Positions 1 to 52,247 of a DNA stretch of 52,247 bases are shown piece by piece. Location: positions 23,110 to 75,356 of the forward strand of contig CAYINU010000001.1 in NCBI GenBank assembly GCA_964364855.1. Reading direction: 5' to 3'. The translations under genes were made by a program, and so were the position numbers. The stretch is from an uncultured Candidatus Marinamargulisbacteria bacterium (lineage in GTDB: Bacteria; Margulisbacteria; Marinamargulisbacteria; CAYINU01). Numbering within the stretch: position 1 is the first letter of the stretch; every line of letters begins with the position of its first letter. The notes below the pieces were generated by a model, which did no database searches, was not told where the DNA came from, and was given only the letters and a program-made list of their open reading frames with translations.

Positions 1-556
1 GGGTATTAATTTTAGTCAGGACCTGCATAATCTCCCAGGACGTATCAGGGTCGAGATTCCCCGTCGGTTCGTCAGCAAGCAGAATGGGCGGATTGTTCAC
101 GATGGCCCGGGCAATACAGATACGTTGCTGCTCACCACCGGAGAGCTGTTCGGGAAGGGATTTCATTTTTTGTTCTAGACCCACCAACTCCAACACCTGT
201 GCCACTTGGCGCCGGATGCGGGAGCGAGGTTGGTGGGTAACGCGCAGGGCAAAGGCGACGTTCTCATAGACGGTGCGCCGAGGCAACAACTTATAATCCT
301 GGAAAATAACCCCGATATTTCGCCGCAAAAACGGAATTTGTTTGTCGGTCAGATCTTTTAGAGAAATGTGATCAATGCAAATATCGCCGGAAGTCGGGAC
401 ATCTGCACGAAACACCATGTTGAGCAGGGTTGATTTTCCGGCACCCGATTGGCCCACCAAAAACACGAATTCGTCGTTGCTGATGGTGAGATTGACACTG
501 TCTAGAGAAATAAAGCCGTTGGCGTAGCGCTTGGTCAGGTTTTTGATTTTGATCAT
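1..556 (-). CDS. ftsE: Cell division ABC transporter ATP-binding protein FtsE, C-terminus cut by the window edge
   Basis: Reverse translation from ATG at 554-556 gives MIKIKNLTKRYANG...GQSGAGKSTLLN (Walker A)...LSGGEQQRICIARAIVNNPPILLADEPTGNLD (ABC signature and Walker B). Collinear with E. coli FtsE. Confidence 0.85.
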   Translation of the reverse strand, partial: MIKIKNLTKRYANGFISLDSVNLTISNDEFVFLVGQSGAGKSTLLNMVFRADVPTSGDICIDHISLKDLTDKQIPFLRRNIGVIFQDYKLLPRRTVYENVAFALRVTHQPRSRIRRQVAQVLELVGLEQKMKSLPEQLSGGEQQRICIARAIVNNPPILLADEPTGNLDPDTSWEIMQVLTKINT

Positions 557-558
557 CT

Positions 559-1614
559 CTATGAAAAGATTCCCATGCGCACTTTCCAGTTGATAATATC
601 GTTTAGCACCACCATGACCATGAGGGTCACCAGTAGGGCTACGCCGGTATTCATAATGCGCGTCTCCCATTTGGTGCTGAGGGGTTTGCCGCGAACCGCT
701 TCGACACCCAGTAGCAAGATATGCCCGCCATCCAGTACAGGAAGGGGAACCAAGTTAATGACACCCAAACTAATGCTAATGACGGCCATAATGCCCAGCA
801 TCGGCACCAGACCTTTTTGGGCCTGAGAACTCGTTAGCTGAATAATACCTACCGGACCCATGAGATCGCCGACGCTAGCTTCGCGGGTGATCAGCATGCG
901 AATGGATTTGAAAAACATGCCCATCTGCCGCCATGTTTCGATGGCGCCCGCACGAACGGCCTGGGGTAAAGAATAGGGGACATGGGGTGCGGCCAGCTGA
1001 ATGCCGATGGCATAGGTGGTTTTGGAATTGCCTAGCAGCCGGGGTTGAATGGGACCTGCCTGAAAAAGGTGGTTTTCCCGTTTTATCGTCAGCGTGACCG
1101 GCTTGCCGGCGGATCGGTGGACCGTTGTGATGATATCCGACATCGGATCGGTTACGGCATGACCGTTTACGGCTAGAATCTTGTCGCCGACTCTTAGTCC
1201 TGCGGACTGGGCTGGGCTGCCCGTGATGACTTTATCGATAGCGTTGCTCAGCTGGGTCGGTGCGCCCACAATGGCAAAAAGGGTGGTAAGCAGCAAAAAC
1301 CCCAACACAATGTTGGAGAGGGGGCCGGCCAAAATGGTGATGAGCCGTGCGTAGACCGGCTTTTGGCGATAGTTTTCTTGGGGAGGGATGTCGGCTTCGG
1401 GGTCTTCGAGGCCGGACAGTTTTACAAATCCTCCCAAGGGCAGAAGGCGCAAAAAATACCGCGTATTTTTGTACTGAAAAGACGCCAGTTTCGGACCCAT
1501 TCCCACGCTAAATTCGGGGACGCCGATGCCCATCGCTTTTGCGGCCAACATATGCCCAAGCTCGTGGATAAAAACAATAATACTGAGGCCGATTAAGCCA
1601 AAAATAACACCCAT
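559..1614 (-). CDS. rseP: RIP site-2 metalloprotease RseP (M50 family with PDZ domain)
   Basis: HELGH zinc motif near the N-terminus, a PDZ-like segment (GSPAQSAGLRVGDKILAVNGHAV) and the C-terminal NLVPLPVLDGGHI motif. The track ORF (to 1797) overlaps the tkt 3' end, so I chose the internal ATG (MGVIFGLIG...). A TTG a few codons upstream is also possible. Confidence 0.85.
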   Translation of the reverse strand: MGVIFGLIGLSIIVFIHELGHMLAAKAMGIGVPEFSVGMGPKLASFQYKNTRYFLRLLPLGGFVKLSGLEDPEADIPPQENYRQKPVYARLITILAGPLSNIVLGFLLLTTLFAIVGAPTQLSNAIDKVITGSPAQSAGLRVGDKILAVNGHAVTDPMSDIITTVHRSAGKPVTLTIKRENHLFQAGPIQPRLLGNSKTTYAIGIQLAAPHVPYSLPQAVRAGAIETWRQMGMFFKSIRMLITREASVGDLMGPVGIIQLTSSQAQKGLVPMLGIMAVISISLGVINLVPLPVLDGGHILLLGVEAVRGKPLSTKWETRIMNTGVALLVTLMVMVVLNDIINWKVRMGIFS

Positions 1615-1658
1615 AATCGCCGTTAATGATACCAATTTTAGGGCAAAAGGGGAACGAC

Positions 1659-3665
1659 TTAGCGGTGGGCGCGAATGGCGGATAAAATGGCGTCTGTCGT
1701 TAAGCCATATTGGACAGAAAGGTCCTTGGCCGGCGCGCTTTTTCCGAAGTGGTCGACGGTAAAGAGCAGGGGATCCCGGCCCGTCCATCGATGCCACCCA
1801 AAAGAAGACTGGGCTTCAATCACCACAAATTGTTTGGCGGTTGGAGGGATGGTTTGGGTTTGGTAGGCTGGTGGTTGCTGGAGGAATAATTCCCAACTCG
1901 GCATGGACACCACACGGACACGATATGTAGTGGCCAACCCGGTTGCGACCTCGGTGGCTAAGGCCAGCTCAGATCCGGTTGTCAGGATGCAGTAGTCGAT
2001 GTCGTTTCCGGATTCGCTCACTACGACATAGGCCCCTTTTTGCGTCCCGGCAATCGAGGTTGCGGACAAATCCTTAAGGTTTTGGCGAGACAAAATCAAC
2101 GCCGTAGGGCCAGGATTATGCAGGGCGGCAAGCCAGGCACCTTTGACTTCGTTGGCATCGCCGGGGCGGATGACCGTCAGATTGGGCATGGCCCGAAGAG
2201 ACGCCAAATGTTCTACCGGCTGGTGTGTCGGGCCATCTTCGCCCAACAAAATCGAGTCATGGGTAAATTGGTAAATTACCGGTAAATGCATCAGTGCAGC
2301 CAAGCGGATGGCGTTACGCATATAGTCCGAAAAGGTCAGAAAGGTTCCACAAAACGGACGAATCATGCCTTGCAGGGCAAGCCCGTTGGCAATGGTGCCC
2401 ATCGCAAATTCACGAACGCCATATTTGATGTTGCGACCAGCAAATTGACCGCGCGACACAACGCCGCCTTTTTTCATCCAAGTATTGTCCGAGCAGGATA
2501 GGTCGGCGGATCCGCTGATCAGATTGGGCAAGGTATCATGCAATACATCCAACACGCCTTGGGAGGATTTGCGCGTGGCGGCGTTGTCCGGAAGTTTGGC
2601 CTGAGCGACCGCTTCGGCAACAGAGACGGGGAGCTGACGGCCAAGGTAGCTGTCCCACTGCGCGGCCAACTCGGGATGTGCGGCTCGCCAGATGGCAAAA
2701 TCGGACTGCCAGTTGGCATACATGGCGGACTGTTCGGCGCGGCGATTTTTAAAATAAGACCGCACGGAGTCCGGTACAAAAAACAAGGGGGACTCCGGAA
2801 TGCCGTGGGCCGCTTTGGTCAGGGCCACTTCTTTGGCACCGAGGGCTTTTCCGTGGACTTCGCTGGTGCCTTGGTAGGTCGGAGATCCTTTTCCAATGGT
2901 GGTTTTGGCAATTATTAATACGGGCTGATTCCGGATGGTTTTTGCGGTTTGAATCGCCGTGTCGATGGCGTCAAAATCGTGGCCATTGATAGACAATACG
3001 TGCCAACCGTAGGCCATAAACCGTTGGCCGACATTTTCGGTAAAACATTCGGTGGTGGGTCCATCCAGACAGATAGCATTGGCATCATAAATAACGACCA
3101 GATTTCCCAGCCCCAGATGGCCGGCCAGAGATGCCGATTCGGCAGTGACGCCTTCCATCATGCAGCCGTCACCGGCAAGGACATAGACCGTTGGGTCCAG
3201 CAATCCGGTATTTTGCAAGTGAAAAGTGTCGCGAATAAGGTGGTTGCCTAGCGACATCCCCACGGCCATACCGACGCCTTGACCCAGGGGGCCCGTGGTG
3301 GCTTCGATCCCCGGGGCTTCGCCGTACTCCGGATGGCCGGCACAAGGCGAGTGCAGCTGCCGGAAACGTTGGATAGCAGATAAGGACAGATTAAAGCCCG
3401 AGAGATGCAGCGCACTGTAAAGCAGCATGGAGCCATGGCCGGCAGATAGGACAAAACGGTCGCGCGCTACCCAGTCCGGGTGTTTGGGATCGTGATTAAG
3501 TGCAACACCGTACAGATAGGCACCGATTTCAGCACAACCCAAGGGCAGCCCGGGGTGACCACTATTGGCGGCCTCGATGGCGTCCATCGACAATCCCCGA
3601 ATGGTGGCGGCAACGGCGGCGAGGTCTATTTTTTGTGTGGCTGATAGCGGCGCAGGCAAGCTCAT
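1659..3665 (-). CDS. tkt: Transketolase
   Basis: Motifs SGHPG, GDGCMMEG and the C-terminal transketolase domain. Start set at MSLPAPLSATQKID, because the longer track ORF would overlap the mazG 3' end. Confidence 0.9.
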   Translation of the reverse strand: MSLPAPLSATQKIDLAAVAATIRGLSMDAIEAANSGHPGLPLGCAEIGAYLYGVALNHDPKHPDWVARDRFVLSAGHGSMLLYSALHLSGFNLSLSAIQRFRQLHSPCAGHPEYGEAPGIEATTGPLGQGVGMAVGMSLGNHLIRDTFHLQNTGLLDPTVYVLAGDGCMMEGVTAESASLAGHLGLGNLVVIYDANAICLDGPTTECFTENVGQRFMAYGWHVLSINGHDFDAIDTAIQTAKTIRNQPVLIIAKTTIGKGSPTYQGTSEVHGKALGAKEVALTKAAHGIPESPLFFVPDSVRSYFKNRRAEQSAMYANWQSDFAIWRAAHPELAAQWDSYLGRQLPVSVAEAVAQAKLPDNAATRKSSQGVLDVLHDTLPNLISGSADLSCSDNTWMKKGGVVSRGQFAGRNIKYGVREFAMGTIANGLALQGMIRPFCGTFLTFSDYMRNAIRLAALMHLPVIYQFTHDSILLGEDGPTHQPVEHLASLRAMPNLTVIRPGDANEVKGAWLAALHNPGPTALILSRQNLKDLSATSIAGTQKGAYVVVSESGNDIDYCILTTGSELALATEVATGLATTYRVRVVSMPSWELFLQQPPAYQTQTIPPTAKQFVVIEAQSSFGWHRWTGRDPLLFTVDHFGKSAPAKDLSVQYGLTTDAILSAIRAHR

Positions 3666-3694
3666 ACGAGCGCATCTTAACAAAAATGCAGCCT

Positions 3695-4465
3695 TTATCC
3701 AACGGCTCCCTTGGCATGGGTCCATAGGGTTTCCCACGCAGCCGGTGACAAGGCCGCGAGGTCTTGGTTTTGCCGCATGGCTTCGGCCTCCATCCATTCA
3801 AATCGCCGCATAAATTTCTGATTGCTTTTTCGCAGAGATTCCTCGGCATTAATGTTTAACTTTCGGCCCAAATTCACCGCTGCAAATAAGACGTCGCCCA
3901 TCTCGATCTCGGCTTGGCTGCTGTCATTTTGGTTGGCGGCAGCCGCTAGCTCGGCCAATTCCTCGGTGACTTTTTCTGCGGGACCTCGGATGTCTGCCGG
4001 GGCCCAATCAAATCCCAGCCTAGATACTCGTTTTTGAATTTTCTCTGCTTGCAGCAATGCTGGAAAATGCCGGGGAATAGAGGCCAAGACCGATCCCTCT
4101 TTTTCTGTTTTTTTAATCTGCTCCCAGTTGGTCCACACGTCATCCACGGATCCGACCTTGGTGTTGCCAAAGACATGGGGGTGGCGGCGGACCATTTTCT
4201 CCGCTACGCCACTGGCGATGTCGTCGAGTGTAAACCAAGACTGTTCCTGGGCCATCAGCCCCATCATCACGACATGCAGCAACAGATCGCCCAGCTCTTC
4301 GCGAATGGCCTCCCGGTCATGACGCTCAATGGCATCCACCAGTTCATACGCTTCCTCGATGATATAGGGAGTTAGACTTTGAAAGGTTTGGGCTTTGTCC
4401 CAGGGGCATCCGTTGGGGCCACGTAATGCTTGGACTATTTCAACTAATTTTTGATGCCCAGTCAT
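3695..4465 (-). CDS. mazG: Nucleoside triphosphate pyrophosphohydrolase MazG
   Basis: Tandem MazG domains, with CPWDKAQT and EEAYELVDAI...GDLLLHV motifs. Confidence 0.85.
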   Translation of the reverse strand: MTGHQKLVEIVQALRGPNGCPWDKAQTFQSLTPYIIEEAYELVDAIERHDREAIREELGDLLLHVVMMGLMAQEQSWFTLDDIASGVAEKMVRRHPHVFGNTKVGSVDDVWTNWEQIKKTEKEGSVLASIPRHFPALLQAEKIQKRVSRLGFDWAPADIRGPAEKVTEELAELAAAANQNDSSQAEIEMGDVLFAAVNLGRKLNINAEESLRKSNQKFMRRFEWMEAEAMRQNQDLAALSPAAWETLWTHAKGAVG

Positions 4466-4472
4466 TAAAGCC

Positions 4473-4949
4473 TTAAAGAGCGGCTTTTTTGAAAAAATTC
4501 TCTTTTTCGTCCTGGTCTAATCCCTGCTCGAAAGTAGACTTTTCATCGGCCTCGGCAATGAGAACATGTTCGGGCGTGAAAAGGAAGATATTTTCGCCGA
4601 TTTTGAGCATATGGCCGTTGATGGCATAGGCCGTTCCACAAACGAAGTCGATGAGGCGCTTACCGGCGGCGGAGTCCAAATACTTGAGGCTGACGATAAC
4701 AGGCTTGCCCTCGCGCAGGTGGGTAGCGATGTTTAAGGAGTCTTCATAGATGCGGGGTTCTTCGACTTTGATTTCGTTTAAGGCCATGTGTTGTGTGGCG
4801 CTGGAAACCAACGTGCCACGAAAGCCACGAATGACGGGGCGGGACACCGATTCCTTGGTGGATTTGGAACTAGAACCATTAACTGTGCTGGGGATTTCAG
4901 CATCGTCTTCGAATCCGAAAAAAATTTTCACTTTTTGCATCATGGTCAT
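4473..4949 (-). CDS. sepF: Cell division protein SepF
   Basis: The C-terminal DUF552-like core (IKVEEPRIYEDSLNIATHLREGKPVIVSL...GHMLKIGENIFLFTP) and its position directly downstream of yggS match the conserved ylmE-ylmF arrangement. Confidence 0.8.
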   Translation of the reverse strand: MTMMQKVKIFFGFEDDAEIPSTVNGSSSKSTKESVSRPVIRGFRGTLVSSATQHMALNEIKVEEPRIYEDSLNIATHLREGKPVIVSLKYLDSAAGKRLIDFVCGTAYAINGHMLKIGENIFLFTPEHVLIAEADEKSTFEQGLDQDEKENFFKKAAL

Positions 4950-4956
4950 GGGGTCC

Positions 4957-5694
4957 TCACTTTATTAGACGTTGGCCGACACGGATCATGGTACTACCTT
5001 CAAGGATCGCGAGCGGATAGTCTTGGCTCATCCCCATACTTAGCGTGTCAAAGTCATTATAAACCATACGAAATTGATTAAACAATCGCCTAACCTCATG
5101 AAATTCCTTACGGACCTGATCGGCAATGTCTGTGAAGCTGGCCATGGCCATGAGTCCTCGGAGCTTGAGGTGGGACAATTTGGAAATAGCAACCACCAGG
5201 GATTCCAGTTGTCCGGGTGGCACGCCATACTTGGTTTCCTCTTGGGCGACTTTGACTTGAACCAGGACCGGCATTACTTTGTTTGCCTGGGCGCAGGCGG
5301 TGTCCAGTTTCTCGGCTAGGGCCAGGCTGTCGATGGACTGGATCATGTCAAACGCGGTGACAGCTTGTTTGACTTTATTGGACTGCAAATGACCGATCAG
5401 ATGCCATGCAACACCCAGACGCCCCAACGCATTTTGCTTTTCCATGGCAGATTGGACGCGATTTTCAGCGACGTCGGTAATACCTGCTGCGACCAAGGCC
5501 TCAACATCGGACAATGTTGCTGATTTGATAACGGCAACAAGGTCCAGACTCCGAATACCAAACTGGATTCCCGCCTGCGCGGGAATGACATGGGGCCGAG
5601 CGGCGGTGACCTTTGCTAAGGCAAGAAATCGGTCAATGTCATCGCGTACGGTCTGGACATTGTGAGCAATTTCAGAAGTGCGGGAAGTGGTCAT
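4957..5694 (-). CDS. yggS: YggS-family pyridoxal phosphate homeostasis protein, carrying an in-frame palindromic insert
   Basis: Collinear with E. coli YggS (WHLIGHLQSNK, LRGLMAMA, LSMGMSQDY, GSTMIRVG). It has an extra segment of about 15 aa, HVIPAQAGIQFGIRS, near the N-terminus. Confidence 0.85.
   Translation of the reverse strand: MTTSRTSEIAHNVQTVRDDIDRFLALAKVTAARPHVIPAQAGIQFGIRSLDLVAVIKSATLSDVEALVAAGITDVAENRVQSAMEKQNALGRLGVAWHLIGHLQSNKVKQAVTAFDMIQSIDSLALAEKLDTACAQANKVMPVLVQVKVAQEETKYGVPPGQLESLVVAISKLSHLKLRGLMAMASFTDIADQVRKEFHEVRRLFNQFRMVYNDFDTLSMGMSQDYPLAILEGSTMIRVGQRLIK
5577..5596. repeat. Perfect 8-bp stem, 4-nt loop palindrome ATTCCCGC-CTGC-GCGGGAAT inside yggS
   Basis: Read directly from the sequence. 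The other frames translate as DSRLRGND and IPACAGMT. Confidence 0.7.
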
Positions 5695-6662
5695 TAACGG
5701 TGGGATCGATACCAGTTCACCGTTGACGCCAATCCCTCATCCAGAGGGATTGGATCTTGTACCAGCCCGGCGTCTATTGATTTTCTGACATCGGCCAGTG
5801 AATCACGGACGTCACCCGGACGCGAAGGGGTGTGAACCGGATCGGCTGTGCTGCCGGTGAGACCTTTGATTTTTTGGGCCAGTTCGCCGACGGAAATGTG
5901 CACGCCGCATCCGATATTAAAGGCTTGTCCAAACCAGGATTGGTCCGCATGACAGGCCGCCAAATTGGCTTTCACGACATTGTCGATGTAGGTAAAATCA
6001 CGGGTTTGGCCACCATCACCGTGGATTTGCGCAGGGGTGTTCGCCAGGCCCGCTTTGGTGAATAGGGGAATGACCGCCGCATACTGGGAGTTTGGATTTT
6101 GGCGGGCCCCGAAAACATTGAAGTAACGCAGGGCGATAGTCGGCAGGCTATAGCAATCCCAAAACAGCCTACAATACCCTTCACCGACCCACTTGGTGAG
6201 GGCGTAGGGGGACTTGGGGGTGCCAATCATGGTTTCGACTTTGGGAAGGACGAGGGTATCCCCATATACCGACGAGGATGAGGCAAATACAAACCGTTTG
6301 ACCTTGGCATCCCGTGCGGCAAAGAGCATGTTAAAGGTGCCTGTGATGTTGTTGTCGTGGTAGAGTGCGGGTTCAGTCATGGAACGGGGAACCGAGCCCA
6401 AAGCGGCTTGATGTAACACGTAATCTGCTCCAGATACCACACGCTGACAGGTTTCCAAATCGCGGATATCACCCTCAATGAAGGTGAATTGGTCGGGCGA
6501 GCTGGACGCATTTTTCAAAAAGTCGATGGTGGGTTTAAACCCGGACGCAAAGTTGTCTAACCCCACAACCGTTGCGCCTTGGTTTAGCAACGTATGGGCG
6601 ATGTGGGAGCCGATAAAACCGGCAACGCCGGTGACGACATAAACAGACGGTTTGGAAGCCAT
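5694..6662 (-). CDS. NAD-dependent nucleotide-sugar epimerase/dehydratase (extended SDR, WbpP/UDP-GlcNAc 4-epimerase-like)
   Basis: N-terminal GVAGFIGSH Rossmann motif and YALTK catalytic motif. Length and layout are typical of extended SDR epimerases. Confidence 0.8.
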   Translation of the reverse strand: MASKPSVYVVTGVAGFIGSHIAHTLLNQGATVVGLDNFASGFKPTIDFLKNASSSPDQFTFIEGDIRDLETCQRVVSGADYVLHQAALGSVPRSMTEPALYHDNNITGTFNMLFAARDAKVKRFVFASSSSVYGDTLVLPKVETMIGTPKSPYALTKWVGEGYCRLFWDCYSLPTIALRYFNVFGARQNPNSQYAAVIPLFTKAGLANTPAQIHGDGGQTRDFTYIDNVVKANLAACHADQSWFGQAFNIGCGVHISVGELAQKIKGLTGSTADPVHTPSRPGDVRDSLADVRKSIDAGLVQDPIPLDEGLASTVNWYRSHR

Positions 6663-6699
6663 TGCCGGTCACAATATCGTTGGGGGGTTAAAACCGTCA

Positions 6700-6717
6700 A
6701 TTTCCGAAACAGGAAAT
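6700..6717 (-). terminator. Weak hairpin ATTTCC-N6-GGAAAT directly after the nitrilase-family stop codon
   Basis: A 6-bp inverted repeat seen in the sequence. On the minus strand it is followed by TGACGGTTTT. The stem is short, so terminator function is uncertain. Confidence 0.25.
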
Positions 6718-6718
6718 C

Positions 6719-7537
6719 CTACTGAAAGTCGGCAAGTGTCCGCCGATGGGACAGTGAGGGCAATTGCGTGCGCACTGCATTTAGGCGGTCAAAATCCAGC
6801 GTGGCGACCAGGACTTCCTCTTGGTCTGGGCTGCCCTCGGCCAGTACTTCACCCCATGGGTCTATGATCAGGCTATGGCCGAAAGTGGGGCTGTTTTGTG
6901 CTCCGACACCGACCTGGTTGGGTGCGATGACAAAACAATAGTTTTCAATCGCACGGGCGCGCAGCAGCACATGCCAATGGGCCTGGCCAGTTACGGCCAT
7001 AAACGAAGCGGGTACACTGAGGAGCTGTGCGCCCATATGACTGTAGTAGCGGTACAATTCCGGAAACCGCAAGTCATAGCAGATGGACAATCCGGTCTTA
7101 ATCCCCGCGATGTCCACCCAAACAGGACGGGTTCCAGCAATAAACGATCGGGATTCCCGTATGGTGGCGGTGGGCAGGGCACTGTCAAACAAGTGCAATT
7201 TTCTGTACTGTGCGACACAAATGCCCTCCGGCGAAATGACCACGCTGGTATTGTGCATTTTTTCGGGTATTGTGGCGGCTTCGGCTAGGCTGCCGACGAT
7301 GATCCAAACGGATTTGGTTTTGGCCAACTGCATCAGGGGTTGTAAAGACGGTCCGGGGATGGGCTCGGCACGATCGTGGCGGATGACAAATGCCCGGTAA
7401 TTAAAGACTTCCGGCAACGCCACCACTTTGGCGCCTTGGGCAATGGCGGCTTCACAAAGCGTCATGGCGCGCGCCACATTGTGGGCCTTGTCGGAGATGC
7501 TATTCATCTGAATGGCGGCGACGACGAGTCGGCTCAT
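6719..7537 (-). CDS. Carbon-nitrogen hydrolase (nitrilase superfamily) protein
   Basis: Contexts matching the Glu-Lys-Cys triad: ALPEVFNY, KLHLFD, GLSICYDLRFPE. Confidence 0.8.
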   Translation of the reverse strand: MSRLVVAAIQMNSISDKAHNVARAMTLCEAAIAQGAKVVALPEVFNYRAFVIRHDRAEPIPGPSLQPLMQLAKTKSVWIIVGSLAEAATIPEKMHNTSVVISPEGICVAQYRKLHLFDSALPTATIRESRSFIAGTRPVWVDIAGIKTGLSICYDLRFPELYRYYSHMGAQLLSVPASFMAVTGQAHWHVLLRARAIENYCFVIAPNQVGVGAQNSPTFGHSLIIDPWGEVLAEGSPDQEEVLVATLDFDRLNAVRTQLPSLSHRRTLADFQ

Positions 7538-8010
7538 GCGGCGTCACCTAACCGGCGTGTCTTAAGAACGGGGAGTTTTTGGTAGATTTTATTCAAATGG
7601 GTTTTGAGGGTTGATTTTGAGATAGAAAGGCGGGCAATCAATTGGCGATTGCTCAACCCTTCCAAAATCAAGCCCGCGATTTCTTTTTCGCGTTTGGAGA
7701 GGGCTTCAAAAGCCGTTTCCGGAAACGATGCCCTTTCGGGCGAGTCAAATAGGACGGTGAGTTGTTGGTCCTGGTCTTGATAGTGGGTGACTTCGTAGCG
7801 GTGCCCATAAATATCGACCCGTGAGCAAAGCGAAACGCCGAAGCCCGAGAAATCGGGATGGCGGGAATCCTTTTCGCATTCCTGGCACTTTTGGCCAACC
7901 TGGTTACCGCAGATCGATTGGGCCATGTCATTCTGATAAAAAACGGCCCCTTTTTTCTGCCGTTTGCAAAGGCCGACCTCGATAGTTGGGGGTGTGCGCT
8001 GCTTTGACAT
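7534..8010 (-). CDS. LuxR/GerE-family HTH regulator with a Cys-rich N-terminal sensor-like domain
   Basis: C-terminal SKREKEIAGLILEGLSNRQLIARLSISKSTLKTHLNKIYQKL is a GerE-type HTH. The N-terminal 90 aa contain 5 Cys, including CQEC. Confidence 0.7.
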   Translation of the reverse strand: MSKQRTPPTIEVGLCKRQKKGAVFYQNDMAQSICGNQVGQKCQECEKDSRHPDFSGFGVSLCSRVDIYGHRYEVTHYQDQDQQLTVLFDSPERASFPETAFEALSKREKEIAGLILEGLSNRQLIARLSISKSTLKTHLNKIYQKLPVLKTRRLGDAA

Positions 8011-8050
8011 CTCCGTTATTCTAACCTAGGGTAGGGGGTTGCGTCGCCCC

Positions 8051-10546
8051 ATGATGGAGGGATTTGTCTTGATGCAATGTGCACATTGTTGTTCGGCTAT
8101 TGCGCCGGACGCGGCCCGAGAAGATGGGGGGCATGTGTTTTGTTGTGCGGGCTGTCTGACCGTTTACCAGTTGCTGCACACTTCGAATTTGGCGGATTAC
8201 TACACCATTCGGGAGCGGACGGAAGGGGGCCACTCATTTTTACCGCCTTTACCCGCTGCCCCTGCCGCCGATTTTTTGTATTTGGATGATCCTGCCATCG
8301 AGGTAGGTCGGTCGGGTGGTGACCGATATTTGGATTTTTATGTTGAGGGGATCCAGTGTACGGCATGTGTGTGGCTGTTAGAGTCTCTTGATCGGCTGTG
8401 TCCTGACGTTGCGCAGTCCAGGTTTCGGTCGGGACTCTCGGTATTGCGGCTGTTTTTGAGCCCGACCGGACGATTTTCGGCTGCTGCTGCAACCATGATG
8501 CGCCTGGGGTATCGGCCTCATCCGGTGACTTCATCGGCGCAAGCCAGCCAGTTGCAAGCGGAAGAAAATCGGCGGGAGCTGATACGCGTCGCGATTGCGG
8601 GTGCCTGTGCGGGAAACATGATGCTCTTTTCCGTGGCTTTGTATGCGGGCGCCACGGGACAGGCGGCTCAGATTTTTTTGTGGGCCATCTTGCTTTTGGC
8701 CATTCCCGTTATGGGGTACTGTGCCATTCCCTTTTATAAAAGTGCATGGGCGGCGGCAGGTTTTGATTTTCACGCTCAGCAAAAGCTTCGCGGTCGCCGC
8801 CGTGCGGTTTGTTTTGATTTTCACGCTCAGCAAAAGCTTCGCGGTCGCCGCCGTGCGGCTCCTCGGCGTCGGATGTCGGTGGATGTGCCCATCGTGGCGG
8901 CGTTGGGTATCGGAGTGATCGCTGGGATTCGGGCGACGGTTTTGGGTCAGCACAGCTATTTCGATTCGCTGGCGATGCTGATTTTTTTGTTATTGGCCAG
9001 TCGTTACGGGTTGCGCCGTATCCATCAATCCCATCTACAGGACACAACAACGTCTGGATTTCTGGTGCCGCCGATGGCCAAAAGGCGGATGCCAGACGGC
9101 ACACTGGCCCCAGTCTCGGTTGCTACTCTACAGCCCGGAGACGACATGCTTGTTGAACCCGGAGAGGTTTTTGCTGCGGACGGTGTGTTGGTCGAGGGAA
9201 CGACGGCTGCCAACTGTGCCGCGATGACCGGAGAGTCTTACCCCCAACAGCTGCAAGTGGGCGCATCCGTCTATGCGGGGACGGTCAATTTGGTCGATAC
9301 CGTGGTTATTCGGGTGTCGGCAGTGGGCGAGAAAAGCCGAATGGGACAGTTGCTGGCCGGGATTTTGTCCTACCCAAAATCTAAGATCGAAACGCTGGCA
9401 GATCGATGGGCCATGCGGGTGTTGGGAATGGTCATGGTAGTTGCAGTGATTTTGTTTCTTGCCCTGGGAGTGTTCGGGCACTGGGAAGAGGGATTTCGTC
9501 GGGCGCTGGCCTTGGTGATTATCACGTGTCCTTGTGCATCGGCCATTGCCACACCGCTGGCCTTTTCGTTGGGGCTTAACGCCTGCCGACGTCGGGGTAT
9601 TTTGGTCAAAGGCGGTGACGTCTTAGAGCGAATGGAATCCGTCAAACATATTATCTTAGACAAAACGGGAACCGTTACACAGGGTGATTTTATCGTGACG
9701 AATTGGCCCAAGACACTCACGGACCAGAACGATCTGAGATCCATTGCGGCACTCGAATCGCGGTCGATGCATCCGGTGAGCCACGCGATCCGACGCTATA
9801 TTTTGATTTCTACACTCGGCACTGTGGACCTCCTTGGCAGTGTGGACCCCTTGCCGGACGTAGACGATTTTGCAGAGAAAATTGGCTGGGGAGTATTGGG
9901 TAGTGTAAACGGACATCGGTATCAAATTGGAAAATCAACTACTCAGACATCCCAAAGTGAGACCACTATTTCTGTATGGAAAGATGGAGTGTGGTTGGGC
10001 GATGTGGTATTGGGAGATGCCATTCGTGCCGAGTCCAAGGACAGTGTGGACGCGCTTCGCAAAAAAGGATTTGAGATCACGTTATTGTCGGGAGATCGAC
10101 GGGACGTTGTGGAACGAGTTGGGCGTGAGCTGGGACTGACGCCGAAACAATGCCTGTCGGATCAAACTCCCGAACTCAAATTAGCCTATATCCAATCCCA
10201 TCCGGCTGCGTTAATGGTGGGGGATGGCGCTAACGATGCGGCGGCATTGTCTCGTGCTGAGGTGGGGGTGGCGGTTCATGGTAGTGTCGAAGTCAGTATG
10301 CAGGTGGCCGATGTCTATGTAGCCAGTCCGGGCATTTCTCCCGTGGTGACGCTTCTGACGGTGGCAGGGACAACCATGCGTTGTGTGCGTCGCAATCTGG
10401 TCGCGTCTGCCCTGTACAATGGAGTGGGCATCTCGTTGGCATTGGTAGGTTGGATGTCGCCGCTGGGTGCGGCATTGTTGATGCCATTCAGTTCAGTCAC
10501 TGTATTGTCCGTCGCTCTGGTGACGTTTCGCAGATGGAGATCCTAG
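8051..10546 (+). CDS. ccoI: Copper-translocating P1B-type ATPase, CcoI/FixI-like, with a 34-aa repeat insertion
   Basis: N-terminal CAHCC...FCCAGC metal-binding region, CPC transmembrane motif (ITCPCASA), DKTGTVT phosphorylation site, SMHPVSHAI and GDGANDAAAL. Followed by ccoS and ccoNOQP. Start taken at ATGATG (MMEGFV); the track ORF begins at a TTG at 8039. Confidence 0.85.
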   Translation: MMEGFVLMQCAHCCSAIAPDAAREDGGHVFCCAGCLTVYQLLHTSNLADYYTIRERTEGGHSFLPPLPAAPAADFLYLDDPAIEVGRSGGDRYLDFYVEGIQCTACVWLLESLDRLCPDVAQSRFRSGLSVLRLFLSPTGRFSAAAATMMRLGYRPHPVTSSAQASQLQAEENRRELIRVAIAGACAGNMMLFSVALYAGATGQAAQIFLWAILLLAIPVMGYCAIPFYKSAWAAAGFDFHAQQKLRGRRRAVCFDFHAQQKLRGRRRAAPRRRMSVDVPIVAALGIGVIAGIRATVLGQHSYFDSLAMLIFLLLASRYGLRRIHQSHLQDTTTSGFLVPPMAKRRMPDGTLAPVSVATLQPGDDMLVEPGEVFAADGVLVEGTTAANCAAMTGESYPQQLQVGASVYAGTVNLVDTVVIRVSAVGEKSRMGQLLAGILSYPKSKIETLADRWAMRVLGMVMVVAVILFLALGVFGHWEEGFRRALALVIITCPCASAIATPLAFSLGLNACRRRGILVKGGDVLERMESVKHIILDKTGTVTQGDFIVTNWPKTLTDQNDLRSIAALESRSMHPVSHAIRRYILISTLGTVDLLGSVDPLPDVDDFAEKIGWGVLGSVNGHRYQIGKSTTQTSQSETTISVWKDGVWLGDVVLGDAIRAESKDSVDALRKKGFEITLLSGDRRDVVERVGRELGLTPKQCLSDQTPELKLAYIQSHPAALMVGDGANDAAALSRAEVGVAVHGSVEVSMQVADVYVASPGISPVVTLLTVAGTTMRCVRRNLVASALYNGVGISLALVGWMSPLGAALLMPFSSVTVLSVALVTFRRWRS
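8762..8863. repeat. 51-bp tandem direct repeat, 2 near-identical copies, in frame within ccoI
   Basis: TTTTGATTTTCACGCTCAGCAAAAGCTTCGCGGTCGCCGCCGTGCGG plus a 4-nt joint occurs at 8762-8812 and 8813-8863. It encodes FDFHAQQKLRGRRRA twice. It belongs to the same family as 21600-21752. Confidence 0.9.
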
Positions 10547-10714
10547 ATGTGGGTTTTGATGGTCTTGATTCCGTGTTCGGTCCTGCTCAGTCTGGGATTT
10601 GTCGTGGCCTTCGTTTGGGCGACCAAACGTGGACAATTCGATGACTTGGATACGCCCCCCAAGCGTATTTTGTTCGACGATCAGTCTCCAAAATCATCCC
10701 CCCCGGTCGATTGA
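10547..10714 (+). CDS. ccoS: cbb3 oxidase maturation protein CcoS/FixS (55 aa, absent from the ORF track)
   Basis: The ATG immediately follows the ccoI stop. The product MWVLMVLIPCSVLLSLGFVVAFVWATKRGQFDDLDTPPKRILFDD has one TM helix plus the conserved GQFDDL...ILFDD pattern of CcoS. Confidence 0.75.
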   Translation: MWVLMVLIPCSVLLSLGFVVAFVWATKRGQFDDLDTPPKRILFDDQSPKSSPPVD

Positions 10715-10728
10715 ATTGACTCCGTAAA

Positions 10729-10778
10729 CCCCTTACGCTCAAAGGTTGAGTTTTGTCCTTGGCAAACTCAGTAAGGGG
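10729..10778 (+). promoter_or_regulatory. Interrupted inverted repeat in the ccoN leader that can pair with the Shine-Dalgarno sequence
   Basis: CCCCTTAC(10729-36) and TGAGTTT(10747-53) are complementary to the contiguous AAACTCAGTAAGGGG(10764-78). That stretch contains the AAGGGG SD, 8 nt before the ATG at 10787. An alternative small hairpin, CTCAA-AGG-TTGAG, competes for the same TTGAG. Confidence 0.3.
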
Positions 10779-10786
10779 TGCCTGGT

Positions 10787-12922
10787 ATGAGTCATACGGT
10801 GCGCGTCCGCGGCGAAGAATCGTTTTTTAGTTTTGACAATCACATTGTCCGACTGTTTGCACTGGCCACCATGTTTTGGGGATTCGTGGGGATCTTGTTG
10901 GGGGTCGCGATTGCACTGCAGTTGGCGCATTGGCCTTTCAATTTTGATACCTCTTGGATCACATTTGGCCGGCTTCGGCCTTTGCATACCAATGCCACCA
11001 TTTTTGCTTTTGCCGGCAATGCCATTTTTATGGGGATCTACCATTCCACCCAACGGTTACTCAAAACGCGGATGGCCTCCGATGTACTGAGTCGCCTGCA
11101 TTTTTGGGGATGGCAATTGGTGATTGTCGTTGCCGCCATTACGCTTCCATTGGGGATTACGACCGGCAAAGAATATGCCGAACTGGAATGGCCCATCGAC
11201 ATTTTGATCACGGTTGTCTGGGTGATATTTGCCATCAACTTTTTTTGGACGCTGATTAAACGGCGCGAAAAGCACATCTACGTGGCAATTTGGTTTTATA
11301 TTGCGACTATCGTTACCGTGGCGCTGTTGCATATCGTCAACTCGATGGAACTGCCCGTCACGTTGCTAAAAAGCTATTCGATGTATGCCGGCGTGTCCGA
11401 TGCGCTCGTTCAATGGTGGTATGGTCACAACGCAGTGGCTTTTTTTCTGACGACCCCATTTTTGGGTCTGATGTATTACTACGTGCCCAAAGCCATCAAT
11501 CGTCCGATTTATAGCTATCGCCTCTCCATCATTCATTTTTGGTCGTTGGTCTTTATTTATATTTGGGCGGGGCCTCACCATTTACTGTACACCACGTTGC
11601 CAGATTGGGCGCAGACCTTTGGCATGGTGTTTAGCATCATGCTGATCGCACCGAGCTGGGGAGGCATGATCAACGGACTGTTGACGATGCGAGGGGCATG
11701 GGACCGCGTCCGAAAAGATCCCGTACTCAAGATGATGGTGCTGGCATTGACGTGTTACGGGATGGCAACTTTCGAAGGGCCGTTGCTCTCAATCAAGTCG
11801 GTGAATGCACTGGCCCATTTTTCGGATTGGATCATCGGTCACGTTCACATTGGCACCTTGGGTTGGAACGGATTTCTGATCTTCGCCATTTTGTATTACG
11901 TTGTTCCCAAGCTGTGGCGTACTCCCCTTTACAGCGAAAAATTGGCCAATGTCCACTTTTGGATCGGGACGGTGGGCATTGTGTTTTATGTCGTGAGCAT
12001 GTGGACGTCCGGCATCACACAGGGTTTGATGTTGCGCGCGATATCCGGTGGACAGTTGCTCTATCCCGACTTTATGGAAACCGTCGTCCGTATTCAGCCT
12101 TTGTACTACATTCGTGCCTTGGGCGGGATAATGTATCTGATCGGATTTCTCATCATGGTCTATAACCTGGCCAGGACTATTAAAGCTGGTGTGGTTGCGG
12201 ATGAAACGGTCCGCGCCGTTTCCAACGTCGGAGAGCCGCAAGACATGAGCGACAATGCGTTTCACCGCAACATCGAAGGGATGCCTGTCTTTTTTGCCGT
12301 GTTGACCGTGGGGGCAGTATTGGTCGGAAGTATTGTCGAAATAGTGCCATCGTTAACAGCGCATGTGTATGTCAAACCCCCGGCACGCTATCAGCCCTAT
12401 ACGCCTCTCGAATTGACCGGACGCGATATCTATATCCGGGAGGGATGCTATACCTGTCACTCTCAGATGGTCCGTCCGTTGGTGGCTGACCAATTGCGTT
12501 ACGGTGAACGTTCTCATGTCGAAGAAAGTTATTACGACCATCCCTTCCAATGGGGATCTCGTCGAACCGGACCCGATTTGGCTCGCATTGGCGGTAAGTA
12601 TCCTGACCTTTGGCATTTTCGGCATATGCGAAATCCCCGAGACACTACCCCAAAGTCGATCATGCCGAACTATCCTTGGCTTTACGAGCAAAAATGGGAT
12701 CCGCAACTCTTGGCTAAAAAATTGGTGGTTATGCGACGCCTGGGGGTCCCCTACGGTGAGAGTGACATATCAGACGGCATGCAAAATGCCCAATATCAGG
12801 CTGGGGAAGTCACACAGAAACTGCAACAACAGGGGGCTCACGACGCCAAACCGGATCGGGAGATCATTGCGTTAATTGCCTATTTGCAGCGGCTCAACTA
12901 TCCCAAGGAGGACGTCCAATGA
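10787..12922 (+). CDS. ccoNO: Fused cbb3-type cytochrome c oxidase subunits I and II (CcoN-CcoO fusion)
   Basis: The N-terminal 470 aa or so is a 12-plus TM heme-copper oxidase domain. The C-terminal part has the CcoO signature YTPLELTGRDIYIREGCYTCHSQMVRP...GPDLARIGGKY...HMRNPRDTTPKSIMPNYPWL with one CxxCH. Confidence 0.9.
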   Translation: MSHTVRVRGEESFFSFDNHIVRLFALATMFWGFVGILLGVAIALQLAHWPFNFDTSWITFGRLRPLHTNATIFAFAGNAIFMGIYHSTQRLLKTRMASDVLSRLHFWGWQLVIVVAAITLPLGITTGKEYAELEWPIDILITVVWVIFAINFFWTLIKRREKHIYVAIWFYIATIVTVALLHIVNSMELPVTLLKSYSMYAGVSDALVQWWYGHNAVAFFLTTPFLGLMYYYVPKAINRPIYSYRLSIIHFWSLVFIYIWAGPHHLLYTTLPDWAQTFGMVFSIMLIAPSWGGMINGLLTMRGAWDRVRKDPVLKMMVLALTCYGMATFEGPLLSIKSVNALAHFSDWIIGHVHIGTLGWNGFLIFAILYYVVPKLWRTPLYSEKLANVHFWIGTVGIVFYVVSMWTSGITQGLMLRAISGGQLLYPDFMETVVRIQPLYYIRALGGIMYLIGFLIMVYNLARTIKAGVVADETVRAVSNVGEPQDMSDNAFHRNIEGMPVFFAVLTVGAVLVGSIVEIVPSLTAHVYVKPPARYQPYTPLELTGRDIYIREGCYTCHSQMVRPLVADQLRYGERSHVEESYYDHPFQWGSRRTGPDLARIGGKYPDLWHFRHMRNPRDTTPKSIMPNYPWLYEQKWDPQLLAKKLVVMRRLGVPYGESDISDGMQNAQYQAGEVTQKLQQQGAHDAKPDREIIALIAYLQRLNYPKEDVQ

Positions 12923-13086
12923 AATCCGAAATTTTAGCATTTTTTCCTTATGCGCACTTGGTCGCAGCAGCAAGTGGATTGTTCTTTGCCGTTTTTGTAG
13001 GCGCCATATTGTGGATTTTTCGGCCAAGAAGCGCCTCTTTTTACACCTATATGAGCGAATTGCCTTTTACCGAGGATGCCAAATGA
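12919..13086 (+). CDS. ccoQ: Small membrane subunit CcoQ/FixQ-like (55 aa, absent from the ORF track)
   Basis: ATGA overlaps with the ccoNO stop and with the ccoP start. It has a single TM helix (LVAAASGLFFAVFVGAILWIF) and sits between ccoO and ccoP. Confidence 0.6.
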   Translation: MKSEILAFFPYAHLVAAASGLFFAVFVGAILWIFRPRSASFYTYMSELPFTEDAK

Positions 13087-13661
13087 ACCAAGATGATCCC
13101 ATCAAAAATGACATCTTGCTGGATCACGACTATGACGGCATTCAGGAGTTGGACAATCCACTCCCGCGATGGTGGGTCTATCTGTTTTACCTCACGATTG
13201 CGTTTGCCGTGGGGTATGTGGGGTACTATTGCTTTGGCCCTGGAAAGTCTTCTTTGGAAACCTTTCAGGCCGACCTTGCCCAAGTCCAAGGAAAGCCGGT
13301 TCCGACGGACTCGGCCGATCAAGTTGAGGAGGCGCTAGAAAAAAAAGCCCACGATCCTCAAGCGCTGGCGGCCGGTGCGGCCTTGTTTACTGCCAAATGT
13401 GCGCCATGTCACAACCAGCAAGGACAAGGGTTAATCGGTCCCAATCTGACCGATGCATACTGGATACATGGCAAAGGGACGTTGGGTGACATCTATACGG
13501 CGGTTTCTGATGGTGTGCCTGCAAAAGGGATGTTGGCGTGGAAGACGTTGATCAAACCCGAAGAGATCCAAAACATTGTCGTCTATGTCAAGTTGCTCCG
13601 TGGTAGTCACCCCGACAACCCCAAAGCTCCAGAGGGAGAGAAGGTGGATGGGGATGACTGA
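13083..13661 (+). CDS. ccoP: cbb3-type cytochrome c oxidase subunit III, monoheme form
   Basis: N-terminal HDYDGIQELDNPLPRWW motif, one TM helix and a single CAPCH heme-c site. Start set at MNQDDP, because the upstream part of the track ORF overlaps ccoQ in another frame. Confidence 0.8.
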   Translation: MNQDDPIKNDILLDHDYDGIQELDNPLPRWWVYLFYLTIAFAVGYVGYYCFGPGKSSLETFQADLAQVQGKPVPTDSADQVEEALEKKAHDPQALAAGAALFTAKCAPCHNQQGQGLIGPNLTDAYWIHGKGTLGDIYTAVSDGVPAKGMLAWKTLIKPEEIQNIVVYVKLLRGSHPDNPKAPEGEKVDGDD

Positions 13662-15054
13662 TGAGGGACCCCATTCGTTTGAACTACCCCAAGATCGCCT
13701 CGCCACCACCACTGCCTCTGGACAGCGTGTTTATCTTTACCCGGCCTTTGTAAAAGGGTTTTTTAGAACGCGGCGACGGTGGTTGTCAGGCATATTAGTT
13801 GCCTTTTTTATGCTGACGGGATGGGTCAAAATTGACGGCGTCCCACTGTTTTGGATGGATTTAATCCATCGCAAATTTACGCTGTTTATGTGGACATTTT
13901 GGGCCGACGAGGTTCCACTGCTCGTACTTGTGTTGCTCACGGCGGTGCTATCAATTGGGGTAATAACGTTGCTTTTTGGGCGGATCTGGTGCGGGTGGGC
14001 CTGTCCTCAAAGCGTGTTTATCGATATGGTATTTCGCCCCATCGAACAATGGTTTGAGGGAAATGGCGTTGCACAACGGCGATTTAACGCAAAGCCTTGG
14101 ACGTTGGAAAAGGGCCTTAAAAAGGTGGGGAAATGGACGGTGTTCTTGGCCATCGCGCTGGTTTTGGCCCACTGTTTTCTGGTTTATTTCGTGGGACGAG
14201 ATCAATTGTTATGGATGGTCAGACAGGCGCCATGGCAGAACCCGGCTCCGTTTGGGATTATTCTGTTTGCGACCGCGTTGGTGTTATTTGATTTTGGATG
14301 GTTTCGGGAGCAGTTTTGTATCATTGCGTGTCCCTACGGCCGCTTGCAATCCGTATTGATGGATAGTGACTCCCGCATCGTGGCTTACGATTACAATCGG
14401 CGCGATTGCATCAACTGCTACCGATGTGTGCAGGTGTGTCCGACCGGTATTGATATTCGCCGTGGTCTGCAGATGGAATGCATCATGTGCACGTCCTGCA
14501 TCGATGCATGTGATCAAGTCATGAAAAAGATAAACAAGCCGCCTCGTCTGGTTCGGTATACCTCCGAGGCAGAACTGGCAGGACGACCGTCCCATTTTCT
14601 GAGGATTCGATTGTTACTGTATGTGGGGCTTTTGGCACTGTCGATCGGAATGCTGGCCTATTTTACAGCGGTTAGAGACCCGTTTATGGTCACCGTTCGG
14701 CGGGGACCCGTTCCGTATCAGATTGTCACGACTGGGCACACGCGCGAAATTGCAAATCATTTCAAATTGAATCTGGTCAACCATCGCTTGTCTTTGGCAC
14801 AGGTGAGAATCGGACTTTCAGATGACAGGGATCAACCCCTTCGGATGGTAACGCCGACTCCGGTGGTTTTGGTGCCTCCGGGTCGCACGGTTGCGTCAGA
14901 CGTCTTTTTGTTTTTTGAATCCGAGAGCTTGCGTGACGCCGTGCAAGTCCCCTTGCAAATTACCTTTTCTCATCCGGAGTCCGGCATAACGGATACAACA
15001 CGCGTGATCGTTTCATTGATGGATCCCACGGACAAAAGCGTATTTACCCCATGA
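13648..15054 (+). CDS. ccoG: Cytochrome c oxidase accessory protein CcoG/FixG (4Fe-4S ferredoxin-type)
   Basis: CGWACPQ, CINCYRCVQVCP and CIMCTSCIDAC cluster motifs, TM helices and a C-terminal Ig-like domain. Start at MGMTDEG overlaps the ccoP end. Confidence 0.85.
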   Translation: MGMTDEGPHSFELPQDRLATTTASGQRVYLYPAFVKGFFRTRRRWLSGILVAFFMLTGWVKIDGVPLFWMDLIHRKFTLFMWTFWADEVPLLVLVLLTAVLSIGVITLLFGRIWCGWACPQSVFIDMVFRPIEQWFEGNGVAQRRFNAKPWTLEKGLKKVGKWTVFLAIALVLAHCFLVYFVGRDQLLWMVRQAPWQNPAPFGIILFATALVLFDFGWFREQFCIIACPYGRLQSVLMDSDSRIVAYDYNRRDCINCYRCVQVCPTGIDIRRGLQMECIMCTSCIDACDQVMKKINKPPRLVRYTSEAELAGRPSHFLRIRLLLYVGLLALSIGMLAYFTAVRDPFMVTVRRGPVPYQIVTTGHTREIANHFKLNLVNHRLSLAQVRIGLSDDRDQPLRMVTPTPVVLVPPGRTVASDVFLFFESESLRDAVQVPLQITFSHPESGITDTTRVIVSLMDPTDKSVFTP

Positions 15055-15713
15055 TTCAACTGGGTCTGATTCCACTGTTGGGGACGACGTTAATCGCCAG
15101 CCTGTTGGGTAGTTGGCACTGCGCCGGGATGTGTGGTGGATTGGTGGGGGCGGTGTCCAGGACGCCCGCGGAACAGGCCAGCTATCATGCGGGACGTATC
15201 GTGATGTACGGGATATTGGGCGGATTGGCAGGAGCTATTGCTGGCTTTTTTTTGGATGCCGACTGGTCGCTTTTGAGATGGGGAGCGGCCCTTTTTTTGG
15301 GTATGTCGCTGGTGGGAATGGGGCTTTCCAAACTGTTTTCCGGCGGACACGTGGGGCCTTCGCTTTGGATCGCGCGATGGATGGGTCGCTGGATCCAGCC
15401 CCTGGGCCGATGGACACGCTTTCACCCTGTTCTGGGGCGGGTACTGTTGGGAGGTGCGTCTGCATTTTTGCCTTGCGGTTGGCTGTATGGGTTTGTTGTC
15501 ATTGCCGGGACAACCGGGCGCGTCTGGAGTGGCGTACTCGTCATGCTGGTGTTCGGATTGGGGACGCTACCGGCGCTACATGCAACGAGTTGGGCATTGG
15601 GTCGTGTTCGACGTGCAGCAAAACCGACGGCAAACATGGCGACAGCGGTGCTGATGGTCGTGATGGGACTTGTGACTTTAGGCCTTCATTTTTTGCCGAT
15701 GCCTTGTCACTAA
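15051..15713 (+). CDS. DsbD_2/TauE-like integral membrane protein with an HCxxMCG motif (cbb3-cluster associated)
   Basis: Six predicted TM helices, WHCAGMCGG near the N-terminus and a second Cys (FLPCGW). ATGA overlap with ccoG. Confidence 0.6.
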   Translation: MIQLGLIPLLGTTLIASLLGSWHCAGMCGGLVGAVSRTPAEQASYHAGRIVMYGILGGLAGAIAGFFLDADWSLLRWGAALFLGMSLVGMGLSKLFSGGHVGPSLWIARWMGRWIQPLGRWTRFHPVLGRVLLGGASAFLPCGWLYGFVVIAGTTGRVWSGVLVMLVFGLGTLPALHATSWALGRVRRAAKPTANMATAVLMVVMGLVTLGLHFLPMPCH

Positions 15714-15714
15714 A

Positions 15715-18138
15715 TTAGACGCTCCGTTTCAGGTATTGCTCTTGCGTGAAGCTATCGACTTGGATCGCATCCAGGCGAAGTCTTTCGGCTTCCCGGAACT
15801 GATGGGCTTGGGCGGCGGTAATAATCTGTTTCTCTACGGCCAGATCCACCAGCTGTAACAGCTCCCGTTTCGGCAACAGCCGCTTTTTGATGGCCTTACT
15901 CAGCGTGTGGGCAATAGGGGATGCCAATACGACGGCTTCAAAAGCCAAATCCAAACGCCTCAGGGCATCGGACGAATCCCCAGACAGATAAAGGCCTGCG
16001 GTGAGCCGATCCCGCATACCGCCCGGGGTTTGGATCACCTGCGCCAGGCGCTGTTGCAGCCGGTCTGTGGGCGCCGTTCCGATGGCATTTAAGCGCGCAT
16101 AAGGCCCTACTAGGTAGCGAAATAGACCACCCAAATTCTCAAACAAGCCCTCAAATGCGACTTGAATGCGGTAAAAAGCCGTCTGCAATCCCCATTGGGC
16201 AAACGGCAGATCGTCATGTCGTTTGCCTTCTGACTCAAATCGACAGAGCACCGCTGACGCAAAATACATCCACGACAAGATATCGCCCAGCCGCGCCGTG
16301 ATCATTTCTTTGCGTTTCAGATCTCCGCCAAACCGTACCATGGCGATTTCGGAAAAGCATGCGAAACTGGCCGACGCCCACATCAGACGGCGTTTGTACC
16401 GTGCGATCGGTGTTCCGATGTATCCGGTGAGGTACCCGCGAGTGAGGCTGAGTAACACACTTCGAACCGCAACTTGAAGGCCATGGCCGACATGTCCCCA
16501 AAACGCACGGTCAAACCCTTTGACATCTCCGGTTTGAATGGATTTGATTTCGGTATACGCATAAGGATGGCAGCGCAAGGCGCCTTGGCCGAAGATGATT
16601 AAAGACCGAGTTAAGATATTGGCCCCTTCCACTGTGATGCCAATCGGGACAGCTTTGTACCCATTGGCCAGTACATTTCGAGGCCCACGGCTGATACCCG
16701 CACCCCCCGAAATATCCATGCCGTGATTAAGGATATTTCGAAAACTTTCGGTGAAATGGTATTTTGCAATGGCTGTGACGACACTGGGTTTGGATCCTTT
16801 ATCAATAGCACCGCAAGTGTATCGGCGTGCCGCTTCCAATAGGTAAGCATACCCCGCAATCTCGGCCAGTTTGTCTTGAATGGCTTCAAATTTGCCGATC
16901 GAAAGGCCGAATTGGCTCCGAACGGTGCCGAAGGCCGAAGCAAAACGGGTCACCAATTGCGTGCCGCCGGTGCAATTGGCCGGCAACGAAATGCCTCGCC
17001 CCGCAGCCAGGCTTTCCATCAGCATGCGCCACCCTTCGCCGGCATAGGCGGGACCGCCGATAATGGTGTCGATGGAAACCACGACGTCTTTCCCCCATAG
17101 CGGACTGTTGTAAAATGGCACATCCAGCGGATCGTGGCGGTGGGAATGGTCGATACCCGGCGTGCGAGCGGGAATAAGCGCACATGTAATGCCAGGCTCA
17201 GGTCCTTTCCCCAAGAAGTTTTCGGGGTCAAACAGCTGAAAGGCCAGTCCGATGAGGGTGGCTTTGGAGCCGAGGGTGATCCATCGCTTTTCCCAGTTGA
17301 GTTTCAAATACAATTGGTTATCTGATCCGCGGAAAACGACGCCATGGGACCGGATACTACCTGCGTCAGACCCAGCCGTGGGTTCGGTTAAGGCAAAGCA
17401 GGGGATCTCTTCCCCTGTGGCCAATCGGGGCAGGTAATGGTTTTTTTGTGCGTCGGTGCCGTAGTGGATGATCAATTCGGCCGGACCCAAAGAATTGGGG
17501 ACCATCACGGTGATCCCCAGCGCGGAACTCCGGGCACTGAGTTTGGCCACCACCGCACTATTGGCCAAGGCCGATAGCCCCAGCCCGCCATAGGATTTCG
17601 GGATAATCATGCCAAACAACCGTTGTTCTTTGATATAGGCCCATGCCTTTTCCGGCAAATCGCGTTTTTGATTGACCTCCCAATCGTCCACCATGGCACA
17701 CAAGGTGGCGACCGGGCCATCCAAGAAGGTTTTTTCCTCAGGCGTCAATTCGGGATAATTGCCATGAAGGAGTTTGTCCATATGGGGCTTTCCGGAAAAT
17801 AGTTCGGCGTCCATCCACACCGTTCCCGCTTCCAAGGCAATACGCTCCGTTTGGGAGACCGTGGGGAAAATGCGCAAGGCCTGTAACAGTTTCATCAAGG
17901 GAGTACTAACGATCGATTGGCGCAGGGGACGGATAACAAAAATTAACAACACAAAGGTACTGACTATTCCGACCCATGGTGGCATTCCGATGAGCCAAAG
18001 CAATCCCAATATCCATGCCGCCCACAACACAAAGGGGGCGCCAAAGTAGGCCAGTGCCAAAGGAAGCGCAATAAGCAATAGCGACTGAATCAGAGGCCGA
18101 AACAAGTAAAATCCACCATAAATCAACATGCGATACAT
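15715..18138 (-). CDS. fadE: Large membrane-anchored acyl-CoA dehydrogenase (FadE-like)
   Basis: 807 aa, with N-terminal TM helices, an acyl-CoA dehydrogenase core and a C-terminal extension, similar in length and layout to E. coli FadE. Confidence 0.85.
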   Translation of the reverse strand: MYRMLIYGGFYLFRPLIQSLLLIALPLALAYFGAPFVLWAAWILGLLWLIGMPPWVGIVSTFVLLIFVIRPLRQSIVSTPLMKLLQALRIFPTVSQTERIALEAGTVWMDAELFSGKPHMDKLLHGNYPELTPEEKTFLDGPVATLCAMVDDWEVNQKRDLPEKAWAYIKEQRLFGMIIPKSYGGLGLSALANSAVVAKLSARSSALGITVMVPNSLGPAELIIHYGTDAQKNHYLPRLATGEEIPCFALTEPTAGSDAGSIRSHGVVFRGSDNQLYLKLNWEKRWITLGSKATLIGLAFQLFDPENFLGKGPEPGITCALIPARTPGIDHSHRHDPLDVPFYNSPLWGKDVVVSIDTIIGGPAYAGEGWRMLMESLAAGRGISLPANCTGGTQLVTRFASAFGTVRSQFGLSIGKFEAIQDKLAEIAGYAYLLEAARRYTCGAIDKGSKPSVVTAIAKYHFTESFRNILNHGMDISGGAGISRGPRNVLANGYKAVPIGITVEGANILTRSLIIFGQGALRCHPYAYTEIKSIQTGDVKGFDRAFWGHVGHGLQVAVRSVLLSLTRGYLTGYIGTPIARYKRRLMWASASFACFSEIAMVRFGGDLKRKEMITARLGDILSWMYFASAVLCRFESEGKRHDDLPFAQWGLQTAFYRIQVAFEGLFENLGGLFRYLVGPYARLNAIGTAPTDRLQQRLAQVIQTPGGMRDRLTAGLYLSGDSSDALRRLDLAFEAVVLASPIAHTLSKAIKKRLLPKRELLQLVDLAVEKQIITAAQAHQFREAERLRLDAIQVDSFTQEQYLKRSV

Positions 18139-18144
18139 CCTTTC

Positions 18145-20301
18145 CTACAGAGGTTCTTTAAAAAATGTGTGGTTATTTTCGGCCATTTCAACCAACAGAG
18201 AGGCGGGTTCGAAACGCCGCCCATAGCGTTCGGATAGCTTCTGCAGGCGCTCGGTAATAATGGTCATGCTGGTTTGGTCTGCGTACCGGCAAAGACCACC
18301 GCGAAACGGCGGGAATCCCGTGCCCATGATCATGGCCATGTCCAGTTCTGCCGGACCGGCGACAACGTGTTCGGCCAGACACCGTGCGGCCTCGTTGACC
18401 ATTATCAGCACCATGCGGTCCAAGCAATCATCCATTGAGGGGCGCGTTCCCGATTCGCGGCGATGGGCTTTTTGCCAGTCGGATACTGCTTTAAGCAATT
18501 CCGAGTTAGGGACTTTGGTGCCATGGCCATGGACGTAAAACCCCTTTCCGGATTTTTTCCCCAGCCAGTCCTTGTTTTCATGTAATTGCGTAAATATCGC
18601 AGGTACGGCCATGCGTTGTCCGTAGCCGGCCTCCAGGGATACGGCGACTTTGTAACCCACATCCAGCCCCACTTCATCAGCCAAAGCCAGCGGCCCGATG
18701 GGCATGCCAAATTGGGTCATCAGCCGATCCAGTGTCAACATATCCACACCTTCTTCGAGTAAATGGACTGCCTCGTTAACATAGGGAATCAAAATCCGGT
18801 TTACCAAAAAACCGGGCACATTTTTGACCCTGATCGGTGTTTTTTTCATCTGGCGGGCCAATTGCATGGTGGCTTCTACCACGCCGGGATCGGTTTTGTC
18901 CCCCGGTATCACCTCCACCAAGGGCATGCGGTGCACGGGGCTGAAAAAATGCATGCCCACAAACCGTTCCGGCCGGTTGAGCGCAGCGGCCATTTCCGTA
19001 ATCGACAATGAGGACGTGTTGGAGGCGATAATGGTGTCCGGCCTCACCACCTGTTCGAGCTCGGCAAGCGTGCCTTTTTTTACCGCCATGTTTTCCACAA
19101 TGGCTTCGATGACGATATCTGCCAAACCAAAGCCGCTGTAATCGAGTGTGCCAGAAATATGGTTAAACTTGAGCAGCGCCTCAGGCGGGGAGAGTTTTTT
19201 CCTCTCCACCCCTTTTTGGTACAAATTTTCAGCGGCAGCCAATCCGCGCCCCACATTTTCCCAATTGAGGTCTTTGAGCCGTACGTCTAGTTCGGCATTG
19301 CTCAGTGCCCAGGCAATCCCTCCGCCCATCAAACCGGCTCCCAACACAGCCGAGTGGGTTAACGGCCACGGTTTCGGCGATACGTGCGATGGCTTTTTGA
19401 GTTGTTCTTGCACAAAGAACAAATGGGTCAGATTTTGACATATTTTTGAAATGACCAGATCGGCAAAGGCTTTGGCCTCAACGGCCAGTCCTTTTTGCAG
19501 GGGAATGCCGTAGGTGGATTTCACGACGGCCAAGGCTTTTAGCGGTGCGGGGTAGTGGCCTTGGGTTTTTTGCCTGACTTGCTGGTGGGCGATGCGGGAG
19601 ACGATTTCCCGTCCGGCGGGGTTGGATTCTAAAAATCGCGTCGATATCGGACGTGCATGACGGGAGGCCAGTACTTTTTTGCGGCCGGTCTCTGAATGAA
19701 TATGTTGGATAAATTTGCGAGTCAGGTCCGCCAAAAATCCTTGAGGGTATAAGGCATCGGCCAGGTGCAAACGCAGGGCTTTTTTGGCGTTTATCGCTTG
19801 GCCGGTCAAGATCAATTCCAGCGCCGCTTGAAACCCGATCAGTTTGGGTAGGCGCTGCGTACCACCAAAACCTGGTAAGATGCCCAGATTGACCTCGGGT
19901 AGGCCCAGTTGCACCTTGGGGCCATCTGACACGATGCGATAAGTACATGCCAGAGCCAACTCCAACCCACCCCCCAAACATGGCCCATCAATAACCGCTA
20001 CGGTGGGATAGGGCAGCTCGGCCAATTGATTGAAAATAGTCTGGCCCATACTGGATTTGAATTGGCCTTCTTCGTGGGTGCGGATGGATTGAATCTCCGT
20101 GATGTCTGCGCCCGCAATAAATTGATTGGGTTTGCCACTGGAAATAACCAAGGCCTGCAGGGGTTTTTGAGACAGGATGTTTAGTAGATCGGATAACTCG
20201 GCCATCACCGATGAGGACAGCACATTGACCTTTTTGTCCGGCACGTCGATGTGCAACAGTCCGATCTCATCCGGTGTGGTTTCAAACGTCCATGTGGACA
20301 T
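18145..20301 (-). CDS. fadB: Fatty-acid oxidation complex alpha subunit (enoyl-CoA hydratase / 3-hydroxyacyl-CoA dehydrogenase)
   Basis: N-terminal crotonase fold (FIAGADI, GGGLELALAC) and a central NAD site (VLGAGLMGGGIA). Start at MSTWTFE overlaps the fadA stop by 1 nt (TAATG). Confidence 0.9.
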   Translation of the reverse strand: MSTWTFETTPDEIGLLHIDVPDKKVNVLSSSVMAELSDLLNILSQKPLQALVISSGKPNQFIAGADITEIQSIRTHEEGQFKSSMGQTIFNQLAELPYPTVAVIDGPCLGGGLELALACTYRIVSDGPKVQLGLPEVNLGILPGFGGTQRLPKLIGFQAALELILTGQAINAKKALRLHLADALYPQGFLADLTRKFIQHIHSETGRKKVLASRHARPISTRFLESNPAGREIVSRIAHQQVRQKTQGHYPAPLKALAVVKSTYGIPLQKGLAVEAKAFADLVISKICQNLTHLFFVQEQLKKPSHVSPKPWPLTHSAVLGAGLMGGGIAWALSNAELDVRLKDLNWENVGRGLAAAENLYQKGVERKKLSPPEALLKFNHISGTLDYSGFGLADIVIEAIVENMAVKKGTLAELEQVVRPDTIIASNTSSLSITEMAAALNRPERFVGMHFFSPVHRMPLVEVIPGDKTDPGVVEATMQLARQMKKTPIRVKNVPGFLVNRILIPYVNEAVHLLEEGVDMLTLDRLMTQFGMPIGPLALADEVGLDVGYKVAVSLEAGYGQRMAVPAIFTQLHENKDWLGKKSGKGFYVHGHGTKVPNSELLKAVSDWQKAHRRESGTRPSMDDCLDRMVLIMVNEAARCLAEHVVAGPAELDMAMIMGTGFPPFRGGLCRYADQTSMTIITERLQKLSERYGRRFEPASLLVEMAENNHTFFKEPL

Positions 20302-21590
20302 TACGTGGCCTCCACAACAAAGGCCGCACCTTGTCCGCCACCCACGCACAATGTTGCCAGTCCCACCTGCTTGCCCGCGCGATGCAATTCTTTGGCCAGC
20401 GTAATCAGCAGGCGCGATCCCGTGGTGCCCACCGGATGGCCCAGGGCAATGGCGCCACCGTTCACATTGAGGATGTCCATATTTAAAGTCCCAAGTGGAG
20501 TGGATTGATTGAGGTGGGTTTTGGCAAATTCGGCGGAGCCAAAGGCTTTCTCACATGCCAAGATCTGCGCAGCAAAAGCCTCGTTTATTTCAATGCGCTC
20601 AAAATCTGACAGTTTCATGCCCGTTTTTTGCAGGACCTTGGCAGTCGCGTATAGAGGTCCAAGTCCCATTCGGCTAGGATCCAAACCTGCATAGGCATAG
20701 GCCCGTAAAAAGGCCAGTGGCTTGTATCCCATCGCTTTGGCTTGAGATTCTTTCATGACCACCATTGCGGCAGCACCATCGGTGATGGGACAACTATTTC
20801 CTACCGTGACCGTGCCGTTTTTGCGGTCAAAATAGGGAGGTAATTTGGCTAGTGCTTCCATCGTCTGATTTTCTCGAGGACCTTCGTCTTCGCGCAGGAT
20901 CGCTTTAAAATCAGGGGGGATCGGAAAGGGCATCATTTCTTCTTGCAAGATACCGGCCTTGGTTGCCGCAATGGCCTTTTGGTGGCTCTTTAGAGCATAG
21001 TCGTCCTGCTGGATGCGGGTAATATGAAACTCTCGAGCCAAAATCTCAGCGGTCATACCCATAATCAATCCGCACACGGGATCGGTTAGCCCTTGGATGA
21101 CGCCCACGACGGGCTTTAAAAACCGCAACCGAAAACCGGCCAGCACCCGCAATTTGTCACTGGTCGTTTTGGCCCGCCACAGCCGTTCGTAAAAAGCAGT
21201 CATCTCCGGGCCAAAAATCAAGGGAATATTCGACATCGATTCGGTGCCTCCGATCAGCATGATCTGGGCTTCGCCCGCGTGAATTTTATTCATGGCCGTG
21301 GACACAGACTCCATCCCGGAAGCGCAGTTGCGGTGGACGGTGGCAGCTGGAACAGTTTGCGGCAAACCGGCCTTCAGCGTAATCACACGGGCGATATTGG
21401 CCGCATGGACCGGCTGGGCGACATTGCCTATGACGACTTCGTCAATTTGGTTGCCTTTGAGACCCGTGCGAATCAATACTTCACGTACGACGACCGCGCC
21501 CAGGTCATCGGCTTGAACGGTTTTTAATTTGCCGCCGGCCTTAGAAAAGGGCGTTCGTAAACCATCGATGATGGCAATGCGTTCGTTCAT
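20301..21590 (-). CDS. fadA: Acetyl-CoA C-acyltransferase (3-ketoacyl-CoA thiolase)
   Basis: Active-site contexts NCASGMES, NVNGGAIALGHPVGTTG and CVGGGQGAA. Confidence 0.9.
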   Translation of the reverse strand: MNERIAIIDGLRTPFSKAGGKLKTVQADDLGAVVVREVLIRTGLKGNQIDEVVIGNVAQPVHAANIARVITLKAGLPQTVPAATVHRNCASGMESVSTAMNKIHAGEAQIMLIGGTESMSNIPLIFGPEMTAFYERLWRAKTTSDKLRVLAGFRLRFLKPVVGVIQGLTDPVCGLIMGMTAEILAREFHITRIQQDDYALKSHQKAIAATKAGILQEEMMPFPIPPDFKAILREDEGPRENQTMEALAKLPPYFDRKNGTVTVGNSCPITDGAAAMVVMKESQAKAMGYKPLAFLRAYAYAGLDPSRMGLGPLYATAKVLQKTGMKLSDFERIEINEAFAAQILACEKAFGSAEFAKTHLNQSTPLGTLNMDILNVNGGAIALGHPVGTTGSRLLITLAKELHRAGKQVGLATLCVGGGQGAAFVVEAT

Positions 21591-23548
21591 GGGGCCTCCT
21601 TTTGATTTCTACGCTCGGCAATGGCCTCGCGGTCGCCGCCGTGCGGCTCCTTTTGATTTCTACGCTCGGGAAAGCCCTCGCGGTCGCCGCCGTGCGGCTC
21701 CTTTTGATTTTTACGCTCGGTGATGACCTCGCGGTCGGCGCTGTGCGGCTCCTCGGTGGTGTACATGGATTCGATTTCGGGTTCGTAGCGTTCGGAGATC
21801 TGTTTTCGCTTTAATTTTAGCGTGGGTGTCAATAATCCGTCTTCGATGGAAAACTCGGCAGGCAGTAGCACAAATTTCTTTATTTTTTCAAATTCGGCCA
21901 ATGGAGTTCCCTCTTTTTTTAAGAGGTCGGTAAACAGCCGGATCACCGCGGGATCACGGACCATCTTTTCGGGGGCAGACACGGTAATGCCTTTTCGCCT
22001 CAGGTATCGTTGCACCCAGTCCATCTGAGGTACAATCAGGGCTGTTATGTAATTGCGTTTTTCACCGATGACGTCGACTTGAGCAATGTAGGGACTGTTT
22101 TTGTAAGTTTCTTCGACGACCAAAGGAGCCACTTTTTTGCCGTTGGACAACACGATGATTTCTTTTTTGCGGTCGATAATGCGGATAAACCCTTCCGAAT
22201 CCATCTCGGCGATGTCGCCGGTGTGTAGCCACCCATCAGGATCGATGGCGATCTGGGTTTGACGGTCTCGATGGTAATAGCCCTGCATGATATTGGGTCC
22301 TCGGGCCAGCAGCTCCCCATCATCTGCCACTTTTACCGAGACGCTGGGCAGTGCTTTGCCGACTGTGCCGAATCGATAGGACTTCAAGCGGTTACAGGCA
22401 ATTACCGGTGCGGATTCTGTCATGCCGTATCCTTCGATGACCAACAATCCCATGGCATGGAAAAATTCGGCCAACTCTTTGGATAAGGCTGCACCGCCCG
22501 ACACAAAAAAGCGGATGCGGCCGCCCGTGCGACTTTGGACCTTTTTAAAGGCCAGTCGGTCCGCAATTCGAAACTGGAACCGCAACCAAAATGGCGGGGT
22601 TTTCTCGTTTTTTAAGGCGTTCTGATAAGCAACTCCTACCCGCTGGGCCCAGTCAAAAATGGGTTTTTGAAACGGGCTAAGGTTTTCCAGCAACCGCTGG
22701 CGGATTTTTTCAAAAAGACGGGGTACGCAGATCAAAATGGTAGGCCGGACCTCCTGGAGATTTTCCACCAGTTTTTCTTGGGATTCGGCGTAATAAATAC
22801 TGGCCCCGCAGCCAATGGCTGTGTAATAGCCGACCGTGCGCTCAAAGACATGAGATAACGGCAAAAACGAGACGAGGGAGTCTGCATCGGAAAGCGGGGT
22901 AATGGCCAACAAATCCCGGACGTTGCTCATAAAATTGCCGTGGGTGAGCATGACGCCTTTCGGGCTGCCGGTGGTACCGGACGTGTATACGATGCTGGCG
23001 AGGGTGTCCGGCGTGACGGCGGACAGCGCCTGGCGCACGGCGTCTCGGACATGGGGGCTTTCATGCTTGCCCTCGGTGCGCAATTGTCGAAATCGGTAAA
23101 TAGGCAGCGGACAGTCGGGAACGTCCGGACTTTCGTGGAATAAAATAATGCCTTTTAAAGTCGGACATTCACCGGCCAGGGCGTTAACGGTTTGCAGCTG
23201 CTCGGTCGTTTCGACGGCGAGCATTGTGCTTTCGCTGTCGTTAATAATGTAGGCAATTTCAGCTTCGGACATGGTGGGGTAAATGGGTACATCCGCTGCT
23301 CCCAAACTCAGGACCGCAAAGTCCATCATGGCCCATTCGGGACAGTTGTGGGACCAGATCGCGATATGGTGATTCCCGCGCATTCCGATACGGTACAGGG
23401 ATGCGGCGACATGGAGGACGTCTTCCCAAAAATGGGGGTAGCTAACGGGATGGTAAATCCCATTTTTTTTGGACGCCACAACACATTTGTGTGCGTAGCG
23501 TTGCGCCTGCGCCTCAAAAAGGGCGGTTAATGTTGTGGGGGCCTGCAT
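21587..23548 (-). CDS. fadD: Long-chain fatty-acid-CoA ligase (AMP-binding) with a repeat-encoded C-terminal tail
   Basis: YTSGTTGSPKGVMLTH AMP-binding motif and GYGMTE. The last 50 aa or so (EPHSADREVITERKNQK EPHGGDREGFPERRNQK EPHGGDREAIAERRNQK EAP) are encoded by the 51-bp repeats. The stop overlaps the fadA ATG (ATGA). Confidence 0.85.
   Translation of the reverse strand: MQAPTTLTALFEAQAQRYAHKCVVASKKNGIYHPVSYPHFWEDVLHVAASLYRIGMRGNHHIAIWSHNCPEWAMMDFAVLSLGAADVPIYPTMSEAEIAYIINDSESTMLAVETTEQLQTVNALAGECPTLKGIILFHESPDVPDCPLPIYRFRQLRTEGKHESPHVRDAVRQALSAVTPDTLASIVYTSGTTGSPKGVMLTHGNFMSNVRDLLAITPLSDADSLVSFLPLSHVFERTVGYYTAIGCGASIYYAESQEKLVENLQEVRPTILICVPRLFEKIRQRLLENLSPFQKPIFDWAQRVGVAYQNALKNEKTPPFWLRFQFRIADRLAFKKVQSRTGGRIRFFVSGGAALSKELAEFFHAMGLLVIEGYGMTESAPVIACNRLKSYRFGTVGKALPSVSVKVADDGELLARGPNIMQGYYHRDRQTQIAIDPDGWLHTGDIAEMDSEGFIRIIDRKKEIIVLSNGKKVAPLVVEETYKNSPYIAQVDVIGEKRNYITALIVPQMDWVQRYLRRKGITVSAPEKMVRDPAVIRLFTDLLKKEGTPLAEFEKIKKFVLLPAEFSIEDGLLTPTLKLKRKQISERYEPEIESMYTTEEPHSADREVITERKNQKEPHGGDREGFPERRNQKEPHGGDREAIAERRNQKEAP
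21600..21752. repeat. 51-bp tandem direct repeat, 3 copies, same family as 8762-8863
   Basis: Units lie at 21600-21650, 21651-21701 and 21702-21752 (TTTTGATTTCTACGCTCGG..N..CCTCGCGGTCGCCGCCGTGCGGCTCC); the third copy is more diverged. The plus-strand orientation is the same as at the ccoI locus, but here the coding strand is minus. Confidence 0.9.
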
Positions 23549-23555
23549 AGGACCA

Positions 23556-23834
23556 TCATACTTCTTTTTTGTCTGTTGTGGTGCCCGTGGCTTTTTCCGG
23601 TGTGCTGGGACTTTCAGGGGCCTCAGGGGCCTTGGCGGTGCTGGCGCTACTACCGGCGTTACTGTCGGTCACGTAAAATCCGGAACCCTTGAAATTGATC
23701 AGTACATTGCGGCTGATCAACCGTTTCACGGGCCCCTTGCAGGCCGGGCATTCGGTGAGCACGGGCTCGGTCATACCCTGCTGGGCTTCAAAATGATGGT
23801 GACAACGGTCACAGCGATATTCATAAATAGGCAT
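23556..23834 (-). CDS. FmdB-family zinc-ribbon protein
   Basis: MPIYEYRCDRCHHHFE...CPACKG is the CxxC...CxxC zinc ribbon typical of the FmdB family, followed by a low-complexity Ser/Ala/Thr/Pro tail. The start overlaps the upstream stop by 1 nt. Confidence 0.75.
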   Translation of the reverse strand: MPIYEYRCDRCHHHFEAQQGMTEPVLTECPACKGPVKRLISRNVLINFKGSGFYVTDSNAGSSASTAKAPEAPESPSTPEKATGTTTDKKEV

Positions 23835-26560
23835 TAGTTGCCTCCTTCCCATTGTTTGATGAGGCTTTCGATTTCCTGGATGGCCTCGCCAAATGCGACC
23901 CAGCTGGCCGTTTTGGCGGATTGTTTGAGGCGTTTAAATTCGGTGGCAATCATTTCCCAGATCATGTCGTTTTCCGGTTTAATATGATCCGTTTCAGCGG
24001 GATTGGCCGGTGTTCCACGAAACACGCGTGAGATGGCTTCGTTAAGGGTTTCTTCCATCACAACTTGGTCATTGTAGGCAAAGACGACGCGTTTGAGTTC
24101 CGGCAGTTTACTCTGAATGGCCTGCAGATAGATGGGTTCCACATAGATCAGGGCATCCTCGATAGGAATAACCATAAGGTTGCCACGGATCACACGAGAA
24201 CCAACCTGACTCCACAACGTAAAATGTTGCGAAATTTCGGTGTCCTGGTCAATACGGGATTCGATTTGCATGGGGCCAAAGACGGTTTTTTCTTTGGGGA
24301 ACCGAAACACCGTCAACTTGCCATAGTCGGCACCATCGCAATTGGCGCTCATCCACGCGATCATGTTGTTTTTATCAGTCGGGGTGAATGGCATCATCAG
24401 CATAAACGACTCCCTCGGATCGTGGGGCAAACGGCTCACGATGTAGTAAGCCGCCATCGTCTGCTGGCCCTTTTCACTGGTTTCTTGAGGCAAGGCCCAG
24501 ACATCTTCACGGTTGTAAAATACCTGTGGGTCCTGCATGTGGTAGGTGCAATACATGGATACCTGTCGGGTGAACAGATCTCGGGGGTAGCGCATGTGGC
24601 TTTTAATGGATGCCGGCATATCGTCTGCTGGCCGGAAAAGGCGAGGGAAAATGCGTTTGTAGGTGGCAATAATGGGGTCTTTCGGATCGGTCACATAGAA
24701 TCGCACCGTACCGTTGTAAGCATCGATGGTGGCCTTAACTGAATTTCGGATATAGTTTATGCCGTCGGTATCCGGCTCCGAATACGGATAGGTGGAGCTG
24801 GTCGTATACGCATCTATCATCCACACCAAACGACCCTGATCCGTAATCACCAAATAGGGGTCCGAATCAAAGGTTAAAAACGGTGCCAGGGCCTGCAGCA
24901 GTTCAGTAACGGTGCGGTTCATCAACAGCCGGCTGTTTCGGGTGATCTGCGGGCTGATCAGCAGATTGATATCCCGCAATTTGAGGGCGAATAGTAGGCG
25001 CTTGTAATACCGGTCGATCAAAATGCCGCCCCTGCCGTTATATTGCGTATAGACATTGTTGTTGCCCTTGGGGTAGTCAAATTCTTCTTCGTGGGTATTC
25101 ACAATGGCGTAGTCGCTAGCCTTTTCGCCGAAATAAATTTCGGGCCGGGTGATGACGGCATCAATGGCCGACACCGGGGGCAGGTCTTTGATATAAAACT
25201 TTGGCAGTCCTTCCGGCGTGACTTCGTTTACCGGAGACATGCATACCCCATAGCCGTGGGTATAAACCAGATGCCGGTTTAGCCAAGTCTGTGCCTGGTC
25301 GCTGAGACGTGACGTGTTGAGTTCGCGCACCGATAGCATGACCTGCCGGAGCTTCCCATCCACCATGTATCGGTCCACATCGATGCCGGGGAATTCGTAA
25401 TACAGTCTGATTTCCTGTAGCTGGCTAAAAGTCTGTTTGAGCGGTACTTCATCCCAGAGCCGAACATTGTCCAGGGTAGTCTGGTTGTTGCGAATGTCTG
25501 CGTACGTTAGATTGGTTTTGGCGGGGAATTCGATTTCTTTGACATGGTGCAGGTTGAATCCCTGACGGGTGAATCGAATGTTGTGCCGGATATAGGGCCG
25601 TTCTTTGGCCAGCTCGTTGGGGTCAACGACATAACTTTGGACAATTCCCGGATAGACGCGAACAGCACCCACATAGACCACCAAAGTCACCAAGAAAAGG
25701 TAAACCACTCTGATGGCAGAAACCTTCGATACGCCGACGACCACGCAGCTCAGGGCAAGAAACGCCAACAAGCCTGCTGCCAGCAGATAGCCCCATTGGG
25801 TGACATGCGCGTCGACATAGCCAGCCCCGAATAGCACCGTATTGGGATTAAATAGGAGACCGAATGGCTTAAGCCACGTTCCGAATGACCAGATGGCAAA
25901 TAGTGCCGCCAGCAGGATCATGAGATGGGTTTTCAAACCGCTGATTTTCTGATGCGGCCAGACGATATAGATCAGGATGCGGCGGTAGGCATAGGTGAGT
26001 CCGGTCAACAACAGCGTCAGGATTACCAGGGCCAATAGCCAATAATATACAAAACGCAAAAACGGCAAAGTAAACACATAAAATCCCAGGTCTTTTCCAA
26101 AAATAGGATCGGTTTGTCCAAAGGGAACCTGGTGCCAGCATTTGGCAATCGTATCCCATTGCGAGACGGCCGCGTTGGCCAATATCAACGCGCCGCCCAA
26201 CGTGACAGACCACGTGAGGACATTAAAAAAGCGCAGCGACGTCGTGGCGCGCGTGCGGCTGAAGTTGGATAACAGCTGGACGATTAGCTGTGCCACCACC
26301 GACCTGGGCGGCTCGGAGGTTACCCATTCCGTAGGGTCCGAGACCGCCCGTGCGATGCGGACATTGCCCCAAAGCACCCCAAAGGCGAGGGCAAAAAAGG
26401 TGGCAAAAACGCCGGTCTGCCACGTGATAGCGCGTACCCAAGTTGCCCGGTATCCCAGCGATGAAAACCATAGCACGTCCGGGTAAACCTGCAAAATCAG
26501 ATACAGCGGCACGCCCAATAGCAGCGCCAAAATCAGCAGTCGAACCAATGGCCGTTTCAT
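23834..26560 (-). CDS. UPF0182-family large integral membrane protein
   Basis: 908 aa. Seven N-terminal TM helices or so, beginning LYLILQVYPDVLWFSSLGY, and a large extracytoplasmic C-terminal region. Size and layout are typical of UPF0182 (COG1615). Confidence 0.75.
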   Translation of the reverse strand: MKRPLVRLLILALLLGVPLYLILQVYPDVLWFSSLGYRATWVRAITWQTGVFATFFALAFGVLWGNVRIARAVSDPTEWVTSEPPRSVVAQLIVQLLSNFSRTRATTSLRFFNVLTWSVTLGGALILANAAVSQWDTIAKCWHQVPFGQTDPIFGKDLGFYVFTLPFLRFVYYWLLALVILTLLLTGLTYAYRRILIYIVWPHQKISGLKTHLMILLAALFAIWSFGTWLKPFGLLFNPNTVLFGAGYVDAHVTQWGYLLAAGLLAFLALSCVVVGVSKVSAIRVVYLFLVTLVVYVGAVRVYPGIVQSYVVDPNELAKERPYIRHNIRFTRQGFNLHHVKEIEFPAKTNLTYADIRNNQTTLDNVRLWDEVPLKQTFSQLQEIRLYYEFPGIDVDRYMVDGKLRQVMLSVRELNTSRLSDQAQTWLNRHLVYTHGYGVCMSPVNEVTPEGLPKFYIKDLPPVSAIDAVITRPEIYFGEKASDYAIVNTHEEEFDYPKGNNNVYTQYNGRGGILIDRYYKRLLFALKLRDINLLISPQITRNSRLLMNRTVTELLQALAPFLTFDSDPYLVITDQGRLVWMIDAYTTSSTYPYSEPDTDGINYIRNSVKATIDAYNGTVRFYVTDPKDPIIATYKRIFPRLFRPADDMPASIKSHMRYPRDLFTRQVSMYCTYHMQDPQVFYNREDVWALPQETSEKGQQTMAAYYIVSRLPHDPRESFMLMMPFTPTDKNNMIAWMSANCDGADYGKLTVFRFPKEKTVFGPMQIESRIDQDTEISQHFTLWSQVGSRVIRGNLMVIPIEDALIYVEPIYLQAIQSKLPELKRVVFAYNDQVVMEETLNEAISRVFRGTPANPAETDHIKPENDMIWEMIATEFKRLKQSAKTASWVAFGEAIQEIESLIKQWEGGN

Positions 26561-26656
26561 ATCGTCATTAAAACTCTACAAGATGGAGCGGTATTTTGGC
26601 CATTGCCGCTAAAAAGAGGCATTCATTTTTTGCCGTAAATAAAGGGGTTACCTCTG

Positions 26657-27598
26657 GTGGCGATCTGTGATAATTTCTCACGAATTACAATGTCCTATTT
26701 CAAACAAGTTGCGGTAGAAAATGACAGTGCCCGGCAGGTTCCGGACAATAGCGTCTGTTGTCCCATCACATTTGAGCCTTATTCGGAAAAAAATCCACCG
26801 ATGTTCGTTTGCACGAACGCGCATCGCATCGGTCTTGTGGCATTGGAAGAAATAGAAAAATTGCGACCCGAAATGCAGTGTTGTCCGTTTTGCCGTAAAC
26901 GATTGGGAAGCATTAGGAGAAGGGATGATGACTACCTTCAAATTTTGGCGCCGGCCCATGACCGCCTTTTACCGACGTGGCCAGAGCTGGATATAGCCCA
27001 TCGAGGTACCCTTAGCGCCATCGACCAGTTATTCTCTCAGGTTAGTAGGTCGGATTCGGATATAGATACTGATCGCGTTAATCGCGTTTCTAATCAGGCC
27101 GTCTCGGCGCTGAAGCCGCTGGTTGAAATTTATGGTTCCGGACATCCTGAACTGGCTTACCGGCTGGCCACAGCGGCGTATTATAAAAACGACATGTATA
27201 CCGCACTGCTGAGCCTGCCAGATCGATATCGGGCCGAACATCTTATCGAGTTGCAGTGCAGACAATTCCGCCTGGAGATCTTGGATGGCATGGGGCTGGT
27301 GCCCAAGGGCGCATGGTCCACTCTCAATGATCAGCTTGGGTGCCTGTCGATTACACCTGAAACCCGGTATCGGGTTACCTATCTGACTCTGATGACAGGT
27401 TTATTTCTGGTCAAGGAAACCCGGTCTAAATTCATTAACGATGCGAGAGTACGGGTGCTTTTGGCCGGCCCGCCTCCTTTAGATCGTGCGCGGGTGTTAC
27501 AACTGTGTGGCGCGGCGGATAGTTTTATAGACGACAATCCCGATTGTAGGGAGTTACTTTTACCGGTGACGACTTTTTTGAGGCAACTTGCTGGCTGA
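26657..27598 (+). CDS. Hypothetical protein with an N-terminal U-box/RING-like domain and a helical C-terminal region
   Basis: VCCPITFEPYSEKNPPMFVCTNAHRIGLVALEEIEKLRPEMQCCPFCRKRL resembles the U-box/RING layout (CPI[ST]xE...H...CPxC). GTG start at 26657, with an alternative ATG at 26690. The domain call rests on pattern recognition only. Confidence 0.5.
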   Translation: MAICDNFSRITMSYFKQVAVENDSARQVPDNSVCCPITFEPYSEKNPPMFVCTNAHRIGLVALEEIEKLRPEMQCCPFCRKRLGSIRRRDDDYLQILAPAHDRLLPTWPELDIAHRGTLSAIDQLFSQVSRSDSDIDTDRVNRVSNQAVSALKPLVEIYGSGHPELAYRLATAAYYKNDMYTALLSLPDRYRAEHLIELQCRQFRLEILDGMGLVPKGAWSTLNDQLGCLSITPETRYRVTYLTLMTGLFLVKETRSKFINDARVRVLLAGPPPLDRARVLQLCGAADSFIDDNPDCRELLLPVTTFLRQLAG

Positions 27599-30448
27599 TA
27601 GCGCGGCTAATACTTGAGCCACGCTTAACGTGGAGTCTGTTATCTGATTTAGTATTTGGCGAAGATCTCGGATTTTCATTTTCATGATATGTCCCAAATC
27701 GATCAGTTGAGCCTGGTCATCGGGTATTTTTCCCAACTCACGATGCAGCGTCAGAATTTGATCTGCATATCCGGAAATGTCGGCTTCACCTACTGAAATT
27801 CGAATACCCGTTCCCGCGTCCGTAATAGCGGCAGATGAGAATCCGAAGCTCATGCGTCGGGTGGCGCCAAGTGGGGCCAGGCGTAAGTAGAGAAGGTGCG
27901 TGATGATGATGGCTAGCCGCTCTTGCGCCCCCCCGATTGGTAATCCGGATATATGCTTTTGCACGGCCTCTGCCAGGCCAGTCGTATGGAGGGACACGAA
28001 CAAGCCATCGACATGGGTTCGTTCCCCCACCGTTAGTCCGACCTGGCTTTTCACTGGCCTCGTGGAAAGAGGCAATTTTAGGATCAATTCCTGATACAAG
28101 GCATTGGCCTGTGTGCCCAAATCGGGATATCGTTGAAGTAGTAGTTGTGCCGTGAACCCATGTAAAAACGCAAACATGCGTTCACTGGAGGCTGGCATGG
28201 GGGTATGATGATGCCATCCATCCAATGCCGCCATAAACGCCTTTGCCACGTGATTATTTCCTATGACGATTGTGGCGCCACCCGTTAGCCTATCTCCACC
28301 GAATTGGACGACCTTTGCCAAGCTCGTGACCAATACCAGCAGCATATTGGGATGTGACTTTACGGCCTTAATACACGCCAATACATCGGGATGAAGGTAA
28401 GACACCGTCGTGATATCCAATACGATTACGGTCTGTTGATCCGCCCTTCGCTGGCTGACTGCCTGCAAGATCTGGGTGATAGGCAGGTTGGCGTCAGTCG
28501 GTTGTGTGGAGTCATTAGTTCGGATATCGGTGACGATAACACAGGGTTGGTGGGAACGAGATAGGTCGTCTAGCGATTGCTGAGAATCGATCATTACGCC
28601 TGTCGCAAACCTGCTGCACAACCTACCTCGGCCTATACCGTTAAGGTGCTCAAAATAGTAACTATGCTGAACCCCCACCCGAACCGGGCCAAATGCACGG
28701 AGTGAAAGCATGACATTCAAAAACGACTGGGATCCACTGGCCGTAAAACGGGGGTAAATACCAGTGCTTTCATCCAGATAAGGTGAATAGATGTCGGATA
28801 GCACATGATCAAACGGTTTACCCGGATTCAAAAATTGTAAAAAAATCAGGACAGTTTCGGAGAACGTTTCGAAGCCACTTTCAATACCCAATACATCCGC
28901 ATCCCCAAGGGACTGTATGTAGCGCCATCCATCCCGAAACATCCGCATCGAAAGGTCCAATACGCTTTGGCGGATATTGGGGCATTGTGTGACCAGCGTT
29001 ATCAGCGGTTGGCAAGCGTGAGGGTCCAGTAACAAACAAATCAGCCCCTCCGCCATCTGCGCGATGACGTTGGCACGTGCGGACCTTAGAACCCGATGCG
29101 TCTTGCTTTGAATCGGGAGCTGATCCCTTGCAGCTTGGGATAATTTTAAAAAGAGATTACAGACCCAGGCGCGAAAGTCAATCTGCTCCGGGATGGGCCC
29201 GCGTCTTTCGACCAAGGTCGCCTGAACCGGCTGTTTGGCCTCAAGTTGGGTAGCAAAGTCTTGGTCAATGACGGTCTGCCGAATCGTGGTAGACGGAGGC
29301 AAGGCAAATGAGGCTAGCAGTGAACGAAGTTCACCCAGCCGCTTGTGCTGGCTGGTAAACATCACCACGATACCACTTCCCCCATCATGTGCCTGACCAT
29401 CCGGTCCCAAGCAAACCACCCATAAAATGCCAGGGTGGTGACTGAGATTTACGATTGCCGAAATGACCGGCGGGATCGCTTTGGGAAACTTCTGAATGAC
29501 CGGAGTAAGATCGGCAACACATAGCTGGGAGGAAGAGCCGATTACTTTGGCTTCGTCGTTTAGCCAGCGGGCGGTTTCAATCAGTGCTTCACCTGTGTCG
29601 GGAGGCGGTATACTGACAAATGTCATGTGAGCGGTGCTATTAACAATACCCAAGAGATAGTTGTAGTTTGTGACCAATACGGGTTTGACCCCGTCTCGTG
29701 TCCATCGACGGGATAATAGCTGAGCCGGCCCATCAAGCATGTTTCGTGTGTAAATGGATCTGGTCAAATCCTTGGGCCCCGTGATTTTTGCGTATAAATA
29801 ATCCCCTGCCCCTTTTTGAGCGGGGTCCGACAGGGTCGGGCGTGGGGCATTCTTGTGTAGGGTTTCGTGAGCGAGCGGAGCCAATCTTGATAACATGTCG
29901 CGTACCAGTGCGCGTAGGCTATCATTATCCTGTGCAGCTTCCAGCTGGGCGAGCAGAGCACGGATAGTGGTCGACAGTTGCGCTTCGAAACGGAAGACTT
30001 CCGTTGGCATTTTTAATAAGGCGTCAGTTCCCGAACATCTTTCCCAGCCTTCCCTTCGGCTAAAATCGATGCTCATTTGAGGGCCCCATACTGGGGCAGA
30101 TACCTTGGAAACCTGTGATTTGTTAAAGTCGGGCAAGTCCGACGGAAGGGGCTTTGGGGGTGTTGACGGTAGAAATGCAATTGCACGTCGTTGGCGTGCT
30201 GATGGGGTTACTTGAAGGGGAGGAGAAGGATAAAATGCGGCTGCCCGCCTAGCAAGGCGTGATGCCGAAAGCGGCGGATGAGTTGGGGCCGGCTGATCGT
30301 GGGTCAGGCAGAAAATGCAATGTTGGAGGTGGCCTAAGAAAAAATCTAGCGATTCCCCTGTTTGAACAGATGCGGTATAGGCCCCCACCTTCCCACTGAT
30401 GTCCGTACCGGCTGTACCAGCAAGTTGCTTTTTAAAAAAGTGCAGCAT
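27560..30448 (-). CDS. Large (962 aa) hypothetical protein: Pro-rich N-terminus, unknown central region, PLP-dependent fold-type-I-like C-terminal half
   Basis: A long uninterrupted ORF. The C-terminal 400 aa or so are collinear by eye with Cys/Met-metabolism PLP enzymes: TASGSQSF ~ TxSGMxAI, VIVLDITT ~ vvvDNTf, LVTSLAKVVQFGGDRLTGGATIV ~ vvhSaTKylgGHsDvvgGavv, RMSFGFSSAAIT ~ SLGGvESLi, GIRISVGEADISGYADQI ~ liRlSvGiEdveDLiaDl. Confidence 0.55.
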   Translation of the reverse strand: MLHFFKKQLAGTAGTDISGKVGAYTASVQTGESLDFFLGHLQHCIFCLTHDQPAPTHPPLSASRLARRAAAFYPSPPLQVTPSARQRRAIAFLPSTPPKPLPSDLPDFNKSQVSKVSAPVWGPQMSIDFSRREGWERCSGTDALLKMPTEVFRFEAQLSTTIRALLAQLEAAQDNDSLRALVRDMLSRLAPLAHETLHKNAPRPTLSDPAQKGAGDYLYAKITGPKDLTRSIYTRNMLDGPAQLLSRRWTRDGVKPVLVTNYNYLLGIVNSTAHMTFVSIPPPDTGEALIETARWLNDEAKVIGSSSQLCVADLTPVIQKFPKAIPPVISAIVNLSHHPGILWVVCLGPDGQAHDGGSGIVVMFTSQHKRLGELRSLLASFALPPSTTIRQTVIDQDFATQLEAKQPVQATLVERRGPIPEQIDFRAWVCNLFLKLSQAARDQLPIQSKTHRVLRSARANVIAQMAEGLICLLLDPHACQPLITLVTQCPNIRQSVLDLSMRMFRDGWRYIQSLGDADVLGIESGFETFSETVLIFLQFLNPGKPFDHVLSDIYSPYLDESTGIYPRFTASGSQSFLNVMLSLRAFGPVRVGVQHSYYFEHLNGIGRGRLCSRFATGVMIDSQQSLDDLSRSHQPCVIVTDIRTNDSTQPTDANLPITQILQAVSQRRADQQTVIVLDITTVSYLHPDVLACIKAVKSHPNMLLVLVTSLAKVVQFGGDRLTGGATIVIGNNHVAKAFMAALDGWHHHTPMPASSERMFAFLHGFTAQLLLQRYPDLGTQANALYQELILKLPLSTRPVKSQVGLTVGERTHVDGLFVSLHTTGLAEAVQKHISGLPIGGAQERLAIIITHLLYLRLAPLGATRRMSFGFSSAAITDAGTGIRISVGEADISGYADQILTLHRELGKIPDDQAQLIDLGHIMKMKIRDLRQILNQITDSTLSVAQVLAALSASKLPQKSRHR

Positions 30449-30601
30449 TAAGCATTATCGAAAAATGCCAGGCGTGGTTTCAGTTGGCATTACGCTACCC
30501 TGTGACGACCCTACCTAGGGGGGGGTGAGTTGACTAAACGCTAAAAACACAAGAAAATCCCGTACAGATTACTTCTCTAAACTGTCCAGATGATGGGGGG
30601 G

Positions 30602-30631
30602 GTCAGAAACTACAATGTCAGAAACTACAAA
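30602..30631. repeat. 15-bp tandem duplication GTCAGAAACTACAA(T/A), 2 copies
   Basis: Read directly from the sequence. It lies just downstream of a G8 tract (30595-30602) and upstream of the lipoprotein signal peptide. Confidence 0.8.
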
Positions 30632-30653
30632 AAGAAGCGAAAAACCGAGGAAA

Positions 30654-31130
30654 ATGATGCGCAAAATAAAAATGACTATGTTTGGAATTATTGCAATTGT
30701 GGGGTTAGTCGCGCTAGGTATGACTGGGTGTGGAAAAGTAACCGAATCGACAGTTGAAACGCCGGTAGTTGAAACATCTCCAGACCTATCGAGGACGGTA
30801 ACAAATGGCGCGTTTTCATATACTTTGAGTGTATCGACCCCTAATGCTAATAGCAATTTAACCCTGACGATAAAACCAACCGATACGGCAACGCCGTTTC
30901 GCTATGCTTTTCTGGCAACGCGTACGTCCGGGACCGGGACGATTACCTATGACAATTCGTTTACCGCTGGGGGCAATCTGTCTTTAGGGTATTTCAATTT
31001 TACCGGGCAGAAAGAAATAGCGTTGAACTTTTCTACAATGGGTAGCGTTTACGCAATTGGGATCACGGTTCAAAACAGCGCCGGTACGACCACGCTATCC
31101 AGCGCGACCCTCAATGTGACGGTTCAATAG
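30654..31130 (+). CDS. Small putative lipoprotein (Thr/Ser-rich, probably beta-rich)
   Basis: MMRKIKMTMFGIIAIVGLVALGMTGCGK is a signal peptide with a lipobox (LGMTGC). A GAGGA SD precedes the ATGATG at 30654/30657. I recognise no homolog. Confidence 0.6.
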   Translation: MMRKIKMTMFGIIAIVGLVALGMTGCGKVTESTVETPVVETSPDLSRTVTNGAFSYTLSVSTPNANSNLTLTIKPTDTATPFRYAFLATRTSGTGTITYDNSFTAGGNLSLGYFNFTGQKEIALNFSTMGSVYAIGITVQNSAGTTTLSSATLNVTVQ

Positions 31131-31170
31131 AAGATATTGGGAGTTAAGCTATGCCGCTCCGAGTGAACGT

Positions 31171-31234
31171 GTATTTTTGACCGGACTCTAAAATACTCGC
31201 GAGTATTTTTGACAATGGGTGAAAATACTCGTAT
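31171..31234. repeat. 32-bp tandem repeat, 2 copies, each holding the inverted pair GTATTTT/AAAATAC; the junction forms a perfect 20-bp palindrome AAAATACTCGCGAGTATTTT (31190-31209)
   Basis: Unit 1 is GTATTTTTGACCGGACTCTAAAATACTCGCGA and unit 2 is GTATTTTTGACAATGGGTGAAAATACTCGTAT, both read directly from the sequence. Confidence 0.85.
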
Positions 31235-31237
31235 GAT
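31209..31237 (+). promoter_or_regulatory. Near-consensus sigma70-type promoter TTGACA-17 nt-TATGAT
   Basis: -35 TTGACA at 31209-31214 and -10 TATGAT at 31232-31237 with a 17-nt spacer. The predicted start site falls at or next to the ATG at 31245, which suggests a leaderless or very short-leader mRNA. The promoter is embedded in the 32-bp repeat and palindrome. Confidence 0.5.
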
Positions 31238-31244
31238 TGCGCCT

Positions 31245-32366
31245 ATGAACCTAAAAAAGCGATATCTTTCGGATCAGGTCGAGCAAGACCTGATGGCAAA
31301 AATGGTCTTTGTCGGCGGACCGCGACAGGTGGGCAAGACAACATTGGCCAAATCGCTTCTGGGTCCTGATAAAGCCGGCTATTTGAACTGGGACATTGCC
31401 CAAGACCGAGAGAGGATACTGCGACATGAATTGCCGGATGTACCGTTCTGGGCCTTCGATGAAATCCACAAATACAAGAGCTGGCGTAGCTATTTAAAAG
31501 GAGTGTATGACCAATTTGGGCGATCGAAAAAAATAGTGGTAACCGGAAGCGCAAAACTGAATCTTTATCGTCGCGGCGGGGATTCTCTGCAAGGACGCTA
31601 TCACTATTTGCGGCTACATCCGTTGAGTGTGGCTGAGCTTCGTATAGATACCAAAGGTGACTTTGACGATTTATTGGAATTGGGGGGGTTCCCAGAGCCA
31701 TTTTTTTTGGGAAAGGCGATAGAGGCCAAGCGCTGGTCGCGGGAATACCGACAACGTCTCATTCAAGATGATCTGACCGCCTTAGAAAGCATTCGGGATT
31801 TGGGGAACTTGGAGCTTTTAATGTTACGCTTACCTGACTTGGTGGGCTCGCCCTTATCGGTGAATGCACTACGAGAGGACCTGGGCGTGAGCCATAAAAC
31901 GGTTGCCCATTGGTTGGACGTTTTTGCCAATTTGTATGCCATCTTTCGGGTCTCACCGTTTGGTTCTCCTTCGATACGCGCCGTCAAAAAGGAACAAAAA
32001 CATTATCATTTTGATTGGACATTGGTTACGGATCCGGGTGCGCGATTTGAAAATATGGTGGCTTGTCATTTACTGAAATGGGTGCAATTTGAGCAGGACA
32101 CGAAGGCCCGCGAACTGGAGCTGCGTTACTTCCGAGACATTGATGGACGCGAAGTTGATTTTGTTGTCACCGACAATGGGAAACCCATTTACGCCATCGA
32201 ATGCAAAAGCGGTATAAAAGACATTAATCCCGCCTTGCGGTATTTCAAGGCGAAATTTCCCGATTGTACCGCGTGGCAAGTCTCAGCCACTGAAGGATCT
32301 GCCTATATCAACCGAGATGGTGTGAAATATAGCCACGCGCTGGAGCTGCTTAAGGGATTGGTTTAA
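31245..32366 (+). CDS. AAA-family ATPase with a DUF4143-type C-terminal domain
   Basis: Walker A GGPRQVGKTTLAK, Walker B-like WAFDEIH, and a C-terminal FENMVACHLLK...LRYFRDIDGREVDFVV motif typical of the AAA_14/DUF4143 family. Start chosen at MNLKKRYL on the promoter geometry; the track ORF starts at a TTG at 31209. Confidence 0.8.
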   Translation: MNLKKRYLSDQVEQDLMAKMVFVGGPRQVGKTTLAKSLLGPDKAGYLNWDIAQDRERILRHELPDVPFWAFDEIHKYKSWRSYLKGVYDQFGRSKKIVVTGSAKLNLYRRGGDSLQGRYHYLRLHPLSVAELRIDTKGDFDDLLELGGFPEPFFLGKAIEAKRWSREYRQRLIQDDLTALESIRDLGNLELLMLRLPDLVGSPLSVNALREDLGVSHKTVAHWLDVFANLYAIFRVSPFGSPSIRAVKKEQKHYHFDWTLVTDPGARFENMVACHLLKWVQFEQDTKARELELRYFRDIDGREVDFVVTDNGKPIYAIECKSGIKDINPALRYFKAKFPDCTAWQVSATEGSAYINRDGVKYSHALELLKGLV

Positions 32367-32456
32367 TAAAGTTACGATTCGCGCCTTCACCCGAGATGGC
32401 CATGGGCATAAGCGGGGCTTTCCAGTCGAGGGGGGGTAGGCTAAAATAGAGCAACA

Positions 32457-33506
32457 GTGATCGGGATAGTCCTTATTTTGCTTTGTTTATTGGTCAATGG
32501 GCTATTGGCCTCTTATGAAGCAGCATTTCTTTCTGTTCCTAAACAGGTGTTGCGCGCACAGGCCAATAAAGGTGGAAAAAACGCCCAAAAGCTTCTGGCA
32601 TACCGTGAAAATCCTGAACGTGTGCTTTCCGTTGTTCAGATCGGAATTACCCTTGTCGGGGCGGTGGCGGGCGCTATTGGTGGTGTAGGGGCAAGCGAGG
32701 TCTTGGAGCCGTTTATCGGAAAGCTATTGGGCACTGGCGAGGCATTATCCGAAGCGATAGCGGTGGGTTTTGTGGTCATCGTGATTACATATATTAGCGT
32801 TGTTTTCGGAGAACTGGTTCCCAAGACTCTGGCCATTCGGAACCCATCAAAAATTGTGCTGTCCGGTGCGCCTTGGCTTTTCTTTGCGGAAAAAGTTCTG
32901 GGTCCCTTGGTGGTTATTTTTGAGTATTCAACAAAAAAGATTTTGAATCTCATGTTCCGAAAGTCGACTGCCGATCAGGACATTTCTACAGATGCGATTG
33001 AAATCGAAACCTTGTCTCCTACCCACCGAAAATTCATGCTGAATCTGGCTGAAATTGAAAAAAGGCAGGCTAGGGATATTCTGATTCCATGGAACAAAGT
33101 CGTCCATATTAACCTTGAGGACCCGTTGGCGGTCATCACCCAACAGGTTCTGAGCTCCGGGCATACGCGTTTGCCCGTCGTCAAAAATGACAAAGCCATC
33201 GGCTTACTTCACAGTAAGGAGTTTATGGTTTTACGCGAAAGCGGTGAGCAACACTGGCAAGCTATCGTCCGCAAGGTATTGTTGATTCGAGAAAACGACT
33301 CGGCACTAAAAATTTTGCAACTGATGCAAATGCAAGCCAGTAATTTGGCCGTCGTGGTCAATATCCATGATCTGCCAACCGGGATTGTGACATTGGCTGA
33401 TATCATGGAAGAAATCGTCGGTGAAATGTATGACGAAGACGATGACGGGGCGATCACCAAAATGATGACTGCCAAAGCCAATATGCGCCGAATCTTGGGG
33501 CGTTGA
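32457..33506 (+). CDS. CNNM/hemolysin-family membrane protein (DUF21 plus tandem CBS domains), apparently without the CorC_HlyC C-terminal domain
   Basis: N-terminal DUF21-like TM region (LLASYEAAFLSV, GELVPKTLAIRNP) followed by a CBS pair (ARDILIPWNKVVHI...SGHTRLPVV...). It ends about 80 aa earlier than typical TlyC/CorC homologs. Confidence 0.75.
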   Translation: MIGIVLILLCLLVNGLLASYEAAFLSVPKQVLRAQANKGGKNAQKLLAYRENPERVLSVVQIGITLVGAVAGAIGGVGASEVLEPFIGKLLGTGEALSEAIAVGFVVIVITYISVVFGELVPKTLAIRNPSKIVLSGAPWLFFAEKVLGPLVVIFEYSTKKILNLMFRKSTADQDISTDAIEIETLSPTHRKFMLNLAEIEKRQARDILIPWNKVVHINLEDPLAVITQQVLSSGHTRLPVVKNDKAIGLLHSKEFMVLRESGEQHWQAIVRKVLLIRENDSALKILQLMQMQASNLAVVVNIHDLPTGIVTLADIMEEIVGEMYDEDDDGAITKMMTAKANMRRILGR

Positions 33507-33604
33507 GGCCAAAACGGATGCGTCCTGTCGCCTGCGAAATTGACTTTGGCCAGCTTCTTAATGCCACCTGACCATGATCCATATTTATCGGATACTTATG
33601 GAGT

Positions 33605-34086
33605 ATGTTCCGTCGATTTATTAGACCTGCTTTATCTAGGAGTTTTTTTATTTTCGGCCCACGGGGAAGCGGCAAGATCTTGGTGTTAAGCGTGCGTTGG
33701 ACAGAACATTAAGCTCTGAATTGTCTCCGAATACCTACGGTTATGAAAAGGCGTTCGAGCATTTTTTTATATTAGAGCTCTATCGCTTAAATGTGTACTT
33801 CAAGCTAGACCTCAGATTGTATTATCTGCGGACCAAAGACCATTTGGATTATTACCATCCCCAGCGGCACGTTATTGTAACGAATCATGTGATGGTATTT
33901 GCTGACCGTGACGTTGATTTTACCCAATTGGATCTGGATGCTAGCAAGGTCATATACAGCGGCGGCTCTTTAAAGGATCCAGATGAAGTAGCCCGGAATC
34001 GTTTTGATGATCAACGATTAAGCGGTTTTAAAAATGTGGTCGTCTGTCTCTCGTCAAGGGATACGATGCCGCAAAAACAGCCCTGA
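33605..34086 (+). pseudogene. Decayed AAA/DUF4143 ATPase paralog (frameshifted, internally deleted, 3' end replaced by repeat)
   Basis: The ORF from ATG 33605 gives MFRRFIRPALSRSFFIFGPRGSGKILV (Walker A) and stops at 33710. A different frame from 33697 gives ...YEKAFEHFFILELYRL...LRLYYLRTKD, which resembles the DUF4143 C-terminal motif. The whole ATPase core between them is missing. The reading frame ends inside repeat module X at 34084-34086. Confidence 0.55.
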
Positions 34087-34322
34087 GCTGAGCGAAGACG
34101 AATTTACTTCGACCGAACGGGGCGAGTGCTCGCGAGCTACTGCGAGCCCCTTACTAATTAGTGGACACATTTCTGAGCGAAGCGAAGCAAGGCCCAAAGG
34201 GCCGGAGAGGTAATTAGATTGTGTGGACTGGAAACAGCCCTGAGCTGAGCGAAGACGAATTTATTTCGGCTGAGCGGGGCGAGTGCTCGTGAGCTACTGC
34301 GAGCATGCCGAGCCAATACAAA
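34075..34322. repeat. Modular hairpin-rich repeat block directly 3' of tRNA-Met (modules X-Y-Z-X)
   Basis: The 73-bp module X is at 34075-34147 and 34232-34304. The 38-bp module Y (CTGAGCGAAGCGAAGCAAGGCCCAAAGGGCCGGAGAGG) is at 34173-34210. Linker Z (TAATTAGATTGTGTGGACTGG) is at 34211-34231. The stretch 34173-34316 is nearly identical to 47610-47747. Confidence 0.85.
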
Positions 34323-34399
34323 TGGTAGCGGCGACTGGGGTCGAACCAGTGACACCACGGGTATGAACCGTGTGCTCTAACCACCTGAGCTACGCCGCC
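34323..34399 (-). tRNA. tRNA-Met (anticodon CAT), elongator-like, CCA encoded
   Basis: Minus strand reads GGCGGCGTAGCTCAGGTGGTTAGAGCACACGGTTCATACCCGTGGTGTCACTGGTTCGACCCCAGTCGCCGCTACCA. It folds as a cloverleaf with a 7-bp acceptor, GTAGCTCAG D arm, anticodon loop TTCATAC and GGTTCGA T loop. It lacks the initiator features (no C1 mismatch, no GGG/CCC anticodon stem). A lysidine-modified tRNA-Ile cannot be excluded. Confidence 0.9.
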
Positions 34400-35163
34400 A
34401 ATAAGTCGAGTTGACTATACAATCGGTCTGGGCGGTTGGTAAATAGCGCGTCTGCTCCCCAACGCAACAAGTTACCCATCTCTTCAGGCGTGTCCACCGT
34501 ATAAAACGCCACTTGAAATCCGTTGGCATGCATCGTTGCGATCACCTCGGGAGTGGCCATCTGAGCCGAGAGGTGAATCCGCTCTGCTTTCAGCTGATGG
34601 GCCATGTGTATCGCACCGGGCATGTCCTGCTCGGATAAGACGGCCAATGCGATAGACAAACCGGCTTGGTGTAAGGTTGTGGCGGCCCGCATTAATTCAT
34701 CCCAATAAAACGAGGACAAAAGAAAATGGTGGGGACATAACGCCGTGCGGGAGATCCACTCTTGCAATAGGGTGACCACCGGTTGTGCCGTGCCGCGGCT
34801 TTTGAGTTCGATATTAAGACAAAAGTCGGTGTCGTCGGGATAAAGTGTGAGCCACCGGGCGACAAGGTCCAGCACGTCTGTAAACAGGGGAATAGGCGTA
34901 TCCTCTGCCAGCGTAATGCGAGAGAAGGTCGATGGCGTTAACGCCGTGACAAGGCCTTTGACGGCCGGCCCTGCCAATCTGTCCAGGGTATCATCATGAA
35001 ACACAATACAGGTGTGGTTATCGTGGAGCACTTGAACATCACACTCCACGTTATAGCCGTGGGTCAGACAGGACATGAGACCCGGTAAGGTATTTTCTAT
35101 AACGCCGGGTGGACCGGGTAACATGCGGTGCGCCCAAATCCGTGTCGAAAACCGACCGCTCAT
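34390..35163 (-). CDS. Glycerophosphodiester phosphodiesterase family protein
   Basis: HRM...ENTL and ECDVQVLHDNHTCIVFHDDTLDR motifs of the GDPD family. The last 10 nt, including the stop codon, overlap the 5' end of tRNA-Met. Confidence 0.75.
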   Translation of the reverse strand: MSGRFSTRIWAHRMLPGPPGVIENTLPGLMSCLTHGYNVECDVQVLHDNHTCIVFHDDTLDRLAGPAVKGLVTALTPSTFSRITLAEDTPIPLFTDVLDLVARWLTLYPDDTDFCLNIELKSRGTAQPVVTLLQEWISRTALCPHHFLLSSFYWDELMRAATTLHQAGLSIALAVLSEQDMPGAIHMAHQLKAERIHLSAQMATPEVIATMHANGFQVAFYTVDTPEEMGNLLRWGADALFTNRPDRLYSQLDLLAA

Positions 35164-35339
35164 GCGGGGTATTTAAAAAATAAAAAAGCCATGGGGTTAA
35201 ACTCGAAAAAGCAAATTTGGACCGGCGCTTATTATCCCGCTCAAGGTCTTCAGGTTCAAGAGTAAAGAAGACAGCACCCTTTATCGTCTGTTATCGGGGA
35301 GGGGTTGCAGGGGTGGGAGAGCGATAGCATAATTGGGAC

Positions 35340-35678
35340 ATGCAAGCCAGAAGTGACTTTCATGCGGATCAGAGTGACATCCAAGAGATGGTATTCCGAA
35401 TTGTGGCCGCAACCCATCCCGAAAAAGTCATCTTATTTGGCTCTTATGCGAGAGGAACCGAAGGACCGGATTCGGATGTTGATCTATTGGTTATTGCGTC
35501 ACATGACACACAATCCCGTCGTGCCGAGCTGAGAAAGATTTGGCATGCGTTGAGCGGAATCATGGTTCCAAAAGATGTATTGGTATATAACCGCGAGGAT
35601 GTAAAAAAGTGGCAAGATACCCCCAATCATGTGATTTCTATTGCCTTGAAGGAAGGCAAAATTTTATATGAACAATAG
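35340..35678 (+). CDS. Minimal nucleotidyltransferase (MNT) domain protein, antitoxin-like partner of the HEPN protein
   Basis: LFGSYARGTEGPDSDVDLLV is the GSxxRG...DxD nucleotidyltransferase motif. 112 aa, overlapping the downstream HEPN gene by 11 nt. Confidence 0.8.
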   Translation: MQARSDFHADQSDIQEMVFRIVAATHPEKVILFGSYARGTEGPDSDVDLLVIASHDTQSRRAELRKIWHALSGIMVPKDVLVYNREDVKKWQDTPNHVISIALKEGKILYEQ

Positions 35679-36051
35679 CCTTGAACAAGGTCGCATGTTT
35701 TTGGACATGGCGCACAAGGATTTTAAGGCACTTCATGTCATGATGGATCCGAATACAGTGGATGATGAGATATTCGGATTTCACGTTCAACAAGCAGTTG
35801 AAAAAGCGATTAAGGCTTGGCTGATCAAACTGGGTATCATATTCCCGAAAACGCATGACCTAGTCCTTCTGGTAGATTTACTGACCACTCAAGGAATTGA
35901 GTTTTCCCAATGGCAATCATTGACCGAATTTGTTGATTTTAGTGTCCAGTATCGATATGACACACTGGACATTATTGAGCCTATTGACCGAGCAACTTCT
36001 GTTTTACTCGTTGAATCGCTACTGAAGCGAGTCGCCGAGGCCTTCAAATAA
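35668..36051 (+). CDS. HEPN domain protein, toxin-like partner of the MNT protein
   Basis: 127 aa and all-helical, with HVQQAVEKAIKAWL...HDL typical of small HEPN proteins paired with MNT genes. Confidence 0.75.
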   Translation: MNNSLEQGRMFLDMAHKDFKALHVMMDPNTVDDEIFGFHVQQAVEKAIKAWLIKLGIIFPKTHDLVLLVDLLTTQGIEFSQWQSLTEFVDFSVQYRYDTLDIIEPIDRATSVLLVESLLKRVAEAFK

Positions 36052-36135
36052 CTTATAAATCAAGGGCTACGCCTTGCGGAGCGAAAAGACGACGCGCGTA
36101 TTCCTTTTGATTGCAGCCCAGCATCGACGTGAAGT

Positions 36136-36882
36136 CTATCGGGATTGAACGCGATTCGCAGTTAGCTTGTCCAGCTCCATCCGCTCGATTTTGGTGAGGG
36201 GGCGAATGTCCCCGGCCTTCATACCCGACAGGGTCACCGGCCCGATACCAATACGTTTAAGCTTGATTACCGTCAGCCCCAGCGCCTCAAACGCCCGCCG
36301 CACGATGCGGTTTCGGCCTTCGGAAATGACGACTTCAACTTGCTTGTCCGACAGGGGGGCAATATGAACAAACGACACGGGTGTGTCATCGGACAGTGGA
36401 ATGGGATGGGTCAGTGCCCGTAGTGTCCGGTGCGAGAGGCGTTTGTTGACTTCCACGACGTAGGCTTTCGGAATTTCAAAACGGGGGTGGGTCATGCGCT
36501 GGGCCCATGGGCCGTCGTTGGTCAGCAAATAAAGGCCCGTCGTGTGCCGGTCCAAGCGGCCCACGGGGAAAACAGGTTCCGGGATGCGGGATACAAATGA
36601 TGACAGGTCTAACCGTCCGCTGGGATCATGAAGGGTCGAAATCACGTTTTTAGGCTTATAGAATTTGTAGTAAACGAAATCATAGGCATTCCGCACTGGC
36701 TTTTTGTCAATTTTGACCGTGTCTTTTTGAGGATCGATTTCTGCGGTGAGCGCGGTGGCCACGTTGCTATTCACCGTGATGCGTTCTTCCACCAACAGGC
36801 GCAAGATCTCTCGCCGAGAAAAAGTCGTTTGTGCGGCAATAAAACGCTCAAGCGGTAATTTTTTTCTAATCATAATGAACAT
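36136..36882 (-). CDS. rluB: Pseudouridine synthase, RsuA/RluB family (S4 domain plus catalytic domain)
   Basis: N-terminal S4-like LERFIAAQTTFSRREILRLL and catalytic GRLDRHTTGLYLLTNDG. The start may instead be the ATG at 36873 (MIRKK). Confidence 0.8.
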   Translation of the reverse strand: MFIMIRKKLPLERFIAAQTTFSRREILRLLVEERITVNSNVATALTAEIDPQKDTVKIDKKPVRNAYDFVYYKFYKPKNVISTLHDPSGRLDLSSFVSRIPEPVFPVGRLDRHTTGLYLLTNDGPWAQRMTHPRFEIPKAYVVEVNKRLSHRTLRALTHPIPLSDDTPVSFVHIAPLSDKQVEVVISEGRNRIVRRAFEALGLTVIKLKRIGIGPVTLSGMKAGDIRPLTKIERMELDKLTANRVQSR

Positions 36883-37411
36883 CCACTCTGGGGTTACCCA
36901 TCAGTCGCAATTTTTGCGGAGGAATACGTGCCGAAAAAGCGCCCCCATGGATACGCATGACTGGCGAGGTAATTTGGACATTTCCTGACCCCTCAATGGT
37001 CTGAGCCTGTGTTTGCCAGACCAGATCGTCTGTACGGATATGAACGCGCACATCCGGAAGCTGGAGCTCCGAGTCTGAGTCATAAAAATGGAGGATTCCA
37101 TCCTGGGTTTGTAGATCAGCAGTCGGCGCTGAAATATCAAACACAGATGCGGTTCCCTTGAAGTAGTGGCCGTTGATTTTAGACATGGTAAGGCGTGTAT
37201 TATCACGGCTAACCTGAGCCGTTTTGGCAGTGAGTTGAAAGGTCTGGGTCGTGCGGTCAAACTGGGTGACACGGACGTCCTCGAACACAAATCCCGGGGT
37301 TTCTTTGGTCATAAATGGAGCCAAATGCGGTGATACAAAAGAGAATACGATGATAAAAACCAAGGCCAGAGCCACACCCAATTGTGACCACAACCGACGA
37401 TTGAGCACCAT
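36866..37411 (-). CDS. LptC-like periplasmic protein with an N-terminal membrane anchor
   Basis: One TM helix followed by a beta-rich region of about 150 aa with an OstA/LptC-like pattern (FEDVRVTQFDRTTQTFQLTAKTAQV...). This is a weak family-level call. Confidence 0.5.
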   Translation of the reverse strand: MVLNRRLWSQLGVALALVFIIVFSFVSPHLAPFMTKETPGFVFEDVRVTQFDRTTQTFQLTAKTAQVSRDNTRLTMSKINGHYFKGTASVFDISAPTADLQTQDGILHFYDSDSELQLPDVRVHIRTDDLVWQTQAQTIEGSGNVQITSPVMRIHGGAFSARIPPQKLRLMGNPRVDVHYD

Positions 37412-38019
37412 TAAAACAGAGTCAGGCGCAGGGCTTCTACTTTTTCAGCAAAGGCACCTGCTCCGTCTCCCTTTCGGGCCAAGGCTTCGCTGAGCAGATA
37501 ATGAATGGCCGCCGCCCGGGGCTCGATGGCCAAGGCTTTTCGGCATAGGGAGATGGACTCCTCCACCGCGCCTTGTTCGCCTTTAATCAGCGCCAGATAC
37601 CCCATCGCCCAAATGTGTTTGGGGTCATTGAGTAAGATTTTTTCAAACTCAGTTTGGGACTTGTCCTTTTGGTCGGTGAAATAGTAAGCGAATGCCAATT
37701 TGAAATGGAGGCGCCAGTTGAGGGGTTCCTTTTGGACCCATTCTTCATAGTGTTGCACGGCCCGAGTCGGAAATGCGGGGTCGAGGTCGGGAATTTTTCT
37801 CAGTTCGTCCCAGCCGGACAACACGCGGCCTGTATAAGCGTGGGTCATGGCCAAGTCAAATCGTGCTTGGGCAGATTTGGGATTGGCTTTGACGGCGGCT
37901 TTGTGGATCCGGAGTTCTTGCTTCATTTCGGCAGACAATGGCACATCAGCTCGCACCGGTACGACAGTGAGAATGGCCAGTAAAACGCCCGACAGTAGGA
38001 AGGCAAGCCGTGAGATCAT
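37411..38019 (-). CDS. Secreted tetratricopeptide-repeat protein
   Basis: Signal peptide MISRLAFLLSGVLLAILTVVPVRA plus several TPR-like helical pairs (AxxxxxAxxYxxxGxxxxA patterns). Confidence 0.7.
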   Translation of the reverse strand: MISRLAFLLSGVLLAILTVVPVRADVPLSAEMKQELRIHKAAVKANPKSAQARFDLAMTHAYTGRVLSGWDELRKIPDLDPAFPTRAVQHYEEWVQKEPLNWRLHFKLAFAYYFTDQKDKSQTEFEKILLNDPKHIWAMGYLALIKGEQGAVEESISLCRKALAIEPRAAAIHYLLSEALARKGDGAGAFAEKVEALRLTLF

Positions 38020-38020
38020 C

Positions 38021-38893
38021 TCACTTATTTTGACTGATCAAATAGGGGCTGTAAATCGAATCTTTCAAAATGCAGGCCATCACGGTCTTATACGCTTTCG
38101 CCCATTCGTGGTGGGATGTTAAAAAAAGTCCCGCCAGGCGATGCCAGATCCACATCGGCACAATGTAAACCAAAAGCAAGGTTTTATATATCGTATAGAC
38201 GAGAGGGCCATAAAACTTCCGGCAAAAATACAATCCTCCTCGCAAGCCTTCTACCATCGACTGCGGTCGGCGTCCCGCGGTAGACAGTCCGCCAAAATGG
38301 ACCACTTGGGCAGCTGGGTAATAGATGATCTGGTAACCGGCTTGTATGACAGTGCGGCACAAGTCGAGATCCTCGTTATAAAAAAAGTAGTGCTCATCAA
38401 AGCCGCCGACGGACTCAAAAAGTGCTTTTTTCATCAGCATCGCTGCCCCACTGACAAAGGAAACCGATCGAGGCGTTTCGGTGTGGTAACGCCATCGGGA
38501 CAACAGTCCTCCGCTACCCTGCACTGTGCCGTCACCGTTTCTCAATTGGGGTCCCACGATGCCCGTTTTGGGGTGGGCCTTCAGGTAGGTGATCAACCTA
38601 TCGATGGCATCTGCGCGGACCACGGTATCGTTGTTGAGGAAAAACAGCAGGCTTCCACGGGCTAGCCGCACACCTTGGTTGTTGGCTGCTGAAAATCCGA
38701 TATTGTCCGAATTTTCCACCAACGTAACAGGGTAGGTGCTGGCCTTGATCACGGCTACCGAATCGTCCGTGGAGTGGTTATCAACGACAATCACTTCGTA
38801 CTGACTTTCGGTTTGGCTGGCAAAAACCGAGTCCAGACACGCTTGCAAGAAACGGCCCCCGTTATAGTTCACGATGACAATACTCAGATCCAT
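38021..38893 (-). CDS. Family 2 glycosyltransferase
   Basis: LSIVIVNYNGGRFLQACLDSV...EVIVVDNHSTDDS and a DxD-like NNDT motif. Confidence 0.85.
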   Translation of the reverse strand: MDLSIVIVNYNGGRFLQACLDSVFASQTESQYEVIVVDNHSTDDSVAVIKASTYPVTLVENSDNIGFSAANNQGVRLARGSLLFFLNNDTVVRADAIDRLITYLKAHPKTGIVGPQLRNGDGTVQGSGGLLSRWRYHTETPRSVSFVSGAAMLMKKALFESVGGFDEHYFFYNEDLDLCRTVIQAGYQIIYYPAAQVVHFGGLSTAGRRPQSMVEGLRGGLYFCRKFYGPLVYTIYKTLLLVYIVPMWIWHRLAGLFLTSHHEWAKAYKTVMACILKDSIYSPYLISQNK

Positions 38894-38895
38894 TT

Positions 38896-39423
38896 TTAAA
38901 AAAATGTAGCGGGATCAATCACCCGATGGGTTTCAAGCAAAGGGTGAACCAATAACCCTTGGCTATGGGAGCGGGTTTCGAGCACTTGTGGCAGCAGGGC
39001 TGACCGGATAAAGTCAGGCGAGGCATCGGGTTCAAACTGCAGGCCCCAAATCGTGGACTTTTCGATATGGTCAACGGATACCGGACGTAGCTTGGCTGCG
39101 ATGTGTTCTTTTTCGGGGACTTCTTTGAAGGTGCGGTTAAACACCTGGACCCACACGGAATGGAGGTCCGCCACGTCCGTGGGCCACGTGTTGACACTGG
39201 CGGTTTCTTTGTTGGGATTAATGAGGTAGTACGTCTCGTCTAAGAGCTGGTGGATTTTACCGGTGAGGGCGGCTTTGTCGAATGTTCCGCCAAACCGCCA
39301 GCAGGATAGACGTGATAGCCGCCGAAGTGCTTTTACACCCAATAACTGGTGAATGGCTTCCAAGGCGGACAGGGCGTGCAAATCGGTTTGTTTGAGTGCG
39401 GAGACAACGGTGACGCTCATCAT
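38896..39423 (-). CDS. purS: PurS-like protein, apparently two PurS-type repeats fused (175 aa)
   Basis: It sits immediately downstream of purQ and overlaps it by 4 nt. There are two segments ending in PurS-like LINPNKE and LVHPLLETHRVI (compare LANPVIEDY). It is about twice the normal PurS length. Pattern-level call only. Confidence 0.45.
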   Translation of the reverse strand: MMSVTVVSALKQTDLHALSALEAIHQLLGVKALRRLSRLSCWRFGGTFDKAALTGKIHQLLDETYYLINPNKETASVNTWPTDVADLHSVWVQVFNRTFKEVPEKEHIAAKLRPVSVDHIEKSTIWGLQFEPDASPDFIRSALLPQVLETRSHSQGLLVHPLLETHRVIDPATFF

Positions 39424-40211
39424 GCGTAGGTGACTTGCTTAAGAGATTCAAAAATGGCTGTCCACGGCCCGGGCATATCGGCGGTGCCAAGGGTGTCTCG
39501 ATCCGGACGGTGCACCCAGCTGGGCAGCTGGCGGGAAAAGGCTGCGCGTTCGGGGTGGGGCATAATCGCTAGCGCGTTTCCAGCCCGATTGGCAATGCCG
39601 GCAATATTAAGGGTGGCACCATTGGGATTGGTCGGGAAGTGCGAATCGGTTTTACCGTTTACAGTGACGTAGCGCCATTGGGCGAGGGTATCAATATCCC
39701 CCGAAATGGATTCGGCAAACACAAAACGGCCTTCGCCGTGATTCACAGGAATGGGGAGTTTTTGAGCAGAGTCAGACCATTGTGTGAATCGGCTGCGGTC
39801 CGCATGAAACGCCCGGACAAATACCCAGTCGCAAATGAATCCGAACGGCCGATGAGAAACGGTATTGGCGGCCAGTGCCATTTCGATCTGATACGCGCCG
39901 CCGACGTTGGGCACAATACCGGACTCGGCCAAAATCTGGCATCCGTTACAGATGCCCAAGATGGGTTTTTGAGCTTGGTCGGCCTTGATTAGCCAAGCCA
40001 TGATGGGCAACTTGGCGGCAATGGCACCGGCCCGCACACGATCCTGGTACGAAAACCCTCCCGGCAATACGTAGCCGTCGTAGTGATGAAAAGTGCTTTC
40101 CTCGCAATTCCAACGAAGGATATCAGCGTCCATTCCTGCTGCCCGGATGGCGTAGACCGTTTCATACTCACAATTGCTTCCGGGGAATTGGATAACGGCG
40201 ATGCGGGTCAT
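39420..40211 (-). CDS. purQ: Phosphoribosylformylglycinamidine synthase, glutaminase subunit PurQ
   Basis: IAVIQFPGSNCEYE, LPGGFSYQD, GICNGCQIL (nucleophile Cys) and MPHPER motifs. Confidence 0.9.
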   Translation of the reverse strand: MTRIAVIQFPGSNCEYETVYAIRAAGMDADILRWNCEESTFHHYDGYVLPGGFSYQDRVRAGAIAAKLPIMAWLIKADQAQKPILGICNGCQILAESGIVPNVGGAYQIEMALAANTVSHRPFGFICDWVFVRAFHADRSRFTQWSDSAQKLPIPVNHGEGRFVFAESISGDIDTLAQWRYVTVNGKTDSHFPTNPNGATLNIAGIANRAGNALAIMPHPERAAFSRQLPSWVHRPDRDTLGTADMPGPWTAIFESLKQVTYA

Positions 40212-41185
40212 CGTGCGCCATCCTGGATTTCACGGCAGATGTTGATGGCAGCAATCATGCCGTCCGAAACGGCGGTGGCGATCTGGCGAATTTGCTTGGA
40301 TCGGATATCTCCGGCAGCGTAAATACCGGCGATGCTGGTGCGCATCAATTCATCCGTGACGATATAGCCTTTTTCGTCCCGCTGCAGCGGCAAGGCAAAC
40401 AGCGCATCGGGCGGGATGCGACCTGCATAAATAAAGATACCTTTGACATCGATCCAGGTATGTTGTCCGGTAATGACGTGGGTGACTTTCATCTTTTCGA
40501 CTTTGTCGATACCGAAGACTTCGGTCAGTTCGGAATTCCACATCAAGGTGACGTGGGGATTGTTGAGAATTTTGTCTTTGAGTTGATCGACGGCTTTGAG
40601 CTGGTCGGAGCGGTGAACCAAGTAAACCGTGTTGGAAAAACGGGACAAATAGTCTGCGGCATAGGACGCACAATTGCCTCCGCCGATGACGGCAATATCG
40701 GTTCCCGAATAACTATCGGCATCGCACTGCGCAAAATACGAGATACCTCGGCCAAAAAAGGTTCGCTCATAGGGCATATTCAGGCGTTTCGGCTCTAGCC
40801 CGACGGCCAGCAAAATGGTTCGGGCTTTGTAGATCTGGCCCAGATCCGTGCGCACCATTTTGACGGGCTGGTTGATCTGGTCGATGGCCTCAACAGTCTC
40901 ACAGGTATAGTCGATGGGGTAGTTATGCATGTGGGCTTCCATGCGGTTGGACAGCTCTTCGCCCAAAATGCCGTTCGGAAACCCGAGGTAATTGTCGATT
41001 TGAAAGGAAATGGATGCCTCTCCGCCGGGAACAGCCTTCTCGATCACCAGGGTTTTGAGGCGAGCGCGTCCTGCGCAAATGGCTGCAGACATGCCTGCAG
41101 GCCCCGAACCAATAATGATCAGATCATAACTATCGCCGGGCTTGGGTTTGGAGACGGTAGGCTGCGTCGAGGTTTGACTGATCAT
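40208..41185 (-). CDS. Thioredoxin-reductase-like flavoprotein lacking the CxxC redox centre
   Basis: FAD motif IIIGSGPAGMSAA, a second dinucleotide motif VIGGGNCASYAADYL and the C-terminal AAGDIRSKQIRQIATAVSDGMIAA. The active-site region reads SYFAQCDADSY where TrxB has SACATCDGFFY. Confidence 0.8.
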   Translation of the reverse strand: MISQTSTQPTVSKPKPGDSYDLIIIGSGPAGMSAAICAGRARLKTLVIEKAVPGGEASISFQIDNYLGFPNGILGEELSNRMEAHMHNYPIDYTCETVEAIDQINQPVKMVRTDLGQIYKARTILLAVGLEPKRLNMPYERTFFGRGISYFAQCDADSYSGTDIAVIGGGNCASYAADYLSRFSNTVYLVHRSDQLKAVDQLKDKILNNPHVTLMWNSELTEVFGIDKVEKMKVTHVITGQHTWIDVKGIFIYAGRIPPDALFALPLQRDEKGYIVTDELMRTSIAGIYAAGDIRSKQIRQIATAVSDGMIAAINICREIQDGAR

Positions 41186-41748
41186 TACATTCCCTTAAAC
41201 CGATCTGCCATGACCCTAATGTGCGTGTCGCCGGATGAGATGATGCGTTTTTGCGCCAAAAAAATGGTAATGGTTTTGGCTGAGATCGTATCCGAATCGC
41301 GGTGGGCCATTGGATCTCCGGATAATACAATCGTTTGTTTGGTCAAGTCAAACGAGGCTGAGCGGGAAGACCCGTACATGGTGTCATATTTAAAACGCAC
41401 ATTTCCGGCCGCATCGATGGTATTGGCGATATCGTTTGCCACCAGCTGGTCTGCGGTTAGCGTATATTCACCATTTGAGGCCTGTACCTGGTCGGTCACC
41501 CATATCATGCCCTTTTGCCTATCGTAGCGTGCATTCTGGCCTTTGATGGTGATGGATCGTTGTTTGATCACTACATTTCCGGATGCGAGGATTTGCTGGT
41601 TCTGGCCGTCTAATTCAAATTGGTCCGCCGACAGAAGGATATTGCCCATCTGGGTGGTCGAAGGGGCCGCATGCAAAATGACGCCGAAACAGGTCATTCC
41701 CACGATAACGGCTACCCATTGCAAGCGGCGTTTTGACATCTGCCCCAT
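41185..41748 (-). CDS. LptA/OstA-N-like periplasmic protein
   Basis: Signal peptide, then repetitive beta-jellyroll-like segments (LSADQFELDGQNQQILASGNVVIKQRSITIKGQNARYDRQKG...) typical of the OstA_N/LptA fold. Confidence 0.6.
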   Translation of the reverse strand: MGQMSKRRLQWVAVIVGMTCFGVILHAAPSTTQMGNILLSADQFELDGQNQQILASGNVVIKQRSITIKGQNARYDRQKGMIWVTDQVQASNGEYTLTADQLVANDIANTIDAAGNVRFKYDTMYGSSRSASFDLTKQTIVLSGDPMAHRDSDTISAKTITIFLAQKRIISSGDTHIRVMADRFKGM

Positions 41749-41760
41749 CTTACCACGCAG

Positions 41761-42387
41761 TCACTGGGTGCCCAATGGTGGCAGAGCACTAACCGCGGCA
41801 ACCATACGACCGGCTTTTTCGGTCTCTTTCCTGTAGGAAAAAAACATGTCCGTCCGACAGTGGGTGCAGCAGTATGTATGGTTGATGAGGCACTTGGATG
41901 GATCCAATACGGCTGCTAGCTGGGCAACGTTTTCAGCCAATAGGTCGACAAACCGATTCTGCTGCCGGTCGACCTGATAACACGGGCCGTGGATACTTGG
42001 CCCAAACCAAATATACATGCCAGAGGAAACACCGAATTCGCTGCAGAAAATGTGCAGGACTTTTTCGAATAGATGCCTTTCTGTGCTGCGGCGGCCGGCA
42101 TGAATGGCGGCGACGGGTCCGGAGGGGTGGAAAAGCAAGATGGGCAGACAGTCGGCTGTTTTGACACCCAAGGCTACGCCAGAATCCGTACTGTAAATGG
42201 CGTCGCAATCCGGGATGAGCGTAGATGAATGGCGGTCAACACGCACGGCGGTGTCGCCATGGACCTGGTTCATCAAGATCAGTTTGCGCCCTTTTGGCAA
42301 TTCAAAATCTGCGGGCAGGCTGTGACGGGTTGTCGTGGCTGTCCAGACGTGTGGGTGAGGGATCAGGCCACTCAGAATGGTGCTCAA
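41761..42387 (-). CDS. pgeF: Peptidoglycan editing factor PgeF / YfiH (DUF152 laccase-domain) family
   Basis: NQVHGDTAV, GVKTADCLPILLF, AAIHAGRR and a C-terminal CTHC motif. Confidence 0.8.
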   Translation of the reverse strand: MSTILSGLIPHPHVWTATTTRHSLPADFELPKGRKLILMNQVHGDTAVRVDRHSSTLIPDCDAIYSTDSGVALGVKTADCLPILLFHPSGPVAAIHAGRRSTERHLFEKVLHIFCSEFGVSSGMYIWFGPSIHGPCYQVDRQQNRFVDLLAENVAQLAAVLDPSKCLINHTYCCTHCRTDMFFSYRKETEKAGRMVAAVSALPPLGTQ

Positions 42388-43502
42388 TGGCCTACCCTCG
42401 CATATCGATTTCCCGGATGCTGGGTGATGAGTTCGCGGGACTCCAACTGGGTTAGGCCGACCATCACTTCGGAGAAACTGCGATGGCTTTTGGTAACGAC
42501 TTCGTCAAAGTCCAGGATCCCACCCTCGAGCACCTCGAAAAGCACCTGTTCGCAGGGGGATAGATCGGCAGCGACGGTCGTTGTGGTGTTCATGAGAGCC
42601 AGCAACGGCTGAGTGACCTGACTCCCCAACAGTTCGCCGGGGTGAACCAAAACCCGGGCTCCGTCGCCGATGAGCTGGTGACTGCCCACAAAATGGGGAG
42701 TCGTGATAGGGCCAGGTACCACCCAGACATCTCGTCCCTGATCGGCGGCGAACTGGGCGGTGATGAGGGCGCCGCTTTTTTCTTTGGCTTCACAAATCAC
42801 CACGTTTTGACTCAGGCCGCTAATAAGCCGGTTGCGTTGCACAAACCGATAACGCTGCACCAGCGTGCCCGGCGGTTGTTCGGAAACGATGAGGCCTTTG
42901 TCGCAGATTTCAGACAATAGCCTTTTGTTTTGTGGCGGGTACAGTGCGTCTAAGCCCGTGGAAAATACGGCAATGGTGGGCCCGCCTTTTTGCAAGGCGG
43001 TTTGATGGGCGCAGGTATCAATGCCGGAGGCAAATCCGGACACAATGAGGTGGGCCGGACTCAAGGTGCCCGCGATCCAGCTACAGGCTTTCTCGCCATA
43101 AGAACTGGGGTGGCGTGTTCCCACGATGGCGGTATAGGGTTGCGTGGACTGCAGCAGAGAAAGTTGACCCTTGGCAAACAGGACCAAAGGCGGGTCAAAG
43201 ATCTGTCGAAGAGCTTCGGGGTAGGTGAGATCTTCTAAGCCAATGGGGTCGATGCCTTTTTTTTGAAGGGATGTCATATAGGCGTCGAGATTCCAGTGGC
43301 CATATCGCTTGCGGTAATAGGCGGCATTGGCCGGAGAAACTTCGGTTAAGACCGTTTCGAAGTGAGCGTTGAAATCGGATTCGCGGGGCAGCTTTTCCAA
43401 CAGCTGGTGCATCCGACGGGGCGAGTCATGAAACAGGTAATTAAGCTTAAGGAGATAGCCGAGGCTATGGGGCATGGCGGACTGCGGTTTTGACTTCCTC
43501 AT
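42384..43502 (-). CDS. dprA: DNA-processing protein DprA (Smf)
   Basis: IVGTRHPSSYG, SGFASGIDTCAHQ, FVQRNRLISGLS and a C-terminal winged-helix region. An alternative start at 43475 (MPHSLGY) exists; either start overlaps the dxr 3' end. Confidence 0.85.
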   Translation of the reverse strand: MRKSKPQSAMPHSLGYLLKLNYLFHDSPRRMHQLLEKLPRESDFNAHFETVLTEVSPANAAYYRKRYGHWNLDAYMTSLQKKGIDPIGLEDLTYPEALRQIFDPPLVLFAKGQLSLLQSTQPYTAIVGTRHPSSYGEKACSWIAGTLSPAHLIVSGFASGIDTCAHQTALQKGGPTIAVFSTGLDALYPPQNKRLLSEICDKGLIVSEQPPGTLVQRYRFVQRNRLISGLSQNVVICEAKEKSGALITAQFAADQGRDVWVVPGPITTPHFVGSHQLIGDGARVLVHPGELLGSQVTQPLLALMNTTTTVAADLSPCEQVLFEVLEGGILDFDEVVTKSHRSFSEVMVGLTQLESRELITQHPGNRYARVGH

Positions 43503-44613
43503 CCAATGCGATTACGGCTTCCACCGTCGGGACGGGGTTTTGTCCGAAACGGTCAACAGCGGCGGTGACGAGTCGTGGAATATCCATAAATCCAATTTCT
43601 CGGTTTAAAAAGCGCTGGACGGCGACCTCGTTGGCGGCATTCATGGCAACCGGGGCAGCACCCCCTTGGTTGCCAGTCTGGTAAGCCAGCTTTAGTAGCG
43701 GGAATTTGACGGTATCCGGTTCAAAAAAGGTAAGGGTTTTCATGTCTTGCAGTCTGGCGCGGGGCCAAGGTGCCTGGACTTTTTCGGGATAGGTCAACGC
43801 ATATTGGATGGGAAAGCGCATGTCCGGCCTCCCCAAATGGGCGATCATATTGCCGTCGATAAATTCGACGGCGGCATGCACCATGCTTTGGGGGTGGATA
43901 ACCACTTGGATGCGCTCAAATGGCAGGCCGAACAAATAATGGGCCTCGATGACCTCCAGACCTTTGTTCATGAGCGTTGCCGAATCAATGGTAATTTTAG
44001 ATCCCATCGTCCAGTTCGGGTGTCGGAGTGCTGCCTCCACTGTGAGTCCTGCAAACTGATCGGTCGGTGTGTCCCAAAACGGACCTCCCGAGGCTGTCAA
44101 AATCACCGTATCGACAGTATCTATGGGTTGATCCCCCAAACATTGTTGAAGGGCGGCATGCTCCGAATCTACCGGCAAAAGGCGTGCCCCATGGGTTTTG
44201 GCTGCAGCGGTTATAAACGGCCCTGCGGAAACCAAGACTTCTTTGCAGGCCAATCCGATATCCACGCCGCGGCAAATGGCGGTATAGGTGGGCAAAATGG
44301 CCGTGGTGCCAAAAATGGCAACGATTATCAATTCCAGTCCGGGCCATTGGGCGACGGCTTGCAACCCCGGCAAACCGACCTCGATGGGCAGCGTGTCGCT
44401 TCCCAGCAACCGACACAATTCGGTGCGGGCTGCTTCATCTCCCACTACGACCAGGAGGGGTTTAAACTGGCGGATTTGCTGGGCAAGCAGCGTCACATTT
44501 TTTCCCGCCGTTAAGGCTACTACCTCAAAACGGTTCGGCTGGCTCGCGACAATTTCAAGTGTCTGGGTGCCGATGGACCCCGTAGATCCCAAAATGGCAA
44601 TCTGCTTGGCCAT
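43465..44613 (-). CDS. dxr: 1-deoxy-D-xylulose 5-phosphate reductoisomerase
   Basis: ILGSTGSIGTQTL NADPH motif, LPVDSEH, and LTASGGPF. Confidence 0.92.
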   Translation of the reverse strand: MAKQIAILGSTGSIGTQTLEIVASQPNRFEVVALTAGKNVTLLAQQIRQFKPLLVVVGDEAARTELCRLLGSDTLPIEVGLPGLQAVAQWPGLELIIVAIFGTTAILPTYTAICRGVDIGLACKEVLVSAGPFITAAAKTHGARLLPVDSEHAALQQCLGDQPIDTVDTVILTASGGPFWDTPTDQFAGLTVEAALRHPNWTMGSKITIDSATLMNKGLEVIEAHYLFGLPFERIQVVIHPQSMVHAAVEFIDGNMIAHLGRPDMRFPIQYALTYPEKVQAPWPRARLQDMKTLTFFEPDTVKFPLLKLAYQTGNQGGAAPVAMNAANEVAVQRFLNREIGFMDIPRLVTAAVDRFGQNPVPTVEAVIALDEEVKTAVRHAP

Positions 44614-45395
44614 TAGTTGAGGAGGTAGTAGCTGACAGGCAAGGTAAACATGGCGCTGTCCCCACGGTCATATATGCCGCCGTGGCCAGGCAGCAAGCTG
44701 GACGAATCTTTGACCTTAAAAGCACGTTTGGTCAGCGACTCATGCAAGTCCCCGATTTGGCCGACAATCGAAATGATCACACCCAAAAACACGTAGTGCC
44801 AGGTCAGGCCCAATAGCCAAATCAGGACAAACGAGAACACGATACAAGTTAAAATACTGGCGGCTGAGCCCTCCACCGTTTTTTTGGGACTAATTTCCGA
44901 GAGCGGATGGTTGCCAAAATAACGGCCACCCACCAAGGCCCCGATGTCGGCAAGCCAAGTCATCAGGGTGCAAAACAACACATTGCGCAGCCCATGGGTA
45001 CCGGACCGCAATACGATATAAAACGAAAACGTTACGCCGACAAAGACGGCCACGCGAAGGGTCGCCAGCCAGCTATTGTGGGAGAACCACACCTTTTTGT
45101 GTACTATTTCGACCACGGCGCCACCCAACACGACCACTACGAGGGCTTTCATCCCTAAGGTATCCCATAGCGGCCGGGTTTCGTGGGCAAAGGCAGAAAA
45201 AATGATGCCGGAGATCAATAGATATCCAACAAAGGTATTGGGCGAATATCCGTTTTGGGCGAGCATGACGTAAATTTCCTGCGCAGTCAAAAAGCTGGTG
45301 AGCAAAATAATCACCAGGAGCGGCACGCCGCCCAGCGCCATCATGACTATCGCGGCGGGGGCAATGACCAAGGCGGTCAGGATGCGTTTGAGCAT
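44613..45395 (-). CDS. cdsA: Phosphatidate cytidylyltransferase
   Basis: Polytopic membrane protein with the C-terminal signature SxxKRxFxVKDSSxLLPGHGGIxDRxDS. Confidence 0.85.
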   Translation of the reverse strand: MLKRILTALVIAPAAIVMMALGGVPLLVIILLTSFLTAQEIYVMLAQNGYSPNTFVGYLLISGIIFSAFAHETRPLWDTLGMKALVVVVLGGAVVEIVHKKVWFSHNSWLATLRVAVFVGVTFSFYIVLRSGTHGLRNVLFCTLMTWLADIGALVGGRYFGNHPLSEISPKKTVEGSAASILTCIVFSFVLIWLLGLTWHYVFLGVIISIVGQIGDLHESLTKRAFKVKDSSSLLPGHGGIYDRGDSAMFTLPVSYYLLN

Positions 45396-45398
45396 GGG

Positions 45399-46166
45399 CT
45401 AAACCTTCACCCCGCCAAAGCGGCGGTCACGGTTTTGAAATTGAGTCAGGACCTGAATTAAGATGTCCTGGTTGAAATCTGGCCAAAGCGTATCGAGGAA
45501 GAAAAATTCGCTGTAGGCCAACTGCCACAGCAAAAAATTACTCAGCCGAAAATCCCCGCCTGTCCGGATCAAGATATCGGGGTTTGGCATTCCAGAAGTA
45601 TATAAAAACCCGCCAAAGATCTCAGGCGTCAGCGCTTCCCACTGCTCGTGTGTGTAGGTCTTGGCCATGGTCTTAACGGCAGAGACGATTTCGTTTTGGG
45701 AGCCGTAGTTAATGAGCAAATTCAAATTGAGCACATCGCAATGGGCCGTTTCGTCTTCAATGAGGCGGATGTTGTCTTTTAAGCCAGCATCCAGTTGCGA
45801 AGTGGCGCCTAAGCACCTCACGCGTACTTGCGCTTTTTTTAATTCAGGCAATTCGCGTTTGATCAGCAATTTGAAAAAATCCATCAAAAAGCTGACCTCT
45901 TGTTCCGGTCTGCGCCAATTTTCGGTGGAAAATACGTACACGGACAAATATGAAATTCCCAACGTCGCACATGCACGAATGGCGCGGTTCAGGGCGTTAG
46001 CTCCTTCTTTGTGTCCCATTGTGCGGGGCAGGCCGCGCTTTTTTGCCCAGCGCCCATTGCCGTCCATAATGACCGCGATGTGGGCTGGGATACGCGTTGA
46101 GTCCAGGCCGTGACGCTGGTGAAGTGCGGTTTTTTCGGCCTGGTGCTCGGCGGATAAAGGGCTCAT
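45399..46166 (-). CDS. uppS: Ditrans,polycis-undecaprenyl-diphosphate synthase (isoprenyl transferase)
   Basis: HIAVIMDGNGRWA, FSTENWRRP and IRTGGDFRLSNFLLWQLAYSE motifs. Confidence 0.92.
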   Translation of the reverse strand: MSPLSAEHQAEKTALHQRHGLDSTRIPAHIAVIMDGNGRWAKKRGLPRTMGHKEGANALNRAIRACATLGISYLSVYVFSTENWRRPEQEVSFLMDFFKLLIKRELPELKKAQVRVRCLGATSQLDAGLKDNIRLIEDETAHCDVLNLNLLINYGSQNEIVSAVKTMAKTYTHEQWEALTPEIFGGFLYTSGMPNPDILIRTGGDFRLSNFLLWQLAYSEFFFLDTLWPDFNQDILIQVLTQFQNRDRRFGGVKV

Positions 46167-46169
46167 AGG

Positions 46170-46703
46170 TTAGATGTGACTGATTTCGGTTTCTTTGTCT
46201 AAAACAAGCTTATCGATTTGAGAAACCGCATCATCCACTGTTTTTTGGACTTGGTCCTGCAGTTTTTTTTGTTGATCTTCGGGTGCGTCTTTGTCTTTTT
46301 TAATGCGCTCCAGCGCGTCACGACGATAGTTTCGCAAGGCAACCTTGCCTTCTTCACCGGTTTTGCGGGCGATTTTGACCAGTTCTTTGCGACGGTCTTC
46401 GGTGAGTTGGGGCAGTTTCAAAATGACGGTTTGTCCTTCGACACGGGGGCTGAGTCCCAGATCGGAGGTATGGATGGCTCTTTCGACGGCCTGAATGGCG
46501 GAACGGTCGAATACATTGAGCATCAGCGTAGTAGATTCGGGAACGGAAATGGCGGCCACCTGCTTGAGAGGAACCATACTGCCGTAATAGTCGACCTGAA
46601 TGCGGGCCAATAGATCCGGGTTGGCGCGACCCGTGCGCAGCGTTGCCAAGTTGCGTTTGGTGTTGGCAATGGCTTTTTCGATTTGCTCTTTCAGCTCTTG
46701 CAT
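46170..46703 (-). CDS. frr: Ribosome recycling factor
   Basis: LATLRTGRANPDLL, LPQLTEDRRKELVK and typical length. Confidence 0.95.
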   Translation of the reverse strand: MQELKEQIEKAIANTKRNLATLRTGRANPDLLARIQVDYYGSMVPLKQVAAISVPESTTLMLNVFDRSAIQAVERAIHTSDLGLSPRVEGQTVILKLPQLTEDRRKELVKIARKTGEEGKVALRNYRRDALERIKKDKDAPEDQQKKLQDQVQKTVDDAVSQIDKLVLDKETEISHI

Positions 46704-46706
46704 GAC

Positions 46707-47420
46707 TTAGCCTCCGATGCGTGTGCCGATGTCTTCACCGGCCAAGATTTTTTCGATGTTTCCTGCCTCGAGAAAGTTAAAGACGATAATGGGGATCTTG
46801 TTGTCCATCGTCAGCGATAGGGCGGTGCTATCCATGACCTGAAGGCGGTTCTTTAAGACATCCATATGGGACAAGGATGTGAATTTTTTGGCATCCGGAA
46901 CCTTCATGGGGTCCGCATCATAGACGCCATCCACACGGGTGGCTTTTAGCAAAGCGTCAGCGCGGATTTCCGCAGCGCGCAACGCAGCGGCTGTATCCGT
47001 GGTAAAGAAGGGATTGCCGGTGCCGCCTGCAAAAATCACCACACGGTTTTTCTGCAAGTGTCTTACGGCGCGCCGCATGATAAACGGCTCCGCGATTTCC
47101 CGCATTTCGATGGCCGTTTGAACCCGGGACTCCACATTGACTTTGGACAGGGCATCTTGCAGGGCTAAGGCATTCATGATGGTGGCCAGCATACCTGAAT
47201 AGTCAGCGGTGACCCGATCCATCCCATTGGCTGCGGCTGCCATGCCCCGGAAAATATTGCCTCCACCGATCACGATGGCGATTTCAACGCCCAGCGCCTG
47301 CCCACGCTTGAGTTCGTTGGCGATATAGACCAAAAACTTGGGGTCGATACCATATTCGCGATCGCCTTTAAAGGCCTCGCCACTCAGTTTCAACAGTACG
47401 CGTTTGTATTGGGTAGGCAC
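46707..47420 (-). CDS. pyrH: UMP kinase
   Basis: [22 protein letters not shown] and [13 protein letters not shown] motifs. GTG start. Confidence 0.95.
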
Positions 47421-47512
47421 GGGCGCATTGTATCAACCGATCGTCTGCTTTCGCAATTGGAAAAATCAGCCTCCGGTTAATTTTATAACCTGCGCTATAT
47501 ACGTCCATATCT

Positions 47513-47755
47513 CTGAGCGAAGCGAAGCAAGGCCCAAAGGGCCGGAGAGGGGGAGGCTCAAATCTGGCTTTGCCAGTTTGAGGGGGCGACGCGAGCCCCA
47601 TATAAATAAGAAGCGAAACAAGGCCCAAAAGGCCGGAGAGGTAATTAGATTGTGTGGACTGGAAACAGCCCTGAGCTGAGCGAAGACGAATTTACTTCGG
47701 CTGAGCGGGGCGAGTGCTCGTGAGCTACTGCGAGCATGCCGAGCCAAATATAAAC
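47513..47755. repeat. Modular hairpin-rich repeat block directly 3' of tRNA-Lys (modules Y-hairpin-Y'-Z-X)
   Basis: Module Y is at 47513-47550. A strong hairpin CTCAAA(T)CTGGC-TTT-GCCAGTTTGAG lies at about 47557-47581. The Y variant is at 47610-47641, Z at 47642-47662 and X at 47663-47735. The shared tail ATGCCGAGCCAA follows. The block is nearly identical to 34173-34316. Confidence 0.85.
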
Positions 47756-47828
47756 TGATCCGGGCGGGAGTCGAACCCGCGGCCACTTGATTAAAAGTCA
47801 AGTGCTCTACCAACTGAGCTACCGGATC
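47756..47828 (-). tRNA. tRNA-Lys (anticodon TTT), CCA not encoded
   Basis: Minus strand reads GATCCGGTAGCTCAGTTGGTAGAGCACTTGACTTTTAATCAAGTGGCCGCGGGTTCGACTCCCGCCCGGATCA. It has a 7-bp acceptor, D arm, anticodon stem CTTGA/TCAAG with loop CTTTTAA, and a GGTTCGA T loop. Confidence 0.9.
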
Positions 47829-47960
47829 AAAACAGGTCAAAATTAACCGAATGTCACTAAAAGCGCAAGCGCGCCTCATCCCTCAAGCGCTGGGATCATT
47901 GCTTGCAAAACAGGCATCAAAAAGTCTAATATGAGAAGCAGCGTTTCCATACCACAGTCG

Positions 47961-48851
47961 ATGTTTGCAGAAAGGAGCCTTCCTTTGAGAAGCCCAGTGT
48001 TTCGAGCGGGCACGTTAATTGCCAGCCTTTGCGTTGCCATGACGCTGATGAGTTGCGGATCCAATCTTTTTTCATTTTTAGAAACCTCCGGTGGAGGATC
48101 TTCGGCCGAAGAAGCCCAGTCGCTTCTTGACAACGCCACCACCGTGGCGCAGTTCCAGCAGGCTGCCAATCTGGCCCAAGGCATCGTGAGCAGCAATGCC
48201 ACTGCCGAACAAAAGCAAGAGGCCTACGTGGTACTGGGGGAGGCATTGCTGGGTAGTGCCAACGTTCAAATGACCACGGTACTCGGCGACATCGCCGATG
48301 TGGCGTCTTCGAATAACGCGACGGTGCAAGATTTTATTTCCGCACTACCTTCGGCGGATACCAATACTCTGGCGGCAGCAGCCAATGCGATAAACGCGGC
48401 CAACAATCTGTCCACCAGCACCAATGAGCAGATTTCTGCCGACGCGCAGTTGTTTCGAGGTGTGACCAATGCCCTGGTGGCCGTTAACCTGGTCCAAGAA
48501 GTAGCGACATTTAACAACGGTCAGGTTGACCTCCAAGACACGGCAAATATCAAAGCAGATATCAACCAACTGGTGGTCGGAACCGGTACTATCCAAGGTG
48601 TTTCCACCTATGTAAATGCAGCCGATCAAGGACTGAGTTCTGCCGATGCGCTTAGTTCGGATCAAGGCAAGCAGGTCGATAATCTTGTCTCGGCATCTGC
48701 GGAGTTGACCGTTTTAAACAACACGATGCAAAGTACGACCAATAACGTATACACCCTCTCCTCCGGAGCCACGTTGAACCTGACGGAGTCCAATCCGTCC
48801 TTTTCGGATAACGTCAGTACCGCGCTCGAAGATATCTTTAGAAGTCGGTAA
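47961..48851 (+). CDS. Ala/Asn/Ser/Thr-rich putative lipoprotein
   Basis: MFAERSLPLRSPVFRAGTLIASLCVAMTLMSCGSN is a signal peptide with a lipobox-like LMSC. The rest is low-complexity and predicted helical. The track ORF starts at 47931, but that ATG overlaps a TTGCAA-18-TAATAT promoter-like element. Confidence 0.55.
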   Translation: MFAERSLPLRSPVFRAGTLIASLCVAMTLMSCGSNLFSFLETSGGGSSAEEAQSLLDNATTVAQFQQAANLAQGIVSSNATAEQKQEAYVVLGEALLGSANVQMTTVLGDIADVASSNNATVQDFISALPSADTNTLAAAANAINAANNLSTSTNEQISADAQLFRGVTNALVAVNLVQEVATFNNGQVDLQDTANIKADINQLVVGTGTIQGVSTYVNAADQGLSSADALSSDQGKQVDNLVSASAELTVLNNTMQSTTNNVYTLSSGATLNLTESNPSFSDNVSTALEDIFRSR

Positions 48852-48863
48852 GGGGGGATAGCC

Positions 48864-50027
48864 ATGCGTTTAACAAAGTTAAGTATCTGTATCGGTGTGG
48901 CGGCGAGTATCGCGTTATCGGCACCGGCCTTTGCTGTCCTGCAAGATGTTCCTGTGACCAATATCCGAACCATGGCCATGGGTGGTGCGGGATTTGCTGT
49001 GGCGGATGATTATGCGGCGCTGTACCAAAACCCGGCGGCATTATCCAATGTGACCAGTCTCAAGTTTAATCTGTTATCGATTCGCGGAGACGTGGCGACG
49101 TCCGTTTTTTCCAATTGGACGAAATTTTATAATGTCTACAACCAGGTGAAAAACTCTGGGGGGAATACGCAAGAGGCAGTTGACTCTCTTGGCCCCCTTA
49201 TTCCAACCAACGTGGCGCTAAATGGTGGCGGCAATGTCGTCTCTGTGGCCGGCAATAGCTGGGGGTTGGGGGTGTTTAATCAAAGCAACTCTGTGGAGGC
49301 ATTGCGTAACCGGTCCAATCCCTATGTTTTGCTAAGTGGCGTGTCCGAAGCCTCGGCCATCATTGGGAAGTCTTTCGGGATCACCCTCATCGGCATCCCA
49401 ATGGATATTGGGTTATCGGCTCGTTATTTTTACCGCTACGAACTCATTGATGGCAGTACTTCAGACACCGAACTTCAGGTGGGTATGGCCCGGTTCTTGC
49501 GGATGGTGAATGGGAGTGAGAGTTTCAATTTCGATCGACTGTCCGGTACGGGGGTCGGGTTTGACGCAGGTGTGTTGATGCCTTTAAAAACGCCTGCCGG
49601 TGACGGCAAATGGGGCGTGGTGGTGCGCAACATTGGTACGCGAATCTCGGGGACGACGACGATTAGCAGCGCCAATGCCTCCTTTTCCGACACGATTCAA
49701 AGCCGAGTGGGCATCGGTGTGGGCCTCAACACGGGTGTTCCCTCCTGGATTCCGGTACTCAATGGCATCGGCACCTTTCTACTGGCAGCGGACTATTACC
49801 TCCCTGTTAATGGCGAAAGCTGGCTCAAGGGTATCCATATTGGGGCCGAAAAGCCATTTTGGATATTCAAGCTGAGAGGGGGTCTTAACCAAGGGTTTAT
49901 TGTGGGGGGTGTCGGGATGCGACTCTTTATACTCGACTTTAATTTCGCCTATAACAAAGAAGCACTCGGGTCGCGAATCAACATTGATCCGATCGACTAT
50001 TACACGTTCCAATTTGGCTTGCTGTAG
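48864..50027 (+). CDS. Putative outer-membrane beta-barrel protein (PorV/FadL/TraF-like pattern)
   Basis: Signal peptide ending APAFA, the N-terminal motif MAMGGAGFAVADDYAALYQNPAAL, and alternating amphipathic beta-strand patterns through to the C-terminus. Confidence 0.55.
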   Translation: MRLTKLSICIGVAASIALSAPAFAVLQDVPVTNIRTMAMGGAGFAVADDYAALYQNPAALSNVTSLKFNLLSIRGDVATSVFSNWTKFYNVYNQVKNSGGNTQEAVDSLGPLIPTNVALNGGGNVVSVAGNSWGLGVFNQSNSVEALRNRSNPYVLLSGVSEASAIIGKSFGITLIGIPMDIGLSARYFYRYELIDGSTSDTELQVGMARFLRMVNGSESFNFDRLSGTGVGFDAGVLMPLKTPAGDGKWGVVVRNIGTRISGTTTISSANASFSDTIQSRVGIGVGLNTGVPSWIPVLNGIGTFLLAADYYLPVNGESWLKGIHIGAEKPFWIFKLRGGLNQGFIVGGVGMRLFILDFNFAYNKEALGSRINIDPIDYYTFQFGLL

Positions 50028-50046
50028 TTAACAAGGGGGGGCTGCC

Positions 50047-50691
50047 ATGACGGTATCCGCTTTGCAGCCCCCTCTTGACGATCGGCTGCGTGCCGCGTTG
50101 ACCGAACTGTTGTCCGAGACGCGCCTGGCGCACAGCGTGCGGGTGTCTGACACCGCCTATCAACTGGCCCAACAGCTGGGGTTTTCGCCAGACGATTGTC
50201 AACGTGTGCAAGTTGCGGGTCTGCTCCACGACGCCGCAAAACAACTCACCCCTGAAAGTCTGGCGGGTCAGATGGGATGCGCTGTATCGGAGTGTCTGCC
50301 TGACCTATGGGCGGCTTTTCCTTCGGTGTGGCATGCCTATGCGGGACCTGCTTTGGCGCAGCGGCGGTGGGGGATCTCCGATCCGATCATCTTAGACGCG
50401 ATGCGCTACCATACGACGGGGAATGACCAGATGACACCAGTGGCCAAGGTTGTTTTTGTCGCTGATTTTGTGGAGCCAGGGCGTACCTTGCCCATCGCTG
50501 GGTACCTAGCGCAGTTAGCGGTGTCTGACCTGGATAGCGCAGTGTATGGCATCACGGTAGTGACGCTGCGGAATCTGATTGTCCGCCAGTTTCAAATTCA
50601 CCCGGCAACGCTAGCTTGTTATAATGCTGCCCTTAAGGCTGTTTCGCCCGAACGGCGTCAGGCTATTTTGACTGCAGTAGAAACGAGTTAA
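50047..50691 (+). CDS. yqeK: HD-domain bis(5'-nucleosyl)-tetraphosphatase YqeK family
   Basis: RLAHSVRVSDTA...GLLHDAAK...RYHTTG HD-domain motifs, in the usual yqeK...rsfS neighbourhood. Confidence 0.8.
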   Translation: MTVSALQPPLDDRLRAALTELLSETRLAHSVRVSDTAYQLAQQLGFSPDDCQRVQVAGLLHDAAKQLTPESLAGQMGCAVSECLPDLWAAFPSVWHAYAGPALAQRRWGISDPIILDAMRYHTTGNDQMTPVAKVVFVADFVEPGRTLPIAGYLAQLAVSDLDSAVYGITVVTLRNLIVRQFQIHPATLACYNAALKAVSPERRQAILTAVETS

Positions 50692-50694
50692 CGT

Positions 50695-52044
50695 GTGAAG
50701 TTTTGGAATCGCTTGAGCCCCGGGACCCGGCGACTGCTCTTTAAGGTTGGCCTGGGCATTGTTCTCGTTTGGCTGGTATTACAGCTCTTGGGTTTTTTGA
50801 TCAGCCGCATTGTGGTGATGAATGCCCTATTATCTTTGCTGTCCTATGACCGGATGGGTGGCGTTAACATTTTGGCCTTTGGTATTGACGATACCAAAGA
50901 CATCCAACGCTCCGACACGATTATGGTGTTTCGAATGGATCTGACTCACAACCGGCTGGGCGTTTTGTCGATTCCGCGAGATACCCGCGTGAGTGTGCCC
51001 GACGTGGGGCTCACTAAGGTCAATCACGCCTTTGCCCGTGGGGGTGCGCCTTTACTTCAAAAGACAGTGGCCGAATTTTTAAATATTCCGATTGATTATT
51101 ACATCCAGGCCGACCTCAATGGCGTCGCCCAATTGATTGATGAAATGGGGGGGGTCACTCTCAAAGTCGACACGGATTACGTGTACGCCGATCGTGCTGG
51201 GAACTATCGGATTGACCTTAAAAAGGGCTACCACCATATGACGGGCCAGGAGGCTGTCGAATTTCTGCGGTACCGTGCGGATGGCCTGGGGGATATCGGC
51301 CGTATTCGCCGCCAACAACAGCTGATGGAGGCCCTCACGCGGCAATTGTTTACTGCCAGTGGGGTATTGCGGATCCCGTTTTTGCTGACGAAGTTTCAGA
51401 GCCATTTTAAGACCAATATGTCCTCTGAACAAACGGTGGGATTTTCCAATTCGTTATTGGGTATTTTTAAAAATGGCCGGATTGAGATTACGACCGTTCC
51501 CGGAGAGGGTACACTGATCGGCGGTGTGAGTTATTGGCGGCCGGATACCTTGGCTCTGGCCCGCACCGTGGACAATGCCTTGTTTGGGCTAAACAACCAG
51601 GCCCCAGAACTTGCGACAGTGGAAACCCAAGATCGCCGCTCCTCTGCCGAAGAAAAGCGGCGTTACCTGACCTACAAGGAAATGCAAGTTCTGGAAGCCC
51701 CGGCGTCGGTGGCGACAGCGGAGCTAAAAGTGGCTGGCCAGTCGTTGGTTATCGAGGTGTTAAATGGAAACGGTACCCCTGGCCAAGCGCGGCGGACAGC
51801 GGATTTGATTCGCGCAAAAGGCTTTAAAATATTACGTGTGGGGAATGCGGCTTCCCACGGATACCAAAAGACGTTGCTGGTAGACTGGAAGGGAAAAATA
51901 GAGCCGGTCGTGCAGTTGGCACAGGTCTTGGGCGTGGATGCGGACCGCATTATCGTGTATAACAAACCCACTAAGCAGTTGGACGCGACATTGGTACTGG
52001 GCGCTGATTGGTCAGAATCTCAGATCGGAGGCTCCCCCAGATGA
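50695..52044 (+). CDS. LytR-CpsA-Psr (LCP) family protein with a C-terminal LytR_C domain
   Basis: N-terminal TM anchor, DTIMVFRMD...SIPRDT...VNHAF LCP core, and C-terminal VLNGNGTPGQARRTADLIRAKGF. GTG start. Confidence 0.85.
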   Translation: MKFWNRLSPGTRRLLFKVGLGIVLVWLVLQLLGFLISRIVVMNALLSLLSYDRMGGVNILAFGIDDTKDIQRSDTIMVFRMDLTHNRLGVLSIPRDTRVSVPDVGLTKVNHAFARGGAPLLQKTVAEFLNIPIDYYIQADLNGVAQLIDEMGGVTLKVDTDYVYADRAGNYRIDLKKGYHHMTGQEAVEFLRYRADGLGDIGRIRRQQQLMEALTRQLFTASGVLRIPFLLTKFQSHFKTNMSSEQTVGFSNSLLGIFKNGRIEITTVPGEGTLIGGVSYWRPDTLALARTVDNALFGLNNQAPELATVETQDRRSSAEEKRRYLTYKEMQVLEAPASVATAELKVAGQSLVIEVLNGNGTPGQARRTADLIRAKGFKILRVGNAASHGYQKTLLVDWKGKIEPVVQLAQVLGVDADRIIVYNKPTKQLDATLVLGADWSESQIGGSPR

Positions 52045-52247
52045 TGGAAACCATTATTTTATCCTTGGCCGCCTTTCTATCCGAACGGCATGCAGAGGCT
52101 GTTGTGGTATATGACGTGGCCGAAAAGTCCAGCGTGACTGATGCCATTGTCCTGGCGTCCGCCAAAAATACCGTGCATTTAAAGGCGTTGGCGGAATCGG
52201 TGTCCCGCTGGTTGGCCGAACATAGAGCCGAGGGCGATGCTGCCGGG
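52040..52247 (+). CDS. rsfS: Ribosome silencing factor RsfS (iojap-like), 3' end cut by the window edge
   Basis: MMETIILSLAAFLSERHAEAVVVYDVAEKSSVTDAIVLASAKNTVHLKALAESV matches the RsfS N-terminal pattern. ATGA overlap with the LCP stop. Confidence 0.8.

Follow-up and report, generated by a model that had tools for sequence, protein, structure and literature searches.

We found a 51-bp repeat at four loci of an uncultured groundwater bacterium (source label, Candidatus Margulisiibacteriota), with array sizes of 1, 1.7, 2, and 3 units, and we consider it to be a lineage-restricted, non-autonomous interspersed minisatellite element, at a probability of about 0.7. Three loci (8761-8862, 9801-9851, and 21596-21752) lie in the window, by which we mean the whole 52,247-nt stretch of DNA that was analyzed, and the fourth was found on a different contig (L006/L011/L012) of the same aquifer. 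The census, with four loci and seven distinct units, is a weak one. Within the window, the 19-nt core CGCGGTCGCCGCCGTGCGG occurred five times at ≤3 mismatches against an expectation of 0.06, and 0 of 100 shuffles reached five occurrences.

Table 1. Repeat copies and their host genes in the window
Feature	Positions	Strand	Basis or remark
Recent ccoI insertion	8761..8862	+	102 nt, two 51-bp units, translated as 34 residues
Old degraded single unit in ccoI, nucleotide-binding-domain loop	9801..9833	+	nhmmer, homologue loop lengths, pLDDT
18-nt partial duplicate of the old unit's 3' end, or remnant of a second unit	9834..9851	+	Both lineages
Host gene ccoI/fixI, P1B-type copper ATPase	8051..10546	+	Pfam PF12156, PF00122, PF00702; neighbours; CopA PDB matches; AlphaFold2 model
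Synthetase array, three 51-bp units plus one extra GGAG	21596..21752	-	Tandem Repeats Finder, homologue comparison
Long-chain acyl-CoA synthetase gene, array in C-terminal tail	21587..23548	-	PF00501, PF23562
Thiolase gene	20301..21590	-	ATG overlaps synthetase stop codon (ATGA)

The two-unit array in ccoI was composed of a 47-nt core (8761-8807), a TTTG linker (8808-8811), a second core (8812-8858), and a CTCC linker (8859-8862), each unit being a 47-nt core plus a 4-nt linker. Tandem Repeats Finder reported it at 8760-8858 with a period of 51 bp, 1.9 copies, 100% matches, and a score of 198. The initial annotation had described a 51-bp tandem repeat inserted in frame at 8762-8863; the two in-frame units were recovered, and the boundary can shift by one T, which makes 8762-8863 and 8761-8862 equally valid. 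In the ccoI frame (open reading frame [ORF] 8039/8051..10546, plus strand), the units were translated to FDFHAQQKLRGRRRAVC and FDFHAQQKLRGRRRAAP, with FYKSAWAAAG on one side and RRRMSVDVPIVAALG on the other. The 34-residue insert carries 10 K/R and 2 D/E residues, a net charge of +8. The internal linker has CAAA in place of GGAG and fits no simple model.

Homologous sequences identify the ccoI segment as a clean insertion of 102 nt and of recent date. Its columns were empty in all 80 CcoI homologues against which it was checked, namely, the closest ortholog (P0002, contig L001; 84-89% identical), which lacks exactly these 34 residues, and 79 more distant proteins. The segment around the insert measured 17 aa in every one of the 80, versus 51 aa here. 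Deletion of 8761-8862 gave AWAAAGRRRM, colinear with ALAAVRRRRM of the relative, whose empty site is visible in L001. No target-site duplication was found at this site, the sole one with a known empty allele, where excision of exactly 102 nt leaves nothing duplicated. The empty site of the relative, GGCGGCAGTGCG, loosely resembles the 3' end of the unit, GCCGCCGTGCGG.

The identity of the host gene was supported by P1B motifs, an N-terminal ATPase-cat_bd domain, and linkage to ccoS and ccoNOP; the gene order after ccoI was ccoS, fused ccoNO, a small ORF, ccoP, and ccoG. The protein matched CopA structures at an E value of 1e-53. TGES, CPC, DKTGT, HP, GDGxND, YN, and MxxSS were all present on invariant alignment columns, in agreement with the earlier statement that the catalytic motifs are intact. 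That statement had been joined to the view that the gene is probably still functional. The ORF stays open; the modified CcoI is presumably translated and functional, and the pump with its insert most likely still works.

The insert was also correctly assigned to the platform region by the initial annotation, and its site could be refined to the junction of the MB' platform helix and M1. The phmmer alignment to Archaeoglobus fulgidus CopA (3J09) begins directly past the insert ('raaprrrmsvdv' versus 'SALRRRTLNMDV'), and in the AlphaFold2 model (mean pLDDT, 86.2; pTM, 0.83), helices 226-236 and 278-298 flank a low-confidence loop at 243-273. The pLDDT fell below 50 only at this new insert, at the old-insert loop (591-596), and at N-terminal residues 1-5 and 59-62, and the new insert is predicted to be disordered. 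MB', between MB and M1, is an electropositive platform for chaperone docking (PMC9433437). The 34-residue segment with its net charge of +8 would lengthen the loop on the cytoplasmic face after an already electropositive platform. For P1B-ATPases, this amounts to a natural experiment, in which a segment of invariant length in 80 homologues took up 34 strongly basic residues beside the copper entry site, and the model is confident for the remainder of the fold.

A second, older copy in ccoI is read in a third frame (ILISTLG...). The relative retains almost the full unit at L001:1681-1731 (nhmmer E value, 1.4e-10; 43/49 identical to unit ACSL_a), and 18 nt that lay between direct repeats of TCGGC are gone from the window copy; the two lineages differ by indels within this copy. 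The loop contains 25 residues here, 31 in P0002, and 13 to 22 in homologues, and a Tandem Repeats Finder row covers 9818-9853 with a period of 18. Comparison of the two lineages showed that the old copy predates the split from the 84-89% identical relative, that the two-unit copy postdates it, and that insertions continued over a long time.

The same family had been noted at 21600-21752, in the same DNA orientation as the ccoI array and read on the opposite strand; this was borne out, with an array extending over 21596-21752 (Tandem Repeats Finder, 21596-21753; period, 51; 3.1 copies; 90% matches). It is translated on the minus strand as a C-terminal tail, which follows the conserved terminus of the synthetase (..IESMYTTEE) and precedes the final two codons (AP*). 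Homologues of the synthetase stop 0 to 20 residues past IxxMY, i.e., without the tail. Read on the minus strand, the array finishes with AAAAGGAGGCCCCATGA, which supplies the thiolase gene with both its Shine-Dalgarno site and its overlapping start; this Shine-Dalgarno site abuts the last unit, and the genes meet in an ATGA overlap, AAAAGGAGG. The units of this array differ from one another. In two other assemblies (L009 and P0243), the synthetase protein was identical or differed by one residue outside the array. Its peptide frame, PHGGDREAxAERRNQKE, is also used in P0121/P0244.

With four loci found, the family is dispersed and read in different frames and on both strands, as first proposed. 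The known copies all lie in protein-coding DNA, using three of the four stop-free frames on two strands, in a sample made up of an almost entirely coding window and of one extra locus that a protein search turned up. The remark that both strands of the unit are open was correct in that four of its six frames are stop-free, but this is not unusual for a 17-codon unit (estimated P of ~0.24 for at least four open frames). The three window loci have a common orientation, even with host genes on opposite strands, and positive GC skew extends over nearly the whole window. The 5' flank A|GGAG was present at 4/4 sites, a weak consensus from a small sample.

Read on the minus strand of the window, the unit comprises GGAG, hairpin 1 (GCCGC-ACG-GCGGC), GAC, hairpin 2 (CGC-GA-RGN-NNNN-NCY-GA-GCG), and TAGAAATCAAAA, i.e., two G+C-rich hairpins and then an A-rich tail finishing in AAAAGGAG. 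Its ends, GGAGCCGCAC... and ...GAAATCAAAA, are not inverted repeats. A GTAG-like motif (CGTAG/CGTGA) adjoins hairpin 2. Standard pairs occupied 97.4% of the hairpin cells, and both sides had changed in 4 of 11 pairs. The observed pairing or covariation score was reached by none of 500 shuffles, and slid controls were 18 to 52% paired. Hairpin 1 of the old copy in L001 was kept via two compensatory pairs. Coding constraint cannot explain the pairing because the loci are read in different frames. Whole-unit folding energies were not significantly better than those of shuffles (z, +0.4 to -1.9), and the case for the hairpins therefore rests on covariation, not energy. With single-stranded DNA at the fork as the substrate, the exposed strand would carry T.C mismatches in hairpin 2 and not the G.A version, a point that speaks against the preferred interpretation. 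The unit alignment also showed that the arrays are mosaics of family subtypes, with subtypes recurring at different loci. Copies enter new sites in whole 51-nt quanta, with the same boundaries at unrelated sites.

The element is so far known from one uncultured groundwater bacterium and its relative only, as indicated by the collections searched. Among 185,579 GTDB species genomes, the pattern GATTTNNACGCTCNGNNNNNNNNTCGCGGTCG gave 0 matches, and two cores 25 to 50 nt apart gave 2 matches, both unrelated high-GC repeats (Solirubrobacterales and Streptomyces). In JGI metagenome contigs, GATTTNNACGCTCNGNNNNNNNNTCGCGGTCG gave three matches, all by chance and without the repeat or family flanks; this negative is weaker, as the scan missed L012, a 1.7-kb JGI contig that carries the element and is seemingly absent from the collection. 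IMG/VR gave 0 matches, the phage collection none, and the plasmids one 29-nt chance match. Rfam returned only two tRNAs in the window, nothing at the array, and no family matching the unit. A HMMER search of the PHGGDRE-frame peptide against 1.84 billion protein representatives found P0121 only, as did a protein word-index search with the four open-frame peptides concatenated, which is not exhaustive and missed the window's own proteins. Short Hainich contigs (~3.6 kb past the window ends and L011) held no new copies, with ~65 kb of the organism covered. Pfam scans found no transposase in the ten window ORFs that were scanned.

Several other origins were weighed. The coverage of the metagenome-assembled genome (MAG) is low (~4-5x, from contig names), and assemblers can collapse or expand tandem repeats, as the initial annotation had considered. 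However, the arrays are not an assembly artefact, because independent assemblies carry the same arrays: the ccoI array DNA is identical in the independent contig L002, and identical arrays were found in separate assemblies of different samples (ENA ERZ1292631, ENA ERZ1292636, and JGI 3300045072). In addition, arrays of 102 and 153 nt are short enough for reads to span or assemble, and the synthetase units are mutually different. The other early reservation was that the segment is ancestral CcoI sequence without further copies; an ancestral segment lost elsewhere conflicts with its presence in 0 of 80 homologues. An artefact or an ancestral segment is extremely improbable. A functional 17-residue module under protein-level selection that different proteins have in common would fit the PHGGDREAxAERRNQKE frame common to the synthetase and P0121/P0244, as well as the basic frame of CcoI on its electropositive platform (PMC9433437). 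Against this, the four loci use three frames on two strands, which largely refutes such a module; conservation is at the level of DNA and hairpins, the peptide is absent outside this population among the 1.84 billion representatives, and the insert is predicted to be disordered. We regard a protein module as highly improbable.

It is also conceivable that no dedicated mobility is involved. New sites would then have been seeded either by ectopic gene conversion with an existing array as donor or by rare recombination of an illegitimate or microhomology-mediated kind; replication slippage would alter copy number, and the hairpins would owe their retention to template-switch correction of quasi-palindromes instead of selection. 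The lack of a transposase in the window ORFs and of a target-site duplication in ccoI is in line with this, as is the loose likeness between the empty site and the unit's 3' end. The 18-nt loss between TCGGC repeats in the old window copy is a classic slippage event, and the 100% identity of the two ccoI cores is what local duplication predicts. Random recombination, however, should leave ragged ends, whereas whole units with identical boundaries occur at unrelated sites; the same subtypes are present at different loci, and both hairpins show compensatory changes, even in a copy whose host gene is tens of percent diverged. On balance, we consider an origin of this kind unlikely.

For the preferred interpretation, a non-autonomous interspersed minisatellite, the compensatory hairpin changes together with the lack of a target duplication point to a structure-recognizing copying mechanism, and conservation of the hairpins by compensatory change offers a lead on it. 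The two hairpins may be the feature recognized by the mobilizing or copying machinery, probably on single-stranded DNA and by an enzyme acting in trans; the foremost candidate is a putative HUH/Y1 enzyme (RAYT or IS200/IS605 TnpA type). Array growth may come from re-insertion next to a unit already in place as well as from slippage or recombination, and survival would be limited to insertions that preserve the frame and fall in surface loops or C-terminal tails able to tolerate them. The AAAAGGAG end adjoins the Shine-Dalgarno site of the downstream gene at the synthetase/thiolase junction, and the hairpins there could work as an intercistronic mRNA element. In a far-reaching version, the unit would be a mobile minisatellite that is active, self-targeting, and guided by its hairpins, and an unrecognized enzyme would move it in quanta of 51 nt. 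Its 17-codon length and four stop-free frames would then be adaptations to colonize the coding DNA of a gene-dense genome, and it would repeatedly donate new peptide segments (such as the +8 extension after the chaperone-docking platform of the copper pump) and, where genes of an operon meet, ribosome-binding or hairpin modules. We hold this version to be doubtful.

Other repeat classes were rejected on anatomy (CRISPR arrays, as there are no spacers, and integron attC sites), on length and lack of motifs (inteins and introns), or on the use of three frames (protein repeat modules). In-frame small repeats in essential genes are best known from Rickettsia, and tandem operon-junction units are best known from mycobacteria. 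In behavior, the element is closest to these two groups, the mycobacterial interspersed repetitive units (MIRUs; tandem, in operons) and the Rickettsia palindromic elements (RPEs; in frame in genes). As far as they are summarized in PMC3184786 (from Supply et al. 1997), MIRUs are units of 40 to 100 bp in direct tandem arrays at dispersed loci, lie between operon genes with the unit frame running into flanking stop/start codons, have G+C-rich internal inverted repeats, and show filled and empty sites between related lineages. The period of 51 bp, the direct tandem arrays at four dispersed loci, the ATGA overlap at the synthetase/thiolase junction, the G+C-rich internal inverted repeats, and the filled and empty sites are all alike, whereas both ccoI sites are gene internal, deep inside the coding sequence of a conserved enzyme. 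Sequence similarity is none, the host phylum is unrelated, and there are no tetranucleotide direct repeats at the one site with a known empty state. The unit does not belong to the Mycobacterium sequence family, as it had no match in the GTDB representative genomes, among which mycobacteria should be included. With regard to copy-number polymorphism between strains (VNTR behavior), we observed presence or absence between lineages and indels in the old copy, with copy number identical in the 2 or 3 assemblies available per locus.

The resemblance to RPEs noted by the initial annotation holds for behavior, i.e., in-frame insertion into unrelated housekeeping genes at apparently structurally tolerant surface positions, adding a peptide segment and leaving the host ORF intact (ccoI). 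It does not extend to family membership, and the tandem behavior at the operon junction is closer to that of MIRUs. RPEs, as outlined in PMC10969869 and PMC3184786 (from Ogata et al. 2000), are single elements of ~105 to 150 bp, palindromic over their whole length, and their insertions encode a conserved RPE peptide. In contrast, this unit is 51 bp, tandem, with two local hairpins and three frames; there is no sequence relationship, and no other genome among the 185,579 species genomes yielded a related copy in the pattern scans.

Conserved G+C-rich imperfect-palindrome hairpins, no target duplication, consistent orientation, a short flank motif (A|GGAG here), clustering into arrays, and the GTAG-like motif beside hairpin 2 recall REP/RAYT and IS200/IS605 elements. 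Here, the 51-nt units are head to tail and GTAG is 3' of the hairpin, not 5'. REP/BIME elements lie outside genes and usually form arrays of inverted pairs. Pneumococcal BOX, RUP, and SPRITE and enterobacterial ERIC fused to ORFs, in the account of PMC3184786, are small non-autonomous repeats in genes or extending gene 3' ends, and BOX has a tandemly variable boxB module. They are larger and MITE-like, with terminal inverted repeats and target duplications; this unit lacks terminal inverted repeats, and the ccoI site lacks a target-site duplication.

Thus, the resemblance is to small bacterial repeats already described, and what is new is the lineage carrying the element, in which in-frame insertion and tandem operon-junction units are combined in one element of an uncultured groundwater Candidatus Margulisiibacteriota. 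Metagenome assemblies of this organism are probably broken up by such repeats, which could also serve as strain markers.

The 51-bp tandem repeat that the initial annotation placed in ccoI was recovered by Tandem Repeats Finder as a perfect period (8760-8858; 1.9 copies, 100% matches, score 198). Direct reading of both arrays in the window resolved the unit into a 47-nt core and a 4-nt linker. In the ORF 8039/8051..10546, the two ccoI units encode FDFHAQQKLRGRRRAVC and FDFHAQQKLRGRRRAAP. The second array (21596-21753; 3.1 copies, 90% matches) has the same DNA orientation and, as had been proposed, is read on the opposite strand, where it supplies a long-chain acyl-CoA synthetase with its C-terminal tail (...MYTTEEPHSADREVITERKNQKEPHGGDREGFPERRNQKEPHGGDREAIAERRNQKEAP, then stop). 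The 19-nt core CGCGGTCGCCGCCGTGCGG has 5 occurrences in the window, where 0.06 would be expected, and a window scan with an nhmmer profile of the units found no additional strong copy. The annotation had also described both strands as open. The unit does have four stop-free frames out of six, but this is statistically unremarkable for 17 codons.

Coordinates of the repeat loci (window positions unless a contig is named)
Feature	Position	Strand	Description
ccoI array	core 8761-8807, TTTG, core 8812-8858, CTCC	+	direct reading
Synthetase array	21596-21752	minus-strand translation	CTCC, then three cores with CTCC after each; direct reading
Old ccoI unit	9801-9833	+	18 nt deleted between two direct repeats of TCGGC
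Partial duplicate of the old unit's end	9834-9851	+	18 nt
P0244 locus	L006:951-1041, L011:5814-5904, L012:1444-1534		one full unit plus 36-nt partial, 87 nt, GGAG ahead

An in-frame insertion into ccoI, as claimed at the outset, was borne out by comparison with homologues. In protein searches, exactly the 34 insert residues were missing from P0002, an 84-89% identical ortholog on JGI contig L001, and likewise from all distant CcoI homologues. Excision of 8761-8862 in silico gave ...KSAWAAAGRRRMSVD..., which is residue-for-residue colinear with ...KSALAAVRRRRMSVD... of this relative, and no duplicated bases were found at the insertion junction in that comparison. In an alignment of 81 sequences, the FYKSA-to-SVDVP segment has 17 residues in all 80 homologues versus 51 in the window CcoI, and the 34 insert columns are vacant in 80/80 other sequences. 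An ancestral protein segment is thereby essentially excluded; the segment is derived and has other copies. The same holds for an assembly artefact, since the arrays recur in independent assemblies: identical ccoI DNA with two units was present on L002 (ENA ERZ1292631, Hainich aquifer well H32), and the synthetase with three units was found on contig L009 and on a third contig (P0243), where the protein has a single substitution outside the array. JGI sample 3300045072 yields both L012, a contig bearing the element, and L001, whose ccoI is without the 102-nt insert.

In the synthetase, homologues (best 52% identity) all terminate 0-20 residues past the conserved IxxMY. When the 153 nt were removed in silico, ...ACCACCGA was joined to GGAGGCCCCATGA and read as TTEEAP and stop. 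After this come a GGAGG Shine-Dalgarno site and a thiolase gene with an overlapping ATG. The synthetase stop and thiolase start overlap as ATGA (21587-21600, minus strand). Four bases before this overlap lies the AAAAGGAGG end of the last unit, so the array adjoins the thiolase ribosome-binding site.

A search with the four open-frame peptides concatenated identified one additional protein with the element, P0121/P0244, ending in ...AKEPHGGDREAIAERRNQKEPHGGDREAFADSSSGCCSVS. P0121 is labeled at NCBI as originating from a Candidatus Margulisiibacteriota MAG, and P0244 is a 476-aa hypothetical protein. The P0244 locus is identical across its three assemblies, and the L012-encoded protein is identical to its Hainich counterpart. 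With a profile built from six units, a near-complete single unit was detected inside the relative's ccoI (L001:1681-1731; E-value, 1.4e-10), identical at 43/49 positions, CTCC linker included, to ACSL_a, a unit of the synthetase array. This old unit uses a third frame (ILISTLGDGLAVGTVCL) and falls in a variable nucleotide-binding-domain loop, whose length in the 81-sequence alignment is 13-22 residues in homologues, 25 in the window CcoI, and 31 in P0002. Since the old copy is common to both lineages and the young insert is missing in the relative, ccoI holds, as judged by sequence comparison, two independent insertions, one predating and one postdating the lineage split. Altogether, four element loci lie in ~65 kb of the organism's sequence.

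As minus-strand sequence, the unit is GGAG / GCCGC ACG GCGGC / GAC / CGC GA RGN NNNN NCY GA GCG / TAGAAATCAAAA, and the unit-to-unit joint, AAAAGGAG, is Shine-Dalgarno-like. Across seven distinct units, 97.4% of cells in both hairpins are paired and 4/11 pairs show two-sided changes. In hairpin 2 these are G-C/A-U and C-G/G-C/U-A; in hairpin 1 they are C-G/G-C and G-C/A-U, of which the G-C/A-U change is that of the old L001 copy. The observed score for pairing or for covariation was matched in 0/500 shuffles, and pairing fell to only 18-52% when the partners were slid by 1-3 columns. Coding constraint cannot yield this pairing, because the loci use three different frames; a protein module is essentially excluded by the same frame usage. 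Whole-unit folding energies were no better than those of shuffles, so the evidence for the hairpins is covariation, not stability. As read on the minus strand, hairpin 2 has a tandem G.A/A.G as its internal loop, and a G-U pair occurs in one unit; these very few observations hint that this is the structured strand. The variable centre of hairpin 2 distinguishes subtypes of the unit. ACSL_a, L006_a (a unit on contig L006), and the old L001 copy form one subtype, and the ccoI units and L006_b form another. Since subtypes recur between loci, the arrays are mosaics of family variants, not purely local duplications. The 5' flanks on the minus strand end in A at 4/4 sites (CCGA, CCAA, CCGA, and CGAA), and the three window loci have one common orientation, with host genes on opposite strands. 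GC skew is positive over nearly the whole window.

The ccoI product is a CcoI/FixI-type P1B copper ATPase (Pfam ATPase-cat_bd, E1-E2_ATPase, and Hydrolase). Its gene is followed by ccoS, a fused ccoNO, a small ORF, and ccoP, with ccoG farther along. The fused ccoN and ccoO form a single 714-aa ORF (10778-12922; COX1 plus FixO), and the same fusion occurs in the relative. The catalytic motifs, initially described as intact, are so: all signature motifs fall on invariant or nearly invariant alignment columns. The proposed position of the insert, in the platform region before the NMDV-type helix, agrees with a solved-structure search, in which alignment to Archaeoglobus fulgidus CopA starts directly after the insert ('raaprrrmsvdv' versus 'SALRRRTLNMDV'). 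The Met of the NMDV motif lies about 9-10 residues past the insert end and is, by rough numbering, presumably the copper entry-site methionine. MB', the electropositive platform between MB and M1, recruits the copper chaperone, and a conserved methionine at the MB'-M1 transition belongs to the copper entry site (PMC9433437). The AlphaFold2 model from 81 sequences (mean pLDDT, 86.2; pTM, 0.83) has helices at 226-236 (platform) and 278-298 (M1), and pLDDT is <50 only at 1-5, 59-62, 243-273 (new insert), and 591-596 (old-insert loop). With 10 K/R and 2 D/E, the charge of the insert suits a cytoplasmic loop beside an already basic surface. CcoI with the insert is predicted to stay functional as a pump.

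No true copies were found in 185,579 species-representative genomes (two different patterns), in IMG/VR, or in plasmid and phage collections; a pattern scan of JGI metagenome contigs gave three chance matches only. Rfam had no match to the element, and no true copy was found among 1.84 billion protein representatives queried with the peptide in the PHGGDRE frame, that of the synthetase tail. The JGI scan missed L012, a short contig; thus, short, repeat-broken contigs are apparently under-represented, which makes the census a lower bound.

The best-supported reading is that the element is a lineage-restricted, non-autonomous interspersed minisatellite whose conserved feature is the hairpin pair. 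Whole 51-nt units would enter sites without target duplication and build short mosaic arrays, and in this gene-dense genome the survivors would be those that stay in frame and fall in tolerant loops or C-terminal tails. The leading guess for the mover is a candidate structure-recognising HUH/Y1 enzyme, because of the hairpins, the lack of target duplication, the common flank, and the uniform orientation, although the strand logic fits this guess only in part. In the main rival reading, the unit would spread by slippage combined with rare illegitimate recombination or gene conversion. The TCGGC-mediated deletion in the old ccoI copy and the identical pair of ccoI units would fit such a process, but the precise shared ends and the compensatory hairpin changes weigh against it.

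Small repeats fused in frame to ORFs have already been described as a phenomenon. Mycobacterial MIRUs are tandem units of 40-100 bp at dispersed operon junctions, with frames extending into flanking genes, and their internal inverted repeats are rich in G+C (PMC3184786). Rickettsia palindromic elements occur as in-frame insertions in housekeeping genes (PMC10969869, PMC3184786). The element combines both kinds of behaviour but lies outside both families: it has no sequence relationship to MIRUs, and the likeness to Rickettsia palindromic elements noted initially holds for behaviour, not membership, as sequence, size, and architecture all differ. A MITE identity was rejected, the unit lacking both terminal inverted repeats and a target duplication. 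The interest of the element lies in where it inserted, an unusual site within a P1B-ATPase segment of invariant length, in the three-frame usage of the unit, and in the hairpin covariation, which renders the mobilisation mechanism testable.

Elsewhere in the window, the transketolase is one 712-aa ORF (1659-3797) and is called as two genes (365 and 272 aa) on a 99.5% identical Hainich contig (L014:2319-4247); the split may reflect a frameshift between strains or a sequencing error at low coverage. At 30602-30630, a perfect tandem repeat of 15 bp (GTCAGAAACTACAAT; 1.9 copies) spans the start (30615) of the ORF 30615..31130, in a stretch of lower GC (0.47-0.50, about 30-36 kb). The 908-aa UPF0182 protein (23834-26560) has a C-terminal extension of ~125 residues beyond the Pfam model, which stops at residue 783.

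Follow-up and report, generated by a model that had tools for sequence, protein, structure and literature searches.

Most of what is known about small repeats that are safe for the operons or genes that carry them comes from mycobacteria (MIRUs), Rickettsia (RPEs) and a few proteobacteria. According to PMC12548453, the insertion of MIRUs at start codons involves −4 coupling and comes 'with minimal impact on expression', and other repeats extend the 3′ ends of genes or sit in frame inside them (PMC3184786, PMC10969869). As far as PMC12548453 and PMC3184786 recount the MIRUs of Supply et al. 1997, these are units of ~40–100 bp with G+C-rich internal inverted repeats, which form direct tandems at several loci, lie at cistron junctions in polycistronic operons, and carry an open frame in the operon direction whose stop overlaps the next start (−4).

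We examined a tandem array of 51-bp units at the junction of the fadD and fadA cistrons, within a window of 52,247 nucleotides. The host is an uncultured groundwater bacterium annotated as Candidatus Margulisiibacteriota, and the Margulisiibacteriota are a sister lineage of Cyanobacteria. The array resembles the MIRUs, as recounted, in all of the features listed above; among the loci described below, the ATGA stop/start overlap (21587–21590) holds only at fadD–fadA. The filled and empty sites of the MIRU accounts also have a counterpart, since a copper ATPase gene in the window is filled by 102 nt at a position (site 1) that is empty in a relative, L119. The same accounts place a tetranucleotide on both sides of a filled site; here, GGAG flanks the fadD array, and none flanks ATPase site 1. 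The MIRU so described brings along a small ORF, which begins in an overlap with the upstream stop, and has intergenic copies, whereas here FadD reads through the array and there is no separate ORF. Three of the four loci described here lie off cistron junctions, two of them inside the ATPase gene in opposite orientation, the host phylum is unrelated, and a handful of copies are known. We would call the array MIRU-like by its organisation and do not claim strict MIRU membership for it.

RPEs (Ogata et al. 2000) and in-frame copies of BRE, RUP, BOX and ERIC, as presented in PMC10969869 and PMC3184786, are selfish in-frame fusions that are internal or 3′-extending. The units described here are likewise inserted in frame into open, unrelated genes, at ATPase sites 1 and 2 and in the tails of FadD and of the protein P0004. 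In those presentations the RPE is a single palindromic element of ~100–150 bp with a peptide conserved in one frame, whereas the present unit, 51 bp long and tandem, contains a pair of short hairpins and is translated in three frames. REP, BIME and REPIN elements, spread via RAYT (PMC6006769, PMC3116915), are similar in their short G+C-rich hairpins, compensatory variation, dispersal, possible mRNA effects, and insertion without obvious target duplication. By the criteria of PMC6006769 the units are not formal REPs, as they have no 5′ GT[AG]G, no 7–20-bp stem and no inverted doublets, and are not extragenic. No GT[AG]G was found 0–2 nt 5′ of a hairpin foot on either strand, the sole GTAG being at the 3′ foot of hairpin H2 in units u3 and u4 (fadD-sense); the copies are arranged as direct tandems, every one of them inside an ORF.

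Results

Three 51-bp units extend FadD

The array lies in a β-oxidation operon of the order fadD–fadA–fadB–acyl-CoA dehydrogenase (Table 1). Tandem Repeats Finder (TRF) delimited it at 21596–21753, with a period of 51 bp, 3.1 copies, 90% matches and 0 indels. A 19-nt core, CGCGGTCGCCGCCGTGCGG, occurred 5 times in the window with up to 3 mismatches, against 0.06 expected, and 0 of 100 shuffles reached 5. The repeat is not due to chance.

The FadD ORF ends in ...ERYEPEIESMYTTEEPHSADREVITERKNQKEPHGGDREGFPERRNQKEPHGGDREAIAERRNQKEAP*. Its conserved body ends at about residue 597–600, and the units encode residues 601–651, translated as EPHSADREVITERKNQK / EPHGGDREGFPERRNQK / EPHGGDREAIAERRNQK; reading through the array takes FadD ~53 aa past the conserved end. 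The Pfam profile AMP-binding_C_3 matched as far as residue 600 (profile positions 2–124 of 124), the alignment with PDB 6oz1 reached residue 597, which corresponds to the penultimate residue of 6oz1, and 80 aa separated the TPTLK motif from the C-terminus in FadD, versus a median of 26 aa in 115 homologues. Together with TRF and the ORF (21587–23548), these boundaries bear out the first-pass annotation, which had read the three units as a C-terminal tail of FadD, in a frame open through all of them and closed by a stop in an ATGA shared with the fadA start.

The same tail was not found in homologues. None of the 115 FadD homologues, the nearest of which is 52% identical, has the repeat-encoded tail, and when 1.84 billion representative proteins were searched exhaustively with HMMER, the tail peptide was found only in P0001. 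AlphaFold2 gave pLDDT values below 50 for residues 603–653 and a mean of 85 for the whole protein; low values are expected in the tail regardless, because the alignment has no depth there. The tail, which is charged and apparently unconstrained, is probably disordered.

One unit had been described as more diverged than the others. This is so, but the most diverged is the promoter-proximal u2, identical to the other units at 45/51 and 44/51 positions. The stepwise amplification suggested at the same time proved too simple a history: the distal u4 matches a copy at another locus at 50/51 positions, and its neighbours at 48/51 and 45/51.

Table 1. Location of the array, its genes and the related units in the window
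Feature	Position	Strand	Basis
fadD, long-chain acyl-CoA synthetase, 653 aa	21587..23548	-	ORF, Pfam, PDB, homologues, AlphaFold2
fadA, thiolase, 429 aa	20301..21590	-	ORF, Pfam, relatives' starts
Junction AAGGAGG-CCCC-ATGA	21587..21601	-	Sequence; in-silico excision
Three tandem 51-bp (17-codon) units	21599..21751	-	TRF, sequence, alignments, nhmmer E = 4e-15 to 2e-17
Unit u2	21701-21751	-	FadD register
Unit u3	21650-21700	-	FadD register
Unit u4	21599-21649	-	FadD register
Two hairpins of u4	21612..21647	-	Folds, pair counts
Upstream boundary octamer CCGAGGAG	21749..21756	-	Sequence comparison of loci
ATPase site 1, two units	8760..8861	-	TRF, sequence, relative comparison
ATPase site 2, older unit remnant	9800..9835	-	nhmmer E = 0.003; relative comparison

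The fadD–fadA junction

The TGA of fadD (21587–21589) overlaps the ATG of fadA (21588–21590), and an SD-like AAGGAGG (21595–21601) stands 4 nt (CCCC) before that ATG. Its AAG is the end of u4, and every unit of the fadD array ends in AAGGAG, in agreement with the SD-like motif first noticed here. The fadA start, MNERIAIIDGLRTP, agrees with the starts of relatives, MKERIAIIDGVRTP and MMKERLAIVEGVRTP. The fadD–fadA spacers of relatives are 12 nt and 45 nt long, each with its own GGAG(G) before fadA, and the array had been thought to have replaced such an intergenic region. However, when exactly 153 nt were excised in silico, FadD ended as ...ESMYTTEEAP*, and the same ATGA overlap was left, with 4 nt between a GAGGAGG and the ATG. 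Neither the replacement of a spacer nor the making of the ribosome-binding site therefore has to be ascribed to the repeat, and since GGAG is present on both sides of the array, the SD may be native.

Counting any 4-mer, a canonical SD preceded 8 of the 44 starts in the window, which is about the chance rate; the AGGAGG before fadA is the only one among these starts. The −4 overlap is the commonest gene spacing in the window, so translational coupling alone could suffice. We infer that fadA initiation relies on coupling or on the SD.

It is possible, though doubtful, that the array replaced a native spacer and was co-opted, with fadA initiation now depending on the repeat-borne AAGGAGG. The real spacers of the relatives favour such a course, as do the sole AGGAGG before fadA and the conservation of AAGGAG as the 3′ end of the units at both fadD and P0004. 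If the element is CCGCAC...AAAAGGAG, inserted after a native GGAG, the SD adjacent to the ATG would be element-derived. Yet the excised junction GAGGAGG-CCCC-ATGA is equally good, and either of the flanking GGAG copies may be the native one. The units in the ATPase end in CAAA or CCTG, not GGAG, and −4 coupling alone may suffice (PMC12548453). The chance frequency of SD motifs in the window also makes an SD dependence of fadA doubtful.

A dispersed family of units

A profile search with nhmmer covered ~66 kb of the host genome and 6.4 kb of the relative L119. It matched only fadD (3 units), ATPase site 1 (2), ATPase site 2 (a remnant), P0004 (1.7) and site 2 of the relative (1); the repeat period is 51 bp, with copy numbers of 3.1, 1.9 and 1.7. 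There are thus at least four loci in ~66 kb of host genome and one in the relative, read in three frames and in both orientations. Because eight full or partial units are known in all, the sample behind the family size and the covariation statistics is small and not fully independent. The repeat family is small, lineage-restricted and dispersed, and the fadD array is one of its loci. The first-pass annotation was right about the local array and missed the family; with three frames and both orientations in use, the peptide appears as a by-product rather than a designed tail.

At ATPase site 1, two units with perfect periodicity over 99 nt, which agree with each other at 49/51 positions (FadD register), lie in frame in a FixI/CcoI-type P1B copper ATPase (ORF 8039–10546, + strand), in opposite orientation to the host gene. 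They are translated as GFDFHAQQKLRGRRRAV/CFDFHAQQKLRGRRRAA, in a frame other than that of FadD. The ATPase of the relative (P0125/L119), 84% identical in amino acids (BLASTP, gaps included), or 88.7% in amino acids and 87.7% in nucleotides over aligned codons, is without exactly 34 aa (102 nt) at this site, which is empty there. Excision of the units in silico restored collinearity with the relative. Comparison of window and relative revealed no target duplication and no flanking tetranucleotide repeat at site 1, and no GGAG at the empty site. The host gene is intact and under purifying selection, with 155 synonymous versus 90 replacement codon differences. Site 2, in the third frame (ILISTLGTV...), is an older copy common to the window ATPase and the relative; the relative has the complete unit (51 nt), and 18 nt of it are lost in the window copy. 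The fourth copy, at P0004, ends an unrelated protein, and the gene whose 3′ end it occupies has no neighbour in the same orientation. On the model of ATPase site 1, the array appears to have come to fadD–fadA by insertion or expansion and not to have been born there.

The octamer at the upstream boundary of the fadD array recurs as CCGAGGAG at ATPase site 1, CCAAGGAG at site 2 and CGAAGGAG at P0004; judged by sequence, it either belongs to the element or marks the target that the element prefers. [A/G]AGGAG is found at the same boundary of all four loci, and the three loci in the window have one absolute orientation, on a strand with constant GC skew. Miniature elements derived from IS200/IS605 are characterised by a hairpin near either end and by insertion 3′ of a fixed tetra- or pentanucleotide, with no duplication of the target. 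Both the boundary motif and the shared orientation would fit a spread of the units as single-stranded DNA by a hairpin-guided HUH/Y1 enzyme, in the style of RAYT–REP or IS200/IS605, next to GGAG and free of duplication. So would the two conserved hairpins per unit with their compensatory changes, and the exact 2 × 51-nt insertion without detectable target duplication at ATPase site 1. A gene beside fadD in the distant relative L116 has a PF01797 match, but this match is faint and L116 has no unit copies. We consider such a spread unlikely, as the Pfam scan of window ORFs revealed neither a RAYT (Y1/HUH) gene nor a Y1 transposase, and no TnpA came to light. The absence of GGAG from the relative's empty site, the departures from REPs (GT[AG]G, stems, direct tandems, genic position; criteria of PMC6006769), and a low copy number that equally fits slippage, unequal recombination or gene conversion also speak against it.

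Quite unlikely, in our judgement, is a codon-phased 17-codon minisatellite that homes to SD-like GGAG motifs or cistron junctions and restores whatever SD and −4 coupling its insertion displaces. Hairpin-guided insertion next to GGAG, free of duplication and combined with the element's own AAGGAG at the far end, would then let it home to ribosome-binding sites and cistron junctions. If this were true, the element would have evolved to be invisible to operon expression, convergent with MIRUs and possibly moved by an undescribed enzyme.

Hairpins are kept while the peptide varies

One and the same DNA unit is read as EPHGGDRE..., FDFHAQQKLRGRRRA and ILISTLG... at different loci. Differences between units in the FadD frame are 3/0, 5/1 and 6/0 (nonsynonymous/synonymous). 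In u4, hairpin H1 is GCCGC-ACG-GCGGC (21635–21647) and H2 is CGC-GA-GGC-CAUU-GCC-GA-GCG (21612–21631); their positions hold in every unit, with stems of 5 bp and of 3+3 bp with a GA/GA internal loop. Pairing was found in 97.4% of the hairpin cells, a value reached by 1/500 shuffles, with slid registers giving at most 52%, and 4 of the 11 pairs have changed on both sides, a count reached by 7/500 shuffles, the structure being derived from the same sequences in which pairing was tested. Since the changes are almost all nonsynonymous and the hairpins are still paired, the constraint appears to act on the nucleic acid, with the peptide as a by-product. That 4 of 6 frames are open over 17 codons is not unusual ((61/64)^17 ~0.44 per frame; P(≥4 of 6) ~0.24). 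Nor is the stability of the hairpins exceptional, with z of −0.3 to −1.9, and 0.26 for the whole array.

Taken on the + strand, each unit has a GC hairpin with a T-run after it and is terminator-like by sequence, with a stem of only 5 bp; in length and tandem layout the 51-bp unit differs from the known terminator-like repeat. The operon therefore carries the presumably non-terminating orientation, and orientation relative to host transcripts would matter.

Conserved, covarying hairpins could also belong to a cis-regulatory RNA, in which tandem hairpins tune mRNA stability or the fadD/fadA translation ratio, like REP/BIME in E. coli operons. A G.U pair and tandem G.A mismatches suggest that it is the fadD-sense strand that folds, the centroid fold that includes the array leaves most of the SD and ATG unpaired, and REPs are reported to raise mRNA stability and affect translation (PMC6006769). 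We give this role low odds, because the fold does not exceed shuffled sequences in stability (z = 0.26; z = −0.02), the hairpins would be melted by translating ribosomes, and no Rfam family matched. Moreover, the ATPase copies are antisense to the host mRNA yet keep their pairing, the old copy of the relative included, which points to a DNA-level or selfish constraint.

It is very improbable that selection maintains the tail as a functional peptide module, serving for instance in binding or localisation. It is identical in three assemblies, and a similar tail ends a second protein, P0004, but its variation is nonsynonymous, other loci read this DNA in different frames, 0/115 homologues and only one other protein among 1.84 billion representatives have it, and it is predicted to be unstructured.

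An independent 12-kb assembly, itself 99.9% identical and without gaps, contained the same three units, and a third contig encoded a FadD variant with one residue different and the array present; no stop or frameshift precedes the repeats in any of the three assemblies. An assembly artefact or a collapsed or expanded repeat is scarcely credible: the source is a short-read metagenome of ~4x coverage, judging by contig names, but the same three non-identical units recur gap-free in three independent assemblies differing by SNPs, which are anchored because the units differ from one another.

Discussion

We propose, with a probability of about 0.7, that fadD ends in a three-unit array of a lineage-specific, MIRU-like 51-bp interspersed minisatellite, which is neutral for the operon, constrained as nucleic acid and translated into a by-product. 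Such an array would be tolerated because of its neutrality for the operon. A unit length that is a multiple of three would keep the FadD frame, and, the frame in phase with fadD being stop-free, FadD would gain a tail of ~53 aa. Translation would end at the TGA that overlaps the fadA ATG (−4), with AAGGAGG retained 4 nt upstream; this overlap and the retained motif would leave fadA translatable by coupling, SD pairing, or both. The array would lie in its non-terminator-like orientation, and constraint would fall on the two short hairpins of each unit, the peptide being incidental. The tail itself is presumably translated and harmless. The fadD array adds a new case to an already known class of gene-safe selfish DNA and is not a new protein domain.

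The family provides a clean, compact example from a barely studied candidate phylum, with a filled and an empty site, and an old and a young copy in one gene. One DNA unit is used in three frames, and the compensatory changes place the constraint on the hairpins, not on the peptide. It also carries a warning for annotation: the ~53-aa tail of FadD, the 34-aa insert of the ATPase and the tail of P0004 are read-through of a repeat, not domains. If the regeneration of an SD adjacent to GGAG held genome-wide, MIRU-like targeting of cistron junctions would become directly testable.

The FadD tail is encoded by the repeat array

The tail of FadD and its junction with fadA were confirmed from the sequence to be as described in the first-pass annotation: the array is read through by FadD, the stop lies in the ATGA, and AAGGAGG stands 4 nt 5' of the fadA ATG. 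Tandem Repeats Finder called the array at 21596-21753, with 3.1 copies at a period of 51, matching at 90% and free of indels. The frame remains open through the three units, translated as EPHSADREVITERKNQK, EPHGGDREGFPERRNQK and EPHGGDREAIAERRNQK, and then ends in EAP and the stop. An assembly artefact is unlikely, because the same organisation was found in a 12-kb independent assembly of groundwater from the same well (99.9% identity, 7 mismatches, 0 gaps) and in a FadD variant, different at 1 residue, from a third contig.

Positions and orientations of the repeat loci and the adjoining fad genes
Feature	Position	Strand or orientation	Basis or remark
Three head-to-tail 51-bp units (array)	21599-21751	−	Tandem Repeats Finder
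fadD, long-chain acyl-CoA synthetase	ORF 21587-23548	−	Pfam AMP-binding + AMP-binding_C_3
fadA, thiolase	20301-21590	−	ATG overlapped by fadD TGA (ATGA)
ATPase site 1, two near-identical units	8760-8861	opposite to host gene	Tandem Repeats Finder, alignment
ATPase site 2, repeat remnant	9800-9835		same ATPase, third frame (ILISTLG...); profile search
P0001/P0004 locus, 1.7 copies	3' end of gene for unrelated 476-aa hypothetical protein		other contig, same organism

The tail lies beyond the enzyme body. The Pfam C-terminal domain profile was matched through its last position, at FadD residue 600, and 6oz1, the best solved homologue, ends one residue past the position aligned to residue 597. AlphaFold2 modelled the body with confidence (mean pLDDT 85.3, last confident helix 589-597) and gave residues 603-653, where the alignment was without depth, pLDDT values below 50. 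Measured from the TPTLK motif, the C-terminal stretch had a median length of 26 aa among 115 homologues, versus 80 aa in the window FadD. None of these 115 carried an EPHGGDRE-type tail. When 1.84 billion representative proteins were searched exhaustively by HMMER with the 51-aa tail, one other protein was matched, P0001.

The array belongs to a dispersed repeat family

What matters most is that the fadD array belongs to a repeat family that is dispersed and frame-tolerant. Matches to the 19-nt unit core number 5 in the window, versus 0.06 expected by chance. At site 1, in a FixI/CcoI-type copper ATPase gene (ORF 8039-10546, + strand) adjoining cbb3 oxidase genes, the periodicity is perfect over 99 nt; the units are 49/51 identical in the FadD register and are translated in the ATPase as GFDFHAQQKLRGRRRAV and CFDFHAQQKLRGRRRAA. 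P0001/P0004, the second protein ending in the repeat, is assigned in its NCBI annotation to a Candidatus Margulisiibacteriota MAG. At its locus (contig L114, 1007-1041) the second unit ends after 35 nt, and the array, at about 86 nt, does not divide by three, so that the last 10 residues (DSSSGCCSVS) may have replaced the native C-terminus out of frame.

The family looks lineage-restricted and is probably low in copy number, since profile, Rfam, plasmid, phage and metagenome searches yielded no further copies. A profile search of the DNA examined from the host organism (about 66 kb) and its relatives (6.4 kb from the one with the 84%-identical ATPase) detected none beyond the known loci, the DNA flanking both window ends held none, and more distant Margulisbacteria fad loci gave 0 copies. 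Relatives of the unit were likewise absent from the Rfam, plasmid, phage and JGI metagenome searches: no Rfam family reached the gathering threshold, with chance-level matches only at E up to 10, blastn in distant mode matched no plasmid or phage, and a two-part pattern gave 0 matches in the metagenome scan. The sole match of a looser second scan, L123, was dismissed as chance, being in a signal-peptide coding region and without H1 (the first of two small hairpins per unit) or stem pairing. The 112 genome-contig loci matching the 20-mer CCGCACGGCGGCGACCGCGA were each one chance match in a high-GC genome, the rest of the unit being absent from all. A protein query of the four joined open frames, dominated by low-complexity words, returned P0001 alone and missed the window FadD.

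In the window, the copies at site 1, site 2 and fadD have the unit in one absolute orientation regardless of the strand of the host gene (n = 3, not significant). GC skew is positive across nearly the whole window.

Repeat units as inserted DNA in the ATPase gene

A third protein search retrieved P0125, the ATPase of a relative (contig L119, JGI metagenome), 84% identical to the window ATPase by BLASTP including gaps, and 88.7% (aa) and 87.7% (nt) identical over aligned codons. Codon differences in the gene, 155 synonymous versus 90 replacement, show purifying selection. At site 1, P0125 is shorter by precisely the length of two units (102 nt, 2 x 51; 34 aa), between FYKSALA and AVRRRRMSVDV; in-silico removal of 8760-8861 yields FYKSAWAAAARRRMSVDV, collinear with both P0125 and solved CopA structures. 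In the relative, site 2 contains an entire 51-nt unit, from which the window copy differs by a later loss of 18 nt. Judged by this comparison, the repeat is evidently inserted DNA in the ATPase. Because site 1 is empty and site 2 complete in the relative, the site 2 insertion is old and common to both lineages, and that at site 1 young and lineage-specific.

No target-site duplication was detectable at site 1. The relative's empty site (L119 about 700-760) reads CCGGCGGCGACGCAC on the fadD-sense strand and has GGCGGCGAC in common with the core of the repeat, CACGGCGGCGACCGCG. The shared bases may be microhomology that served insertion, or an accident of a GC-rich sequence coding for Arg and Ala; homology-driven insertion is not claimed, as the likeness is indistinguishable from chance in such sequence. 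Among the window ORFs scanned with Pfam, no Y1/RAYT or other transposase was detected. A 208-aa gene between UPF0182 and fadD in a distant Margulisbacteria locus (L116 2447-3073, GCA_009691415.1) gave a faint match to Y1_Tnp (PF01797); that locus holds no copy of the 51-bp unit, and the match is unlinked to any repeat copy. The window has an FmdB-type zinc-ribbon gene at the counterpart position.

Other features of the window

A second dispersed repeat, unrelated to the 51-bp unit, is present at 34075-34316 and 47506-47747. Its two copies have in common a block of about 140 nt, 98% identical, contain internal sub-repeats and GGCCC...GGGCC hairpins, and directly adjoin the 3' ends of minus-strand genes for tRNA-Met (34323-34399) and tRNA-Lys (47755-47829). 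In the transketolase ORF (1659-3797, − strand), the codon at about 2491 is TCG (Ser) in the window versus a TAG stop in GCA_038059735.1 (L121 position 3415), where the gene is split into calls of 391 aa and 272 aa; the difference reflects either a sequencing error or a nonsense polymorphism between strains.

The fadD-fadA junction and growth of the array

The relatives have the gene order UPF0182, fadD, fadA, fadB and acyl-CoA dehydrogenase. Their FadD ends 1-6 residues past ...(M/L)Y, and their fadD-fadA spacer is 12 nt or 45 nt, with GGAG(G) 7-9 nt ahead of the fadA start codon. In-silico deletion of exactly 153 nt from the window gave a FadD ending in ...ESMYTTEEAP and the stop, with the ATGA overlap unchanged and GAGGAGG 4 nt before the ATG. 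The earlier interpretation held in part: the tail and junction anatomy stand, and the claim that the array replaced the spacer and supplies the fadA ribosome-binding site (SD) is unproven and not needed. Since GGAG is found on both flanks of the array, the SD may by its position be native or element-borne.

Across the window, an SD-like motif (any 4-mer, ≤15 nt) precedes 8 of 44 gene starts, approximately the chance rate, and fadA is the only start with AGGAGG. The commonest spacing of co-oriented genes is the −4 (ATGA-type) overlap, with 6 pairs, which is the standard arrangement for coupling (PMC12548453). It is improbable that the unit is a hairpin-guided element homing beside SD-like motifs and regenerating them.

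The proposed stepwise amplification fared poorly as a purely local process. Of the three units, the distal one (u4) matches the P0004 copy at 50/51 positions, versus 48/51 and 45/51 for its own neighbours, a closer likeness that speaks for exchange between loci and against duplication by local steps alone.

Comparison with known repeats

The passages on MIRUs in PMC12548453 and PMC3184786, both citing Supply et al. 1997, describe units of 40-100 bp that lie in tandem within operons, an ORF with its stop codon overlapping the next start at −4 nt, 'with minimal impact on expression', filled and empty sites, and flanking tetranucleotide repeats. The behaviour of the 51-bp repeat at fadD-fadA matches the description in those passages as to tandem units and −4 overlap; GGAG stands on both flanks there, whereas no flanking tetranucleotide repeat is seen at ATPase site 1, the site found both filled and empty. 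However, here the upstream gene itself reads through the array, and most copies lie inside genes. The in-gene copies behave similarly to RPE and to BRE, RUP and ERIC fusions (PMC10969869; PMC3184786), although the 51-bp unit is shorter, tandem and translated in three frames. REPs are formally defined by a 5' GT[AG]G, stems of 7-20 bp, inverted doublets, an extragenic position and a partner RAYT (PMC6006769). The 51-bp unit departs from this definition in its sequence features and location, and the window ORFs scanned gave no Y1 transposase.

Hairpins and constraint on nucleic acid

Each unit gives two short hairpins, H1 (GCCGC-ACG-GCGGC) and H2 (CGC-GA-xxx-loop-x'x'x'-GA-GCG), of unexceptional stability. 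In seven units, a small and partly non-independent sample from which the tested structure itself came, the stems pair in 97.4% of cells (equalled in 1/500 shuffles) and 4/11 pairs have both-sided changes (equalled in 7/500). Pairing falls to ≤52% when the registers are slid by 1-3 columns. Since the whole-array fold was not significant (z = 0.26), the array does not constitute a single large structured RNA. The 4/6 open frames are statistically not unusual. On the + strand of each unit (21596-21753, 8760-8861), a 5-bp GC hairpin is followed by a T-run (GCCGCCGTGCGGC-TCCTTTTGAT) in a terminator-like arrangement; such sites on this strand number 6, versus 1.4 expected. The fad operon has the non-terminating orientation, and the ATPase copies have the terminator-like one inside coding sequence.

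The relative's old copy at site 2 has two doubly compensated H1 pairs. In the FadD frame, differences between units were 3/0, 5/1 and 6/0 (nonsynonymous/synonymous), and the variable tripeptides A-I-A, G-F-P and V-I-T are translated compensated stem changes. This pattern of substitution indicates that the constraint is on the nucleic acid and that the peptide is unconstrained.

Follow-up and report, generated by a model that had tools for sequence, protein, structure and literature searches.

An orphan protein of a groundwater bacterium with a RING-like Cys/His motif near its N terminus

Can a bacterial gene that has no detectable relative encode a finger of the RING superfamily and, if it does, what could such a finger do in its host? 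The question is raised by one reading frame within the stretch of DNA that we analyzed (52,247 nucleotides, hereafter the window). A first-pass annotation had described its product as a U-box/RING-like protein encoded in a bacterial chromosome, with a short Cys/His-rich domain followed by a helical repeat scaffold, and had linked it either to a eukaryotic host or prey, or to a ubiquitin-like conjugation or defence function of bacteria. We have examined the gene, its surroundings and the Cys/His-rich domain, and have weighed the readings that they allow.

An orphan gene and its surroundings

The reading frame lies exactly where it had been placed, on the forward strand; its coordinates and those of the other features discussed here are given in Table 1. 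An in-frame ATG at position 26690 represents an alternative start, from which a protein of 302 aa would be made, and this is the form called by JGI on an identical metagenome contig of 2.6 kb. As a Shine-Dalgarno-like AAAGGGG precedes the GTG and inspection of the sequence gave no comparable motif before the ATG at 26690, the 313-aa form would seem to be the likelier one. A simple codon model was trained on 25 genes of the window with Pfam support, and by this model the annotated frame scores highest among the six. The score of the ORF is 0.00 bits per codon, versus 0.30 ± 0.07 for the training (housekeeping) genes and 0.14–0.24 for the other annotated genes. The ORF codes for protein in the annotated frame.

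Four studies with deposition dates from 2018 to 2025 contain, in their groundwater and aquifer metagenomes, DNA identical to that of the locus; in two groundwater runs, 95–96% of the words sampled from the locus were recovered. Every metagenome contig that aligned to the ORF has the identical sequence. Among metagenome contigs at 80% likeness, no diverged allele was found over 26.6–30.4 kb, and hence none for a dN/dS estimate; contigs at this likeness do accumulate on the UPF0182 gene, the AAA_14 gene and the tRNA of the window. One metatranscriptome contributes a single contig of 155 nt, spanning positions 26658–26812 at 2x depth. As a DNA run of the same study has equal depth, the contig is insufficient as evidence of expression. 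Scans for promoters and terminators around the locus stayed at background level.

The protein was compared with several large sequence collections. K-mer-seeded HMMER searches of 5.8 billion proteins, performed at E ≤ 0.01 and then at E ≤ 10, returned the protein itself or nothing, and a full phmmer search of 1.84 billion cluster representatives gave no homolog. Neither did scans of GTDB genomes, JGI metagenomes and viral contigs. By tblastn no match was obtained among phages, and among plasmids a borderline match to ArsA was the only one. When 15,372 ORFs (from 161 loci plus the window) were searched with phmmer, neither a paralog nor, next to the UPF0182 genes of other lineages, a syntenic relative was found. 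The full-length protein matches nothing in Pfam, NCBIfam, PADLOC or PHROGs. It is a strict orphan, known from one uncultured groundwater bacterium alone.

The ORF stands outside any operon: it diverges from the UPF0182 gene across a spacer of 97 nt and converges with an ORF of 962 aa, with which it overlaps by 39 nt. This 962-aa ORF, for which the searches gave neither a homolog nor a match in the PDB or Pfam, is as orphan as the 313-aa protein, and both it and the ORF of 171 aa lack matches in Pfam, NCBIfam and PADLOC. As all three ORFs are equally low in codon score, the region from 26.6 to 31.1 kb is a block of atypically coded genes. Farther to the right lie an AAA_14/DUF4143 ATPase, a CNNM-type transporter and a tRNA-Met. 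For the ATPase, PADLOC gives a match to its candidate system PDC-S01 (E 5e-47), and in that sense it is a candidate defence ATPase; the 3′ end of the tRNA-Met was not found again as a direct repeat, which would have marked the limits of an island.

The assignment to a bacterial chromosome is borne out by housekeeping genes located on both sides of the orphan ORF. Among the genes of the window are those for transketolase, MazG and SepF, for a cbb3 oxidase whose CcoN and CcoO domains share an ORF, for FadE, FadJ, FadI, FadD and UPF0182, and for LptC, LptA, PyrH, Frr, UppS, CdsA, Dxr and DprA. The closest relatives of UPF0182 (49%) and of transketolase (59–61%) belong to Marinamargulisbacteria and “UBP8” MAGs and to a New Zealand groundwater MAG. 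UBA6595, whose taxonomy name bears the UBP8 label, has been treated as a member of the Marinamargulisbacteria (PMC6349859). Judged by these relatives, the host is a divergent groundwater relative of Margulisbacteria.

Table 1. Coordinates of the features discussed in the text (position 1 is the first nucleotide of the window).
Feature	Position	Strand	Remarks
Shine-Dalgarno-like AAAGGGG	26641..26647	+	9 nt upstream of the GTG; read from the sequence
Orphan ORF	26657..27598	+	GTG start, 313 aa
N-terminal Cys/His-rich module, residues 29-83 (PDNSVCCPITFEPYSEKNPPMFVCTNAHRIGLVALEEIEKLRPEMQCCPFCRKRL)	26741..26905	+	RING-like spacing
Putative single zinc site	26810..26893	+	C52 26810-26812, H56 26822-26824, C76 26882-26884, C79 26891-26893
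C-terminal part, residues 96-313	26942..27595	+	Mostly helical by low-confidence prediction; no family match
962-aa ORF	27560-30448	-	Converges on the orphan ORF; codon score equally low
171-aa ORF	30615-31130	+	Codon score equally low

The N-terminal Cys/His-rich module

Residues 33–83 read exactly as they had been quoted in the first-pass annotation. Seven of the 11 Cys of the protein were counted within the 46 residues from 34 to 79, those named being C34, C35, C52, C75, C76 and C79, alongside H56. RING domains follow the consensus C-x2-C-x(9-39)-C-x(1-3)-H-x(2-3)-C-x2-C-x(4-48)-C-x2-C, and the spacing found here is C35-x2-T38-x13-C52-x3-H56-x2-G59-x2-A62-x13-C76-x2-C79. Every one of these intervals falls within the ranges of the consensus, C-x3-H lying at the edge of its range. 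Alignments to RNF4 and to a RING profile place C52, H56, C76 and C79 at ligand positions 3, 4, 7 and 8, which make up the second zinc site of a RING. At the first site, the corresponding residues are C35, T38, G59 and A62, so that ligand positions 2, 5 and 6 hold neither Cys nor His. The module consequently differs from the eight-ligand, two-zinc RING-HC (C3HC4) type, of whose first site only C35 is left. Since T38, G59 and A62 replace ligands, one zinc ion at most would be bound, and we infer that C52, H56, C76 and C79 hold it. At the level of the pattern, the ligands are those of the SP-RING/Nse2 type, with CPIT, C52-x3-H56 and C76-x2-C79. In the alignment to RNF4, Ile37 (in CPIT), Pro77 (in CPFC) and Arg80 (next to C79, the last Cys) occupy what we take to be the usual E2-contact and linchpin positions of RING and U-box domains.

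Among 200,000 composition-preserving shuffles, 7 contain the pattern CP[ILVM][ST]..C-x1-3-H..C-x2-C (3.5e-5), a frequency to be read with the post hoc choice of the pattern in mind, as the motif had been picked by eye by the earlier reader.

Among PDB sequences with E ≤ 10, the RING domains of RNF4 and SIAH1 account for four of six matches of the full protein and for six of eight matches of the isolated domain. Although these are the best matches to known structures, they are weak: against 177,635 sequences, the E-value is 0.003 for a tandem RNF4 construct and about 0.06–0.5 for single domains. The alignments run from CPI to CPxCRK in the expected register. PDB entries of U-boxes, LubX or NleG are absent at E ≤ 10, both for the protein and for the domain. 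The Pfam families of the RING clan, the U-box, zf-MIZ and zf-Nse remained silent on the full protein (E ≤ 1) and on the isolated domain (E ≤ 10). At E ≤ 10, the isolated domain matches a single Pfam family, the Rad50 zinc hook (E 0.13), which is a helix-CPxC-helix element; eight shuffled controls gave no matches in the same search.

Profiles were also built from reference domains. Of 22 domain sequences entered, 10 U-boxes and SP-RINGs and nine RINGs agreed with PDB chains at bit scores close to identity, and three RINGs, not being among the PDB matches listed, were left out. The SIAH1 RING sequence was taken from its PDB alignments with the orphan protein. A first RING profile was discarded as circular, as it included RNF4 and SIAH1, the best matches of the query itself. 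The unbiased RING profile that replaced it contains eight sequences, without those two. With this profile, the domain scores 9.2 bits in an end-to-end alignment over residues 35–85, in which CPIT is paired with CPIC, H56 with the RING His and CPFCRK with CPvCrk. That score is reached by 96 of 40,000 full shuffles (0.24%) and by 35 of 40,000 shuffles in which Cys and His were kept fixed (0.09%), giving an empirical p of about 0.001–0.002. The small fraction of the latter indicates that residues other than Cys and His add to the score. The full-length protein ranks 48th of the 15,372 background ORFs on the same profile; about 0.3% of them reach that level, as several proteins of a genome should do by chance.

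The profile was calibrated on proven relatives of the RING. U-boxes score from -1 to 22.7 bits and SP-RINGs from 15.8 to 24.6 bits, with individual values of 4.5 for CHIP, 8.2 for PRPF19 and 15.8 for Mms21; the left-out canonical RINGs score 19.5 (SIAH1) and 43.9 bits. Judged by this range, 9.2 bits is a twilight value, which fits a very divergent member of the superfamily or a chance resemblance. With the U-box profile (six sequences) the domain obtains 3.2 bits and with the SP-RING profile (four sequences) 3.0 bits; CPIT alone is aligned in both cases, and 78 and 285 of 5000 shuffles, respectively, reach these scores. Taken as a sequence comparison, the resemblance to RINGs would exceed chance only weakly. 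The motif described in the first-pass annotation is real, has the spacing of a RING and finds its nearest known structures in RINGs, in register. The U-box half of that description does not hold, since the Cys3His set (C52, H56, C76, C79) is complete, the U-box profile aligns nothing but CPIT and the U-box family of Pfam is silent.

As the protein has no homologs, AlphaFold2 was run without an alignment. The models are of low confidence, with a pLDDT of 43 for the 302-aa form and of 53 for residues 24–100. The isolated-domain model displays no RING-like topology, and Foldseek found no PDB match with E ≤ 0.001 for either of these low-confidence models. At this level of confidence, the predictions would count neither for nor against a cross-brace. 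The helical repeat scaffold that had been proposed for the remainder of the protein was not recovered: the C-terminal 220 aa contain no internal repeat (70 of 200 shuffles score as well), and the helices themselves are predicted with low confidence. No transmembrane segment or signal peptide was found in the protein, the maximum Kyte-Doolittle mean over 19 residues being 0.78.

Residues 183–310 match residues 64–178 of ArsA in a collinear alignment with 27% identity (E 0.018 in the PDB, 0.3 among plasmids). GPPPLDR stands in it opposite DTAPTGH, and no P-loop is aligned. An identity as ArsA/Get3 ATPase was rejected, as the signature motifs are missing and no Pfam family is assigned to the protein or to its C-terminal part; the similarity is probably due to chance.

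Weighing the possible readings

A RING-superfamily finger is to us a plausible identity for the N-terminal module, with a probability of roughly 0.4 as judged from its sequence. The protein would be a lineage-restricted cytoplasmic one, in which a small zinc-stabilized finger is the most likely structure of the ~55 residues at the N terminus. One of the two zinc sites would be kept (C52, H56, C76, C79) and the first would be metal-free, as in SP-RING/Nse2 domains. [quoted passage not shown] The helical C-terminal 220 residues would then select the target, and the E2-like partner would be encoded away from the locus. That the fold comes together with an E3-like adaptor role of this kind is proposed more tentatively than the fold itself, and an E3 or effector function of the protein is speculative. 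The case rests on the motif of one orphan sequence with borderline statistics.

The window provides nothing for the two functional links suggested in the first-pass annotation. Genes for E1 (ThiF-like), E2 (UBC-like), Ubl, JAB or deubiquitinase proteins are absent from its 52 kb, and so are genes of secretion systems, for which that annotation had advised to look elsewhere in the genome. The neighbourhood typical of Bil, Bub/6E and CBASS Cap2-type operons is absent from the locus. A link to defence finds no PADLOC match of the protein to lean on, and one to a host finds no signal peptide.

Three other readings compete with the RING-superfamily finger. A zinc-binding module of another kind, that is, a lineage-specific knuckle made by CPFC together with C52/H56 or with C34/C35 and devoid of ubiquitin-like chemistry, is rather unlikely. 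It would act in protein stability or in binding of protein or nucleic acids, possibly in the setting of a variable, defence-flavoured gene island. It would explain why Cys and His cluster so strongly and yet all curated RING, U-box and SP-RING profiles are silent; the Rad50 zinc hook as the sole Pfam match and the low-confidence AlphaFold2 models, in which no RING fold is recognized, point the same way. The island itself would accord with the adjoining orphan ORFs, the ATPase that matches PDC-S01 and the atypical codon usage of the 26.6–31.1 kb block, but the protein has neither a PADLOC nor a PHROG match. A simple knuckle is moreover at odds with the best matches of known structure, which are RINGs aligned end to end and in register beyond the CPxC knuckle, and with the loss of the RING-profile score when residues other than Cys and His are shuffled. 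Less likely again is a chance resemblance: the gene would be young, evolving fast or in decay, its Cys/His pattern would be structurally idle and its product may be poorly expressed or non-functional. The strict orphan status across both protein collections and all contig scans, the codon score of zero as compared with housekeeping genes, a RING score that about 0.3% of background ORFs attain, the post hoc choice of the motif by eye and the single RNA contig at the depth of a DNA run all agree with this reading. Against this stand an open frame of 313 codons at 52% GC, very unlikely to persist without selection and the best of the six frames, the identity of the sequence across contigs of four studies and the rarity of the combined motif among shuffles.

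Finally, a secreted E3 effector that mimics those of eukaryotes and hijacks the ubiquitin or SUMO of a host or prey, like LubX, NleG or SneRING, is the least probable of the readings considered. The Ile, Pro and Arg that the RING-like motif carries at its positions for E2 contact and linchpin would suit it, and orphan status, atypical codons and a stand-alone gene are common traits of effectors. Some Margulisbacteria are ectosymbionts of protists, which would also be in its favor. It has to contend, however, with a window free of secretion systems, a protein without signal peptide, a source in groundwater and a gene repertoire of the free-living type (cbb3 oxidase, beta-oxidation, LPS transport, transketolase). 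Furthermore, the known bacterial RING/U-box effectors acquired from eukaryotes are recognizable by sequence, whereas the orphan protein is not. Returning to the RING-superfamily finger, its boldest form would be a functional single-zinc, SP-RING-like E3 without detectable RING ancestry, encoded by a member of the Margulisbacteria lineage that lives freely or with protists. Such an E3 would either work with a bacterial E2/Ubl encoded elsewhere or target the ubiquitin or SUMO machinery of eukaryotes that serve as host or prey; we consider this form highly improbable.

Comparison with known RING-type systems

Set beside the known variants of the fold, the module is closest in its ligand pattern to the SP-RING/Nse2 domains (Mms21; Siz/PIAS). 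In SP-RINGs, the zinc ligands are a C-x(n)-H pair plus two Cys farther along the chain, and the sequences of PIAS, Siz1, Mms21 and NSMCE2 present the same arrangement as the orphan module. Both start with CP[IL][ST], have Ser or Thr in place of the second Cys of site 1 and are devoid of a ligand at either position 5 or position 6. Unlike SP-RINGs, the orphan protein has C-x3-H instead of C-x-H, and similarity at the level of profiles is missing (3.0 bits; zf-MIZ and zf-Nse silent). To our knowledge, bacteria have no SUMO/Ubc9 system. The SP-RING has been described as a hybrid of U-box and RING in which one zinc site is kept (PMC10873205).

With RING-HC domains such as those of RNF4 and SIAH1, the module shares a collinear course from V-x-CPI to CPxCRK followed by [IL], the spacing, a Pro after the seventh Cys/His ligand and Arg/Lys after the eighth; it differs from them in lacking three of the eight zinc ligands (T38, G59, A62). 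Its 9.2 bits on the unbiased RING profile lie below the 19.5–43.9 bits of the left-out canonical RINGs, while some true U-boxes score no higher than it does. U-boxes (CHIP, UFD2/E4B, PRP19 and plant PUBs; LubX and NleG among bacterial effectors) resemble the module in the segment [IV]P-x-x-x-x-CPI[ST]-x-E, in the loss of the site-1 ligands and in a late CP motif. U-boxes bind no zinc, whereas all residues of a Cys3His set are retained in the orphan domain.

RING-type fingers have been described in bacterial proteins before. A survey of prokaryotic RINGs published in 2011 is said to have found that they tend to adjoin E1, E2, Ubl or JAB genes. The orphan protein differs from them in having no such neighbours and no profile match. 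The survey (Burroughs, Iyer and Aravind 2011) is cited in PMC11601596. A further case is SneRING of Simkania, an obligate intracellular bacterium, whose RING domain is predicted and whose E3 activity has been shown (PMC12591485); for the orphan protein, there is no sign of host association. Bacterial RING/U-box proteins and one-zinc relatives of the RING are already known; the module, if real, would be a new variant without traceable ancestry. If it is also active, an E3-type module invisible to profile searches would exist in a sister lineage of Cyanobacteria, with a bearing on how far RING-type adaptors have spread beyond eukaryotes and their pathogens.

Established one-zinc RING relatives are the SP-RING and the hemiRING of UBR4, the latter being, like the former, described as a U-box/RING hybrid (PMC10873205). 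The hemiRING shows that a RING-related E3 module with a single zinc can be fused to a helical domain and be undetectable by sequence (PMC10873205). It keeps the zinc site opposite to that of SP-RINGs and has no linchpin (PMC10873205), whereas the orphan protein, in which no sequence similarity to the hemiRING was found, would keep the site of the SP-RING type, with Arg80 standing where the linchpin would be. If the reading as a RING-superfamily finger is true, the module would be a bacterial addition to the few one-zinc RING relatives that the SP-RING and the hemiRING represent.

C-terminal part of the RING-like ORF and its upstream spacer

Residues 183–310 (27203–27586) of the orphan 313-aa ORF that carries the N-terminal RING-like Cys/His module align collinearly with residues 64–178 of E. 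coli ArsA, with 27% match (E 0.018 against PDB, 0.3 against plasmids). Within this alignment, RVLQLCGAADSFIDDNP of the ORF lies opposite RLLQLPGAWSSFIDSNP of ArsA. No Pfam family was reported for these residues, and both the P-loop and the DTAPTGH motif are absent.

The locus is present in one metatranscriptome. There, one contig stops at 26560, precisely on base 1 of the start codon of the divergent UPF0182 gene, and another starts at 26658, one base past the GTG of the RING-like ORF, the 97-nt spacer between them being without coverage. At a depth of only 2x, the positions of these contig ends may be accidental and need not reflect paired transcript 5′ ends.

Neighbouring orphans, ATPase and tRNA-Met

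Coordinates of the features considered are listed in the table.

Features of the window
Feature	Position	Strand	Remarks
SepF	4473–4949	-	
cbb3-type oxidase ORF	10778–12922	+	CcoN (COX1) and CcoO (FixO) domains
962-aa ORF	27560–30448	-	convergent with the RING-like ORF, shares its final 39 nt
21-nt inverted repeat	27574–27594, 30417–30437		81% complementary, flanks the 962-aa ORF
171-aa orphan ORF	30615–31130	+	
AAA_14/DUF4143 ATPase	31209–32366	+	PADLOC PDC-S01, E 5e-47
73-nt direct repeat	34075–34147, 34232–34304		93% identical, 157 nt apart, adjoins tRNA-Met
tRNA-Met	34323–34399	-	
LptC/LptA	36866–37411, 41185–41748	-	
306-aa and 387-aa ORFs	47931–48851, 48864–50027	+	adjoining, codon usage normal

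The 962-aa ORF is a strict orphan, without homologs, PDB match or Pfam family, and DUF2946 matches it only below threshold. About 130 residues at its N-terminus are Pro-rich, and its codon usage is atypical (0.07 bits/codon). One arm of the inverted repeat encodes the C-terminus of the RING-like ORF (..FLRQLAG and stop) and the other the N-terminus of the 962-aa ORF (..FKKQLAG..); the repeat is probably due to chance. Codon usage is equally atypical in the 171-aa ORF, the sole match of which is a weak, lipoprotein-like one in PHROG (E 0.006). At the start of this ORF, a 14-nt sequence is perfectly duplicated in tandem (GTCAGAAACTACAA, 30602–30630).

PDC-S01, matched by the AAA_14/DUF4143 ATPase, is a candidate single-gene defence system. 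Over this gene, groundwater metagenome contigs stack to 2–4 times the local depth and diverged copies are numerous among them; the family is therefore multi-copy or widespread. At the direct repeat beside tRNA-Met, one metagenome contig contains a joint that goes back 157 nt, and several part from the window sequence at 34316–34399, which suggests copy-number or strain variation. An att-like repeat of the tRNA-Met end was searched for and not found.

Other genes of the window

The 306-aa and 387-aa ORFs, followed by an HD-domain protein, have no match in Pfam, PADLOC or PHROG. The CcoN and CcoO domains are combined in one ORF, and the same genome also encodes SepF and LptC/LptA. The nearest relatives are Marinamargulisbacteria, for which a type A oxidase has been reported (PMC6349859).
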